Shown piece after piece: positions 1-34,877 of a stretch of DNA of 34,877 nucleotides. The notes under the pieces were generated by a model, which was not told the DNA's origin, searched no databases, and saw only the letters and a list, made by a program, of their open reading frames with translations. The translations under genes and the position numbers were made by a program. Numbering within the stretch: position 1 is the first letter of the stretch; each line of letters begins with the position of its first letter. The DNA lies in IMG/VR virus record IMGVR_UViG_3300021963_000013; one strand, written 5' to 3'. This DNA is from a virus.

Positions 1-2
1 AT

Positions 3-998
3 GAGAATGGAGCAAAGGCTATTAATGCTTTAATTGGTTTAATTAATAAAATCCCTGGCGTTAATATCGATGCAAGGTTAGATGAAAAGTTTGCAGACAA
101 TGCTTCTGACTATGTAGCTAAATTAATATTCGACCCTGCTGAAGTAAAAGCAGAGGGAGAGAAAACGGTTAAAGAAGCCGAAACAACTTTGCTTAATTTA
201 AAAAATCAAAGAGCAGGTTTTCAAAACCAAATAAATGGAATTGACAAACAATCTGCAAAAGATTCTTTATTAACAGAGGAAGAAAAAAACAAAAAGCTGG
301 AAGAGTTAAACAAAAAATACAACGAGGATTTAGCTAAAACAGAAACCGACATTGATTTAACCGACTTACAAAAAGCTCAAGACAAAATAAATTTAGATGC
401 TAAATTAAAAGAAGACCAAATAGCGTTAGAAGAACAATTTCAATTAAAAATAGCGCAATTAAATTATGATAGTATAGATGCTATTGAGGAAAGAGAAAGA
501 GAGGCATCCGAAAGAAAAAGAATTTTAAGAGAACAAGAATTAGCCTTAGCAGGTGAGACGTTCGGTAAAATTGCAAACTTATTAGGTAAAAATAGTAAAA
601 TAGGGAAAGCCTTTGCCGTAGGTCAAGCGTTAATAAATACCTATCAAGGTATAACGGCAGAGTTAGCGACAAAAGCGGTTACACCTTACGAAATAGGGTT
701 AAAAGTTGCTAATATAGCTTTCGTAGCTTCAACGGGTTTCAAAGCGGTTAAAAATATTTTATCGACTAACCCGATGTCAAGCGGTGGCGGTGCTTCAAGT
801 TCTGGCGGTGCTTCAAGTGGTGGCGGTGGCGGTACAACCCCTCAATTCAATTTAGTAGGTCAAAGTTCAACTAACCAATTAACGGCAACAATAGCAGGGC
901 AACAAAACAGACCCGTGCAAACATTTGTTGTAGGTAGTCAAGTTAGCACACAACAAGCGTTAGACAGAAATGCCGTAGCGAATTCAGTATTCGGTTAA
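3..998 (+). CDS. tail tape measure protein, 3' portion (continues from 33870..34750 across the circular junction)
   Basis: Frame is open from nt 3 and continuous with the open frame at the window end through the duplicated 127 nt. K/E-rich coiled-coil text, a Gly/Ser tract and a hydrophobic 'GKAFAVGQALINTYQGITAEL' segment are typical of tape measure proteins. Confidence 0.7.
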   Translation, partial: ENGAKAINALIGLINKIPGVNIDARLDEKFADNASDYVAKLIFDPAEVKAEGEKTVKEAETTLLNLKNQRAGFQNQINGIDKQSAKDSLLTEEEKNKKLEELNKKYNEDLAKTETDIDLTDLQKAQDKINLDAKLKEDQIALEEQFQLKIAQLNYDSIDAIEEREREASERKRILREQELALAGETFGKIANLLGKNSKIGKAFAVGQALINTYQGITAELATKAVTPYEIGLKVANIAFVASTGFKAVKNILSTNPMSSGGGASSSGGASSGGGGGTTPQFNLVGQSSTNQLTATIAGQQNRPVQTFVVGSQVSTQQALDRNAVANSVFG

Positions 999-1003
999 AA
1001 AAA

Positions 1004-1031
1004 ACGACAAAATTTAATTAATACGTTATAT
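1004..1031 (+). promoter_or_regulatory. late-gene upstream cassette copy 1 (ACGACAAAAT-N10-CGTTATAT, 4 nt before the ATG)
   Basis: Aligns column for column with copies at 3713..3740 and 28247..28274. Spacing to the start codon is identical. Confidence 0.4.
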
Positions 1032-1035
1032 AGAT

Positions 1036-2160
1036 ATGAGAGTATACGAGCTATTTATTAATGATGAAATGAAAGACGGCTTAGATGCCATTTCTGTAGT
1101 TGGTAGTCCCGCAATGGAAAGCCAATTTGTAGCACTCAAAAAAGAAGAAAAAAAACAAACTTTTGCTAAAGTAGACGATAAAAAGAAAATATTATTAGGG
1201 GTTATAATGAAGCCTAACAAAAAGATTTACCGTTACGACGAAACAAGCAAAGAAGAGTACGAGGTTTTTTTTAGTGAGCAAACCGTAAAACGTGCAAGTG
1301 AGTTGTATTTCAAAAACAACAAACAAAGAAACTTTAACGTAGAGCATAATTCGAAAGATGTTTTAGAAGCGTATTTAGTAGAAAGTTGGATTGTTGAAGA
1401 CCCGAAAAAAGATAAGTCTGCGATTTACGGTTTAGATGCCGAAGCGGGTGATTGGGTTGGTGCTATGAAATTCGATAGCGATGAAGAATATAACAAAGCC
1501 TTAGAGAATGGAACGGGTTTCTCTTTAGAAGGCGTGTTTAGTGAGAAAGTAATTTTAAACAAAGTTAGTAATATGGATTTAAACAAAATGAAAGACGAGA
1601 TAGTTAACGAGTTGAAAAGCTTGTTTTCTAAATCTGTCAAATTAGCGCAAGCCAATCTAAAAGAGGGTGCTGGCGTTATTGAATTCGAGGGGGATATGCC
1701 TACAGTTGGCACACCTCTATCGTTGGTAACTCCTGAGGGCACAGTACCCGCCCCTATGGGTGAGTATACCTTAGAGGATGAAACAGTAATTATCGTTGGC
1801 GAAGACGGTAATATTTCAGAGGTTAAAGAAGCTACAACTGAAAAACAACCCCCTGAAGTTGAAGTTGAACAAGCCAAAGAACTAGCACCCACTACGGCAA
1901 TGGATTCAACGGGAGAGTTGAAAGATATGATTTCTTCTATCTTGGTAAAATTTGGGGAAGAATTAAAAGCGGAATTTGCAAGCCAAATCGAAGCTAAATT
2001 TTCTGAAGCTAAACAAGAAGTTGAAACTTTGAAAGTTGAATTAAGCGAGCAACCCGCAGTAACTAAAACAAAGGTTGCACCGATTGAGAAAGAAGTAAAA
2101 ATGGCTACTACGACAAAAGGTCGTTTAGTTGAAAGTTTAAATAATTTAAAAAACAAATAA
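1036..2160 (+). CDS. prohead protease (XkdF-like N-terminal domain) fused to an acidic coiled-coil scaffold-like C-terminal half
   Basis: The N-terminal 'DAISVVGSPAMESQFVALKK' resembles the XkdF/Peptidase_S78_2 family. The C-terminal half is E/K-rich. It lies directly upstream of the capsid gene. Confidence 0.55.
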   Translation: MRVYELFINDEMKDGLDAISVVGSPAMESQFVALKKEEKKQTFAKVDDKKKILLGVIMKPNKKIYRYDETSKEEYEVFFSEQTVKRASELYFKNNKQRNFNVEHNSKDVLEAYLVESWIVEDPKKDKSAIYGLDAEAGDWVGAMKFDSDEEYNKALENGTGFSLEGVFSEKVILNKVSNMDLNKMKDEIVNELKSLFSKSVKLAQANLKEGAGVIEFEGDMPTVGTPLSLVTPEGTVPAPMGEYTLEDETVIIVGEDGNISEVKEATTEKQPPEVEVEQAKELAPTTAMDSTGELKDMISSILVKFGEELKAEFASQIEAKFSEAKQEVETLKVELSEQPAVTKTKVAPIEKEVKMATTTKGRLVESLNNLKNK

Positions 2161-2163
2161 AAA

Positions 2164-3075
2164 ATGGCTACAACAGTAACAGTAAACAGTAACTATAACG
2201 GTACAGTTGCTGGCGAAATAGTAGGTAAGGCATTCAAAGAAGCCGATACTATCGCTAAAGGTTTGGTAACGGTATTACCTAACATTCCCGTAAAAACATC
2301 AATCCGTAAAATCGACTACGGTAACGGAAGACAAGACTTTTCTTGTGGGTTCACTCCTGCGGGTTCAGTAACTTTGGCAGAGGTAGTTCTTGAGCCTAAG
2401 AAAATCAAAAACGAAGCAGAAATTTGTAAAGAAGATTTCAGAAATGTATGGGATACTGCATCGATGGGCTTCTCTGCACACAATGACAATATGCCAGTTG
2501 ATGAAGAGCAAGCGTTATTAGTTGAAATTTTAGCCGATACTGCACAAGCTACTGATTCAGATATTTGGGTTGGAGATGCTACAGATGACGGACACTTTGA
2601 TGGGTTTTTACCTTTATTCTTAGCTGATTCTACAGTTATCGATGTTACCGCTACAACTATTACCGCTTCAAACGTAGTAGCTGAAATGCAAAAAGTTACT
2701 ACTGCCGTTCCTATCGCTTTGAGAAGAAAAACAGATTTAGTTTTTGCAGTATCTCCTGATGTTGCTCAATTCTATAACAACGCTTTGATTACCGCAGGAA
2801 TTAACAACGGTTTAGGCGGTCAAGGTCAAGACTTGTACTTAGGAATGTACAAATTAGAAATTATCAACGGCTTACCTGCTAATACAATGGTAATTTACCA
2901 AAAGAAAAACCTTTATTTCGGTACGGGTCTATTATCTGACCACAACGAAGTACGTATCAAAGATATGGACGAAACCGACTTGAGCGGTACAGTACGTTAC
3001 AAAATGGTATATACTGCGGGTGTTCAGTATGTAAGAGGTAACGAGATTGTATTGTACACTACATTTACAGTTTAA
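2164..3075 (+). CDS. major capsid protein (HK97-fold type)
   Basis: 303 aa, 3 nt after the protease/scaffold gene and followed by a strong terminator. Composition is typical of phage major capsid proteins. Confidence 0.65.
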   Translation: MATTVTVNSNYNGTVAGEIVGKAFKEADTIAKGLVTVLPNIPVKTSIRKIDYGNGRQDFSCGFTPAGSVTLAEVVLEPKKIKNEAEICKEDFRNVWDTASMGFSAHNDNMPVDEEQALLVEILADTAQATDSDIWVGDATDDGHFDGFLPLFLADSTVIDVTATTITASNVVAEMQKVTTAVPIALRRKTDLVFAVSPDVAQFYNNALITAGINNGLGGQGQDLYLGMYKLEIINGLPANTMVIYQKKNLYFGTGLLSDHNEVRIKDMDETDLSGTVRYKMVYTAGVQYVRGNEIVLYTTFTV

Positions 3076-3084
3076 TAATAACTT

Positions 3085-3111
3085 AACCGCCTCTTAATTG
3101 GGGCGGTTTTT
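3085..3111 (+). terminator. rho-independent terminator after the capsid gene
   Basis: AACCGCC (3085-3091) pairs with GGCGGTT (3102-3108), followed by a T-run. Confidence 0.7.
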
Positions 3112-3125
3112 AAAACAACATATAT

Positions 3126-3659
3126 ATGGCTTGTGATTTTATAACCAGCGGTAGACTGTTAGAGTGTAAGAACTTTACGGGCGGTTTGAAAAATGCTTAT
3201 TTTGCGCCTTTTGCAAATTACGGATTTACTACAACCTCTTCGGAACTTACTTCTATCGGGACACTTGACGAGGTATTTAAATTTGAATTAAAAAATACGG
3301 GCAACGTACCTACAGAAACAGAAACCGCTTCGAGAGATAACGGGACTATTTTCTACGATGCTACTATTGAATTGGTATTAACGGGATTGAGTGCGCCTTT
3401 AGTAAATCAGGCAAAACTTTTGAGCCGTGACAGAATGGTTTTATTTTTAGAAGATAACAACGGTTTGGTACACTGTTTTGGTATTGCTAACGGTGTAGAC
3501 AAAACAACGGGAACGAGAGAGATTGCAGGTGATTTAGGCGGGTTCTACGGACTTAAAATGACTTTTCAAAGTCTTGAGCCTGATACTGCACCAATCTTAT
3601 CAAGTTCGGCTAAAACATCGTTATTAGCGATTGTTTCAAGTGTTTACGTGAATGACTAA
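3126..3659 (+). CDS. putative major tail (tube) protein
   Basis: 177 aa, bracketed by two terminators, which suggests a highly expressed monocistron. Beta-rich, structural-looking sequence. The function is a guess. Confidence 0.35.
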   Translation: MACDFITSGRLLECKNFTGGLKNAYFAPFANYGFTTTSSELTSIGTLDEVFKFELKNTGNVPTETETASRDNGTIFYDATIELVLTGLSAPLVNQAKLLSRDRMVLFLEDNNGLVHCFGIANGVDKTTGTREIAGDLGGFYGLKMTFQSLEPDTAPILSSSAKTSLLAIVSSVYVND

Positions 3660-3680
3660 TCTTTAAAAGAAAGAAACATT

Positions 3681-3707
3681 AAACCCGTCTACTAAGGCGG
3701 GTTTTTT
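3681..3707 (+). terminator. rho-independent terminator
   Basis: AAACCCG (3681-3687) pairs with CGGGTTT (3698-3704); the T-run extends to 3707. Confidence 0.7.
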
Positions 3708-3712
3708 GTTTT

Positions 3713-3740
3713 AATACAAAACACAATTTTATCGTTATTA
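3713..3740 (+). promoter_or_regulatory. late-gene upstream cassette copy 2 (AATACAAAAC-N10-CGTTATTA, 4 nt before the ATG)
   Basis: Same motif and spacing as 1004..1031 and 28247..28274. Confidence 0.4.
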
Positions 3741-3744
3741 TAAT

Positions 3745-4047
3745 ATGACAATCTTACGACCAGCACTTACTCCGCAAACAATAACAATTATACCACGTTA
3801 TAACGTACCGTATATTACTGTTATTTTATTAAACGAAGAAACGCAAGTTCTTAATCAATACGAAATAGAAGACTTAGTTTATTTAAACGGTTATTTAACA
3901 ATTCGATTTGACTTTGAATGTTTAGAGGGTCAAAGTTTCAATTTAGAAATAAAAGACGGTGATAATGTTTTATTTCGTGGCAAAGCCTTTGCGACCGATG
4001 AGGAAGATTTAGAGAATTACAAATTAAGTAAAAATTTACTACAATGA
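3745..4047 (+). CDS. hypothetical structural protein
   Basis: 100-aa ORF whose stop overlaps the portal start in an ATGA. Confidence 0.5.
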   Translation: MTILRPALTPQTITIIPRYNVPYITVILLNEETQVLNQYEIEDLVYLNGYLTIRFDFECLEGQSFNLEIKDGDNVLFRGKAFATDEEDLENYKLSKNLLQ

Positions 4048-5690
4048 GCGATATAAGAATAGTTAATTTATCTTCACACCAAAGTCCCGAATTTATGCCG
4101 TTTGTTTCAAATGGTAAGGGATATGTTTTGAATGGTAAAGACAATAAAAATTATCAATACGTTATTGATAGATATAAATACAGTCCAACAAATGCGACTA
4201 TTATAGATAGCTATTCTAACTATATTTACGGTAAAGGTTTAACGGCTAAATATAGAGCTGATAACGCTAATCAATTTGCAGAAGTTTTAAAACTTATTTC
4301 TAAAAAAGAATTAAAGAAAATCGTTAAAGATTACGCAGTTTTTCACGAAGCGAGTGTAGAGGTTATTTTAGGAAAATCAGGTAATAAAATTGTAGAGGTT
4401 AACCACTTACCAAAAAATAAAGTAGTACCTAATAAAGTAGACGATGAGGGCGAAATTGGTTCGTATTGGTTTAGTTACGATTGGAGTGATTTAAGAAAAT
4501 ATCCCGCTCAAGAAATACCCGCTTTCACAAAAAACACTACAGAAAAAAGAACGGTATTTATATTTAAAGAGTATAATATCGATGAATTTTATTTTGCAAG
4601 ACCGTCTTACTTTAGCGGTTTAAACTATGCAGAGTTAGAGGAAGAAATTTCTATTTATTGCGTTAACCATATTAAAAACGGTTTAAGTGCAGGACACATT
4701 ATAAACTTTAACGATGGCGAAGCAGACCATGAGGTTAAAGATGCAATAGAGCGCAATATAGACCGTAAATTAGCGGGTGCAACTAATAGCGGTAAAAGAA
4801 TATTATCGTTTAATTCAAACAAGGAAAACGCTACTACAGTTGAAGCAATAGAGATAAGCGATGCACATCAACAATATCAATTTTTAAGCGAGGAAGCACG
4901 TAGGCAATTAATGGTAGCGCACAAGGTTACAAGCCCGATACTTTTTGGAATTAAAGATAATACGGGTTTTGGTAACAATGCGAACGAAATGACAACGGCT
5001 TATGATGAGTTAATGATGAACGTTATTCAACCAATGCAGGAAGTTATTTTAGACGGTTTAATGGAATTACTAAACCAAAACGGTATAAGTTTAGAGTTGG
5101 AGTTCATACCATTAAGACCTAAAGTTATTGAGCCAACTATTACGGCTTTATCAGAGCAAAAAAAAAAGATAGGTAGCGAGTTAATCGAATTAGGAGAAGA
5201 CGAAGACTTATCGGAATACGAGTTGATAGAATGCAAACCCGTAGACTACGAAGAAGAAGAAAAACTAACTTATAAATTTGCAAGTACGGGAACGGCAAAC
5301 CCTAACCGTAAAAGTATTTACGACAATGATTTTTACATTTTTCGTTATAGATATGCAGGAAATCCAAACCCCGAAAGAGAGTTTTGTAAAAATATGATGT
5401 CCGCTAATAAAATTTACAGACGAGAGGATATCGAAGCAATGGGCGAAGTAACTGTAAATGCAGGTTTTGGAATGCACCCTACACCAAATAAGCCTTATTC
5501 TATTTGGAAATATAAAGGCGGTGGGTTATTAAGTGCAGAATTCACGGGCGGAACGTGTAAACATTATTGGGAAAAATTAACATACAAGAAAAAAGATGTT
5601 AAAATTGACCCTAAATCACCGATTGCAATAGACGAAGCAAAAAAAGATAGAGCATCAGGAATAGCGGGAATAGCACCGCACGACATTTAA
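4044..5690 (+). CDS. portal protein with a Cys/His-containing C-terminal extension
   Basis: 548 aa. The N-terminal 'SPTNATIIDSYSNYIYGKGL' resembles portal N-termini of Bacteroidota phages. Size and head-module position fit a portal. Confidence 0.55.
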   Translation: MSDIRIVNLSSHQSPEFMPFVSNGKGYVLNGKDNKNYQYVIDRYKYSPTNATIIDSYSNYIYGKGLTAKYRADNANQFAEVLKLISKKELKKIVKDYAVFHEASVEVILGKSGNKIVEVNHLPKNKVVPNKVDDEGEIGSYWFSYDWSDLRKYPAQEIPAFTKNTTEKRTVFIFKEYNIDEFYFARPSYFSGLNYAELEEEISIYCVNHIKNGLSAGHIINFNDGEADHEVKDAIERNIDRKLAGATNSGKRILSFNSNKENATTVEAIEISDAHQQYQFLSEEARRQLMVAHKVTSPILFGIKDNTGFGNNANEMTTAYDELMMNVIQPMQEVILDGLMELLNQNGISLELEFIPLRPKVIEPTITALSEQKKKIGSELIELGEDEDLSEYELIECKPVDYEEEEKLTYKFASTGTANPNRKSIYDNDFYIFRYRYAGNPNPEREFCKNMMSANKIYRREDIEAMGEVTVNAGFGMHPTPNKPYSIWKYKGGGLLSAEFTGGTCKHYWEKLTYKKKDVKIDPKSPIAIDEAKKDRASGIAGIAPHDI

Positions 5691-5704
5691 TAATAAATTA
5701 AGAT

Positions 5705-6238
5705 ATGAAAGCGATAATAAGAGCCGTAGATATTGCAAAATATACCCCGATTGGTGGCAATGTAGATATAGACAAATTTTTACCCTGCGTTTTGGATGCG
5801 CAGATTACAGATTTAGAGCCGTTATTGGGTGAAAGTCTATACAATAAAATAGCTACAGACTACGAAGCTAATACCTTATCGGGTTTATATTTGACTTTAT
5901 ACAAAGACTATATCAAACCGTTTTTAATTCACGCAAGCGCAAAGAATTATTTTCTTATCGGTGCTTACCAAATTAACAACGGGGGTATAATGAAACATAC
6001 AACCGAGAATAGCGAAAGTATTTCTAAAAGCGAAATAGACTATTTATATACTAACCAACGTAGCAAATGCGAAGTATATGCCCAACGTATGAAAAAATGG
6101 CTTGTACGCAATCGTATTGACGAATATTATGACTTTAACGAGGTAGTACCTAAACGAGGTGTAAATTACGGCAGTTGGTATTTTGGCGGTGGCTCAAGTT
6201 GTGGTAACGAACAAATCGATACGTATGGACAAGACTAA
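5705..6238 (+). CDS. hypothetical protein (head completion/connector candidate)
   Basis: 177-aa ORF immediately after the portal gene. No motif recognised. Confidence 0.4.
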   Translation: MKAIIRAVDIAKYTPIGGNVDIDKFLPCVLDAQITDLEPLLGESLYNKIATDYEANTLSGLYLTLYKDYIKPFLIHASAKNYFLIGAYQINNGGIMKHTTENSESISKSEIDYLYTNQRSKCEVYAQRMKKWLVRNRIDEYYDFNEVVPKRGVNYGSWYFGGGSSCGNEQIDTYGQD

Positions 6239-6306
6239 AAAGCCTAATAAACCGAGATTGGTTAACGAAAAAAAATTACAAATATTTTTAGCAAAATTCA
6301 AAAAAG

Positions 6307-7377
6307 ATGCCAAGACAAACAATTAATATCGGAAGTGCGCCAAATGACGGGACGGGTGACCCGTTAAGAAATGCCTATGATAAATGCAACGATAATTTTT
6401 TGGAATTATACGAAGAGGGCGGTGATAATATTACAGTTACAGACCCTACAACTTCAGCTGATGCAACGTTAAACGATGCTTTGCAAAATGTACTCGATGC
6501 GGGTGGCGGTGGCGGTGGCGGTGGCGCAGTAGATTCTGTAAACGGACAAACGGGCGTTGTATCTGTAAATTTAAACAGCGTATTGACAGAGGGAGCAAAA
6601 GCCACAGATAAGACTATTGAATTAAATAGCGCAAGTTCAGACGATGTAATTTTACTTGATGCGCCAAGTCAAACAATGGGAGTTGTAAATCCTGCTACGG
6701 GGGATTCATCAGCGGTAAAAAGTAGTTTTATACAATCGGTTAATTTAACAACTGGAGAAAATGTCAGTCTTTACAAAGATAAGATAAGAAGAGCAAAAGG
6801 CGGGTTTTCATCTGATTTAGTATTTACAGACCCAACCGCAAACAGAACGATAACTTTCAAAGACGAAAGCGGAACGGTAGCTTTACTTACAGATGTTCCT
6901 ACATTAAGCTATAGACCTTATCGATTTGTAGATGCAACACAAACTACTTATTTAGGGGCGGTTATTGGCTTATCTGAAACACCAGTAGCACAAACAACTA
7001 TTTTAGGTAGCACATTTAATAGTTCAGATTTAATGAAAATTCTTTTTAGAGTAACTAAAGGAGCAACTTCTGCTGGTGTAAATATGAGAATTAGAGTAAA
7101 TACAACAAATAATTTAGGAACTGCTACACAAATTGGAATATTAACTTTAGGTGCGGTCAGTACTTATGGTTTAATAAATAGAAATATTAACTTATTTGGT
7201 GGAAACGCATACAACTATAATTCTGCAAGCACATTGGCTTCTGACATCTTATTGACTAATACTGCGGGAACATCTTTCACTTATAATACTGCAAATGATT
7301 TATATGTATTTTTCACAATACAATTAGGTAACGTGTTAGATTCCGCAACATTCCAATTCGCAAATATCACAAATTAA
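6307..7377 (+). CDS. tail fibre / receptor-binding protein
   Basis: The N-terminal 'INIGSAPNDGTGDPLRNAYDKCNDNF' is a conserved tail-fibre N-terminal motif. It has a Gly8 linker and a Ser/Thr/Asn-rich C-terminal domain. Confidence 0.55.
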   Translation: MPRQTINIGSAPNDGTGDPLRNAYDKCNDNFLELYEEGGDNITVTDPTTSADATLNDALQNVLDAGGGGGGGGAVDSVNGQTGVVSVNLNSVLTEGAKATDKTIELNSASSDDVILLDAPSQTMGVVNPATGDSSAVKSSFIQSVNLTTGENVSLYKDKIRRAKGGFSSDLVFTDPTANRTITFKDESGTVALLTDVPTLSYRPYRFVDATQTTYLGAVIGLSETPVAQTTILGSTFNSSDLMKILFRVTKGATSAGVNMRIRVNTTNNLGTATQIGILTLGAVSTYGLINRNINLFGGNAYNYNSASTLASDILLTNTAGTSFTYNTANDLYVFFTIQLGNVLDSATFQFANITN

Positions 7378-7378
7378 T

Positions 7379-7816
7379 ATGAAAACAGTAATAAACAAAC
7401 AATCGGGAAAGGTCTTGTTTGCAAGTGCAAATTTTGAAGATACAGAAACAGAAATAGGTATTGATGAAATTTTAACAGAGTTTTTTATACTTCCTTATTT
7501 TAACCAAGAAACGGGAGATTTTTACGAAGGTGCAAACCAAGAAGAAATTGCAGAATATCAAAAGAGTTTAGTTCCTCAAGTAATTACACGGAGACAATTC
7601 AAAATCGCTTTGGCTATATTGGGTAAAAATGAAACTGATATTTTAAACGGAATAAACCAACTTCCTGAGCCTACGAAAACAATCGCTTTAATAAGTTACA
7701 CCGAAGCGGGAACTTTTGAGCGTACAAATCCCGAATTAATATTTGTTGGTAAAACATTTTTGCAAATGACAGACGAGCAAATCGATAATATTTTTATAGT
7801 TGGAAATCAATATTAG
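7379..7816 (+). CDS. hypothetical protein (fibre-associated?)
   Basis: 145-aa ORF starting 1 nt after the fibre gene. Confidence 0.45.
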   Translation: MKTVINKQSGKVLFASANFEDTETEIGIDEILTEFFILPYFNQETGDFYEGANQEEIAEYQKSLVPQVITRRQFKIALAILGKNETDILNGINQLPEPTKTIALISYTEAGTFERTNPELIFVGKTFLQMTDEQIDNIFIVGNQY

Positions 7817-7823
7817 ATTAAGT

Positions 7824-8168
7824 ATGGGTTTACTTTTATTTTTTATTGCGGTTATTTTATTTATTCCGCTTTCGGTAATAAACTTTTTTTGTGTGCTTTA
7901 TAAATATAGTATTAATTGGAAAACTATAAACGGTTTTTTTCATCAAACTGCGATTGATATAGACAGATTCGGAAACAGAAATTTTAGAACGCTTTTAAAT
8001 TTAACGTTACAAAATAATGGTTACCAATTTGGGAATATTAATGAAACGATTTCAAGTGCTTTAGGTAAAAACAAAAGAGCTAATACATTAACAAAAGTAG
8101 GGTTTATTCTTTGCTACATTTTAGATAGTTTAGACGAAAATCACTGCATTAAATCAATACAAGAATGA
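7824..8168 (+). CDS. membrane protein, holin candidate
   Basis: The ATG at 7824 gives an N-terminal transmembrane segment 'GLLLFFIAVILFIPLSVINFFCVLY'. Its stop overlaps the next gene in an ATGA, and it lies upstream of the endolysin. The track start at 7800 is a TTG inside the previous gene. Confidence 0.4.
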   Translation: MGLLLFFIAVILFIPLSVINFFCVLYKYSINWKTINGFFHQTAIDIDRFGNRNFRTLLNLTLQNNGYQFGNINETISSALGKNKRANTLTKVGFILCYILDSLDENHCIKSIQE

Positions 8169-8671
8169 ATTTTTTTATAGATAATTGGCAATTTTTTATA
8201 GGTAGCTTTAGCGGACTTATTTTATATGTTATAAGGGATAGATATTTAGATAGAATAAATCGTAAAAAAGGTGATGTAGAGGTTAAAAAAGAAGAGTTAG
8301 ATTACGCTAATGAAACGAGGGAATATTTTCTCAATAGAGAGTCGGATTTAAAGGCGGAAAAACAAGAGTTAAAAGACGAACTCAAAATAATTAGAGATGA
8401 ATCAAAAGCCGAAAGACTTTATTACAGAGAAAAGCAAACCGAGTTAAGAACCGCTATTGAGGGTTTACAAACAAAATTTGACAGGATTTCTTTAAATTAT
8501 GCTTTAGAAGTAGAAAAATCGGAGAAATGGATGCAAAAATTCTTTGAGATTGAAAAAGAAAACAAAGCATTGAGTGAGAAATACGCATTTTTAGAGCGTG
8601 ATTATGAGCAGTTGAAAATAGACCATTACCAACTTAAACGTGATTTTGACAAATATAAAAAAGCAAACTAA
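8165..8671 (+). CDS. membrane-anchored coiled-coil protein of the lysis cassette (i-spanin-like or lysis regulator)
   Basis: N-terminal transmembrane segment 'WQFFIGSFSGLILYVI' followed by a long K/E coiled coil. ATGA overlaps on both sides. Confidence 0.45.
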   Translation: MNFFIDNWQFFIGSFSGLILYVIRDRYLDRINRKKGDVEVKKEELDYANETREYFLNRESDLKAEKQELKDELKIIRDESKAERLYYREKQTELRTAIEGLQTKFDRISLNYALEVEKSEKWMQKFFEIEKENKALSEKYAFLERDYEQLKIDHYQLKRDFDKYKKAN

Positions 8672-9120
8672 TGAAACTTTCGCAATCGGGATATGATTTA
8701 ATAAAAGAGTTTGAGGGTTTAAGTTTAAAACCTTACAAATGTAGTGCTGGTGTGCCTACTATTGGTTACGGGTCTACATACTACGAAAACGGTGTTAGAG
8801 TAACTATGAACGATTTACCGATAAGCAAAGACCGTGCTTTTGAGTTATTAAAAATAACCGCTTCACGCTTTGCAATTAAGGTAGAGAATTTACTTAAAAA
8901 ACCCGTTACTCAAAATCAGTTTAACGCTTTGGTATCTTTTGCTTATAACGTTGGTTCGGGTGCTTTGGCTTCGAGTACTTTACTTAAATTAGTAAACATA
9001 AACCCTAACGATGCTATGATAGCGAAAGAGTTTCTTAAATGGAATAAGGCTTCAGGAAAACCAATACAAGGTTTAACCAATAGAAGAATGAAAGAAAGTG
9101 CTTTGTATTTCACTAAATAG
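8671..9120 (+). CDS. endolysin, glycoside hydrolase family 24 (T4/lambda-type lysozyme)
   Basis: 'GYDLIKEFEGLSLKPYKCSAGVPTIGYGST' and 'NQFNALVSFAYNVG' are hallmark GH24 motifs. Confidence 0.85.
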   Translation: MKLSQSGYDLIKEFEGLSLKPYKCSAGVPTIGYGSTYYENGVRVTMNDLPISKDRAFELLKITASRFAIKVENLLKKPVTQNQFNALVSFAYNVGSGALASSTLLKLVNINPNDAMIAKEFLKWNKASGKPIQGLTNRRMKESALYFTK

Positions 9121-9166
9121 ACACGGTAAAGCCTCTTACTTAGTAACGTAACCGTGTATAGAAATA

Positions 9167-9194
9167 AAACCCTCAGATTAAAGAGGGTTTTTTT
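9167..9194 (+). terminator. rho-independent terminator ending the structural/lysis operon
   Basis: AAACCCTC pairs with GAGGGTTT, followed by T7. It is preceded by a second hairpin, ACACGGT (9121-9127) with ACCGTGT (9151-9157). Confidence 0.75.
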
Positions 9195-9290
9195 ATTTAA
9201 TGCGGGTTAAATCAATCATTAACACTAAAAAAATAAGTTAATGTCTGTTATTACAAGCAAAAATATATACTTTGTATAGAATAACAAACA

Positions 9291-9354
9291 TTTTATACCG
9301 ATAGGGTATACTTTGATAAAAATAAGCGTATTTCTTATCATATCGGGTATAAAA
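9291..9354. promoter_or_regulatory. inverted repeat in a 322-nt non-coding AT-rich region (operator or binding-site candidate)
   Basis: TTTTATACCGATA (9291-9303) versus TATCGGGTATAAAA (9341-9354) match as reverse complements with a 1-nt indel. The spacer carries a GATAA...TTATC near-palindrome. Confidence 0.35.
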
Positions 9355-9442
9355 TTATTATTTATAATCATTCTAAATAAAATACTAACTTACTAACTAT
9401 TAAAATTTTTCGTACTTTCGTAATAATTTAAAAACTAAATTT

Positions 9443-10549
9443 ATGAAAGACGGAAACAAACGATTTCACATTAAAGACAATTTAGCGATAATGTTAGGAT
9501 TGACTTTAAACGAAAACAAGAACTACAGACTTTCGCCCGAAAAACAAATCGAACTACAAAAGTTAAGGGCAAATAATGGTATTTTAGACGCTTGCGAAAA
9601 TGTAGGCGTAAATGCTGAAAACGCTCCGATGTTATGGCTTAAAACTAAACACGAAAGCGTAAGAGTTACAAATCCATTATTTAAAGCACCTGAGCAATTA
9701 AACTACGAGTTGCTTCAAAAGTCATTATTAAGCGATTTAAAAGACTATTCACCTAAATATAACGCTTATCAAAGGGAAACTTTAAAAGACGCTAATTTGT
9801 TAGTTGTAGACCCAGCAGACATACACATAGGTAAATTATGCAGTGCGTTTGAAGTTGGCGAAAGCTACGATAATCAAATAGCCGTTAGCAGAGTGTTAAA
9901 CGGTGTTAATGGAGTACTCGACAAAACAAGTAGTTTTAATATAGATAAAGTGTTATTTGTTATTGGTAATGACATTTTACACATCGATAATCCAAAAAGA
10001 ACAACCACAAGCGGAACGCCACAAGATACTGACGGAATTTGGCACTCTAATTTTTTAATTGCTAAACAACTTTATATCGATATTATCGAGAAGTTAATTT
10101 GCGTTGCTGATGTTCACGTTGTTTTTAACCCAAGTAACCACGATTATACAAACGGTTTCTTTTTAGCGCAAGTTATCGAAACGCATTTTAAAAACTGCGA
10201 GAATGTTACTTTTGATTGTAGCATTTCACATCGTAAGTATTTTGTTTATGGTCAAAATCTAATAGGAACTACTCACGGTGACGGTGCTAAAACTCAAGAC
10301 TTACCTTTGCTTATGGCCAATGAGAGTAAAGATTGGTCTAATTGTAAACATAGATACATATATTTGCACCACTTTCACCATAAAGTCGCTAAAGATTATA
10401 TGAGCGTTTGTGTTGAAGCTTTGAGAAGTCCAAGCGGGACAGATAGTTGGCATCACCGTAACGGCTACGAACACGCACCAAAAGCCGTTGAGGGTTTTAT
10501 ACATAGCAAAGAACACGGACAAATCGCACGAATAACACATTTATTTTAA
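9443..10549 (+). CDS. calcineurin-like metallophosphoesterase
   Basis: Ordered motifs DPADIH (DxH), GND..H, NPSNHD (GNHD-like), GTTHGDG and HHFHH. Confidence 0.75.
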   Translation: MKDGNKRFHIKDNLAIMLGLTLNENKNYRLSPEKQIELQKLRANNGILDACENVGVNAENAPMLWLKTKHESVRVTNPLFKAPEQLNYELLQKSLLSDLKDYSPKYNAYQRETLKDANLLVVDPADIHIGKLCSAFEVGESYDNQIAVSRVLNGVNGVLDKTSSFNIDKVLFVIGNDILHIDNPKRTTTSGTPQDTDGIWHSNFLIAKQLYIDIIEKLICVADVHVVFNPSNHDYTNGFFLAQVIETHFKNCENVTFDCSISHRKYFVYGQNLIGTTHGDGAKTQDLPLLMANESKDWSNCKHRYIYLHHFHHKVAKDYMSVCVEALRSPSGTDSWHHRNGYEHAPKAVEGFIHSKEHGQIARITHLF

Positions 10550-10553
10550 TATT

Positions 10554-10754
10554 ATGATACCAAACCACTACCCACAAATCTACGATGTTATAGACTTTGT
10601 GAAAGACAACGATTTAAACTTTAACGAGGGCAACGTTATAAAATACGTAGTCCGTTGCAGAAAAAAGGGAACACATTTACAAGACCTACAAAAAGCGAAA
10701 GACTATTTAGAGCGTGAAATAGATTACTTAACTAAAAAAGAGTTACAGAGATGA
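10554..10754 (+). CDS. DUF3310-family phage protein
   Basis: The pattern 'HY...D.IDF......F..GNVIKYV.R...KG...DL.KA.DYL' matches my recollection of DUF3310. Confidence 0.55.
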   Translation: MIPNHYPQIYDVIDFVKDNDLNFNEGNVIKYVVRCRKKGTHLQDLQKAKDYLEREIDYLTKKELQR

Positions 10755-11059
10755 AAACTGCAATAGCTGAATTAATAGAAATTAATAATAGAAACATTAA
10801 AAAATTAAAAGAATTATCTAAAACAGAAGAAAATAGATTTTATCAAGGTATGTTAACTTATGCACAAGCATTTAATTTAGATTTACAACACTTTAAAAAA
10901 TTAGAAAGAGAAATAATAAATGATGTTTACGATAATGCTTTACAGAATGAAAAACAGTTAGATTTAACACAAGGCTGTGAAAATCCACATTGTGATAATG
11001 GTAAAATAGAAATGCCTTATAATGAATTTATTAATTGTTCAATTTGTGAAAATAAATAA
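10751..11059 (+). CDS. hypothetical protein with a C-terminal Cys4 zinc-ribbon-like motif
   Basis: ATGA overlap with the upstream gene. Contains 'CENPHCDNG...CSIC'. Confidence 0.5.
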   Translation: MKTAIAELIEINNRNIKKLKELSKTEENRFYQGMLTYAQAFNLDLQHFKKLEREIINDVYDNALQNEKQLDLTQGCENPHCDNGKIEMPYNEFINCSICENK

Positions 11060-11061
11060 TT

Positions 11062-11466
11062 ATGGCAGTAAACTTATTACATAAATTGCCAAAAAAATAT
11101 TCTATAAATGGCATTGAGTACTATACGAGAACTAACGAAAAAGTAAATGACGTAAAAAACTTGACAAAATCAAATAACCATCAAATAAATAATATGAGTG
11201 ATAGTAAGGAATTAGAAGATGTTAACCGCATTAATGAGGTAAACATATCAAATAAAAAATTAAAAATAACTTTTGAAGATTGGCACTATACTTGTGGTGA
11301 TGGATGTTGTGATAATTACGGAACTTACCTATACTTAAACGACGAAAAGTTAGAACACCCCAATCCCGAAATACACGACAACGGGTATTTAGGTCAAGAT
11401 TTGCAAACTGGATTAGAAGCAGTATTAAAGAAATTGGGATATGAAGTTGAATTTGATAACAGATAA
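11062..11466 (+). CDS. hypothetical protein
   Basis: 134-aa ORF in the operon, 2 nt after the previous stop. Confidence 0.5.
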   Translation: MAVNLLHKLPKKYSINGIEYYTRTNEKVNDVKNLTKSNNHQINNMSDSKELEDVNRINEVNISNKKLKITFEDWHYTCGDGCCDNYGTYLYLNDEKLEHPNPEIHDNGYLGQDLQTGLEAVLKKLGYEVEFDNR

Positions 11467-11469
11467 CAA

Positions 11470-11592
11470 ATGAGCCAAACACCACTTCAGAGAATTAACC
11501 GAATATTAGCGTTTTATTACAAACGTGGAACGAATAAAGAGAGCGTTAATAAAGTTTACAGAAACATTTTAAAACTTAAATTTAACAAATGA
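11470..11592 (+). CDS. small hypothetical protein (40 aa), below the ORF-track cutoff
   Basis: The ATG at 11470 is 3 nt after the previous stop. Its TGA overlaps the ATG of the next gene (ATGA at 11589-11592). Confidence 0.3.
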   Translation: MSQTPLQRINRILAFYYKRGTNKESVNKVYRNILKLKFNK

Positions 11593-12035
11593 AAAAAACA
11601 TTAATTATATTAAGCGCATTCGTTCTATTCGGGTGCGCTTCTCGCAAAGTTTCTAAAACCGAAGTTAAAGAAACAACAGAAGTAAAAGCAATCGACACTA
11701 CAAAAACAGTAACAGAAAGCGAAAAAACAGAAAATAGTGTAGACACTTCAACTATTAACGAAATAGAGATTATACCGATTGACAATACTAAACCGATTAT
11801 CTATAACAACAAAAAGGTTTTTAACGGTATTTTAAGGCTTAAAACAACTAAAGTCAATAAAGTAGTAGAGATTACAGAGAAATTCGCTAAAATCGAACAA
11901 AAAGGCGTAAATAAAAGCGGTAAACAAGTTATCGAAGTAAAGCAAAAAGAAACCGAGCGTAAAAGTTTTTTTAGTTGGTGGTGGTTATTGCTTTTAATTC
12001 CGATTTATTTTTTGTATAAAAAGTATTTTAAATAG
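11589..12035 (+). CDS. lipoprotein with a C-terminal transmembrane anchor (u-spanin-like architecture)
   Basis: Signal peptide plus lipobox 'SAFVLFGC'. The middle is T/K/E-rich. C-terminal transmembrane segment 'FFSWWWLLLLIPIYFLY'. Confidence 0.55.
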   Translation: MKKTLIILSAFVLFGCASRKVSKTEVKETTEVKAIDTTKTVTESEKTENSVDTSTINEIEIIPIDNTKPIIYNNKKVFNGILRLKTTKVNKVVEITEKFAKIEQKGVNKSGKQVIEVKQKETERKSFFSWWWLLLLIPIYFLYKKYFK

Positions 12036-12090
12036 AAAAAAAGTTTATCTTTACAATGTTTTCATAATATTTAGTTTTTGGTTGATTGAT

Positions 12091-12127
12091 AAAAACCCCA
12101 CGCTTAGAAGATAAGGTGGGGTTTTTT
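12091..12127. terminator. bidirectional rho-independent terminator between the convergent arms
   Basis: A5-ACCCCAC...GTGGGGT-T6. The hairpin is flanked by an A-run and a T-run, so it can terminate in both directions. Confidence 0.75.
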
Positions 12128-12131
12128 GATT

Positions 12132-12407
12132 TTATAATCCTTTTTCGTCTTTATAAATTTCTAATAGTTCGCTCATTTTATATTTACTAACATTACCATC
12201 AATAGTATATGTTTCTCCAATTTCTGTACTGTCAAAAAAATCTATTCTTTTTTTAATACACCACTCTGCAAATCCAATAGCAAATTCATCTGCTATTTGT
12301 ATTAAATTATTAATGTTTAAATAATAATTATCAATATCTTTTTGTGATGGATTTGCTTCTAAAGGTAAATTTTGAACTTTGTCTGTTATTTTTTGTATTA
12401 GTGTCAT
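12132..12407 (-). CDS. hypothetical protein
   Basis: 91-aa ORF, last gene of the minus arm. Overlaps the upstream gene by 4 nt. Confidence 0.55.
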   Translation of the reverse strand: MTLIQKITDKVQNLPLEANPSQKDIDNYYLNINNLIQIADEFAIGFAEWCIKKRIDFFDSTEIGETYTIDGNVSKYKMSELLEIYKDEKGL

Positions 12408-12607
12408 ATCTTAAATGTTTCGTTGTAGTATTTTTCAGCTCTAATTTCGCCATCCATTATTCCGTTAACATCGCCTTCGCTATAAGCATCAATAATCTGT
12501 TGCTTCTCCATTTCTTTGGCTTGTTCAATTTCTTTTTTGTACAAATTGAAATTATGCCCTAACCTTGTTAATTCTTGTACTAAAAATTCTACTGCTGTTT
12601 TTTTCAT
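12404..12607 (-). CDS. hypothetical protein
   Basis: 67-aa ORF, translationally coupled to the next gene. Confidence 0.55.
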   Translation of the reverse strand: MKKTAVEFLVQELTRLGHNFNLYKKEIEQAKEMEKQQIIDAYSEGDVNGIMDGEIRAEKYYNETFKI

Positions 12608-12640
12608 CTTATTTCTTTTTAAATGTTTTGTTTGTGATTT

Positions 12641-12793
12641 TCATATCTTGAATTCTATGAATGATAAATTACCTCTAATGTCATTAGTATTACAAAAATA
12701 AGGAAGTTTCCATCCGTAAAATACTAAACATTTATTAACCCACTTTGGAAATAAAACAAATCGTAAATAAAACTTTGGTTTCATATTATTCAT
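12641..12793 (-). CDS. small hypothetical protein (50 aa), below the ORF-track cutoff
   Basis: ATG at 12793, TGA at 12641-12643. It fills an otherwise empty gap and is preceded by a TAATTTTG -7-like box (12819-12826). Confidence 0.25.
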   Translation of the reverse strand: MNNMKPKFYLRFVLFPKWVNKCLVFYGWKLPYFCNTNDIRGNLSFIEFKI

Positions 12794-12818
12794 TATTAGA
12801 AATTAAGTAATACCAAAG

Positions 12819-12826
12819 CAAAATTA
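12819..12826 (-). promoter_or_regulatory. -7-like box TAATTTTG (Bacteroidota TAnnTTTG)
   Basis: The plus strand reads CAAAATTA. Only a weak TTTA sits at the -33 position. Confidence 0.3.
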
Positions 12827-12870
12827 TCTTCGGTCTTATAAACTCGTATGCAATCCATATTAAAAGTATT

Positions 12871-13080
12871 TCATTTTAATAAGTCTTTAATTCGCTCAAT
12901 CACTAACTCGGTTAAATCCTTATCGGTTAGCCCTAATTTTTTACCGAACGTTACATATTGCTCGATGTTAAACTTTGTAGCTCGTTCGTACTGTAGCCTT
13001 TGCGTGTGGCTTAATTCAAGTCTATTGCAAATATCTGTATTGCTCAATCCTGATTGCTTAAATAGTTGTTGGTATATCAT
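12871..13080 (-). CDS. XRE/Cro-like helix-turn-helix protein
   Basis: 'QSGLSNTDICNRLELSHTQRLQYERA' fits the XRE helix-turn-helix pattern. Confidence 0.45.
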   Translation of the reverse strand: MIYQQLFKQSGLSNTDICNRLELSHTQRLQYERATKFNIEQYVTFGKKLGLTDKDLTELVIERIKDLLK

Positions 13081-13096
13081 AGTTTTAAATTTTTAA

Positions 13097-13129
13097 CAAA
13101 TATAGTAATTATTTTATAACTGTTGCAAA
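13097..13129 (-). promoter_or_regulatory. Bacteroidota-type promoter TTTG-N21-TATATTTG
   Basis: On the plus strand, CAAATATA (13097-13104) and CAAA (13126-13129) are 21 nt apart. The site is 17 nt upstream of the ATG at 13080. Confidence 0.45.
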
Positions 13130-13371
13130 TAATTTAATTTGCTTTCGTAAATGTGGTAATTAACGTAAATAACTTGCGGTATTATTATATCGCTATTGTT
13201 GTTAAAGTTCTTAAGTTTAAAAACTTCGTCTTCGTTGAAATACCGTTCTTTTCTGTAGCCTTGTACAATTCTAAGCCGTAATGGTATTTTTAATTTATCG
13301 GCTCTGTATTTCATTCCGCTACTGCTTAAATTGGTAATTATCTGTACTTCTTTTGATGTGTATGTTTTCAT
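13114..13371 (-). CDS. putative DNA-binding protein (MerR/excisionase-like HTH)
   Basis: 'YTSKEVQIITNLSSSGMKYRADKLKI' and 'ERYFNEDEVFKL' resemble MerR/Xis-type helix-turn-helix regions. Confidence 0.35.
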   Translation of the reverse strand: MKTYTSKEVQIITNLSSSGMKYRADKLKIPLRLRIVQGYRKERYFNEDEVFKLKNFNNNSDIIIPQVIYVNYHIYESKLNYLQQL

Positions 13372-13434
13372 TTTTAATCGTTTTTGGAAGATTGGCGAAA
13401 CAAACCTTCGCTTATCATTGAGTTATGTGCAAGG

Positions 13435-13755
13435 CTACGAAAGGGCATCTAAATCAGATTTTAGTCTTGAAACCAAACTATCTTCTCCATCATCTCCAGA
13501 AAGATACCAATCAATTCTTTGAGCGTATATTTCAGCTTTTTTTAATATTTCAATTCCATCTTTAAAAATTTGCTGTACATCTTCTCTATAAACGTGGTCA
13601 AATCTTTCTTCGGGATATTTTTCAAAATATTCTTTATCGTAATATCTTAAATCCTCTTTCGATTTTTCTTTACCTTGTTTATCCAATTCTTGTTGAATAT
13701 CCTCCCAAATTTGTCTTATTTTGTACTGATTGTAATCAAAAGCTCCTCCGCTCAT
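13435..13755 (-). CDS. hypothetical protein (106 aa from the ATG at 13755)
   Basis: The track ORF starts at 13791, inside hairpin cassette I1. The 'MSGGAFDY...' start at 13755 sits behind the conserved leader AAAACTAAAC and is preferred. Confidence 0.55.
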   Translation of the reverse strand: MSGGAFDYNQYKIRQIWEDIQQELDKQGKEKSKEDLRYYDKEYFEKYPEERFDHVYREDVQQIFKDGIEILKKAEIYAQRIDWYLSGDDGEDSLVSRLKSDLDALS

Positions 13756-13784
13756 AATGTTTAGTTTTATAACCCGCCCAGCAC

Positions 13785-13914
13785 ATAACAAGTGTTTGGC
13801 AAAAAAGCGGGTTCTGTTATTAATTTAAAGTTTGTTTTTTCTTTGTATGTTTGGGTACTTAATCAAAGTTTTAGGCTTATTTAACCGCTTCTTCGCCAAG
13901 CACTCGAACGTTAT
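13785..13914 (-). repeat. intergenic hairpin cassette I1 (130 nt)
   Basis: Conserved ends are ATAACA (left) and AACGTTAT (right). AGTGTTTGGC (13791-13800) pairs with GCCAAGCACT (13895-13904). Inner stem is AAGCGG (13805-13810) with CCGCTT (13885-13890). Confidence 0.6.
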
Positions 13915-13931
13915 AAGAAATAGCTACGAAA

Positions 13932-14150
13932 CTACTTCAAAGAACATTTTTCCTCACAACCTAACTTTATTCCTTTTCTATATTCTTCTAATGAGATTGT
14001 CTTAATGTCAAGATTGAATTTAGAAACTTCTTTCATAAAATCTTTTGTAGTTTCTTTTGTCATTGTGTGCAAGATTGAAACTCTTACAGCATTTCCACAT
14101 TCAGGACAAATACTCATTTTTACTTTTACGTCTTTTTCTTCGATTTCCAT
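13932..14150 (-). CDS. hypothetical zinc-ribbon protein
   Basis: 72 aa with 'CPECGNAV' and a C-terminal 'CEEKC'. Confidence 0.5.
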   Translation of the reverse strand: MEIEEKDVKVKMSICPECGNAVRVSILHTMTKETTKDFMKEVSKFNLDIKTISLEEYRKGIKLGCEEKCSLK

Positions 14151-14184
14151 AATAATATTTAGTTTTAAAATCCCGCTACTTCTT

Positions 14185-14259
14185 ATAACAGGTGTTTGTA
14201 AATACCAGCCGAATTTATGTTGGTGCGTAGGCTGGCATCTACAAGCACCAAAACGTTAT
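14185..14259 (-). repeat. intergenic hairpin cassette I2 (75 nt)
   Basis: ATAACA, then GGTGTTTGTA pairing with TACAAGCACC, then AACGTTAT. Inner stem is CCAGCC with GGCTGG. The arms are homologous to I1 but the inner stem differs. Confidence 0.6.
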
Positions 14260-14267
14260 GTGATACT

Positions 14268-14564
14268 TTAGTAGTAAGACATCTTACCGAATGGATTAGG
14301 CGAATTGTAAATCTTTTTCATATTCAATCTTTCACGCCAAAACTTGCCGTACTTTTTATTTATTTCGCATCTTGCATTTACGTGAGGATTTGTATCTCCG
14401 TTAGCTTCAAGTTCTTTTGATAAATGATATAATTCAGTTGATATTTGTTTAGTATATTTATCAATTATTTTTTCATCTGTATTCGGTAAAGCATCAATAA
14501 AAGCATCACATAACACAGGTTTTGTGCTATTGCTTGGTTCGGTGTTTTCTGAATGTTTAGTCAT
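14268..14564 (-). CDS. hypothetical protein
   Basis: 98-aa ORF between cassettes I2 and I3. Confidence 0.5.
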   Translation of the reverse strand: MTKHSENTEPSNSTKPVLCDAFIDALPNTDEKIIDKYTKQISTELYHLSKELEANGDTNPHVNARCEINKKYGKFWRERLNMKKIYNSPNPFGKMSYY

Positions 14565-14640
14565 AATCTTTTATTTTTAGTGTTTAAATTAATGTTTTGG
14601 TTTATTTTTGGGCAACAGACACAAAGCCACAAAACGTTAT
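14565..14640 (-). repeat. degenerate cassette I3 (right arm only)
   Basis: ACAAAGCCACAAAACGTTATG is homologous to the I2 right arm. There is no ATAACA left end. AACGTTAT overlaps the stop codon of 14637..14918. Confidence 0.35.
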
Positions 14641-14918
14641 GACACATCAAATACTACCACATCATCAATATCATAATACCCCGTCGATGTAATTAATATA
14701 CATTTTTCTTTTAATATTTTAATAAATAGGACTTCGCCTTTATCTGTTTTTGTAAAGGCTTTGTAAATCATTACACCATCACGCAATCTCTTTACCTGAA
14801 TGCAATGCCAATGCGTTAACCAATAATTTCGGGGAAAACTATCTATACCAGCCTGAGATTTTGGTTTATGAGTAACACCTGATTGATGATTTAGCACCAT
14901 TTCAACTTCATAATTCAT
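14637..14918 (-). CDS. hypothetical protein
   Basis: 93-aa ORF. Confidence 0.5.
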   Translation of the reverse strand: MNYEVEMVLNHQSGVTHKPKSQAGIDSFPRNYWLTHWHCIQVKRLRDGVMIYKAFTKTDKGEVLFIKILKEKCILITSTGYYDIDDVVVFDVS

Positions 14919-14953
14919 TTTGTCTAATTTAAGTTGTTAATAATTGACGTGTC

Positions 14954-15014
14954 ATAACAATGTACATAACGACAGACTCCTATCGTCGCCCGATCGTATG
15001 TACTTGAACGTTAT
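14954..15014 (-). repeat. intergenic hairpin cassette I4 (61 nt)
   Basis: ATAACAAT, then GTACATA (14962-14968) pairing with TATGTAC (14997-15003), then AACGTTAT. Confidence 0.55.
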
Positions 15015-15022
15015 ATGATAGC

Positions 15023-15379
15023 TTACCCAAGTTTGCGTTTAAGCCTCTCTGCAAGTTCGTAATCTTCATTTTCAACGGCTTTTTGTATTTGTTGTTCAAT
15101 TGATAAATTACTAATAACATCTTCTTGTCCTTCAAGTAATGTTTTCGGGTCAATATATTCAATCCATCCTTCCGACCATAAATCAAGTGCAACATTTGAA
15201 ATATGTTCTTCTCCAAGCATATTGCTCATAAATCTATTATTGTTTTTAAAATATATTTGTCCGTTAGCAATTCCAATTAAAACTAATTCATCGCCCATAT
15301 AACTTCTATCTCCAAATCCATTAGCAGGTTTAATTCTTGTGATTTTGTCACCTTTTTTAAATTCAAATATTGTTTTCAT
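15023..15379 (-). CDS. hypothetical protein with a C-terminal UVR-like motif
   Basis: 'IEQQIQKAVENEDYELAERLKRKL' resembles the UvrB/UvrC (UVR) motif. Confidence 0.5.
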   Translation of the reverse strand: MKTIFEFKKGDKITRIKPANGFGDRSYMGDELVLIGIANGQIYFKNNNRFMSNMLGEEHISNVALDLWSEGWIEYIDPKTLLEGQEDVISNLSIEQQIQKAVENEDYELAERLKRKLG

Positions 15380-15404
15380 AATTACGTTTTTAAAAAGCCA
15401 TCAT

Positions 15405-15531
15405 ATAACAATGCATTGTAGCAATTGCGGCATAAGGCTTAATTAATAAATGTTTTTGTACTTGTTTGGTTAGGTTTTGAATCGATAATTTGGCAGTCCT
15501 AATCCCAACTGCAACAATGCTTTAACGTTAG
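15405..15531 (-). repeat. intergenic hairpin cassette I5 (127 nt)
   Basis: ATAACAAT, then GCATTGT (15413-15419) pairing with ACAATGC (15514-15520), then AACGTTA. Confidence 0.55.
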
Positions 15532-15539
15532 TGGTAATG

Positions 15540-15743
15540 CTAACCAAAGTCTATAACACGACCTTTTCCGCTTTCGTACCATTTAGTAACACTTCCAGCT
15601 TCTTCAATTTGTTTATTTGTTTCAGCTTCTACTTTTCGGTAAGAATCTCTCATTCTTTGCTTATCTTCTTCTTTCGGGCAGTCATAAAATGAATCCGTGT
15701 CAAGTAATAATTTTTCTAATTCTTCGTCTGTTAAATTTCTCAT
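15540..15743 (-). CDS. hypothetical protein
   Basis: 67-aa acidic ORF. Confidence 0.5.
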   Translation of the reverse strand: MRNLTDEELEKLLLDTDSFYDCPKEEDKQRMRDSYRKVEAETNKQIEEAGSVTKWYESGKGRVIDFG

Positions 15744-15783
15744 TTTTAATACAATTTAGTTGTTAATTAACCCGTACTACCGC

Positions 15784-15910
15784 TAACAATGCATAACACT
15801 AATTACGGTTTCGGTCTTGAATTTATAGTTTAGTTTGTATCAGTGATACGGTTTTTAATCTGAAAGTTTCGGCTTATTTAGTCCGTAACTAGAGTTATGC
15901 TCAACGTTAT
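15784..15910 (-). repeat. intergenic hairpin cassette I6 (127 nt)
   Basis: The left side runs TAACAAT, GCATAAC, a, CTA, a, TTACGG (15791-15808). It pairs with CCGTAA, c, TAG, a, GTTATGC (15883-15900), and AACGTTAT ends the cassette. That is 16 bp with two 1x1 mismatches. Confidence 0.6.
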
Positions 15911-15925
15911 AATCAACAATCTCAA

Positions 15926-15933
15926 CAAAGATA
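15926..15933 (-). promoter_or_regulatory. -7-like box TATCTTTG just upstream of cassette I6
   Basis: The plus strand reads CAAAGATA. The same octamer occurs at 24599-24606 and 25298-25305. No clear -33 TTTG. Confidence 0.3.
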
Positions 15934-15965
15934 GTAATTATTTTAATACGTTTAACTTTTTTATG

Positions 15966-16709
15966 TTATTTAGAATGAGTTAAAATAGAGTTAAAATCAA
16001 TATTGTAATTATGAAATATATCTATACATTCTATAAAATCGTATTTATTAGGCTTTATGTGAATTATAAAAAGTCCTTTAATATCTTTATCAAACATTTT
16101 TTTATAAATGCTTAATTGTAATGAATAATGGTAAAAATTACAATCGTTAATCTCTTTAAAAACTCCTAACATTTTTTTGTTATAGGAAAAAGTTTCTATT
16201 TTATCGTTGGTTTTAAAGTCTAAAATATAATAGTTGTTGTCTTTATCTTTGCAAATTAAATCAACTTGACCCGCTAAAAAATCATTGTGTACTATGTATT
16301 CAGTATAAACGGGAGTTAATCGACCACTAATAAAAAAGTCTTTTATAAATTGAATAGCTACTTTTGATTTAGGATAAAAATCAATTAAATATTCAATATC
16401 TAAATTCATAAAATCAATTTCTATTTCGTTTGATATTACAGAAAATTTACCGTCAATATAATCTTCAAATATTTTATGTATTGCAGTTCCTATTTCACAA
16501 GACTTTTTAGCTTTATCATTCCAAAGTTTTAAAATCTCTTCTTGTGTTTTATTTTCTTTTTTTGCAATACGTTTTGAATGGTAATCGCTATCAAATTTAT
16601 TTTTAAATTGATTTATAAAGGTTGTAACCGATATTAATTTTTTACCGTTTTTAGTATAAGTGTGGCTTCCACTATCGAAAACCACACTTTTATCAATACT
16701 ACATTTCAT
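15966..16709 (-). CDS. PD-(D/E)XK (RecB/Cas4-like) nuclease
   Basis: 'GTAIHKIFE', 'GQVDLICKD...YYILDFKT' (D...D/ExK) and 'QLSIYKKM' (QxxxY). The start at 16709 (or 16721) is preferred over the track start at 16775, which lies deep inside the upstream gene. Confidence 0.6.
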   Translation of the reverse strand: MKCSIDKSVVFDSGSHTYTKNGKKLISVTTFINQFKNKFDSDYHSKRIAKKENKTQEEILKLWNDKAKKSCEIGTAIHKIFEDYIDGKFSVISNEIEIDFMNLDIEYLIDFYPKSKVAIQFIKDFFISGRLTPVYTEYIVHNDFLAGQVDLICKDKDNNYYILDFKTNDKIETFSYNKKMLGVFKEINDCNFYHYSLQLSIYKKMFDKDIKGLFIIHIKPNKYDFIECIDIFHNYNIDFNSILTHSK

Positions 16710-17349
16710 TTCCTGCTTCATACATTTCAGCTTCCCACGCTTGACTAAATTCTTTATCTGCAAACAATTCAACAAGGCCTCCTATTTGACAAAGTCTTAA
16801 AACTTCGTCTTTATCCATTCCTAAATTTTTGGCTATTTTTTCATCGCTCCAGTTTCTTTTTTTAAGGTCAATTACAATATCGCTCATAGCTTCTATTTTG
16901 TGTTTACCTCTTGCTCTATTATGTCTTATTGTTGAAGCTACTCTATCGTTTATTTTTGTTCTATCTTCGTTAATTGTTACTACTGGTAAATATCCGTGTA
17001 CTCTTTTTTGTATTTCCTCGCATTCTTTACCTACTCTATTTCTGTGGAATCCGTCTATTACTTCTCTAGTTTCTCCGTTATCTTCTAGCATCGATACAAT
17101 AGGTTGAGTGTATCCGTCTGCTGAAATTGAAAGCCTTAATAATTCCATTTCTGGAGGAGCTACACTATTTGGATTATAATCATTTGCGTGTACGCTATCG
17201 TTTTTTACCCATAAAACACAATCTACTGGTTCTGTCTTCATAGGACTAATATTGTGCATCGCTATTTTAATTTCGTTTAATGCATTTACTCTACTGTCTA
17301 TATCTAAAGACTGTAATTCGTTAATCAGTTCAATAATTTTTGTTGTCAT
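16699..17349 (-). CDS. ParB/Srx-like nuclease-domain protein (IbrB-like)
   Basis: 'ANDYNPNSV', 'QPIV' and 'VIDGFHRNRV' (the DGxHR core of the ParB-like domain). Paired with a PAPS-reductase-like gene, as in IbrAB. Confidence 0.65.
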   Translation of the reverse strand: MTTKIIELINELQSLDIDSRVNALNEIKIAMHNISPMKTEPVDCVLWVKNDSVHANDYNPNSVAPPEMELLRLSISADGYTQPIVSMLEDNGETREVIDGFHRNRVGKECEEIQKRVHGYLPVVTINEDRTKINDRVASTIRHNRARGKHKIEAMSDIVIDLKKRNWSDEKIAKNLGMDKDEVLRLCQIGGLVELFADKEFSQAWEAEMYEAGNEM

Positions 17350-17353
17350 AATA

Positions 17354-18568
17354 TTATAATTTAAAATTGTTTAGTTCTCTTTGTTCTTTTTTTAGTTTTA
17401 AGTATTTATTATATGCATCTGTTTTGTGTTGAGTAAAACCTAATCCTTTGCACCAATAATCATTTCTTAATAATGATTTACAAATACGTCTCCAACTTGG
17501 AGCTACTCTTTCACTTTCCAAAATACTAGGAGCTTCGTCTGGCAATCCGTCTATATATCCTCTCTCTTCCCACCACTTTACAAAAGTATATATTTTATTT
17601 TTATAATGTTCAGATGTTACTTGTGGTAAAGTGTTTAGTATTAATTCAGAAAATGATTTCCAAGTGTGATGCATTGGTTTTGTTATTTTACCATATCCAT
17701 TTATATTTCCAGTATCTTGAACATATAAAGCACCGCTATTTGCACCCTCAACTCTTGCGACTACTTTTGCCCAAGTTTCTGGCTCTATTAAATGAAATAA
17801 ATATAAACCTCTTCTTTGGTCGTCTCCGTATGGTTGGCAAATTCTTTGCAAGTGAATAGATAAACCAGACTTTTGCATAAGGTCGTATAAATGATTGTGT
17901 CTTTTATCTTTGTTTTTACTATGATAAATCCAAATATCCTCTGTTTTCCAATCATAAATAGGATATACATTAAATACGTTTTCTGTTACTTTTGTTGTCC
18001 ATTGCTTTTGATTGAATGTTATTTTTTTATCACTGGCAATAGTTCTAAATCTATTCAAACTTTCATCGGCTCTAATTCCAACTAAACAAGCACAAGTTTT
18101 GCCTTGAGAATACCACTCTCCAAACTCTGGTACAAACTCTTCAAACTCCATTCCGTCTCTAAAAAAAGGAAAATAATTTTCGTCTGTTATACCTAATTTT
18201 GGTACTTCTCTAATCCAATCGTTTTTTACTTCTTTATCCCAACACTTCCAAAAAGGTTTAAATACAGAAACTGCATTTCTTAAATGTATAGGTAAACATA
18301 ACCAATAAACTTCTAAATTATCTTTATAAATTTCTATGCATTCTGTCATATGGTCTATTGTTAATTTATACTGACCTTCTAAGTCAACTATTAATAGACC
18401 TATTTTTACGTTTCTTTTTATAGCTTCGTCCATTACTAAATGGAGCATAACAGTACTATCTTTACCAGCAGAAAATGAAAGGTATATTTTCTCAAAATTA
18501 TCAAATGTATATTTTATCCTTTCAATACTTGCTTCGTAAACGTTTTGATTTAAATAATGTTTAGGCAT
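17354..18568 (-). CDS. PAPS-reductase-family PP-loop protein (IbrA-like, with a DUF3440-like C-terminal region)
   Basis: PP-loop 'YLSFSAGKDSTVMLHL'. 404 aa with a long C-terminal extension, 4 nt upstream of the ParB-like gene. Confidence 0.7.
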   Translation of the reverse strand: MPKHYLNQNVYEASIERIKYTFDNFEKIYLSFSAGKDSTVMLHLVMDEAIKRNVKIGLLIVDLEGQYKLTIDHMTECIEIYKDNLEVYWLCLPIHLRNAVSVFKPFWKCWDKEVKNDWIREVPKLGITDENYFPFFRDGMEFEEFVPEFGEWYSQGKTCACLVGIRADESLNRFRTIASDKKITFNQKQWTTKVTENVFNVYPIYDWKTEDIWIYHSKNKDKRHNHLYDLMQKSGLSIHLQRICQPYGDDQRRGLYLFHLIEPETWAKVVARVEGANSGALYVQDTGNINGYGKITKPMHHTWKSFSELILNTLPQVTSEHYKNKIYTFVKWWEERGYIDGLPDEAPSILESERVAPSWRRICKSLLRNDYWCKGLGFTQHKTDAYNKYLKLKKEQRELNNFKL

Positions 18569-18936
18569 AATTGTTTGTTTTTGGTTTCATATTCTTTAAT
18601 TATTTTTTCAGCTATTTCACAAGCTATTTTTCTTTTGTTTTCATCTACAAATCTCCAATTTTCCATTGTAATTTGATAAGGTATTTTAGCATATAAACAA
18701 CAAGCCGATTGACCTAACCAAGCTACACGATTTAAAGCTATGTTTGTTAAATTATGCTCACAAGAATATTGCCATTCGTCAATTACTTTTTGCATAAATT
18801 TTTCAGTTAGTTTAGGGTTTTCAAAAAGTTCAATAACTTTTTTTGCCAACTCTTTTTTTTCTGTTCCAGAAACGTTTTTAAAAAACCCATTTTTAAAACA
18901 TTCCCAATATTCGTATCTGTGATAAATTCTTTCCAT
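18550..18936 (-). CDS. hypothetical protein, first gene of the IbrAB-like block
   Basis: 128-aa ORF overlapping the PAPS-reductase start by 19 nt. No motif recognised. Confidence 0.55.
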   Translation of the reverse strand: MERIYHRYEYWECFKNGFFKNVSGTEKKELAKKVIELFENPKLTEKFMQKVIDEWQYSCEHNLTNIALNRVAWLGQSACCLYAKIPYQITMENWRFVDENKRKIACEIAEKIIKEYETKNKQLCLNII

Positions 18937-18972
18937 AAAACAAAGTTATAAAAATATTAGTTAAGATTAATT

Positions 18973-19140
18973 CTAAATTAGTTGATAAGTGTAATAATTA
19001 TAATCGCTATGCTTTTTAAAATATATCCATTCTTTATAAGTTATTTTTTTCTCAAAGCATTCTCCCGTTTTCTTATGAAACGCTTTTAAAATTAAAGGCG
19101 TGTTTAAGGATAAAATTGTTATATTTTCTTTCTTTGCCAT
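18973..19140 (-). CDS. small hypothetical protein (55 aa), below the ORF-track cutoff
   Basis: The ATG at 19140 overlaps the TAA of the upstream gene (TAATG). It fills the 200-nt gap before 18936. Confidence 0.3.
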   Translation of the reverse strand: MAKKENITILSLNTPLILKAFHKKTGECFEKKITYKEWIYFKKHSDYNYYTYQLI

Positions 19141-19835
19141 TAGTCTAAATATATGCCAATTCTTAAGTTATAAATGTTTCTTAAAAACCTACGTGTATCA
19201 GGGTCATAACTTTGGTTTTGCTCTTTTAACTCTTTTACGATTTCCCTTGCGATTTTAATTTTGTCTTTTATTTCGTAAATATGTAGTTTTAGCTCTTTGT
19301 AAACGCTTTTAAGGTTAAAAACATAGTCTTTATAGTTTTCTCCATAAAATTGTATTAAACCGTCTTGAAAACCGATTATATTGCCTGATAAATACATATT
19401 ATCGTGAATACTTTGTGAAAATATATTATTTAGGTTGTAACGTAAAGAAGGATATGCCCCTCGACTGTAGAAATGTCCGCTATTTTGCTGACCTTCTTTA
19501 ATTGGTTTTTTACTTGAAATACAAACTACACCGTTATCAATTAACCGAACGATTGTGTTTATTTCTTTTTGCAGTTCTCTTTCGTAATCGCTTTTGGTTT
19601 TAACATTCTCTTTCATTTCTTTAGTCTTTTGTTTTTCAAATGAACGTAACTTTAAAGTTACCTTTGGTAAAAAAGACTTATTATAAATGATTTTCCCCCG
19701 TTCGTCATTGTGATAAAAGTGCCAAAGACAACTATTACATAACCCGTAAGTTAATTTCATAGTTGAAACACCGCAACCATCAAATCCTTTAGCTTTGTTA
19801 ATACCTTTTTTGCAAATTTTAAGTTTAGTTTTCAT
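19140..19835 (-). CDS. NinG/Rap-like protein (structure-specific endonuclease family)
   Basis: Aligns by eye with lambda NinG: N-terminal Cys cluster, basic linker, then 'VCIS...SGHFYSRGAYPSLRYNLNNIFSQ...SGN'. The lambda QCxxCN cysteines are replaced here by QSIHDN. Confidence 0.6.
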   Translation of the reverse strand: MKTKLKICKKGINKAKGFDGCGVSTMKLTYGLCNSCLWHFYHNDERGKIIYNKSFLPKVTLKLRSFEKQKTKEMKENVKTKSDYERELQKEINTIVRLIDNGVVCISSKKPIKEGQQNSGHFYSRGAYPSLRYNLNNIFSQSIHDNMYLSGNIIGFQDGLIQFYGENYKDYVFNLKSVYKELKLHIYEIKDKIKIAREIVKELKEQNQSYDPDTRRFLRNIYNLRIGIYLD

Positions 19836-19853
19836 ATTATATCCATTTATCTG

Positions 19854-19982
19854 TTATTGCTTTTGTTTCAAAGGCTCATTAATATTCCCGTAAATACCAT
19901 CGTAATGTATTTTACAAAGTTTTTCGTTATAAATTGTTACTGTTGCTTTTTCTTTACAGTATTCACATTTTTTATCTTTCAT
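19854..19982 (-). CDS. small zinc-ribbon-like protein (42 aa), below the ORF-track cutoff
   Basis: 'MKDKKCEYCKEKA...LCKIH'. The ATG at 19982 is 11 nt after the primase-helicase stop. Confidence 0.3.
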   Translation of the reverse strand: MKDKKCEYCKEKATVTIYNEKLCKIHYDGIYGNINEPLKQKQ

Positions 19983-19993
19983 AGTTTTTAAAT

Positions 19994-21820
19994 TTAAAAT
20001 GGCACGTCTGTATTTTCATCACTACTAAACGGTAAATCGTTATCAAAAACCGTTTTGACATCTTCTAAGGCTATCATTGGGAACGGTGCTGTTTCAACTT
20101 CGATAGGTTGTTTTACTTCTTTTTGTTGTAGCAAATTTTGGTCTTGTGGATTACTGCCTTTAGCATAATAACGCCCTGATGGTTTATGATAGCAATACTC
20201 AACTGTTTCGCCAATAGTTCCCTGAAAACTGTATTTCGTTTTTAAGTTTGTAAAAGTGGTAAAACTTTCCTCTCCAAATGTACGGTAAATTGAATAACCA
20301 TCGTGCGTTTGATTTCTAAAATCGGCACTACCTGAAACATCGTATAAAGTAGGCTTTTCATAAACTCCGTTTTCTTTTTTCATTTTTGTAGGGTGCGCAA
20401 TAACGATAATTAAAACGTTGTTTTGTTGTGCAAATTGAGTAAGGCGTGAAAGAGTGCGCCCGATGTTTTCCCTTTCGCTTCTGTTTCCCGTAAACTCTAC
20501 TTTATTCCAAGCATCAACTACAAAAATATTAATCCCAAAAGAATAAATTTGCTCTCTGAATTTTTCAAAAATCCAATCCCAAGTGGCAAACTCTCCATTT
20601 TCAGGACTTGTTAAGTATAGCTTTTGATTTGCCCAATCGTGAAACTGCATAACTTCTAATTTGCTACATCGTGGCGTTCCATCAATCTCAAAGAAATAGT
20701 TTTTACCAATTACTTTTTGCACAAAAGTACTCATATGTAATTCCATCGGTAAATGCTCAGGACTAAAAAAACTTGCCTTAATATCGTTTTCAAGTAGATA
20801 ATTTAAAACAAGCCACTCAGTAAAGTTAGACTTACCGTGTGATGGTATTCCCGTTCCGATACATAAATGCCCAAACATTAATTTAAAAATATTGTTTAAG
20901 TTACCAAATGAACGGTTTTTAACTTCCAAACAGTTAGGCAAACCATCATTGTATAAATCCAACATTTTATCGATTAAATCGGTAGTGCTGAAAGTTCCCG
21001 AAACGGGATATTTCTTTTTGTTGTGTATTGTTTTTTTAAGTACTCCACTAATCAAATCGTCGTTGGCATCTTTACCGTCAAATATAACTCTTTCGCATCT
21101 GTAACGCCCTAACCTTTGCGCTATCTTTTCAGCTACTACGTTACCGCTTTGGTCGTTATCGGTACAAATGTAAAACTTCTTTACATCGGATAAGTAAGGC
21201 TCTGAATTTATCCAATAGTTATCGTTATCATTTGCGCCTGATGGTAAAGAAACAGCGTTTTTAATTCCTATTTCGTAAAGAGCTAAAACATCAAACTCGC
21301 CCTCAACTATGTAAACTTCATCTTCTCCGATTATCGAGTTAATATTGTAAAGAATAGGTTTACCGTTTTTGCTTTGCGTAAACTTCTTATCTCCTGAACG
21401 GTACTTTTTGTTTACAACTACATCTCCCTCAAAGAAGTTAAATACGATATTATTCACTTCTTTACTTAATTGCGGTTGGTATTGCTTTTCTTCTGTAATA
21501 CTAAAAGCTTTTAGCGTGTACTGTTGTATTTTTCTACTTTCGCAATACTTAACTAAGGCATCGGATAACTGAGTGTAATTTTGCCAAGTTTGTTCGGGTA
21601 AAGTATAATTACTTTGTACTACCGATTTTTCTATGCTATCACGAAAAAACAACGCTTCACATCCAATATTATGACACTTTGCAAAACCTTTGTTAAAATC
21701 TACCGACAAAGATTTATCTTGTTTGTTTCGCCTTGTTTCGTGGCAAATAGGGCATTTAAGTTTTTTTAAGCCCGTTGTGTGGTTAGTTTGGATTAAATCC
21801 CAATTATGTATGTTGCTCAT
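19994..21820 (-). CDS. bifunctional primase-helicase (T7 gp4/Twinkle-like)
   Basis: Zinc finger 'CPICHE...CHNIGC'. TOPRIM motifs 'VYIVEGEFDVLAL' and 'CTDNDQSG'. Walker A 'GIPSHGKSNF' and Walker B 'IFVVDAW'. Confidence 0.8.
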   Translation of the reverse strand: MSNIHNWDLIQTNHTTGLKKLKCPICHETRRNKQDKSLSVDFNKGFAKCHNIGCEALFFRDSIEKSVVQSNYTLPEQTWQNYTQLSDALVKYCESRKIQQYTLKAFSITEEKQYQPQLSKEVNNIVFNFFEGDVVVNKKYRSGDKKFTQSKNGKPILYNINSIIGEDEVYIVEGEFDVLALYEIGIKNAVSLPSGANDNDNYWINSEPYLSDVKKFYICTDNDQSGNVVAEKIAQRLGRYRCERVIFDGKDANDDLISGVLKKTIHNKKKYPVSGTFSTTDLIDKMLDLYNDGLPNCLEVKNRSFGNLNNIFKLMFGHLCIGTGIPSHGKSNFTEWLVLNYLLENDIKASFFSPEHLPMELHMSTFVQKVIGKNYFFEIDGTPRCSKLEVMQFHDWANQKLYLTSPENGEFATWDWIFEKFREQIYSFGINIFVVDAWNKVEFTGNRSERENIGRTLSRLTQFAQQNNVLIIVIAHPTKMKKENGVYEKPTLYDVSGSADFRNQTHDGYSIYRTFGEESFTTFTNLKTKYSFQGTIGETVEYCYHKPSGRYYAKGSNPQDQNLLQQKEVKQPIEVETAPFPMIALEDVKTVFDNDLPFSSDENTDVPF

Positions 21821-22455
21821 TAGTACGGACTGTCTAAATATGTTTTCTTAATTTTGTTTTCCTCTTTAAACCAAACGGCTTGCATTTTCTGTTTCCAATT
21901 ACGGACCTTAGTTCCTTTGCTATCTTTCCAATCGGCAACCGCATAATAGTTAAATGCTTTTTTGCCTGATTCTTTAGTATAGCCATTTTCAAAGAAATAG
22001 TTTTCGACTTCAAAAAGCTGAGGCGGGATAAATATCTTATCTACTCTTTTCTTTTCTACTCTACTCTTATCTACTCTACTCTCCTCTGTATCGTTTTGTA
22101 ATACATTTGTATCGGTTTGTATTTCGTTTGTATTGTTTTCTTTTACTTTTGCCCAACGTAGTAATACAGCTTCACGCCTTTTTTGTGATTTTTCGGCTAC
22201 TTCTTCTAATTGTTCATTTAAAAAATCAATAACAATAAAATCATTTTCGGATTTAATAATTTTTTTTGATAAAAGAATATCTAAATGCTCTTTATCAATT
22301 TCAATTTCTGCATCTTCTAAAGACAAAATACATTCCTTATTCCAATACAAACAAATAAGGCGCAAATAACGTGCTTGTGTTAATTCAGTGCATCTTTGAA
22401 TTTTACCCATAGTCCAATCAGTAGGCGAAAATTTAAACCATTGTAGCTTATCCAT
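21820..22455 (-). CDS. replication initiation protein (DUF1376 N-terminal domain, DnaD-like C-terminal domain)
   Basis: 'WFKFSPTDWTMGKIQRCTELTQARYLRLICLYW' fits DUF1376. 'FNYYAVADWKDSKGTKVRNWKQKMQAVW' looks DnaD-like. A low-complexity linker joins them. The gene is coupled to the primase-helicase. Confidence 0.55.
   Translation of the reverse strand: MDKLQWFKFSPTDWTMGKIQRCTELTQARYLRLICLYWNKECILSLEDAEIEIDKEHLDILLSKKIIKSENDFIVIDFLNEQLEEVAEKSQKRREAVLLRWAKVKENNTNEIQTDTNVLQNDTEESRVDKSRVEKKRVDKIFIPPQLFEVENYFFENGYTKESGKKAFNYYAVADWKDSKGTKVRNWKQKMQAVWFKEENKIKKTYLDSPY
22036..22132. repeat. iteron-like direct repeats inside the initiator gene (origin candidate)
   Basis: TCTACTCTACTCT occurs at 22055 and 22070. 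CTTATCTACTCT occurs at 22036 and 22066. TTTGTA occurs four times, at 22095, 22106, 22116 and 22127 (10-11 nt phasing). Confidence 0.4.
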
Positions 22456-22670
22456 TATTTACCTCCTTTCGTTTTTTGTTGAACGTGAAGTAATGCGCCT
22501 ATAAAATCGTGTAATTGACCTTTTTCAAAAATATAAAACGCTTCATAGTTTCTGCTTTGGTTTGCGTAGTCTATGAAGTTAATTTGCAAAGAAACATTTT
22601 CTTCACTTTGACAAATTATTAACTTACCTTCAGTTTCTCCAATTCCACTTCTTGTAAATGTAATTTCCAT
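22455..22670 (-). CDS. hypothetical protein
   Basis: 71-aa ORF whose stop codon overlaps the initiator gene start by 1 nt. Confidence 0.5.
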   Translation of the reverse strand: MEITFTRSGIGETEGKLIICQSEENVSLQINFIDYANQSRNYEAFYIFEKGQLHDFIGALLHVQQKTKGGK

Positions 22671-22695
22671 AAATAAATAATTTAAATTAAATGCA

Positions 22696-22779
22696 AAAGT
22701 CCATATAATCGGTAGCGTCTCACTTCTACGTCATATACGGACTTTGTATAATTTCTTTACGTTACTATAATGTGAGACG
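22696..22779 (-). ncRNA. structured 5' leader with two interleaved stems (pseudoknot topology)
   Basis: Minus-strand RNA has S1, CGUCUCAC with GUGAGACG (8 bp). S2 is AAAGUCCGUAUA with UAUAUGGACUUU (12 bp including one G.U). The segment order is S1-5', S2-5', S1-3', S2-3'. Confidence 0.4.
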
Positions 22780-22789
22780 GTAACAGCTT

Positions 22790-22821
22790 CAAATTTAATA
22801 AATCTTTTCCAATATACCAAA
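22790..22821 (-). promoter_or_regulatory. Bacteroidota-type promoter TTTG-N20-TAAATTTG
   Basis: On the plus strand, CAAATTTA (22790-22797) and CAAA (22818-22821) are 20 nt apart. The site lies between the stop at 22825 and the structured leader. Confidence 0.55.
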
Positions 22822-22824
22822 CAA

Positions 22825-23259
22825 TTAATCAAAAATAATCGAAATATCTTCGTTTGGAAGTGGAGCGGTTACGTTAAACCATTCGGATAAAAACTCCCTA
22901 ATTTGTGCGTGATACTCTTCTTGTTGCGTGGTTGTGTTTTCGGTTGTTGATTTTGGTATTTTAACGACTTCGCCAGTTTGTTCGTTTACTTTCTCAACAT
23001 AGTTAAAATGTAGCTTGTAAAATTCGTGTACCTTTTCTATACTCCAAACTTCGCCCCACATATCTCGTATTGCGTTTTGGCTTATTGGATATAATACAGA
23101 CCAAAGATAAGCGTTTTGACTATTAGAACGTTTCTTTTTAGGTTTCTCGAAAGTAAGCAATACTTCCATACCGTTAAACTGTTTAACGATGTCTAAAACG
23201 GTGTTTAGGTTACGCTTAAATTTTCCGTTGTGTATGGAAGTAATTACTTGTGCTTTCAT
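22825..23259 (-). CDS. NinB/Orf-like recombination mediator
   Basis: 144 aa (lambda Orf is 146). 'KRSNSQNAYLWSVLYPI' matches lambda Orf 'NRSLDQNRKLWACLGDV'. Confidence 0.55.
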   Translation of the reverse strand: MKAQVITSIHNGKFKRNLNTVLDIVKQFNGMEVLLTFEKPKKKRSNSQNAYLWSVLYPISQNAIRDMWGEVWSIEKVHEFYKLHFNYVEKVNEQTGEVVKIPKSTTENTTTQQEEYHAQIREFLSEWFNVTAPLPNEDISIIFD

Positions 23260-23260
23260 T

Positions 23261-23599
23261 TTAGAATGGTAGATAATCGTTTTCTACTTCGTTTAAATCG
23301 GTAACAGTTTCAAAAACTGGATTGTTTACAATTGCGTTTTCTGTTTTGGATATTCTCCAGCCTTGCAAGTTTACATAGTATTTACCGTTGTATTCCGAAC
23401 CTCTAACGTTTACCGATACATTTACCTTATCGCCTACATTATAACCGTCTAAAACGCTTGTTTTGTCTTTTACAAAATCAATAGGTACATACTGAACATA
23501 TTGCTCTTCCGTTGCAACTACTAACTGTCTTTTGGTAAACCCGTTATTACCTACTGTTTCTGTTTGTCCGATTAAGTGAACACTTCCGTTAATTTCCAT
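23261..23599 (-). CDS. DUF3127 OB-fold protein with an SSB-like acidic C-terminal tip
   Basis: 'MEINGSV...GNNGFTKRQLVV..EEQY......F......VGDKV.VS...RGSEYNGKYY..LQGWRI' fits DUF3127. The C-terminus '...ENDYLPF' resembles the SSB DDDIPF tip. Confidence 0.6.
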   Translation of the reverse strand: MEINGSVHLIGQTETVGNNGFTKRQLVVATEEQYVQYVPIDFVKDKTSVLDGYNVGDKVNVSVNVRGSEYNGKYYVNLQGWRISKTENAIVNNPVFETVTDLNEVENDYLPF

Positions 23600-23602
23600 T
23601 TA

Positions 23603-24055
23603 TTAAAATTTAATTGTTAAACTCGATTTACTATTTGATGTACTAATCTTTGGTACTTCGCAACCGTCAGCGTCGAAAATAATTTCATCTGACTTTAAAG
23701 CTACTTTTAAAAGTTCCTCACGTTGCTTTAATTTATTGCTTAAACTTTGCCAAAGTTCGTCTTCTTTGAAGTTGTACATAGTGCGACCGTTCATAGGTGT
23801 AAATTCAACGCCTAATATAGTTACTTTCTCATCTGATACACTTTCTTTGAGTTCGGTAATTGCGTTGCTTATAACCTCGTTTAACCGTACTAAGTTGGCT
23901 AAACATTCGTGTTTAGATACGTTGCCCCCGTCGATAATTTGTTTGGCTAAATTTATGCCTACTGATTGCGCTTCTTTTTTCGTGAAAGTTGCATCGTATA
24001 ACGTGGCTATTTCTTGCTCACGTAATTGTAAAAATGATTCTGAATTTGCTCCCAT
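23603..24055 (-). CDS. hypothetical protein
   Basis: 150-aa ORF between the ERF and SSB-like genes, coupled at both ends. Confidence 0.55.
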   Translation of the reverse strand: MGANSESFLQLREQEIATLYDATFTKKEAQSVGINLAKQIIDGGNVSKHECLANLVRLNEVISNAITELKESVSDEKVTILGVEFTPMNGRTMYNFKEDELWQSLSNKLKQREELLKVALKSDEIIFDADGCEVPKISTSNSKSSLTIKF

Positions 24056-24579
24056 TATTTTAATTCTGTTTTTAGTTTATCTTTTAATAATACTGTAATT
24101 TTTTGCTCTGCTGGTGTGAATGACTTGTAAGTATTGGCTAACTCTTGTAAACTTTTACAAGCATTTAATCGAGTTTCTAAACGTAGTAAGTCGATTGCTG
24201 GTTGCGGTGTACTTGCTTTATTGCCGTCGTCATCGTCTGCACCAACACAGACAAAAGATTGTAAACCGTATCTACGGGCGTAAGTTATTCCGCTTCCTTG
24301 CGCTTGTGCATCGTTAATTTTAGAGTAAACTATCTCGGTAAAGCTATCCATCATTTCACCGCTTTCGTGTAATAAAATAGTATTTACAAAGTTTTTACCG
24401 TCAACGTGTACAAGTGGTTGTAAAACTGTTATACCGTTTTCGTTTAGTATTGGAATTACGGCTTCACGTACTGCGTTTAAATCAGCGTACTTTGATTTAA
24501 AAAAAGGATTTGTATTACCTTTTTTAGGGTTGCTCATTTCTGATTGTGCTTTGACTAAAGCGGTTGCAATGTTTTTCAT
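24055..24579 (-). CDS. ERF-family single-strand annealing protein
   Basis: 'KAQSEMSNPKKGNTNPFFKSKYADLNAVREAVIPIL' and 'GSGITYARRYGLQSF' are characteristic ERF motifs. Confidence 0.75.
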   Translation of the reverse strand: MKNIATALVKAQSEMSNPKKGNTNPFFKSKYADLNAVREAVIPILNENGITVLQPLVHVDGKNFVNTILLHESGEMMDSFTEIVYSKINDAQAQGSGITYARRYGLQSFVCVGADDDDGNKASTPQPAIDLLRLETRLNACKSLQELANTYKSFTPAEQKITVLLKDKLKTELK

Positions 24580-24598
24580 AATTTAAAATTTAGTTTGT

Positions 24599-24606
24599 CA
24601 AAGATA
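24599..24606 (-). promoter_or_regulatory. -7-like box TATCTTTG upstream of the ERF gene
   Basis: The plus strand reads CAAAGATA, 19 nt upstream of the ATG at 24579. No clear -33 element. Confidence 0.35.
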
Positions 24607-24628
24607 ATAAAAATAATATTAAGAATGA

Positions 24629-24760
24629 TTATAAATTAATTGTTTTTGCCACTCCTTTTGCAATATATACAAAAGATTTATGATTATTTTCTTTTGCGGT
24701 TTTGATTGCTAATTGTCTAAGGCGATAATTCGTTTCGCTAATTGTTTCAGAGTTTTTCAT
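24629..24760 (-). CDS. small hypothetical protein (43 aa), below the ORF-track cutoff
   Basis: ATG at 24760, TAA at 24629-24631. Overlaps the upstream micro-ORF by 14 nt. Confidence 0.35.
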   Translation of the reverse strand: MKNSETISETNYRLRQLAIKTAKENNHKSFVYIAKGVAKTINL

Positions 24761-24926
24761 AATCTTTAACTTCTATTTCGTTTACATAGGTTTCAATGCC
24801 TATTTGGATTTCAGATAATAATTCTTTTGCTTTTAAAAGTTCCCGCTCTAAAGCTTCGATTCTTAACGCTTGGAATTTCTCAAGGTCTGTAGTTGGGGTT
24901 CTGTCAATAGTATATAATTCGCTCAT
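24747..24926 (-). CDS. small coiled-coil protein (59 aa), below the ORF-track cutoff
   Basis: ATG at 24926 forms an ATGA overlap with the upstream stop. Sequence 'MSELYTIDRTPTTDLEKFQALRIEALERELLKAKELL...'. Confidence 0.4.
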   Translation of the reverse strand: MSELYTIDRTPTTDLEKFQALRIEALERELLKAKELLSEIQIGIETYVNEIEVKDYEKL

Positions 24927-25102
24927 AACTGATTTAATAGTTTAGTTAATTTGGTTTCTTTGTTTGTTAGTTTAAGTTGTTGCTTTGGAGTTAAACCGTC
25001 TATTGCCCCGAATATTATTTTTAACTCTCTTAAACTTTCGATTTCTCGGTTTAGCTTTTTTATCTTAGCTAATACTTGCGGTTGTACTAAAGTGTGATTC
25101 AT
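24923..25102 (-). CDS. small coiled-coil protein (59 aa), below the ORF-track cutoff
   Basis: ATG at 25102 forms an ATGA overlap with the stop of 25099..25275. Sequence 'MNHTLVQPQVLAKIKKLNREIESLRELK...'. Confidence 0.4.
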   Translation of the reverse strand: MNHTLVQPQVLAKIKKLNREIESLRELKIIFGAIDGLTPKQQLKLTNKETKLTKLLNQL

Positions 25103-25275
25103 AATATTGTCGCTTTAAATGGGATTGCTGAATTGCTTTTGAAGTTTGACAAAGCTAACTCAATAGCTTGTTTTTCTGTTTCCGCTTCTACTGTGAAATG
25201 CTTAAACTCTTTCTCTTGTTCGCCATTAGTATAGTATCTATACCATACTTCGACTGTGAATAATTTGTTTTCCAT
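25099..25275 (-). CDS. hypothetical protein (58 aa from the ATG at 25275), first early gene
   Basis: The track start at 25332 would place 19 hydrophobic codons over the promoter. The 'MENKLFTVEVW...' start lies 22 nt downstream of the -7 box. Confidence 0.5.
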   Translation of the reverse strand: MENKLFTVEVWYRYYTNGEQEKEFKHFTVEAETEKQAIELALSNFKSNSAIPFKATIL

Positions 25276-25297
25276 AATTTTAGTTATTTTGATGAAG

Positions 25298-25328
25298 CAA
25301 AGATATAATAAAAATATTACCATACAAA
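25298..25328 (-). promoter_or_regulatory. early promoter TTTG-N19-TATCTTTG
   Basis: On the plus strand, CAAAGATA (25298-25305) and CAAA (25325-25328) are 19 nt apart, in the divergent intergenic region. Confidence 0.55.
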
Positions 25329-25392
25329 ACATTTTTAAACTTTTTTTGTAATTTATAATTAATCTAAATAAAACTTTTGTATATTTGTTATT

Positions 25393-25647
25393 ATGATAGT
25401 ATCACTTCAGCGATGGATAACTGAGATAACAGACGACGAGGAAACGTATTACGCCCCTATTGCACCACAAGGATACTACGAACTATATAGGGTAAGATTA
25501 GACCGAATAGATGCGTATTCCGTTAGTGAAGATAAAACAGAATTGATCCTTACCATAAGCGGAAACGAGTTCTTTTTTGATTATTCAGATGAAGGACACG
25601 AAATTATAAGAAATTATTTTAATGTGTTAGATACAAAATATAACTAA
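25393..25647 (+). CDS. hypothetical protein, first gene of the plus arm
   Basis: 84-aa ORF. TATATTTG (25380-25387) ends 5 nt before the ATG, which suggests a near-leaderless mRNA. Confidence 0.5.
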   Translation: MIVSLQRWITEITDDEETYYAPIAPQGYYELYRVRLDRIDAYSVSEDKTELILTISGNEFFFDYSDEGHEIIRNYFNVLDTKYN

Positions 25648-26105
25648 TGCTTGAACAATTAGCAAAAAGAGATAAGGATTGGCGCAGAATGGCGTACCAA
25701 ATTTGCGGGGACAAAATGACCGCAGACGATTTAGTCCAGGATATGTATCTAAAGTTTGCTAACTACACGCAAGAGATAAACGATTACTATGTGTTCTTTG
25801 CTATTCGTTCAATATTCTTAGACGGTATAAAAAAGCGTAAAATAGAAATTGTTTCAAGCGATGTAGAGACTATAAATTTAAATGATGAAAGCTATTGCGA
25901 AGAAACCGACTTTTTAAAGGAACTAATTTTAAAAGAGGTTGACAGTTTACCGTATCTCGAAAGAGAAATGCTAAAAGTAACGCAAGTAATAAGCCAAAGG
26001 GAATTAGCACGACAAAGCGAAATACCATTTGAAACGATTAACAAAACAATTAAAAAGACAAAACAACAATTAAGAAATAAGATATGGGAAGACCAAAAAA
26101 AATAA
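25647..26105 (+). CDS. ECF-like RNA polymerase sigma factor (regions 2 and 4)
   Basis: 'ADDLVQDMYLKF' looks like region 2. 'LPYLEREMLKV...SQRELARQSEIPFETINKTIKKTKQQLR' looks like the region 4 helix-turn-helix. 152 aa. Confidence 0.6.
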   Translation: MLEQLAKRDKDWRRMAYQICGDKMTADDLVQDMYLKFANYTQEINDYYVFFAIRSIFLDGIKKRKIEIVSSDVETINLNDESYCEETDFLKELILKEVDSLPYLEREMLKVTQVISQRELARQSEIPFETINKTIKKTKQQLRNKIWEDQKK

Positions 26106-26419
26106 AAGGTTTAGGAGATGCAATAGCAACCGTAACCGATGCGTTAGGGATAGAACAATGCGATGGTTGTAAGTCAAGACAAGAAAAACTAAACAAACTT
26201 TTACCATTCGGGTTAAAGGATTTAACCGATGAACAAAAGGAATATTTACAAAATTTCTTTGCAACTCAACACGATGAATTGACACCGCAAGAGCAAAAGG
26301 AATTAATTGGCATATATTTTGATGTGTATCAAATTAAACCATTTGTACCTTGTACGGGTTGCAGTGGTGTATGGAAATCAATTATTAAGAAACTAAAGAA
26401 ATTAGATTATGAAAACTAA
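26084..26419 (+). CDS. hypothetical Cys-rich protein
   Basis: 111 aa with 'CDGC' and 'CTGC' pairs. Overlaps the sigma gene by 22 nt. Confidence 0.5.
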   Translation: MGRPKKIKGLGDAIATVTDALGIEQCDGCKSRQEKLNKLLPFGLKDLTDEQKEYLQNFFATQHDELTPQEQKELIGIYFDVYQIKPFVPCTGCSGVWKSIIKKLKKLDYEN

Positions 26420-26678
26420 AATTATGTTAATCGCTTTGGCATTCGGGTTAATGTCAAGCACCTGCTCAACTGAAGAGCAACCGCAAACAGAAAATACTTG
26501 CAACTGTAGAAAAGTATATTACGATTATGGAGTTGTAGGTTTTGTAAATGGAGTTAGTCCACTTTGGGGTTATACTAAAGTAGGTCAAGAACAAGCAACT
26601 CAAATGGAATGCACTTTAGACACCGGCGAATATATCCAAATAGATAGTAATAGCTATTATAAAATTGAGTGTGAGTAA
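26409..26678 (+). CDS. small lipoprotein
   Basis: Signal peptide 'MKTKIMLIALAFGLMSSTC', followed by acidic 'STEEQ'. Confidence 0.5.
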   Translation: MKTKIMLIALAFGLMSSTCSTEEQPQTENTCNCRKVYYDYGVVGFVNGVSPLWGYTKVGQEQATQMECTLDTGEYIQIDSNSYYKIECE

Positions 26679-27083
26679 ATGGGTAAACACAAATACATAG
26701 AAACACCCGAAAAGATGTGGGATTATTTTTTACAGTACAAAGCGTATGTAAAATCTAATCCTATTGTCGTTAAAGATTGGGTGGGCAAAGATGCACAAGA
26801 TGTATACAGAGAGAAAGAAAGACCTTTGACTGTAGACGGTTTCGAGTGTTGGTGTGCTGACAACGAAATTATAAGCGATTTAAGCAATTATTTTGCTAAT
26901 TCTGACAACAAGTATTCTGATTATTCAACTATCTGTTCACGTATACGCAAGGCAGTTAGAACAGACCAAATAGAGGGCGGAATGGTTGGAATATACAACC
27001 CAAGTATTACACAAAGATTAAACGGTTTAGTCGAGAAGTCAGAACATACCGTAAAACAAGAGCAACCTTTATTCCCTGAGTAA
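26679..27083 (+). CDS. terminase small subunit (gp3-packaging-like)
   Basis: 'ETPEKMWDYF', 'RPLTVDGFECWC' and 'GIYNPSITQRLNG' resemble the GP3_package family. It lies immediately upstream of TerL. Confidence 0.6.
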   Translation: MGKHKYIETPEKMWDYFLQYKAYVKSNPIVVKDWVGKDAQDVYREKERPLTVDGFECWCADNEIISDLSNYFANSDNKYSDYSTICSRIRKAVRTDQIEGGMVGIYNPSITQRLNGLVEKSEHTVKQEQPLFPE

Positions 27084-27084
27084 T

Positions 27085-28248
27085 ATGTTTAAGCGGACAA
27101 CGGCTATTAATAAGATGCTTAAGATGACCGCTCGAAAAAAAGTTATTCAAGGCGGTACTTCGGCAGGTAAGACTTACGGTATTATCCCTATACTTATTGA
27201 CAAAGCAATTAAAAACCAACGTATAAAAATAAGCGTTGTTGCTGAAACTTTACCCGCAGTTAAAGAGGGTGCGCTCGATATCTTTAAACAAGTAATGTAC
27301 GATACTAATCGTTGGATTGAAGATAATTGGAACGCTTCCTCTTTAACTTATACTTTCGGAAGTGGTAGCCGAATTCAATTCAAATCCTACGACTCTGTAG
27401 GTAAAGCAAAGTCAAGCGGTAAAAGAGATATACTATTTTTAAACGAAGCTAACCACATAGCTTTCGATATTGCCGATGCTTTAATGATACGTTCAAAAGA
27501 AACGTGGATAGATTTCAACCCCGATAATGAATTTTGGGTACATACTGAAGTATTAACCGAGCCAAATTCAGAGTTTTTATTACTTACGTACTACGACAAT
27601 GAAGCTTGTCCAAAGGAAACAATAGAGGATTTAGAGTTAAAGAAACAAAAGGCTTTGACTTCTGACTATTGGGCGAATTGGTGTAGGGTTTATATCGATG
27701 GTGAGATAGGTAATTTAGAGGGTGTCATATTTAATAATTGGAAAACGATTAACGAGATACCAAAAGAAGCCCGTTTATTAGGATATGGTTTGGATTTTGG
27801 ATATACAAATGACCCTACTTCTATAATCGAAGTGTATCTTTATAACGGACAAAGAATATTAAATGAGATATGCTACCAAAAAGGGTTAAGTAATAGCCAA
27901 ATTGCAAAGTACATTACAACTAAATTACCTTGTTATTGTGATAGCGCAGAGCCTAAAAGTATAGACGAATTAAAATCTTACGGTGTTAGGGCTTATGCTG
28001 TTACAAAAGGTAGCGATAGCATTAACTTTGGTATTCAAGTAATGCAAGAACAAGACTATTTAGTCACTTCAAAGTCTGTAAACCTAACCAAAGAGTTAAG
28101 AAAATACGCTTGGGATAAAGACAAAAAGACTAACGAGAAGTTAAACAAACCAATAGACAACTACAACCACGCTATCGATGCAACCAGATACCACGAAATG
28201 GAAACTGTAGGTTTGCGCAAGTCAAAAGGTAAATACGACATTCGCTAA
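27085..28248 (+). CDS. terminase large subunit
   Basis: Walker A 'GGTSAGKTYG' and Walker B 'ILFLNEA'. Nuclease motifs 'CDSAEP' and 'HAIDATRY'. Confidence 0.85.
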   Translation: MFKRTTAINKMLKMTARKKVIQGGTSAGKTYGIIPILIDKAIKNQRIKISVVAETLPAVKEGALDIFKQVMYDTNRWIEDNWNASSLTYTFGSGSRIQFKSYDSVGKAKSSGKRDILFLNEANHIAFDIADALMIRSKETWIDFNPDNEFWVHTEVLTEPNSEFLLLTYYDNEACPKETIEDLELKKQKALTSDYWANWCRVYIDGEIGNLEGVIFNNWKTINEIPKEARLLGYGLDFGYTNDPTSIIEVYLYNGQRILNEICYQKGLSNSQIAKYITTKLPCYCDSAEPKSIDELKSYGVRAYAVTKGSDSINFGIQVMQEQDYLVTSKSVNLTKELRKYAWDKDKKTNEKLNKPIDNYNHAIDATRYHEMETVGLRKSKGKYDIR

Positions 28249-28274
28249 AACAAAACCGTTTTCTGTCGTTATTA
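28247..28274 (+). promoter_or_regulatory. late-gene upstream cassette copy 3 (AAAACAAAAC-N10-CGTTATTA, 4 nt before the ATG)
   Basis: Same motif and spacing as the copies at 1004 and 3713. Confidence 0.4.
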
Positions 28275-28278
28275 AGGT

Positions 28279-28872
28279 ATGCAGATAAACATACCTACTT
28301 CATTAAAAGATATTAAAATGCATCAGTTTATTGCCTTTGAAAAAAGCGATAAAACAGACGATGACTATATTGTACACCTTTGCGAGTTTGCAAACCCTAA
28401 ACTTTTACCAAAAAAAGAACATGCTGAGATTGTAACCTTATTAAAAGAGGTGATGCAAAGTGATGTTGAGTTTCATAAGATATTCAAACACGATGGTATA
28501 TCGTTTGGTTTCATTCCTAACTTAGACAAGTTAACGGCTAACGAGTTTATGCACATTGAAGAATATATAAAAAATCCTGACACGTGGCATAAAGCATTAG
28601 CGGTTTTATACAGACCCGTAACCAAACGCAAACGTAATTGGTTTAAACGAGGGGCGCACGATTTATATGATATACTGCCGTATAAAGAAGAAAACGCTTT
28701 TGAGGGTTTAATGTTAGATGTGAGTTGTACCTATTATCTCGGTGCAATGGTTTTTTTTTACAATTTAGGGAACGACTTACTAAAATATATGCAGGACTAT
28801 TCCAAACAGTTGGAGAGCAAAATAAAAAAGAAACCCACTTTAACGAAAAGTGGGGATGGTATGTTAGCGTAA
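28279..28872 (+). CDS. tail assembly chaperone-like protein, zero-frame product (gpG analogue)
   Basis: 197-aa ORF with an in-phase A_AAA_AAG heptamer 42 nt before its stop. Confidence 0.5.
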   Translation: MQINIPTSLKDIKMHQFIAFEKSDKTDDDYIVHLCEFANPKLLPKKEHAEIVTLLKEVMQSDVEFHKIFKHDGISFGFIPNLDKLTANEFMHIEEYIKNPDTWHKALAVLYRPVTKRKRNWFKRGAHDLYDILPYKEENAFEGLMLDVSCTYYLGAMVFFYNLGNDLLKYMQDYSKQLESKIKKKPTLTKSGDGMLA

Positions 28873-29012
28873 GGGCTTTAGCAGAATTAAACAAGACAGA
28901 AGAGGAAAACGTTTTAGAATATACGATACATAAGTTTTACAGATTGTTGGAGTTTGAGAAAGACCGAGCGGAAGTAACAAAAGAAATGATTAAAAACGCA
29001 AGTAAGAAATGA
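28279..29012 (+). CDS. -1 frameshift fusion product (gpGT analogue, about 244 aa)
   Basis: A slip at 28824-28830 joins 184 codons of frame 1 to 60 codons of the 28725..29012 frame. The fusion-frame stop forms an ATGA with the next gene at 29009. Confidence 0.5.
28824..28854 (+). promoter_or_regulatory. -1 programmed ribosomal frameshift signal
   Basis: A_AAA_AAG sits in X_XXY_YYZ phase (28824-28830). After a 3-nt spacer comes a hairpin, CCCACTT (28834-28840) with AAGTGGG (28848-28854). Confidence 0.6.
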
Positions 29013-29464
29013 GAGAATTTTATAAAGTAGTTGACTATTTAAAGACCACATTAGAAGCGGATATAAACGTGCATACAATTACGCACGGTTTAAGGTCAAT
29101 GACTGATATTGACAAAAAAAATATATTCCCTTTAGTGCATTTGCAAGTAATATCTTCAAGCGTTGATACTTCAAGCGTGACTTTCACTTTTGAGATTGCC
29201 GTAGTAGACTTGCGCAATATATCAAAGCAATTAGTTACCGATAAGTTTTTAGGGAACGATAACGAACTCGATAATTTAAACACGTGCCACGCAGTACTAA
29301 ACCGATTAGTATCTATTTTAAGAAATAAAAACAACGATTACGATATACAGTTAGTAAACGCACCAACTTTGCAACCTATCATTTTTGAAGAAAGCAATCT
29401 GTTAGACGGTTGGCGTACCGATTTAGATTTAATAATTCCTAATAACGAGATAGTTGTCTGCTAA
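29009..29464 (+). CDS. hypothetical neck/tail completion protein
   Basis: 151-aa ORF in the tail/neck block. Any resemblance to DUF3168-type proteins is vague. Confidence 0.4.
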   Translation: MREFYKVVDYLKTTLEADINVHTITHGLRSMTDIDKKNIFPLVHLQVISSSVDTSSVTFTFEIAVVDLRNISKQLVTDKFLGNDNELDNLNTCHAVLNRLVSILRNKNNDYDIQLVNAPTLQPIIFEESNLLDGWRTDLDLIIPNNEIVVC

Positions 29465-29993
29465 AACTGAAAATACAGAGAAAGCTTTAGATGCGTTTTT
29501 AAAGTACACCGTAAGTCAAGCGAAAGCAAACCTTACACGTAAGAAAAAAAACGCTTCAAAAAATTTGTACAACAGTTTAACGTATGATTTTAAAGTAAGC
29601 AAAAACAGTTTTACGGCTTCTATTAGTGCGACTGATTATGCGGAGTTTCAAGATTTAGGGGTTAAGGGTGCAAAGTCGTCACGTAAGGCACCAAATTCAC
29701 CTTTTAAAATGGGTACGGGTTCAGCCCCAAAAGGTAAGTTTAAAGGGGCAATAGATAAATGGGTTGTACGTAAAGGAATAGCACCAAGAAACAAAGGACA
29801 GTTTGCAAGTAGAGATCAATTAGTAAGGAATATAATGCGGTCAATATTCAACACGGGTATTCCTGCAAGTAGGTTTTTAAGCGACCCATTTGAGAAAGGA
29901 TTTAAAAGATTACCTGATGAAATAATTGAGGCGTACGGCTTAGATGTCGAAACCTTTTTAAAACAAATAATAAACAATGGCAAAAAGAATTAA
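29454..29993 (+). CDS. HK97 gp10-like head-tail joining protein (TTG start)
   Basis: 'TASISATDYAEFQDLGVKGAKS...PF' resembles the gp10-family 'YA..vEfGT' core. The only in-frame start near the upstream stop is the TTG at 29454. Confidence 0.4.
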   Translation: MSAKTENTEKALDAFLKYTVSQAKANLTRKKKNASKNLYNSLTYDFKVSKNSFTASISATDYAEFQDLGVKGAKSSRKAPNSPFKMGTGSAPKGKFKGAIDKWVVRKGIAPRNKGQFASRDQLVRNIMRSIFNTGIPASRFLSDPFEKGFKRLPDEIIEAYGLDVETFLKQIINNGKKN

Positions 29994-31368
29994 GATTGAA
30001 CTTTTAAGCAACCCAACACCTGTAGCAAATATTGGAATACAAGTTGCTTACGGTTCTTATAGTAATTTTGTTGGTGTGACTTTACCCGTTGCAGTAGCTA
30101 TAGGTGCAACAAAAGAAGACACTGCGAGTAATTTATTTGATTGGTATTTTGAATATTCTTATCCGTCTTGGCTTTCTGCTATTCAGACTATATCTTTAGC
30201 AGGTAGTACGATTTATTTTGATTATGAAGTTGCCGATGAAAATAATTTATCTTTTCCGATATTAGATTCAGACCAGTCAAGTATATCAATAGAAGAAGTA
30301 TCTATTGACGAAGATACTTTGCAAATAGGTTTAGTACGTTCGACTTTATCTATTCGGCTTATTCCGAATGTAAACTTTGATAGGGCGACTTTGGATTTAT
30401 ATAATTATACGGGTGATATTGCATCAGTACCTACAACACCAAACTACCCACTATCAAAGGCAGTTGTACAATTAGGACAACCTGCTCTCAATTTTGATAT
30501 AAACGAGTTGAGCAAAACTGCTTTAACGCCTACAATAGCTAACTATACTTTGTCAGGAGTTCAGCCTTTACCTGCGGGTCAAAGTTGTTGGAGTTATTAC
30601 AACGCTAATTGCTACGATGGGGAAGATTTAGTTTATAACAAAGACGGTATTTTATTGTGCTTATATGGTTATGGTTATTTTCAAGACTTATACAACCCGC
30701 AACCGCTGAGCAATGTTTTAATTGATGGTAATTCACATACGCATTTAAGAGGTTACGACAATAGAATACATTTTTTAACGAGAGATTTAACAAGCGTAAC
30801 AGTAAACGGCACACCCTTAACGGTTAGCCTTGATACTGATTTTAATTATAACAATATCGTTTCTTTAAACTTAAACGATTACGATGCAAGTGCGACCGCT
30901 TTAACGGTTGTATTTACCTATACAGATGAAACACGTACTTTAGTTTTTAGCGTAAAAGAGGAGTGTAAATATGAAGTAGTGAATTGTGTTTTCATTAATA
31001 AATACGGTTTACCACAATCGCTATTTTTTACCAAAGCACAAAAAAGAAGTGACGAAATAGAAGCTTCAGAATATAGGGGTTTAATTTCTGACTTCGGAGT
31101 TTACAATACAACATCGCATTTATATAAAGCATTTAATTCAAACGGGCGCACAAAAGTAACTTGCAATACTGATTACCTAAACGAAAGCGAAAACGAAACG
31201 TTTAGACAAATGATGTTAAGCGAAACAGTTTGGCTAATTGAGGGCGATATTATAAACCCCGTGAGTATCGATAAAAAATCTATAGAATACAAAACGAGTT
31301 TAGTTGATAAACTTATCCAATATTCAATAGATTTTAAATATGCATTTGATATTATAAACCAATGTTAA
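29977..31368 (+). CDS. tail structural protein
   Basis: 463-aa ORF overlapping both neighbours. No motif recognised. Confidence 0.45.
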   Translation: MAKRIKIELLSNPTPVANIGIQVAYGSYSNFVGVTLPVAVAIGATKEDTASNLFDWYFEYSYPSWLSAIQTISLAGSTIYFDYEVADENNLSFPILDSDQSSISIEEVSIDEDTLQIGLVRSTLSIRLIPNVNFDRATLDLYNYTGDIASVPTTPNYPLSKAVVQLGQPALNFDINELSKTALTPTIANYTLSGVQPLPAGQSCWSYYNANCYDGEDLVYNKDGILLCLYGYGYFQDLYNPQPLSNVLIDGNSHTHLRGYDNRIHFLTRDLTSVTVNGTPLTVSLDTDFNYNNIVSLNLNDYDASATALTVVFTYTDETRTLVFSVKEECKYEVVNCVFINKYGLPQSLFFTKAQKRSDEIEASEYRGLISDFGVYNTTSHLYKAFNSNGRTKVTCNTDYLNESENETFRQMMLSETVWLIEGDIINPVSIDKKSIEYKTSLVDKLIQYSIDFKYAFDIINQC

Positions 31369-33743
31369 AAGTCAGCATTTACGTAGAGGGTCAGGAACTT
31401 GAATTATTCAAAGATGAGAACATCGAAATAAATTCGACCGTTCAGAATATTGCGGATATATCAAAAACCTTTAGCGATTTTAGTCAAAGTTTTACCGTTC
31501 CCGCTTCGAATAAGAATAACGGGATATTTCAACACTACTATAACACCGATGTTGACGGTACTTTTAACCCTAATATTAGAGTTTTAGGCTATATTGAGTT
31601 AGGAAGTTTACCATACAGATACGGTGTTATTCAATTAGAAGATGTTAAGATAAAAAATAACAAGCCTTACGCTTATACAGTACGATTTTTTTCCTCTACT
31701 TTGAGCCTTTCGGACTTGTTTAAAGAGGATGAATTAGGAGTTTTAGACTTTAGCGACTATAACCATAGCTTTGATACAAGTGTTTTCGAGGCTATGTATA
31801 ACGAAACCATAGCAAACGGTGATATTTATTACCCTTTAATGACTTCTTTGCGCAATTATGTTATAGGAAACGGGACTGATTTAGACATTACCCACACCGC
31901 AGGTGCAATAAAGTACTACGAATTAAAACCCGCTTTACGCTTAAATAGGATTTTTGATGTTATCGAGTCTACTTATGGCGTTACTTTTAAAAGGGATTTC
32001 TTAAACAGAGCTGTTTTTGACAATCTATTTATGTGGTTGCATAAAGAAGCGGGACAAATAGAAGCCTATGGAGATGAAACGGCAGTTGATATAACAAGCG
32101 CAGGAACGCTAAACGATATAAATGTTACCGTAAACACTACAGATAATAGTATTTCTTACACTAATTTAAGCACAAGAAAATACAAAGTACTGTTTAAAGT
32201 TACACCGAATACGGGTTTTGAAGATGTTACCTATCGAGCGAGAATTTATAACAACGGAATAGAGCGAACGATAGGAGAGGGAACGGGAACGCAAACGTTT
32301 ATATTTGAGGGCGTAGACAATTTAACCTACTCAAATACTTTTACGGTTCAAGCCGTTGGTGATTTTGAGTTTGACACTCGAATTTTGGCGCGTATGAAAG
32401 TAACGGTGGGAGATCCTCTATATCCTACGGGAAGTTTTGACAAAGCCACTACAACACCAACACAGATTTTAACGGGGTTTGCTGATGTTAGCCAATTAAT
32501 GCCAAAAATGAAAGTTAGGGATTTCGTTACTTCTATTATCAAAATGTTTAATTTGATTTTAGTACCCGTTAACTCAACTACATTTACTTTTTTGCCTTTG
32601 GACGATTGGTATGCGCAAGGCAAATTAATAGATATTAGCGACTTTGTAGAAACTGACGAGGTAACTATTAAAAGACCGAAACTATTTAAACAGATAGATT
32701 TTAAACACCAAAACACGGGGCAAATATTAGGGGAAAAATTTAGAGAGAATAACGGGGGTATTGGTTACGGTGATTTGCGTTCAACTTATGATATTGACGG
32801 TACAGAATTAAAAGTAGAAACTCAGTTTGAGAATTTAGTTTTTGAAAGATTAACAGATATTTCGAACGGTGATTTAACCAATATTCAAGTAGGTAAATCA
32901 ATCGATAAAACACTCGAGCCTTATATCGGAAAACCGTTTATATTTTACCGTTGTGGTTATGTGTTTTATGATACACCGATAAAGGGTCACGACTTTGGAG
33001 ATATTGACTACACTTGGCTAACATCAACGGAAAACGATTTATTTATTTCGCAAGTAAGCAACACGGTAAACTATTCAAGCGATGTAAGTACTTATTTATA
33101 TGCAGAGATTACACGCAATTTATTCTCAAATTATTGGAGTGATTACATAAGCGATTTATACTCTTTAAAACGTAGGCTTACAACTTATACGGCTTTTTTA
33201 CCAATCGGTCAGTTAATAGATTTAAACCTAAACGATAGGCTAAAAATAGGAAGCTATGCCTATATCATTAATTCGATGAAAATAAATTTAGTTAGTGGCA
33301 AAGTTGATTTTGAATTATTGAATTACATAGGAGACCCGTTCACCTCGGTTAATGATAACATACTTTTAACGGCTGATACTGTAGATTATTTTGCAGATAG
33401 CACAATTTTAACCGCTGATTTAATTTCGTTATACAGTCCCGCTTATTCAAGTGTTGAAAATGGAGTTGAGTTTACAACTTTAATAGCTACACCAAGCGCA
33501 CAAAGTTACGATTGTAAAATTACGGCTAATCAAAACTATTTAGCTTCTTTAGTAGATACAGGCGATGGTACGAGTTGGATAACTTTAGAGAATGCGAGCG
33601 GAACGCAAACAAACTATTTAAAAATAAAAGTTGCAAAATATAGCGCGGGGATAATCGATGCGACTATTGAACGGTCAATGGATATTAACGTGACAATAGC
33701 AGGAGATACATTTACAATAACAGTAACACAAGGTCAACAATAA
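31362..33743 (+). CDS. large tail/baseplate protein (Dit-like N-terminus)
   Basis: 793 aa. The N-terminal 'VSIYVEGQELELFKDENIEINSTVQNIADISKTFSDFSQSFTVPASNKNN' resembles distal-tail-protein N-termini. Confidence 0.45.
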   Translation: MLKVSIYVEGQELELFKDENIEINSTVQNIADISKTFSDFSQSFTVPASNKNNGIFQHYYNTDVDGTFNPNIRVLGYIELGSLPYRYGVIQLEDVKIKNNKPYAYTVRFFSSTLSLSDLFKEDELGVLDFSDYNHSFDTSVFEAMYNETIANGDIYYPLMTSLRNYVIGNGTDLDITHTAGAIKYYELKPALRLNRIFDVIESTYGVTFKRDFLNRAVFDNLFMWLHKEAGQIEAYGDETAVDITSAGTLNDINVTVNTTDNSISYTNLSTRKYKVLFKVTPNTGFEDVTYRARIYNNGIERTIGEGTGTQTFIFEGVDNLTYSNTFTVQAVGDFEFDTRILARMKVTVGDPLYPTGSFDKATTTPTQILTGFADVSQLMPKMKVRDFVTSIIKMFNLILVPVNSTTFTFLPLDDWYAQGKLIDISDFVETDEVTIKRPKLFKQIDFKHQNTGQILGEKFRENNGGIGYGDLRSTYDIDGTELKVETQFENLVFERLTDISNGDLTNIQVGKSIDKTLEPYIGKPFIFYRCGYVFYDTPIKGHDFGDIDYTWLTSTENDLFISQVSNTVNYSSDVSTYLYAEITRNLFSNYWSDYISDLYSLKRRLTTYTAFLPIGQLIDLNLNDRLKIGSYAYIINSMKINLVSGKVDFELLNYIGDPFTSVNDNILLTADTVDYFADSTILTADLISLYSPAYSSVENGVEFTTLIATPSAQSYDCKITANQNYLASLVDTGDGTSWITLENASGTQTNYLKIKVAKYSAGIIDATIERSMDINVTIAGDTFTITVTQGQQ

Positions 33744-33869
33744 TGATAACACAAGTAATTGAACTTTTACAGTCAATGGATTTCAAAGCTACGACTGATA
33801 ATATAAGGTTTGCGAAAGGCGGGTATAGATACCCAAGAACGATAAAAGAAACATTTAAAATATTTAGGC

Positions 33870-34877
33870 TATGGCGATAAAGAAAGTAATAGAGATTGAT
33901 GTTGACCAAGTACAAGCGATGGGCGGACTTGATGCGCTTCAACAATCTTTAGGCGAAGTAGAAAAAAAGACATCTTCTTTAAAAACAGAATATCGTAAAG
34001 CTCAACAAGAAGTTGCAAGGTTATCGGATGAATTTGGTGCGACATCAAAACAAGCTATAGAAGCCGCTAAAAGGGCAGGAGAGTTAGGTGATAAAATAGC
34101 CGATGCCAAAGCTTTAACTGATGCGTTTAATCCTGATGCAAAGTTTAAAGCCGTTTCCGCTTCATTAACGGGTGTAGCTTCGGGGTTTTCAGCTTATCAA
34201 GGTGCTTTAGGTTTAGTAGGTAAAGAGAGTAAAAATTTAGAGGCTCAACTTTTAAAGGTGCAGTCCGCTATGGCTTTGGCTCAGGGATTGCAAGGTTTAG
34301 GAGAAGCAAAAGATAGTTTTATCCAATTAAAAGCCGTTGCAATTAATGCTTTTGACGGTATTAAAAGAGCAATCGGGGCAACGGGAATAGGTTTATTAGT
34401 AGTTGCTTTAGGAACTGTTTACGCTTATTGGGATGACATTAAAGAGGTAGTAGGCGGTGTAAGTGAAGAACAAAAGAAATTAAACGCTCAATCTAAAAAG
34501 AACTTGGACCAAGAGCAAGAGAAATTAAAAACGATAGGCGACCAAGACGAGATTTTAAAACTTCAAGGCAAAAGCGAAAGAGAGATTTTAAAGCTAAAAA
34601 TATCACAAACAAACGAAGCTATTTCGGCATCTGAAATCAATCTTGAAAACATAAGAATAACAAACAAAGAGCAACAAAAAGCAGTAGAGCAAAACTATAA
34701 ATACTTAAAATCTTTTATTGATTTTATCTCTATTCCGCAAAGGTTTTTATATGAGAATGGAGCAAAGGCTATTAATGCTTTAATTGGTTTAATTAATAAA
34801 ATCCCTGGCGTTAATATCGATGCAAGGTTAGATGAAAAGTTTGCAGACAATGCTTCTGACTATGTAGCTAAATTAAT
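33870..34877 (+). CDS. tail tape measure protein, 5' portion, interrupted by a +1 frame change at an A8 run (33961-33968)
   Basis: The frame opened by the ATG at 33870 stops at 33996-33998. The TMP-like frame opens at 33961 and runs off the window end into 3..998. Its first canonical start is the GTG at 34258. Confidence 0.6.
34751..34877. repeat. exact 127-nt duplicate of nt 1-127 (circularisation overlap)
   Basis: A direct base-by-base comparison shows identity over all 127 nt. Confidence 0.95.

Follow-up and report, generated by a model that had tools for sequence, protein, structure and literature searches.

The window, that is the whole stretch of viral DNA analysed here (34,877 nt), carries six hairpin sites within 2.1 kb, located between small ORFs of the minus strand. 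The hairpins are long and imperfect, with conserved ends that read TAACA...AACGTTA on the plus strand, corresponding to TAACG...TGTTA on the gene-sense (minus) strand, where the layout is TAACG, a 4-nt bulge, an imperfect stem of about 20 bp, a loop and TGTTA. An earlier note on this DNA had placed long hairpins with conserved ends in these intergenic gaps (I1 to I6, here E1 to E6), in agreement with our folds and model matches. With ViennaRNA, the sense-strand folds of I1, I2, I4, I5 and I6 had minimum free energies (MFE) of −20 to −30 kcal/mol, and five elements matched, on the minus strand, a covariance model (CM R1) built from relatives. All six, including I3, are full members of one hairpin family.

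E1 (13786-13913, minus strand as for all six; 128 nt, 128.6 bits, E = 1.9e-25) belongs to the commonest sequence type of the family, and an 88% identical copy was found behind a different gene in locus L003. E2 (14186-14258) is 73 nt long (59.6 bits, E = 1.2e-10), E5 (15406-15530) 125 nt (72.2 bits, E = 2.4e-13) and E6 (15784-15909) 126 nt (70.9 bits, E = 4.5e-13), the ends of E6 being TAACG at 15909-15905 and TGTTA at 15788-15784. I3 had been described as degenerate, at 14565-14640; it is in fact a full element, E3, of 129 nt at 14511-14639 (83 bits, E = 1.2e-15). Its loop contains the ATG (14564) of the ORF 14268-14564, its 3' arm is coding, and its 3' end reads GTG-TTA in frame with this ORF. 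The short E4 (14955-15013, 59 nt, MFE −20.1) reached only 12.7 bits with the model; despite this low score it has the same TAACG...TGTTA ends and obeys the flank-pairing rule described below, and a short class of 70-90 nt is present family-wide.

The array is anchored upstream (15910-16775, minus strand) by a PD-(D/E)XK exonuclease gene at 15966-16775 (PHROG exonuclease, E = 3e-32). Erf, NinB and NinG/Rap are encoded, together with this exonuclease, just upstream of the array. At or above the gathering score, no Rfam 15 family matched anywhere in the window, and no recombinase gene was found in its 34.9 kb, profile searches with Pfam and PHROG included, in line with the absence of an integrase stated earlier.

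Cross-ORF flank pairing and the cassette units

The 11 nt that follow each hairpin (y) pair with the 11 nt that precede the next one (x'), across the intervening ORF. This cross-ORF complementarity, absent from the earlier note, is the decisive feature of the array. The six units of the window show 7-10 Watson-Crick (WC) pairs plus one T.G out of 11, the two flanks of the same hairpin pairing at 2-3 of 11. Over the family, y and x' across an ORF form on average 8.2 WC pairs of 12 (mode 10, n = 316), versus 4.0 of 12 for the flanks of one hairpin and 3.8 for random pairs; the outer stem is 11 bp long, with a T.G at position 7 in 81%. Since y pairs with x' across the ORF, a unit joined end to end would rebuild one long hairpin, x'-TAAC-G-stem-loop-stem-TGTTA-y. 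The "homologous leader (CGGG...)" reported previously is in part y, one half of the outer stem.

The first x'-TAAC junction is provided by the 3' flank of the exonuclease gene (x' 15920-15910). Predicted cassette 1 (15527-15905, minus strand as for the following five) then consists of the G, E6, TGTTA, y (15783-15773), an ORF of 67 aa (15540-15743) that had no Pfam or PHROG match, x' (15541-15531) and TAAC, with 7 WC pairs and one G.U of 11. Cassette 2 (15010-15526) comprises E5, y (15405-15395), an ORF of 118 aa (15023-15379) with a weak UVR motif (Pfam UVR, 22.4 bits), x' (15024-15014) and TAAC. Cassette 3 (14636-15009) contains E4, y (14954-14944), an ORF of 93 aa (14637-14918), x' (14650-14640) and TAAC, and cassette 4 (14255-14635) E3, y (14510-14500, coding), the ORF 14268-14564 (98 aa), x' (14269-14259) and TAAC. 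Cassette 5 (13910-14254) is made of E2, y (14185-14175), an ORF of 72 aa (13932-14150), x' (13924-13914) and TAAC; in each of cassettes 2 to 5 the pairing is 10 WC plus the T.G of 11. Cassette 6 (13422-13909), with 8 WC plus the T.G of 11, comprises E1, y (13785-13775), an ORF of 106 aa (13435-13755, phrog_6724), x' (13436-13426) and the terminal TAAC (13425-13422). The sequence past this last TAAC (array end, 13372-13421, minus strand) is non-hairpin (TCAATGATAAGCGAAGGTTTGTTTCGCC...), and at this end, TAAC-TCAATGATAAGCG, neither the attI-like motif TAYTATATRTA discussed below nor a recombinase gene beyond it was found. The window thus presents six units of one ORF and one putative attC each, with chimeric R boxes at the junctions, as in an integron cassette array. 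Strict integrons carry an IntI, a tyrosine recombinase having the IntI-specific additional domain, and an attI site beside it at which cassettes insert; the window has neither. Provided that the sites count as attC-type, the array agrees with the definition of a CALIN, two or more attC sites a few kb apart at most and no integrase nearby.

Covariation, junctions and the recombinase of relatives

Among the viral contigs of IMG/VR the hairpin family has more than 600 matches, the longest arrays holding about 19. A strict pattern search of IMG/VR retrieved 115 stretches, which hold 467 model matches. The ends are TAACG in 417 and TGTTA in 420 of 443 elements, lengths range from 59 to 131 nt with a variable loop, and the geometry includes a one-sided bulge of 4-5 nt and fixed C.A and G.U positions. 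Double-sided changes occur at 15 of the 20 inner pairs among 37 seed sequences, and at all 20 among 136 independent elements from recombinase-selected loci. In the latter set 94% of cells are paired and 878 are compensatory (232 ± 11 in shuffles), and slid controls gave at most 0.12 versus 0.70. Covariation of this strength was reached by 0 of 500 shuffles in each of the two sets. The argument of the earlier note from conserved ends and compensatory stems to selection on structure is borne out. The cargo is highly diverse, 301 of the 345 clusters in the sample being singletons, with DNA methyltransferases and further accessory genes over-represented.

Comparison with related loci points to each small gene being a swappable cassette, the units differing between relatives exactly at TAAC(G). 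Between the window and L001, where the exonuclease anchor is 90% conserved up to TAACG, homology stops at 15905, inside TAACG, and starts again at 13432. In 24 of 24 clusters with a common upstream flank the hairpin is a different one, homology ending at element positions 4-8. The flanks of L122 and L010 are 98-99.6% identical, and the two loci differ by a single unit of 1,120 bp bounded by TAAC...TAAC, the downstream hairpin being retained in the shorter array. Cassette 6 recurs in four other loci (L084, L088, L054 and L051; 96-98% aa identity, same y and x') with three further continuations past its TAAC: L084 has another hairpin there, L088 an attI-like TAACTGCTTATATATAC, and L054 and L051 have a non-hairpin sequence in common. 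These junctions are consistent with a crossover of a folded bottom strand in AA/C (the slash marks the exchange point). A second and less consistent junction lies at TGTTA/y. The linkage of a hairpin to its downstream cassette is broken in 20 of 32 clusters, a pattern not expected from one canonical crossover point, and the same hairpin types occur in unrelated contexts in 452 pairs.

A tyrosine recombinase (YR) gene lies directly after the array in four relatives (L011, L017, L036 and L101). The phage protein has 266 aa and falls in the Xer/IntI clade, with archaeal XerA, XerD and XerC as best matches; a bacterial form of about 350 aa has an extra N-terminal domain. Against TIGR02249 the YR of relatives scored 150-190 bits, in two pieces, the cut-off being 265, and its alignment with VchIntIA (2a3v) skips residues ~209-245, the IntI-specific insertion being missing. 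A search seeded with the YR protein gave 153 model matches in 80 loci, all on the YR strand and 152 of them upstream of the YR gene; at least one hairpin was present in 35 of the 60 YR loci having enough upstream sequence. At the array end by the YR, a conserved attI-like site, x'-TAAC-TAYTATATRTA, was found in 51 of 76 loci. From this genomic association we infer that the recombinase of relatives acts on the hairpins; a role as integrase in lysogeny is also conceivable for it. No recombinase was found beyond the last element in 43 of the 45 arrays with at least 3 kb there.

In viral segments the ORF lies on the strand of the model sense in a ratio of 235:1; in bacterial segments it lies on the opposite strand (26:1), with the same flank pairing as in viruses. 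The bacterial hairpins keep their relation to the recombinase and the attI-like site, so hairpin polarity follows the recombinase and not transcription. L249, from Flavobacterium difficile, has nine sites of 125-126 nt, with recombinase, attI-like site and cassettes in one direction. The folded strand had been left unresolved in the earlier note, and folding energy is indeed no guide to it (MFE −30.3 for both sense and antisense); homology with the canonically organised bacterial arrays assigns it to the minus strand, the "bottom" strand of integrons. The phage ORFs then lie on the folded strand, each hairpin being upstream of its ORF and transcribed. Additional effects at the RNA level, for example through start codons inside loops, are possible and would be secondary.

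Competing readings and known systems

On these sequence comparisons, the region 13422-15909 of this Flavobacterium-type siphophage is, with a probability of about 0.8, an array of six mobile gene cassettes whose elements are attC-type, structure-specific recombination sites. Because the recombinase is missing from the window, the array is CALIN-like. Among the four functions listed previously with no choice between them, this corresponds to the third, integron attC-like sites, whose marks are AAC...GTT ends, a length that varies and a single small ORF in each unit. The recombinase would come in trans from another phage infecting the same cell or from a chromosomal array of the host; the window array would depend on such an outside source to be active, and may otherwise be a relic. 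The enzyme would fold the minus ("bottom") strand and exchange strands within TAA/C, as integron integrases do at attC, and cassettes would be excised as circles and inserted at the attI-like site or at other hairpins. The TGTTA/y junction would reflect occasional exchange of the other strand, or conversion between hairpins.

The phage hairpins, being on the transcribed sense strand (235:1), might instead be primarily RNA elements of a polycistronic early mRNA, either RNase III-type processing or stabiliser sites, with a 15-bp GUUA-y/x'-UAAC stem around each cistron as in rRNA, or hairpins of translational control. The invariant G.U wobbles on the sense strand (G5.U, column 27/215 in 131 of 135, and the outer T.G at position 7), the start codons in the loops of some hairpin types, the in-frame GTG-TTA and the A-rich leaders would suit this explanation. 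We consider it unlikely, because in bacterial arrays the hairpins are antisense to the ORFs (26:1) and keep their polarity toward the recombinase and attI-like site, the unit-precise indels and TAAC(G) junctions are DNA-level events, and an RNA function gives no reason for the link to a tyrosine recombinase. RNase III or stabiliser sites, among the options listed earlier, are not supported as primary function, although an RNA role may exist on top of the DNA role.

Less probable still are recombination hotspots with no dedicated recombinase, similar to the stem-loops (PeSLs) of T4-type phages, in which NinG/Rap would cut hairpins or cruciforms and Erf and an exonuclease would repair them, modules being shuffled by homology or structure. 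Such functions (Erf, NinB, NinG/Rap and the PD-(D/E)XK exonuclease) are encoded next to the array, most arrays lack a recombinase, identical hairpin types recur in unrelated contexts and junctions occur at both hairpin boundaries. This scheme, however, leaves unexplained the 11-bp cross-ORF complementarity with its fixed T.G, which needs the unit ends to meet, the attI-like site and recombinase at array ends, and the same architecture in bacterial chromosomes; homologous exchange would need more than the 5-nt junction core. It is very improbable that the elements are intrinsic terminator/promoter cassettes, or miniature inverted-repeat transposable elements inserted between genes, which would likewise give palindromes in the gaps, with conserved ends and several subfamilies shared by different contigs. 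No hairpin has a T-run terminator, the sole terminator-like site lying elsewhere on the plus strand; sigma-70-like matches (30 versus a shuffle mean of 21.8 ± 4.2) are not tied to the elements, and no Bacteroidetes TAnnTTTG motif was seen by eye in the leaders. This, with the antisense polarity in bacteria (26:1), also speaks against the PeSL-like terminator/promoter cassettes suggested earlier as primary function. As to miniature elements, the stems covary and are not copies of one master sequence, the mobile unit takes in the ORF, and there are no target-site duplications besides the common TAAC core.

The evidence points to a large and coherent family of cassette arrays in Flavobacterium-type phages and Bacteroidota chromosomes, with its own recombinase subfamily and attI-like site. 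We lean, with some reserve, towards a distinct and so far unrecognised integron-like class in these hosts and phages, which would combine a short Xer-like recombinase with no IntI insertion, attC-like hairpins whose outer stem of 11 bp is specific to the cassette and has the fixed T.G, and a mirror-image phage cassette pool (ORFs on the folded strand). Located in early operons, this pool would keep accessory and anti-defence genes, DNA methyltransferases for example, available for shuffling, and may exchange with host arrays or be mobilised by them. If active, the system would explain the gene-by-gene assembly and exchange of hypervariable small early gene regions, would make the cassette families, about 345 in this sample, a list of candidates for accessory and anti-defence functions of phages, and would mean that single-strand recombination of the attC type can do without the IntI-specific domain. 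For annotation, cassette limits can be set by TAACG...TGTTA hairpins together with cross-ORF 11-mers.

Canonical attC sites are defined by R''/R' boxes (RYYYAAC/GTTRRRY), L boxes, a central spacer, extrahelical bases and a variable loop, over 57-141 nt. The elements resemble them as imperfect hairpins of 59-131 nt with AAC...GTT cores, nnnTAAC/GTTAnnn fitting the R boxes at 4 of 7 positions, with structure kept by covariation, one small and mostly promoterless ORF per unit and very diverse cargo. The inferred crossover within TAA/C of the folded strand, the chimeric outer boxes in arrays and, in relatives, the attI-like site and tyrosine recombinase at one array end are also integron-like, and the window array, having no enzyme, fits the CALIN definition in form. 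The differences are a recombinase with no IntI-specific insertion of ~37 aa and below IntI cut-offs, an outer paired region of 11 bp with fixed T.G instead of 3-4 bp, a one-sided 4-5-nt bulge in place of the symmetric unpaired central spacer, and fixed C.A and G.U positions where canonical attC sites have extrahelical bases. Moreover, phage ORFs lie on the folded strand with the hairpin before the ORF, and the second junction TGTTA/y is common.

Sedentary chromosomal integrons, such as the Vibrio cholerae repeats, share long arrays (here up to ~19) of near-uniform sites of ~125-130 nt and a cargo rich in defence- or anti-defence-type genes such as methyltransferases, but the present family belongs to Bacteroidota and their phages, uses another recombinase subfamily and places its phage copies in the early operon of a ~35-kb virus. 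In Treponema denticola-type integrons the integrase is co-oriented with the array; the bacterial relatives of the L249 type are similar, with recombinase, attI-like site and co-directional cassettes. The viral loci differ in that the recombinase gene follows the cassette ORFs in the same orientation; this arises because, with respect to site polarity, the ORFs are reversed and the recombinase is not. Single-strand hairpin substrates have a precedent among Xer enzymes. Xer-type systems (the CTXphi attP(+) hairpin with XerCD, Acinetobacter pdif) share the Xer-like clade and modules bounded by inverted core sites, but pdif are 28-bp duplex sites with no hairpin covariation, and CTXphi integrates at one site and lacks a cassette array. 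PeSLs are likewise stem-loops between small early ORFs of a hypervariable phage region, with genes shuffled at boundaries; they consist of an early promoter and a stem-loop and are thought to be homology-driven, whereas here no promoter or terminator signature is present, and cross-ORF flank pairing, unit-precise junctions, a recombinase and an attI-like site are found.

Complete integrons have been described as very rare in Bacteroidetes (PMC9024848). For phages, the literature records only a small number of complete integrons and some isolated CALINs, CALINs of virulent phages among them (PMC9892861). In the sections of that study available to us the predicted sites are isolated, and the hairpin family, the flank rule and the recombinase are not described. 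P12002L_attC1, called there by HattCI, is a short member of the hairpin family and the only member put to experiment; it gave no verified IntI1 recombinants. According to the same study, the attC sites of PH101, which share the TAACG...TGTTA design, did recombine with attI1 when IntI1 was the integrase.

Hairpin array of the early operon and its sequence family

The window is a tailed-phage genome of 34.9 kb, with the portal gene at 4044-5690 and the terminase large subunit gene at 27085-28248. Its closest GenBank match by megablast, to the Flavobacterium siphophages vB_FspS_snusmum/mymlan, showed 80% identity over 558 nt only, and a tblastn search of GenBank phages with the exonuclease gave no close relatives; the relatives used for comparison were therefore taken from IMG/VR. 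The array of six cassettes (13422-15909) was located distally in an early operon of the minus strand, which codes, in this order, for Erf, DUF3127, NinB, primase/helicase, NinG/Rap, PAPS-reductase/DUF3440, a ParB-like protein and a PD-(D/E)XK exonuclease, followed by six small ORFs of 67-118 aa with essentially no family matches. The ParB-like nuclease-domain protein (phrog_2159) and the PAPS-reductase/DUF3440 protein (16699-18568, minus strand) are encoded as a conserved pair immediately preceding the exonuclease and the array, and other arrays include a PAPS-reductase-like protein among their cassettes. Past the last TAAC, a short separate hairpin (GGCGAAACAAACCTTCGC, 13372-13421), kept in the related locus L001 and lying outside the attC-like family, precedes an 85-aa ORF (13114-13371).

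The hairpins that the earlier note had placed between the small ORFs were borne out, all gaps reading TAACG, 4 nt, stem, loop, stem and TGTTA on the minus strand. R1, a covariance model of the hairpin family built from relatives, recovers five window elements with E values of 1e-10 to 2e-25. The third hairpin, which had been taken for degenerate, is a full 129-nt element (14511-14639) recovered by R1, with a coding 3' arm and with the start codon (ATG) of the following ORF in its loop; the fourth is a 59-nt short variant with an R1 score of 12.7 bits only. A scan of the whole window at Rfam gathering thresholds gave 0 matches.

A strict pattern, TAACG-N6-TGCTTG...CAAAC-N3-TGTTA, matched 115 IMG/VR stretches, in which R1 found 467 elements in same-strand arrays of up to about 19. 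The covariance model was adopted because home-made scanners, based on ungapped stems or on constrained MFE per length, gave too many false positives (103/581 and 256/1199 at -0.2 kcal/nt). The ends TAACG and TGTTA were present in 417 and 420 of 443 elements, respectively, and the element length showed a mode of 125-130 nt with a minor class of 70-90 nt. In a seed of 37 sequences, double-sided changes were found at 15 of the 20 inner pairs and the covariation score was reached in 0/500 shuffles. For 136 elements taken from loci that had been selected independently, covariation extended to all 20 inner pairs and 94% of cells were paired, with 878 compensatory cells compared to 232 ± 11 in shuffles and a covariation score of 0.70 compared to at most 0.12 with slid partners. 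On the minus-type (R1-sense) strand, two non-Watson-Crick pairs were fixed, G5.U (134/135) and G.U at column 27/215 (131/135), and a C.A mismatch was frequent at column 16/225 (74/135 unpaired).

The loops of about 80 nt of the long elements (13820-13880, 15440-15500 and 15820-15880; alignment A1) are kept within sequence subfamilies and, read in the sense direction, have A-rich motifs in common (…TTCGATTAA…ACAAAAC…TTTAAATTAATAAC…). Some of them are, on the plus strand, similar to the -7 box of Bacteroidetes (TAnnTTTG), one example being TATGTTTG in the first hairpin.

Cassette junctions and pairing across the ORF

The junction evidence was drawn from counts of linkage between clusters, from individual examples and from a search for indels of whole units, a first sliding-window breakpoint walk having suffered from artefacts at alignment ends and from the variable loops. 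Between the window and L001, the exonuclease gene is 97% identical at the amino acid level and the surrounding region 90% at the nucleotide level. The homology stops at 15905, within TAACG, and restarts at 13432, past the last cassette; between these breakpoints L001 carries five other ORFs and the hairpins belonging to them. In 24/24 clusters of loci with a common upstream flank, the hairpins are different and the homology stops at element positions 4-8. With a common downstream flank, the hairpin is also common in 12/32 clusters, and in the other 20 the homology begins exactly at TGTTA|y, where y denotes the 11 nt after TGTTA and x' the 11 nt before the next TAAC(G) on the gene-sense strand. 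A single canonical crossover does not predict this frequent second junction.

Two related loci, L122 and L010, have flanks 98-99.6% identical; the difference between them is a single unit of 1,120 bp delimited by TAAC...TAAC, the short array retaining the downstream hairpin (identity 1.00). From this indel, the unit is G-hairpin-TGTTA-y-ORF-x'-TAAC. Cassette 6 of the window was found in four other loci at 96-98% aa identity with y and x' unchanged. Its TAAC is followed there in three further ways, by a hairpin again in L084, by an attI-like sequence in L088 and by a non-hairpin sequence common to L054 and L051. In L088, a homologue of the window cassette at 13435-13755 is followed by TAAC-TGCTTATATATAC, similar to the attI-like consensus, at which the locus is truncated. 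This suggests that the L088 contig has the recombinase end missing from the window.

Across the ORF, y and x' exhibited a mean of 8.2/12 Watson-Crick pairs (mode 10, n=316), compared to 4.0 for the two flanks of one hairpin, no better than the random value of 3.8. Positions 1-6 were paired in 85-89%, position 7 was a fixed T.G (81%), positions 8-11 were paired in 64-85%, and no pairing was seen further out. The six window cassettes showed 7-10 Watson-Crick pairs plus the T.G out of 11 across the ORF and 2-3 between flanks of the same hairpin. Since y pairs with the far-side x' and not with the other flank of its own hairpin, the functional site would be the long hairpin x'-TAAC-G-stem-loop-stem-TGTTA-y, present only once the two ends of a unit join. 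The integron cassette, with a site formed by joined ends and chimeric boxes in the array, follows the same logic.

Recombinase, attI-like site and polarity

In four of the loci, a phmmer screen revealed a XerD-like tyrosine recombinase of 266-276 aa whose gene directly follows the last x'-TAAC. In the reverse test, with the recombinase protein as query, 80 IMG/VR loci contained 153 R1 matches, all on the recombinase strand and 152 of them upstream of the gene; of the 60 loci that had 1.5 kb or more of upstream sequence, 35 contained at least one match. Beside the gene, 51/76 loci have an x'-like flank, conserved and with T at -7 in 100%, and then TAAC-TAYTATATRTA, together a putative attI-like site, as in L121 (IMGVR_UViG_3300020045_012733), where the 266-aa recombinase at 8001-8798 has x'-TAAC-TATTATATATCC beside it. 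The protein has the tyrosine-recombinase catalytic residues and its best matches were archaeal XerA, XerD/XerC and IntI. Its alignment with VchIntIA was in two pieces, skipping the IntI-specific insertion, and stayed below all curated cut-offs; by these criteria, the recombinase of the relatives is not classed as an IntI. The gene is absent from the window, as from 43/45 comparable arrays, and its link to the arrays is, at the level of sequence, an association only.

In a GTDB scan with the recombinase profile, only two close matches were obtained, from a Flavobacterium MAG (63%) and an "uncultured Gammaproteobacteria" MAG (58%), below which follow numerous homologues from Bacteroidota with identities of at most 47%. 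The Bacteroidota homologues sampled are about 350 aa long, with a conserved N-terminal extension of about 85 aa (…WSQSQKAWYVPD…) that the phage enzymes do not have; the homologue in L237 has 584 aa. R1 showed that arrays adjoin many of these homologues, for example in Flavobacterium difficile (nine sites, 125-126 nt), F. cellulosilyticum, Saprospiraceae, Ignavibacteria and Pedobacter members. Chromosomal arrays with near-identical sites beside Xer-like recombinases of about 350 aa were seen in L249 (F. difficile, 7746-16594; sites 125-126 nt), L269, L227, L222, L226, L232 and L237.

In bacterial arrays the ORFs run opposite to the R1 sense (26:1), the layout of canonical integrons, in which the ORF is followed by attC on the top strand, whereas in viral loci they lie on the R1-sense strand (235:1). 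Because the ORF strand flips while the flank pairing and its T.G are the same in both (example L249), hairpin polarity would track the recombinase/attI-like end, not transcription, which argues for a primary role at the DNA level. From the bacterial arrays and the junction polarity, the minus strand of the window was assigned as the presumed integron-type bottom (folded) strand. Folding energy did not serve as a strand test, sense and antisense MFE being equal (-30.3, p = 0.94).

The attC-like reading, alternatives and cargo

Among the four functions proposed in the earlier note, the attC-like reading is the best supported, and we consider it quite probable (about 0.8) that the hairpins are attC-like recombination sites. 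The window array is CALIN-like, a cluster of attC sites without integrase, and would be part of a broader integron-like system. Roles at the RNA level are possible as an added layer, since in phages the hairpins are transcribed, and start codons lie in some loops. For hairpins with coding sequence directly after them, a reading as intron or in-gene insertion was rejected: the upstream ORFs reach their stop codons 9-12 nt before TAACG, and the downstream ORF shares its frame with a loop ATG (or GTG-TTA). For archaeal bulge-helix-bulge splicing or IS200/IS605-type ends, no matching enzyme was found with a TnpA query.

Complete integrons are very rare in Bacteroidetes according to IntegronFinder 2.0 (PMC9024848), and CALINs in virulent phages were reported in 2023 (PMC9892861). 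Among the sites of the latter paper, P12002L_attC1 of Polaribacter phage P12002L, the one of six sites without verified IntI1 recombinants, is a short member of the hairpin family; R1 gave one weak match only (25 bits) on this phage, whose short sites were identified by visual inspection and correspond to primer sequences given in the paper. The paper also describes attC sites of Pseudoalteromonas phage PH101 that recombined as efficiently as attCaadA7, and the predicted PH101 sites in the supplementary primer table have the same TAACG...TGTTA design. That table also holds a close TAACAACG...ATGTTA variant from another virulent phage, probably Tetrasphaera phage TJE1, and the design may therefore extend to phages of non-Bacteroidota hosts. 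Beyond PMC9892861, literature searches gave no account of the family, the flank rule across it, the inverted ORF orientation in phage arrays or the Xer-like recombinase and the attI-like site beside it.

The 436 cassette ORFs (median 103 aa) fell into 345 clusters, including 301 singletons; the recurrent families were N6/N4 and C5 DNA methyltransferases, YopX, a PAPS-reductase-like protein and cREC_REC. In L065, a small Hin-like serine recombinase ORF (4309-4953, plus strand) between two array hairpins (4153-4278 and 5539-5669) appears to be carried as a cassette. In some hairpin types the reading frame of a loop ATG continues through the 3' arm (…AAACAC-GTG-TTA) into the downstream ORF, as in the window at 14511-14639, L020 at 1139-1265 and L013 at 4330-4457, and methyltransferase and YopX cassettes thereby get a common N-terminal peptide encoded by the hairpin (M..IKIKDQTPHCSKHVL...). 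Of the 436 ORFs, about 164 may begin within the upstream hairpin, a number that first-ATG ORF calling may overcount.

Follow-up and report, generated by a model that had tools for sequence, protein, structure and literature searches.

Organization of the locus

The window analysed here is a 34,877-nucleotide stretch of viral DNA (IMG/VR record IMGVR_UViG_3300021963_000013). An initial annotation had placed four closely spaced minus-strand genes within it, and ORF reading of the sequence confirmed all four together with their coordinates (Table 1). The junctions were likewise borne out: the small gene overlaps the IbrA gene by 19 nt, with the IbrA ATG located within ...CAATTATGCC..., a spacer of 4 nt (TAA tatt ATG) separates IbrA from IbrB, and the nuclease start lies over the IbrB stop in an overlap of 11 nt. 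Other possible starts of the nuclease ORF are ATG 16721 and TTG 16775, and a gap of 222 nt follows this gene. At the opposite end, the small gene is only 36 nt away from the preceding 55-aa ORF and NinG, indicating that the tight packing runs on upstream and is not peculiar to these four genes. Erf (24055-24579), SSB, NinB and NinG are encoded upstream of the nuclease on the same strand and in the same gene cluster.

Table 1. Minus-strand genes of the locus.
Gene product	Coordinates	Strand	Length	Remarks
Small protein	18550..18936	(-)	128 aa	Predicted all-alpha; new family without annotation; putative third subunit
IbrA/YbdN-type PP-loop ATP pyrophosphatase or adenylyltransferase (PAPS_reduct + DUF3440), predicted	17354..18568	(-)	404 aa	
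IbrB/YbdM-type protein, predicted ParB/Srx N-domain + C-terminal helix-turn-helix	16699..17349	(-)	216 aa	
RecB-type PD-(D/E)XK exonuclease, predicted	15966..16709	(-)	247 aa	Start overlaps IbrB; outside module core

Three of the genes, encoding the small, predicted all-alpha protein, IbrA and IbrB, form a self-contained module in the replication/recombination arm of this ~35-kb marine phage, which is related to Flavobacteriia phage P12024.

Conservation and natural fusions of the three-gene module

Conservation analysis showed that IbrA adjoins the small gene in 80 of 80 independent IMG/VR loci and that IbrB is present in 77 of them, the other three contigs being truncated; this conservation puts the arrangement far beyond chance. 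The genes occur in four orders: small-A-B as in this phage, B-small-A (Mwe-JY13), A-B-small (XCL1123) and A-B-x-small (Nebkiss). Moreover, natural fusions join the small protein to IbrB (18 of 120 sampled loci, plus P0187), to IbrA (P0305 and P0310) or, in P0249, to a peptide resembling the IbrA tail. A stand-alone IbrA-tail-like ORF is found in about 20 loci. We infer from these fusions that the three proteins may act as one complex. Occasionally the fusion partner is a cupin of the EctC (ectoine-synthase) type (PF06339, 2e-36) or a GNAT. Across the loci surveyed, the module is in every case surrounded by genes for replication, recombination or packaging. Searches of cultured phages gave 224 records for IbrA and 226 for IbrB, and the two sets break down identically by taxon. 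Cultured carriers include mycobacteriophage Gaia, Microcystis phage Mwe-JY13 and Pseudoalteromonas phage XCL1123.

The small protein itself matched no Pfam, PHROG, NCBIfam or PADLOC family in profile searches. A search for its family returned 191 matches; clustering at 50% identity gave 774 clusters, and at least 577 IMG/VR loci carry a member. An AF2 model (pLDDT 89.9) has seven helices, and Foldseek searches with it retrieved no PDB entry and a single BFVD match that is itself a family member. The small protein founds a large, so far unannotated family that is predicted to be all-alpha and has no structural match beyond the family. It is characteristic of one IbrA clade (45 of 57 loci) and does not occur in the E. 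coli ybdNM, Streptococcus, Flavobacterium and cluster-B mycobacteriophage versions of IbrAB; an HMM search with filters off found no homologue in the E. coli locus. Among bacterial genome representatives the three-component subtype is nearly absent, with seven loci that all come from MAGs. The co-occurrence of the 128-aa gene with IbrA and IbrB and the three kinds of natural fusion lend strong support to the suggestion that it encodes an unrecognised component.

IbrA retains an intact PP-loop and lacks an invariant cysteine

Profile searches with IbrA matched PF01507 (51.4 bits, cut-off 22.5; 1.7e-13), PF11922/DUF3440 (119 bits, cut-off 25; 2.6e-34) and phrog_2302 (3e-85), which upholds its assignment to the PP-loop proteins of the PAPS-reductase family. 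The protein shares 42% identity with E. coli YbdN over 399 aa (E 4e-119). Compared with the PDB, the family profile retrieved CysD (4e-9), FAD synthase (1.6e-7) and CysH (1.8e-5), and LarE was matched as well; for the DUF3440 domain no match was obtained. Within the SAGKDS PP-loop, which is present as first reported, S33, G35, K36, D37 and S38 do not vary across 73 homologues, and the RxxES motif is likewise invariant in the alignments; further invariant residues are D62, E64, G164, R166, E169, S170, P203 and D206. Judged by its sequence, IbrA is a true IbrA/YbdN homologue with an intact PP-loop.

No invariant cysteine was found in alignments of 73 and of 14 diverse IbrA sequences, indicating that the protein is not a PAPS reductase and does not correspond to DndC either; it is more likely to be an adenylyltransferase. 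A genuine PAPS reductase (CysH), serving as an auxiliary metabolic gene that boosts host sulfur assimilation, is suggested by the Pfam name and by numerous database annotations; we give this next to no credence, since IbrA scores only 28.8 against TIGR02057 (cut-off 254.2) and 26.4 against TIGR00434 (cut-off 165.1), offers no conserved cysteine for the role of the catalytic ECGLH cysteine and has a ParB-fold HTH protein as its obligate partner.

IbrB is related to ParB-fold proteins

IbrB matched phrog_2159 (2e-69) and, over 199 aa, shares 55% identity with E. coli YbdM (E 3e-81). The protein of this phage, searched alone, gave no Pfam match, and the fused homologue P0187 passes PF02195 with 29.7 bits (cut-off 26.3). 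When the IbrB family profile was compared with the PDB, Noc and ParB/Spo0J structures were retrieved at ~2e-6 with box I and box II aligned, so that NDYNPN corresponds to ParB box I and DGFHR, part of the previously noted VIDGFHRNRV motif, occupies the GERR position. The ParB-fold kinases SerK and SbnI were also among the matches. Invariant residues comprise D99-G100-H102-R103, T140, R142, N144-R145-A146 and G148..H150; in the TIRHNRARG.H motif, I141, H143 and R147 are kept in at least 90% of sequences, and the HTH segment GM(D).DE.LR is invariant. IbrB is assigned on this basis as a true IbrB/YbdM homologue with a predicted ParB/Srx N-domain carrying DGFHR and a C-terminal HTH. The ParB/Srx assignment and the recognition of the pair as the IbrA/IbrB (E. 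coli YbdN/YbdM) arrangement are thereby upheld, and the remark that the biochemistry of the pair has not been established agrees with the literature searched, in which no establishing paper was found.

A 2002 study by Sandt is said to have found that IbrAB activates transcription of prophage eib genes, to our knowledge the only phenotype on record for IbrAB. Like the ParB-type regulators VirB and KorB, IbrB could be a ParB-family nucleotide-switch DNA binder that activates or de-silences phage (late) genes, with IbrA and the small protein loading or regulating it or modifying a transcription component. Such a role is in line with the eib co-activation, which is summarised in PMC4541368 and PMC10434257, with annotations that use UniProt-style wording ('co-activator of prophage gene expression'), with the strictly conserved HTH and with the clade lacking the small protein, in which the pair lies directly upstream of TerS/TerL, the usual position of late activators. 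However, regulation alone hardly accounts for an ATP-pyrophosphatase active site that is strictly conserved, the module of this phage occupies a mid-operon position with the TerL gene (27085-28248) some 8.5 kb away on the other strand, and the eib activation could be indirect, e.g., through DNA damage or modification that induces prophages. We regard a regulatory role as unlikely.

The PD-(D/E)XK nuclease lies outside the module

Assignment of the 247-aa protein as a PD-(D/E)XK nuclease was corroborated by a match to the phrog_298 exonuclease (1.7e-31) and by the motifs GTAIHKIFE, VDLI, LDFK and QLSIY in its translation, which fit E...D...(D/E)xK...QxxxY. The Pfam models DUF3799 (21.5, cut-off 26) and PDDEXK_1 (21.1, cut-off 22) both stay just below cut-off. 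The initial annotation had considered the nuclease as a possible unrecognised component. Its 11-nt overlap with IbrB, the presence of the same nuclease family after IbrB in 13 related loci and the occurrence of a different PD-(D/E)XK or YqaJ nuclease within 3 kb in other loci would fit a four-gene system, e.g., one of modification with a cognate nuclease. Nevertheless, such a system is very improbable: 67 of the 80 loci lack this nuclease, and nuclease type and position vary, with YqaJ- or Cas4-like exonucleases found instead at other module loci and the YqaJ type often upstream beside Erf. Homologues occur in 65 cultured phages, cluster-J mycobacteriophages and crAss-like phages, which are not IbrAB carriers. 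In comparison with L004, identity is 97-99.5% for the nuclease and small genes and 77-91% for IbrA-IbrB, which shows independent inheritance.

The nuclease is thus outside the IbrAB module. Given its restriction to 13 of 80 loci and its independent occurrence in IbrAB-free phages, it is most likely a recombination exonuclease working with the Erf/SSB/NinB/NinG set; the recombination gene cluster of this phage, which has the Erf annealase, contains no other exonuclease. The alternative initially offered, an exonuclease partner of Erf, is therefore the better reading. Of the original interpretation as a whole, the domain assignments, the IbrA/IbrB pair and the 128-aa component stand, whereas the nuclease as a component and the analogy to DndC (see below) do not.

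A possible DNA-directed adenylation or modification complex

A DNA modification or anti-restriction role of the module is plausible. As our best guess, which we hold tentatively, the small protein, IbrA and IbrB form a DNA-directed adenylation or modification complex. The fusions suggest that the small protein would contact IbrB at its C-terminus, and IbrA at its N-terminus and probably also at its C-terminal DUF3440 tail. IbrB would bind DNA via its HTH and a nucleotide via a ParB/Srx pocket with the DGxHR variant that DndB, Srx and SerK share, and would thereby bring IbrA to DNA. IbrA, with its intact PP-loop and with the AMP-transferring CysD and FAD synthase as nearest solved relatives, would use ATP to adenylylate a target oxygen, a backbone phosphate or base carbonyl, which could then be replaced or decorated; because it has no invariant cysteine, IbrA would not itself be a reductase or sulfur relay. 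Replicating phage DNA would in this way acquire a covalent mark that protects it from host restriction and/or alters how it is read, and altered reading could explain the reported activation of prophage genes.

A link to DNA is supported by the alignment of IbrB to ParB/Noc box I and box II and by its conserved HTH. We know of no IbrAB-carrying phage with modified DNA, which speaks against this complex. ParB-fold partners of DNA-modifying enzymes recur, as in DndB/DndC and DpdB/DpdA (PMC10853773, PMC12839542), and an anti-Dnd phenotype results from a phage PAPS-domain-Dam fusion in conjunction with a neighbouring gene (bioRxiv 10.1101/2021.05.05.442762). Also against DNA modification, no donor-group enzyme (cysteine desulfurase, aminotransferase or DndD/E) recurs among the neighbour clusters of 183 loci, and E. 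coli K-12 ybdNM is chromosomal, lacks a restriction partner and is repressed by CitR (PMC9068703). The transcriptional nature of the eib phenotype and the lack of a match for DUF3440 count against it as well.

ParB-fold proteins can also be small-molecule kinases. IbrA might thus adenylylate, and IbrB as a ParB/Srx-fold kinase or NTPase phosphorylate or hydrolyse, a small metabolite or signalling nucleotide; the reaction might dampen a host defence signal or nucleotide pool, or yield a modified precursor. CysD and FAD synthase act on sulfate and FMN, respectively, SerK and SbnI are among the IbrB profile matches, the cupin and GNAT fusions fit small-molecule chemistry equally well as DNA decoration, and PAPS-reductase-family genes are found in Aca-regulated candidate anti-defence operons (PMC13551039). 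We nonetheless consider small-molecule chemistry doubtful: the conserved IbrB HTH and the location of the module, always among genes for DNA handling, argue for DNA, no transporter or metabolic genes are recurrent among the neighbours, and PADLOC and other defence-related models match only marginally.

Extending the DNA-directed complex further, the module might be a minimal self-sufficient phage DNA-modification machine of new chemistry, namely adenylylation followed by substitution of a DNA backbone or base oxygen without sulfur, in which the ParB-fold subunit would scan DNA, the all-alpha subunit couple the other two, and EctC-type cupin or GNAT variants add or tailor a further group. This extension is speculative and rather unlikely to hold in full; if true, an undescribed DNA mark would exist in thousands of environmental phages and for E. 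coli ybdNM/ibrAB.

IbrA/IbrB (YbdN/YbdM) is among the most widespread conserved function-unknown gene pairs in phages and enterobacteria, and wrong labels are routinely attached to its members, namely that of a 'PAPS reductase' metabolic gene or of a 'partition protein'. New here is that a large IbrAB clade represents a three-protein unit, with natural fusions that hint at which protein touches which; the IbrB-small and small-IbrA fusions are concrete constructs for biochemistry. If the module modifies DNA, it would represent a new phage counter-restriction chemistry that also explains the old prophage-activation phenotype of IbrAB.

Comparison with known systems

DndB/DndC and SspB/SspD likewise combine a PAPS-reductase-family PP-loop ATP pyrophosphatase with a ParB-fold DGxHR-type partner, with DNA as the presumed substrate. 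This shared domain pairing and weak local matches to DndC models (TIGR03183, 2e-6; PADLOC DndC, 1e-7) would be compatible with Dnd/Ssp-like phosphorothioation, in which IbrA acts as DndC/SspD and IbrB as DndB/SspB. We judge this to be very improbable. The 4Fe-4S cysteines and the cysteine dyad that define DndC (PMC10853773) are absent from IbrA in both alignments, and IbrA has DUF3440 instead; it scores about one tenth of the cut-off of DndC models (26.9 versus an equivalog cut-off of 290.4 bits for TIGR03183); neither DndA/D/E, SspA/C nor a cysteine desulfurase is among the recurrent neighbours at the 183 loci; and the cysteines of the small protein are not conserved family-wide. The DndC analogy of the initial annotation is therefore not retained.

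Other ParB-fold helpers of DNA-modifying enzymes are found in DpdA/DpdB (7-deazaguanine DNA modification) and in phage ParB-methyltransferase fusions, but there the catalytic partner is a TGT or methylase instead of a PP-loop enzyme, and sequence kinship is limited to the ParB fold. The vibriophage PAPS-domain-Dam methylase fusion (Piel et al.; bioRxiv 10.1101/2021.05.05.442762) also places a phage PAPS-reductase-family domain in DNA modification or counter-defence; unlike IbrA it is fused to Dam and lacks DUF3440 and a ParB partner. In the CTP-dependent clamps ParB, Noc and KorB, the N-terminal fold and the box I/box II register align with IbrB and an HTH follows. In contrast to canonical ParB with its GERRxRA box II, IbrB has DGFHR at this position and the additional invariant TIRHNRARG.H, and no dimerisation domain is evident in it; a ParA-like gene was not found among the annotated neighbours of this locus.

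The closest counterparts are E. coli IbrA/IbrB (ECOR-9 IbrAB island) and the K-12 paralogues YbdN/YbdM, which share the same two proteins, their architectures and the overlapping arrangement. Whereas the E. coli versions lack the small protein, the version described here is a phage-borne, three-component subtype that also occurs in the form of fusions.

Gene organization and genome context

The four minus-strand ORFs that the initial annotation had joined into one block were found precisely at its coordinates, and their junctions in the window sequence are tight. The IbrA ATG (IbrA and IbrB being the homologues of E. coli YbdN and YbdM) lies 19 nt within the end of the small gene, the IbrA and IbrB genes meet as TAA-tatt-ATG, and the nuclease ATG lies 11 nt within the end of IbrB. 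The nuclease gene is followed by 222 nt of non-coding sequence. Upstream of the small gene, at a spacing of only 36 nt, is a 55-aa ORF directly adjoining NinG. The tight junctions together with this upstream spacing indicate that the four genes are the tail of a longer packed leftward cluster. A promoter and terminator scan, based on a sigma-70 consensus that is probably unsuited to a Bacteroidota host, gave counts near shuffled expectation and no operon boundaries.

Features of the window in and around the IbrA/IbrB locus
Feature	Position	Strand	Length	Remark
Erf	24055-24579			Leftward cluster; first in cluster order
SSB, NinB, replication organiser				Leftward cluster; between Erf and primase-helicase in listed order
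Primase-helicase	19994-21820			Leftward cluster
CxxC ORF	19854-19982	-		
NinG	19140-19835			Leftward cluster; after primase-helicase
Small gene	18550-18936	-	128 aa	
IbrA	17354-18568	-	404 aa	
IbrB	16699-17349	-	216 aa	
Nuclease	15966-16709	-	247 aa	Length from the ATG of the initial annotation; alternative starts ATG 16721, TTG 16775
CxxC ORF	13932-14150	-		
SbcD-like gene	9443-10549	+		

No near match to the region was returned by a nucleotide search of 50,697 phage records. The portal protein of the window phage is 37% identical to that of the 35.7-kb Nonlabens (Flavobacteriaceae) phage P12024S/L, which makes a marine Flavobacteriia host likely. Two small ORFs within the early gene cluster carry CxxC...C/H patterns (MKDKKCEYCKEK..., ...CPECGN...) and resemble zinc-ribbon proteins; neither received an annotation from any library. 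An SbcD-like 'DNA repair exonuclease' gene (phrog_704, 1e-68) is located downstream of the portal and tail-fibre/baseplate-like genes, distant from the recombination genes.

A small protein is the third component of the IbrA/IbrB module

Searches of Pfam, PHROGs, NCBIfam and PADLOC with the 128-aa small protein gave no match. Its relatives number 191 in a 90%-clustered protein collection, where they are named 'hypothetical' at best, and the family comprises 774 clusters at 50% identity in a library of 1.8 billion proteins (622 with E<=1e-10) and is encoded in at least 577 IMG/VR loci. Within the best 80 of these loci IbrA adjoins the small gene in every case (80/80), and IbrB is present in 77, the other three stopping at a contig edge. 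The gene order is variable: small-IbrA-IbrB in the window, IbrB-small-IbrA in Microcystis phage Mwe-JY13, IbrA-IbrB-small in Pseudoalteromonas phage XCL1123 and IbrA-IbrB-GIY-YIG-small in mycobacteriophages Nebkiss and Gaia, which argues that the link is functional and not just positional. Moreover, the small protein is fused to full-length IbrB in the family protein P0187 and in 18 of 120 sampled loci, to full-length IbrA in P0305 and P0310 (528-529 aa), and in P0249 to a peptide homologous to IbrA residues ~321-400. The suggestion that this gene is an unrecognised component is thus borne out by its invariable adjacency to IbrA and by the fusions: the small protein is a genuine third part of the module. 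Because these are 'Rosetta-stone' fusions, we infer that it would be placed between the IbrB C-terminus and the IbrA N-terminus or C-terminal tail in one complex.

About 20 loci carry an extra ORF of 75-124 aa directly after the small gene that is homologous to the IbrA tail (~321-400; DUF3440 positions 139-178), for example L019 712-975, L134 8924-9220 and L099 55-384, and IbrA retains its own tail there. In one 316-aa chimera (P0185), part of a Terminase_2 (small terminase) protein is joined to the C-terminal end of IbrB and to the small protein; it may be genuine or may have arisen as an artefact of assembly or deletion.

The small protein was modelled confidently by AlphaFold2 (pLDDT 89.9, pTM 0.85) as a new, seven-helix fold. 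Foldseek found no match for it in the PDB and only one in BFVD, a 32%-identical member of the same family, so that a DndE-like protein, a terminase-like protein or a DNA mimic is unsupported. The family is mildly basic (median pI 8.3), and its family-wide conserved residues are mainly structural (W11, G17, W55, L63, A72, G75, W94, A105 and A109, plus E12 and N69). A role as cysteine persulfide carrier was rejected: of 132 representatives, 73% have C79 and 61% have C80, 16 lack both, and the A/S/C/V pattern within a helix looks structural. Overall, the small protein has the look of an adaptor, not of an enzyme, thiol carrier or DNA mimic. Its conserved C-terminus, QLCL[NK].[IF], is encoded at 18550-18568, a stretch that in a different frame also encodes the IbrA start (MPKHYL), and the conservation probably reflects this overlap and not small-protein function. 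The homologue in phage Mwe-JY13 (L001 5567-5992, XAI95148.1) is labelled 'ParB/sulfiredoxin' in GenBank, yet has no ParB similarity, and this name was apparently taken over from the gene next to it.

The small protein marks one clade of IbrA/IbrB loci

To reduce bias, 120 IMG/VR loci were sampled through the invariant IbrB motif A.T[IVM]RHNRARG.H, and these contained 106 complete IbrA-IbrB pairs. Twenty-eight have a separate small gene, 18 an IbrB-small fusion and 40 no small gene within flanks of at least 1.5 kb on both sides, while 20 are undecidable. IbrA profile scores of the sampled pairs are bimodal: the small protein is found in 45 of 57 decidable loci of the window-type clade (score >340), and 28 of 29 loci of the distant clade (score <250) are without it. 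The small protein is therefore a marker of one clade, not of all IbrA/IbrB pairs. Its HMM found nothing near the IbrA/IbrB genes of Streptococcus phage 94, Flavobacterium phage FCL-2 and mycobacteriophage Gadjet, or at the ybdNM locus of E. coli K-12. Among cultured phages, IbrA matches 224 and IbrB 226 records with an identical taxon breakdown, and the small protein only six. Stringent patterns run over 185,579 species-representative genomes recovered only seven three-part loci, all in MAGs, so that the module in its three-part form appears to be essentially confined to phages.

At the K-12 locus (L215, NC_000913.3 631000-639000) ybdM and ybdN overlap by 28 nt. Their neighbours citR, dsbG (encoding a sulfenic-acid reductase) and ahpC place thiol-redox genes beside a sulfiredoxin-fold/PAPS-reductase-fold pair, which may be coincidence.

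When the neighbours of 183 loci were clustered, the recurrent ones were genes of replication and recombination (a DUF6291 replication-organiser-like protein, DnaB, NinG, Erf, RusA, and helicases of the SNF2 and DEAD types) and of terminase subunits. The clade that has no small protein repeatedly shows, in addition, a second ParB_N protein and, often, a class-I SAM methyltransferase, and IbrA-IbrB is there often directly upstream of TerS/TerL, as in gp4-gp5-gp6 (TerL) of mycobacteriophage Gadjet. This terminase-adjacent arrangement was seen in the Gadjet locus (L085 1-4471) and in ~30 IMG/VR loci without the small protein.

The nuclease is a flanking gene

The nuclease matches phrog_298 'exonuclease' (2e-31), lies just beneath the Pfam cut-offs for DUF3799 and PDDEXK_1, and carries the RecB-family motifs ...H..E, D, DxK and QxxxY. 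The initial annotation had considered it either a further component of the module or the exonuclease partner of the annealase Erf. Of the best 80 IMG/VR loci, only 13 have a member of its family after IbrB; the others have a YqaJ-type nuclease (mostly upstream beside Erf/RecT), a different Cas4-like PD-(D/E)XK protein or no nuclease nearby. The 65 homologues from cultured phages, named 'RecB-like exonucleases', belong to cluster-J mycobacteriophages and crAss-like phages, which do not carry IbrA/IbrB.

DNA comparisons point in the same direction. Between positions 15905-19116 of the window and the IMG/VR relative L004 (5821-9027) the small and nuclease genes are 96-99.5% identical and IbrA-IbrB 77-91%, with breaks in identity near 18517 and 16717, that is, at gene boundaries. 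The pattern is reversed against the relative L007 (6000-8220), where IbrA and IbrB are 92-98% and the small gene 82-87% identical. Thus, IbrA-IbrB is exchanged as a cassette between otherwise near-identical phages, independently of both flanking genes. A four-gene system that includes the nuclease is very unlikely given the 13 of 80 loci and an exchange independent of the nuclease gene, and the nuclease is dropped from the module. Since the cluster of the window phage has Erf, SSB, NinB and NinG and no other exonuclease, the best reading is the exonuclease partner of the annealase.

IbrA and IbrB in a proposed DNA-directed complex

The domain assignments made from the sequence (PAPS-reductase family, ParB/Srx-like, PD-(D/E)XK) agree with the Pfam and PHROG matches, the family profile and the motifs, and the identity of the pair as IbrA/IbrB is confirmed by similarity to the E. 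coli proteins. IbrB is 55% identical to YbdM and matches the ParB-like phrog_2159 (2e-69); on its own it had no match in Pfam or in a phmmer search of the PDB. The IbrB family profile matches Noc and ParB/Spo0J structures (~2e-6), and in the alignment with ParB NDYNPN corresponds to box I and (V)IDGFHR pairs with (L)IAGERR. The HMM alignments end after box II and therefore provide no alignment of the TIRHNRARG motif to ParB box III. A conserved helix-turn-helix (GM.DE.LR) follows the ParB-like part. Occasionally an ectoine-synthase-type cupin (PF06339, 2e-36) precedes IbrB at its N-terminus, as in L099 (651-1589); the same architecture occurs in L113, L125, L145, L160, L178 and L184 and is annotated in phages Gaia and XCL1123. 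This enzyme domain has no obvious role beside a ParB fold.

IbrA is 42% identical to K-12 YbdN over 399 residues and matches PAPS_reduct (51.4 bits, cut-off 22.5), DUF3440 (119 bits, cut-off 25) and phrog_2302 (3e-85). Its ATP site is intact: the PP-loop (S33, G35-K36-D37-S38) is invariant among 73 sequences, together with D62/E64, G164/R166/E169/S170 and N200-Y202-P203...D206...W213. No cysteine is invariant in this alignment or in a broader one of 14 sequences including Streptococcus, Mycobacterium and distant-clade members. CysH requires a catalytic cysteine, and the defining features of DndC are a 4Fe-4S cluster held by three cysteines and a cysteine dyad (PMC10853773). IbrA scores ~ten-fold under the DndC, CysH and CysD equivalog cut-offs. 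The low scores and the lack of an invariant cysteine therefore place it outside these three families, and the DndC analogy drawn earlier fails on the very residues that define DndC. PADLOC matched DndC/BrxP and PDC-M38A only marginally and locally. Moreover, the recurrent neighbours in the 183 loci included neither a cysteine desulfurase nor DndD/E, nor any other enzyme that would be an obvious group donor. Dnd-like phosphorothioation, for which IbrA would need the DndC-type cysteines and such partners, is accordingly very improbable, and a genuine PAPS reductase as metabolic gene is hardly credible.

IbrA alone found no match in a phmmer search of the PDB. The best solved structures for its profile are CysD (4e-9) and FAD synthase (1.6e-7), followed by CysH and LarE. 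CysD and FAD synthase are AMP transferases acting on sulfate or phosphate oxygen. On these profile matches, IbrA would most economically be read as an ATP-pyrophosphatase or adenylyltransferase. Its C-terminal DUF3440 region modelled alone gave an uninformative, low-confidence model (pLDDT 61.8) with no Foldseek match. In P0312 (568 aa) IbrA ends in a GNAT acetyltransferase domain (PF00583/PF13508), a hint of acylation by some variants.

The explanation with the best support, which we favor tentatively, is a DNA-directed complex of the three proteins that would carry out adenylylation or another modification. IbrB would engage DNA with its helix-turn-helix and ParB/Srx nucleotide pocket, the small protein would bridge IbrB and IbrA, and IbrA would use AMP to activate an oxygen of the DNA for substitution. 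Replicating phage DNA might in this way acquire a mark by which restriction is countered or read-out is altered.

Comparison with known systems

The literature searched contains no paper giving IbrA/IbrB, YbdN/YbdM or DUF3440 a biochemical function. According to Sandt et al. (2002), ibrA and ibrB reportedly activate prophage eib genes in E. coli ECOR-9, to our knowledge the only phenotype of the pair. This activation is summarised in a passage of PMC4541368, and the 2002 study is a reference entry in PMC10434257. A transcription activator working as a ParB switch is a further, rather doubtful, explanation. The ybdNM genes of K-12 are themselves repressed by CitR/YbdO (PMC9068703).

Candidate anti-defence operons under Aca regulation have been noted to contain PAPS-reductase genes (PMC13551039). 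IbrA and IbrB could also be an enzyme pair for a small molecule or nucleotide, possibly anti-defence, which we consider unlikely. Our analysis puts right common mis-annotations and leaves the problem of IbrA/IbrB considerably easier to approach by experiment. The pair itself was already known, and its third subunit, fusions and clade distribution appear undescribed. In a vibriophage, a PAPS-domain-Dam fusion and a neighbouring gene confer an anti-Dnd phenotype (bioRxiv 10.1101/2021.05.05.442762), with an architecture unlike that of IbrA/IbrB.
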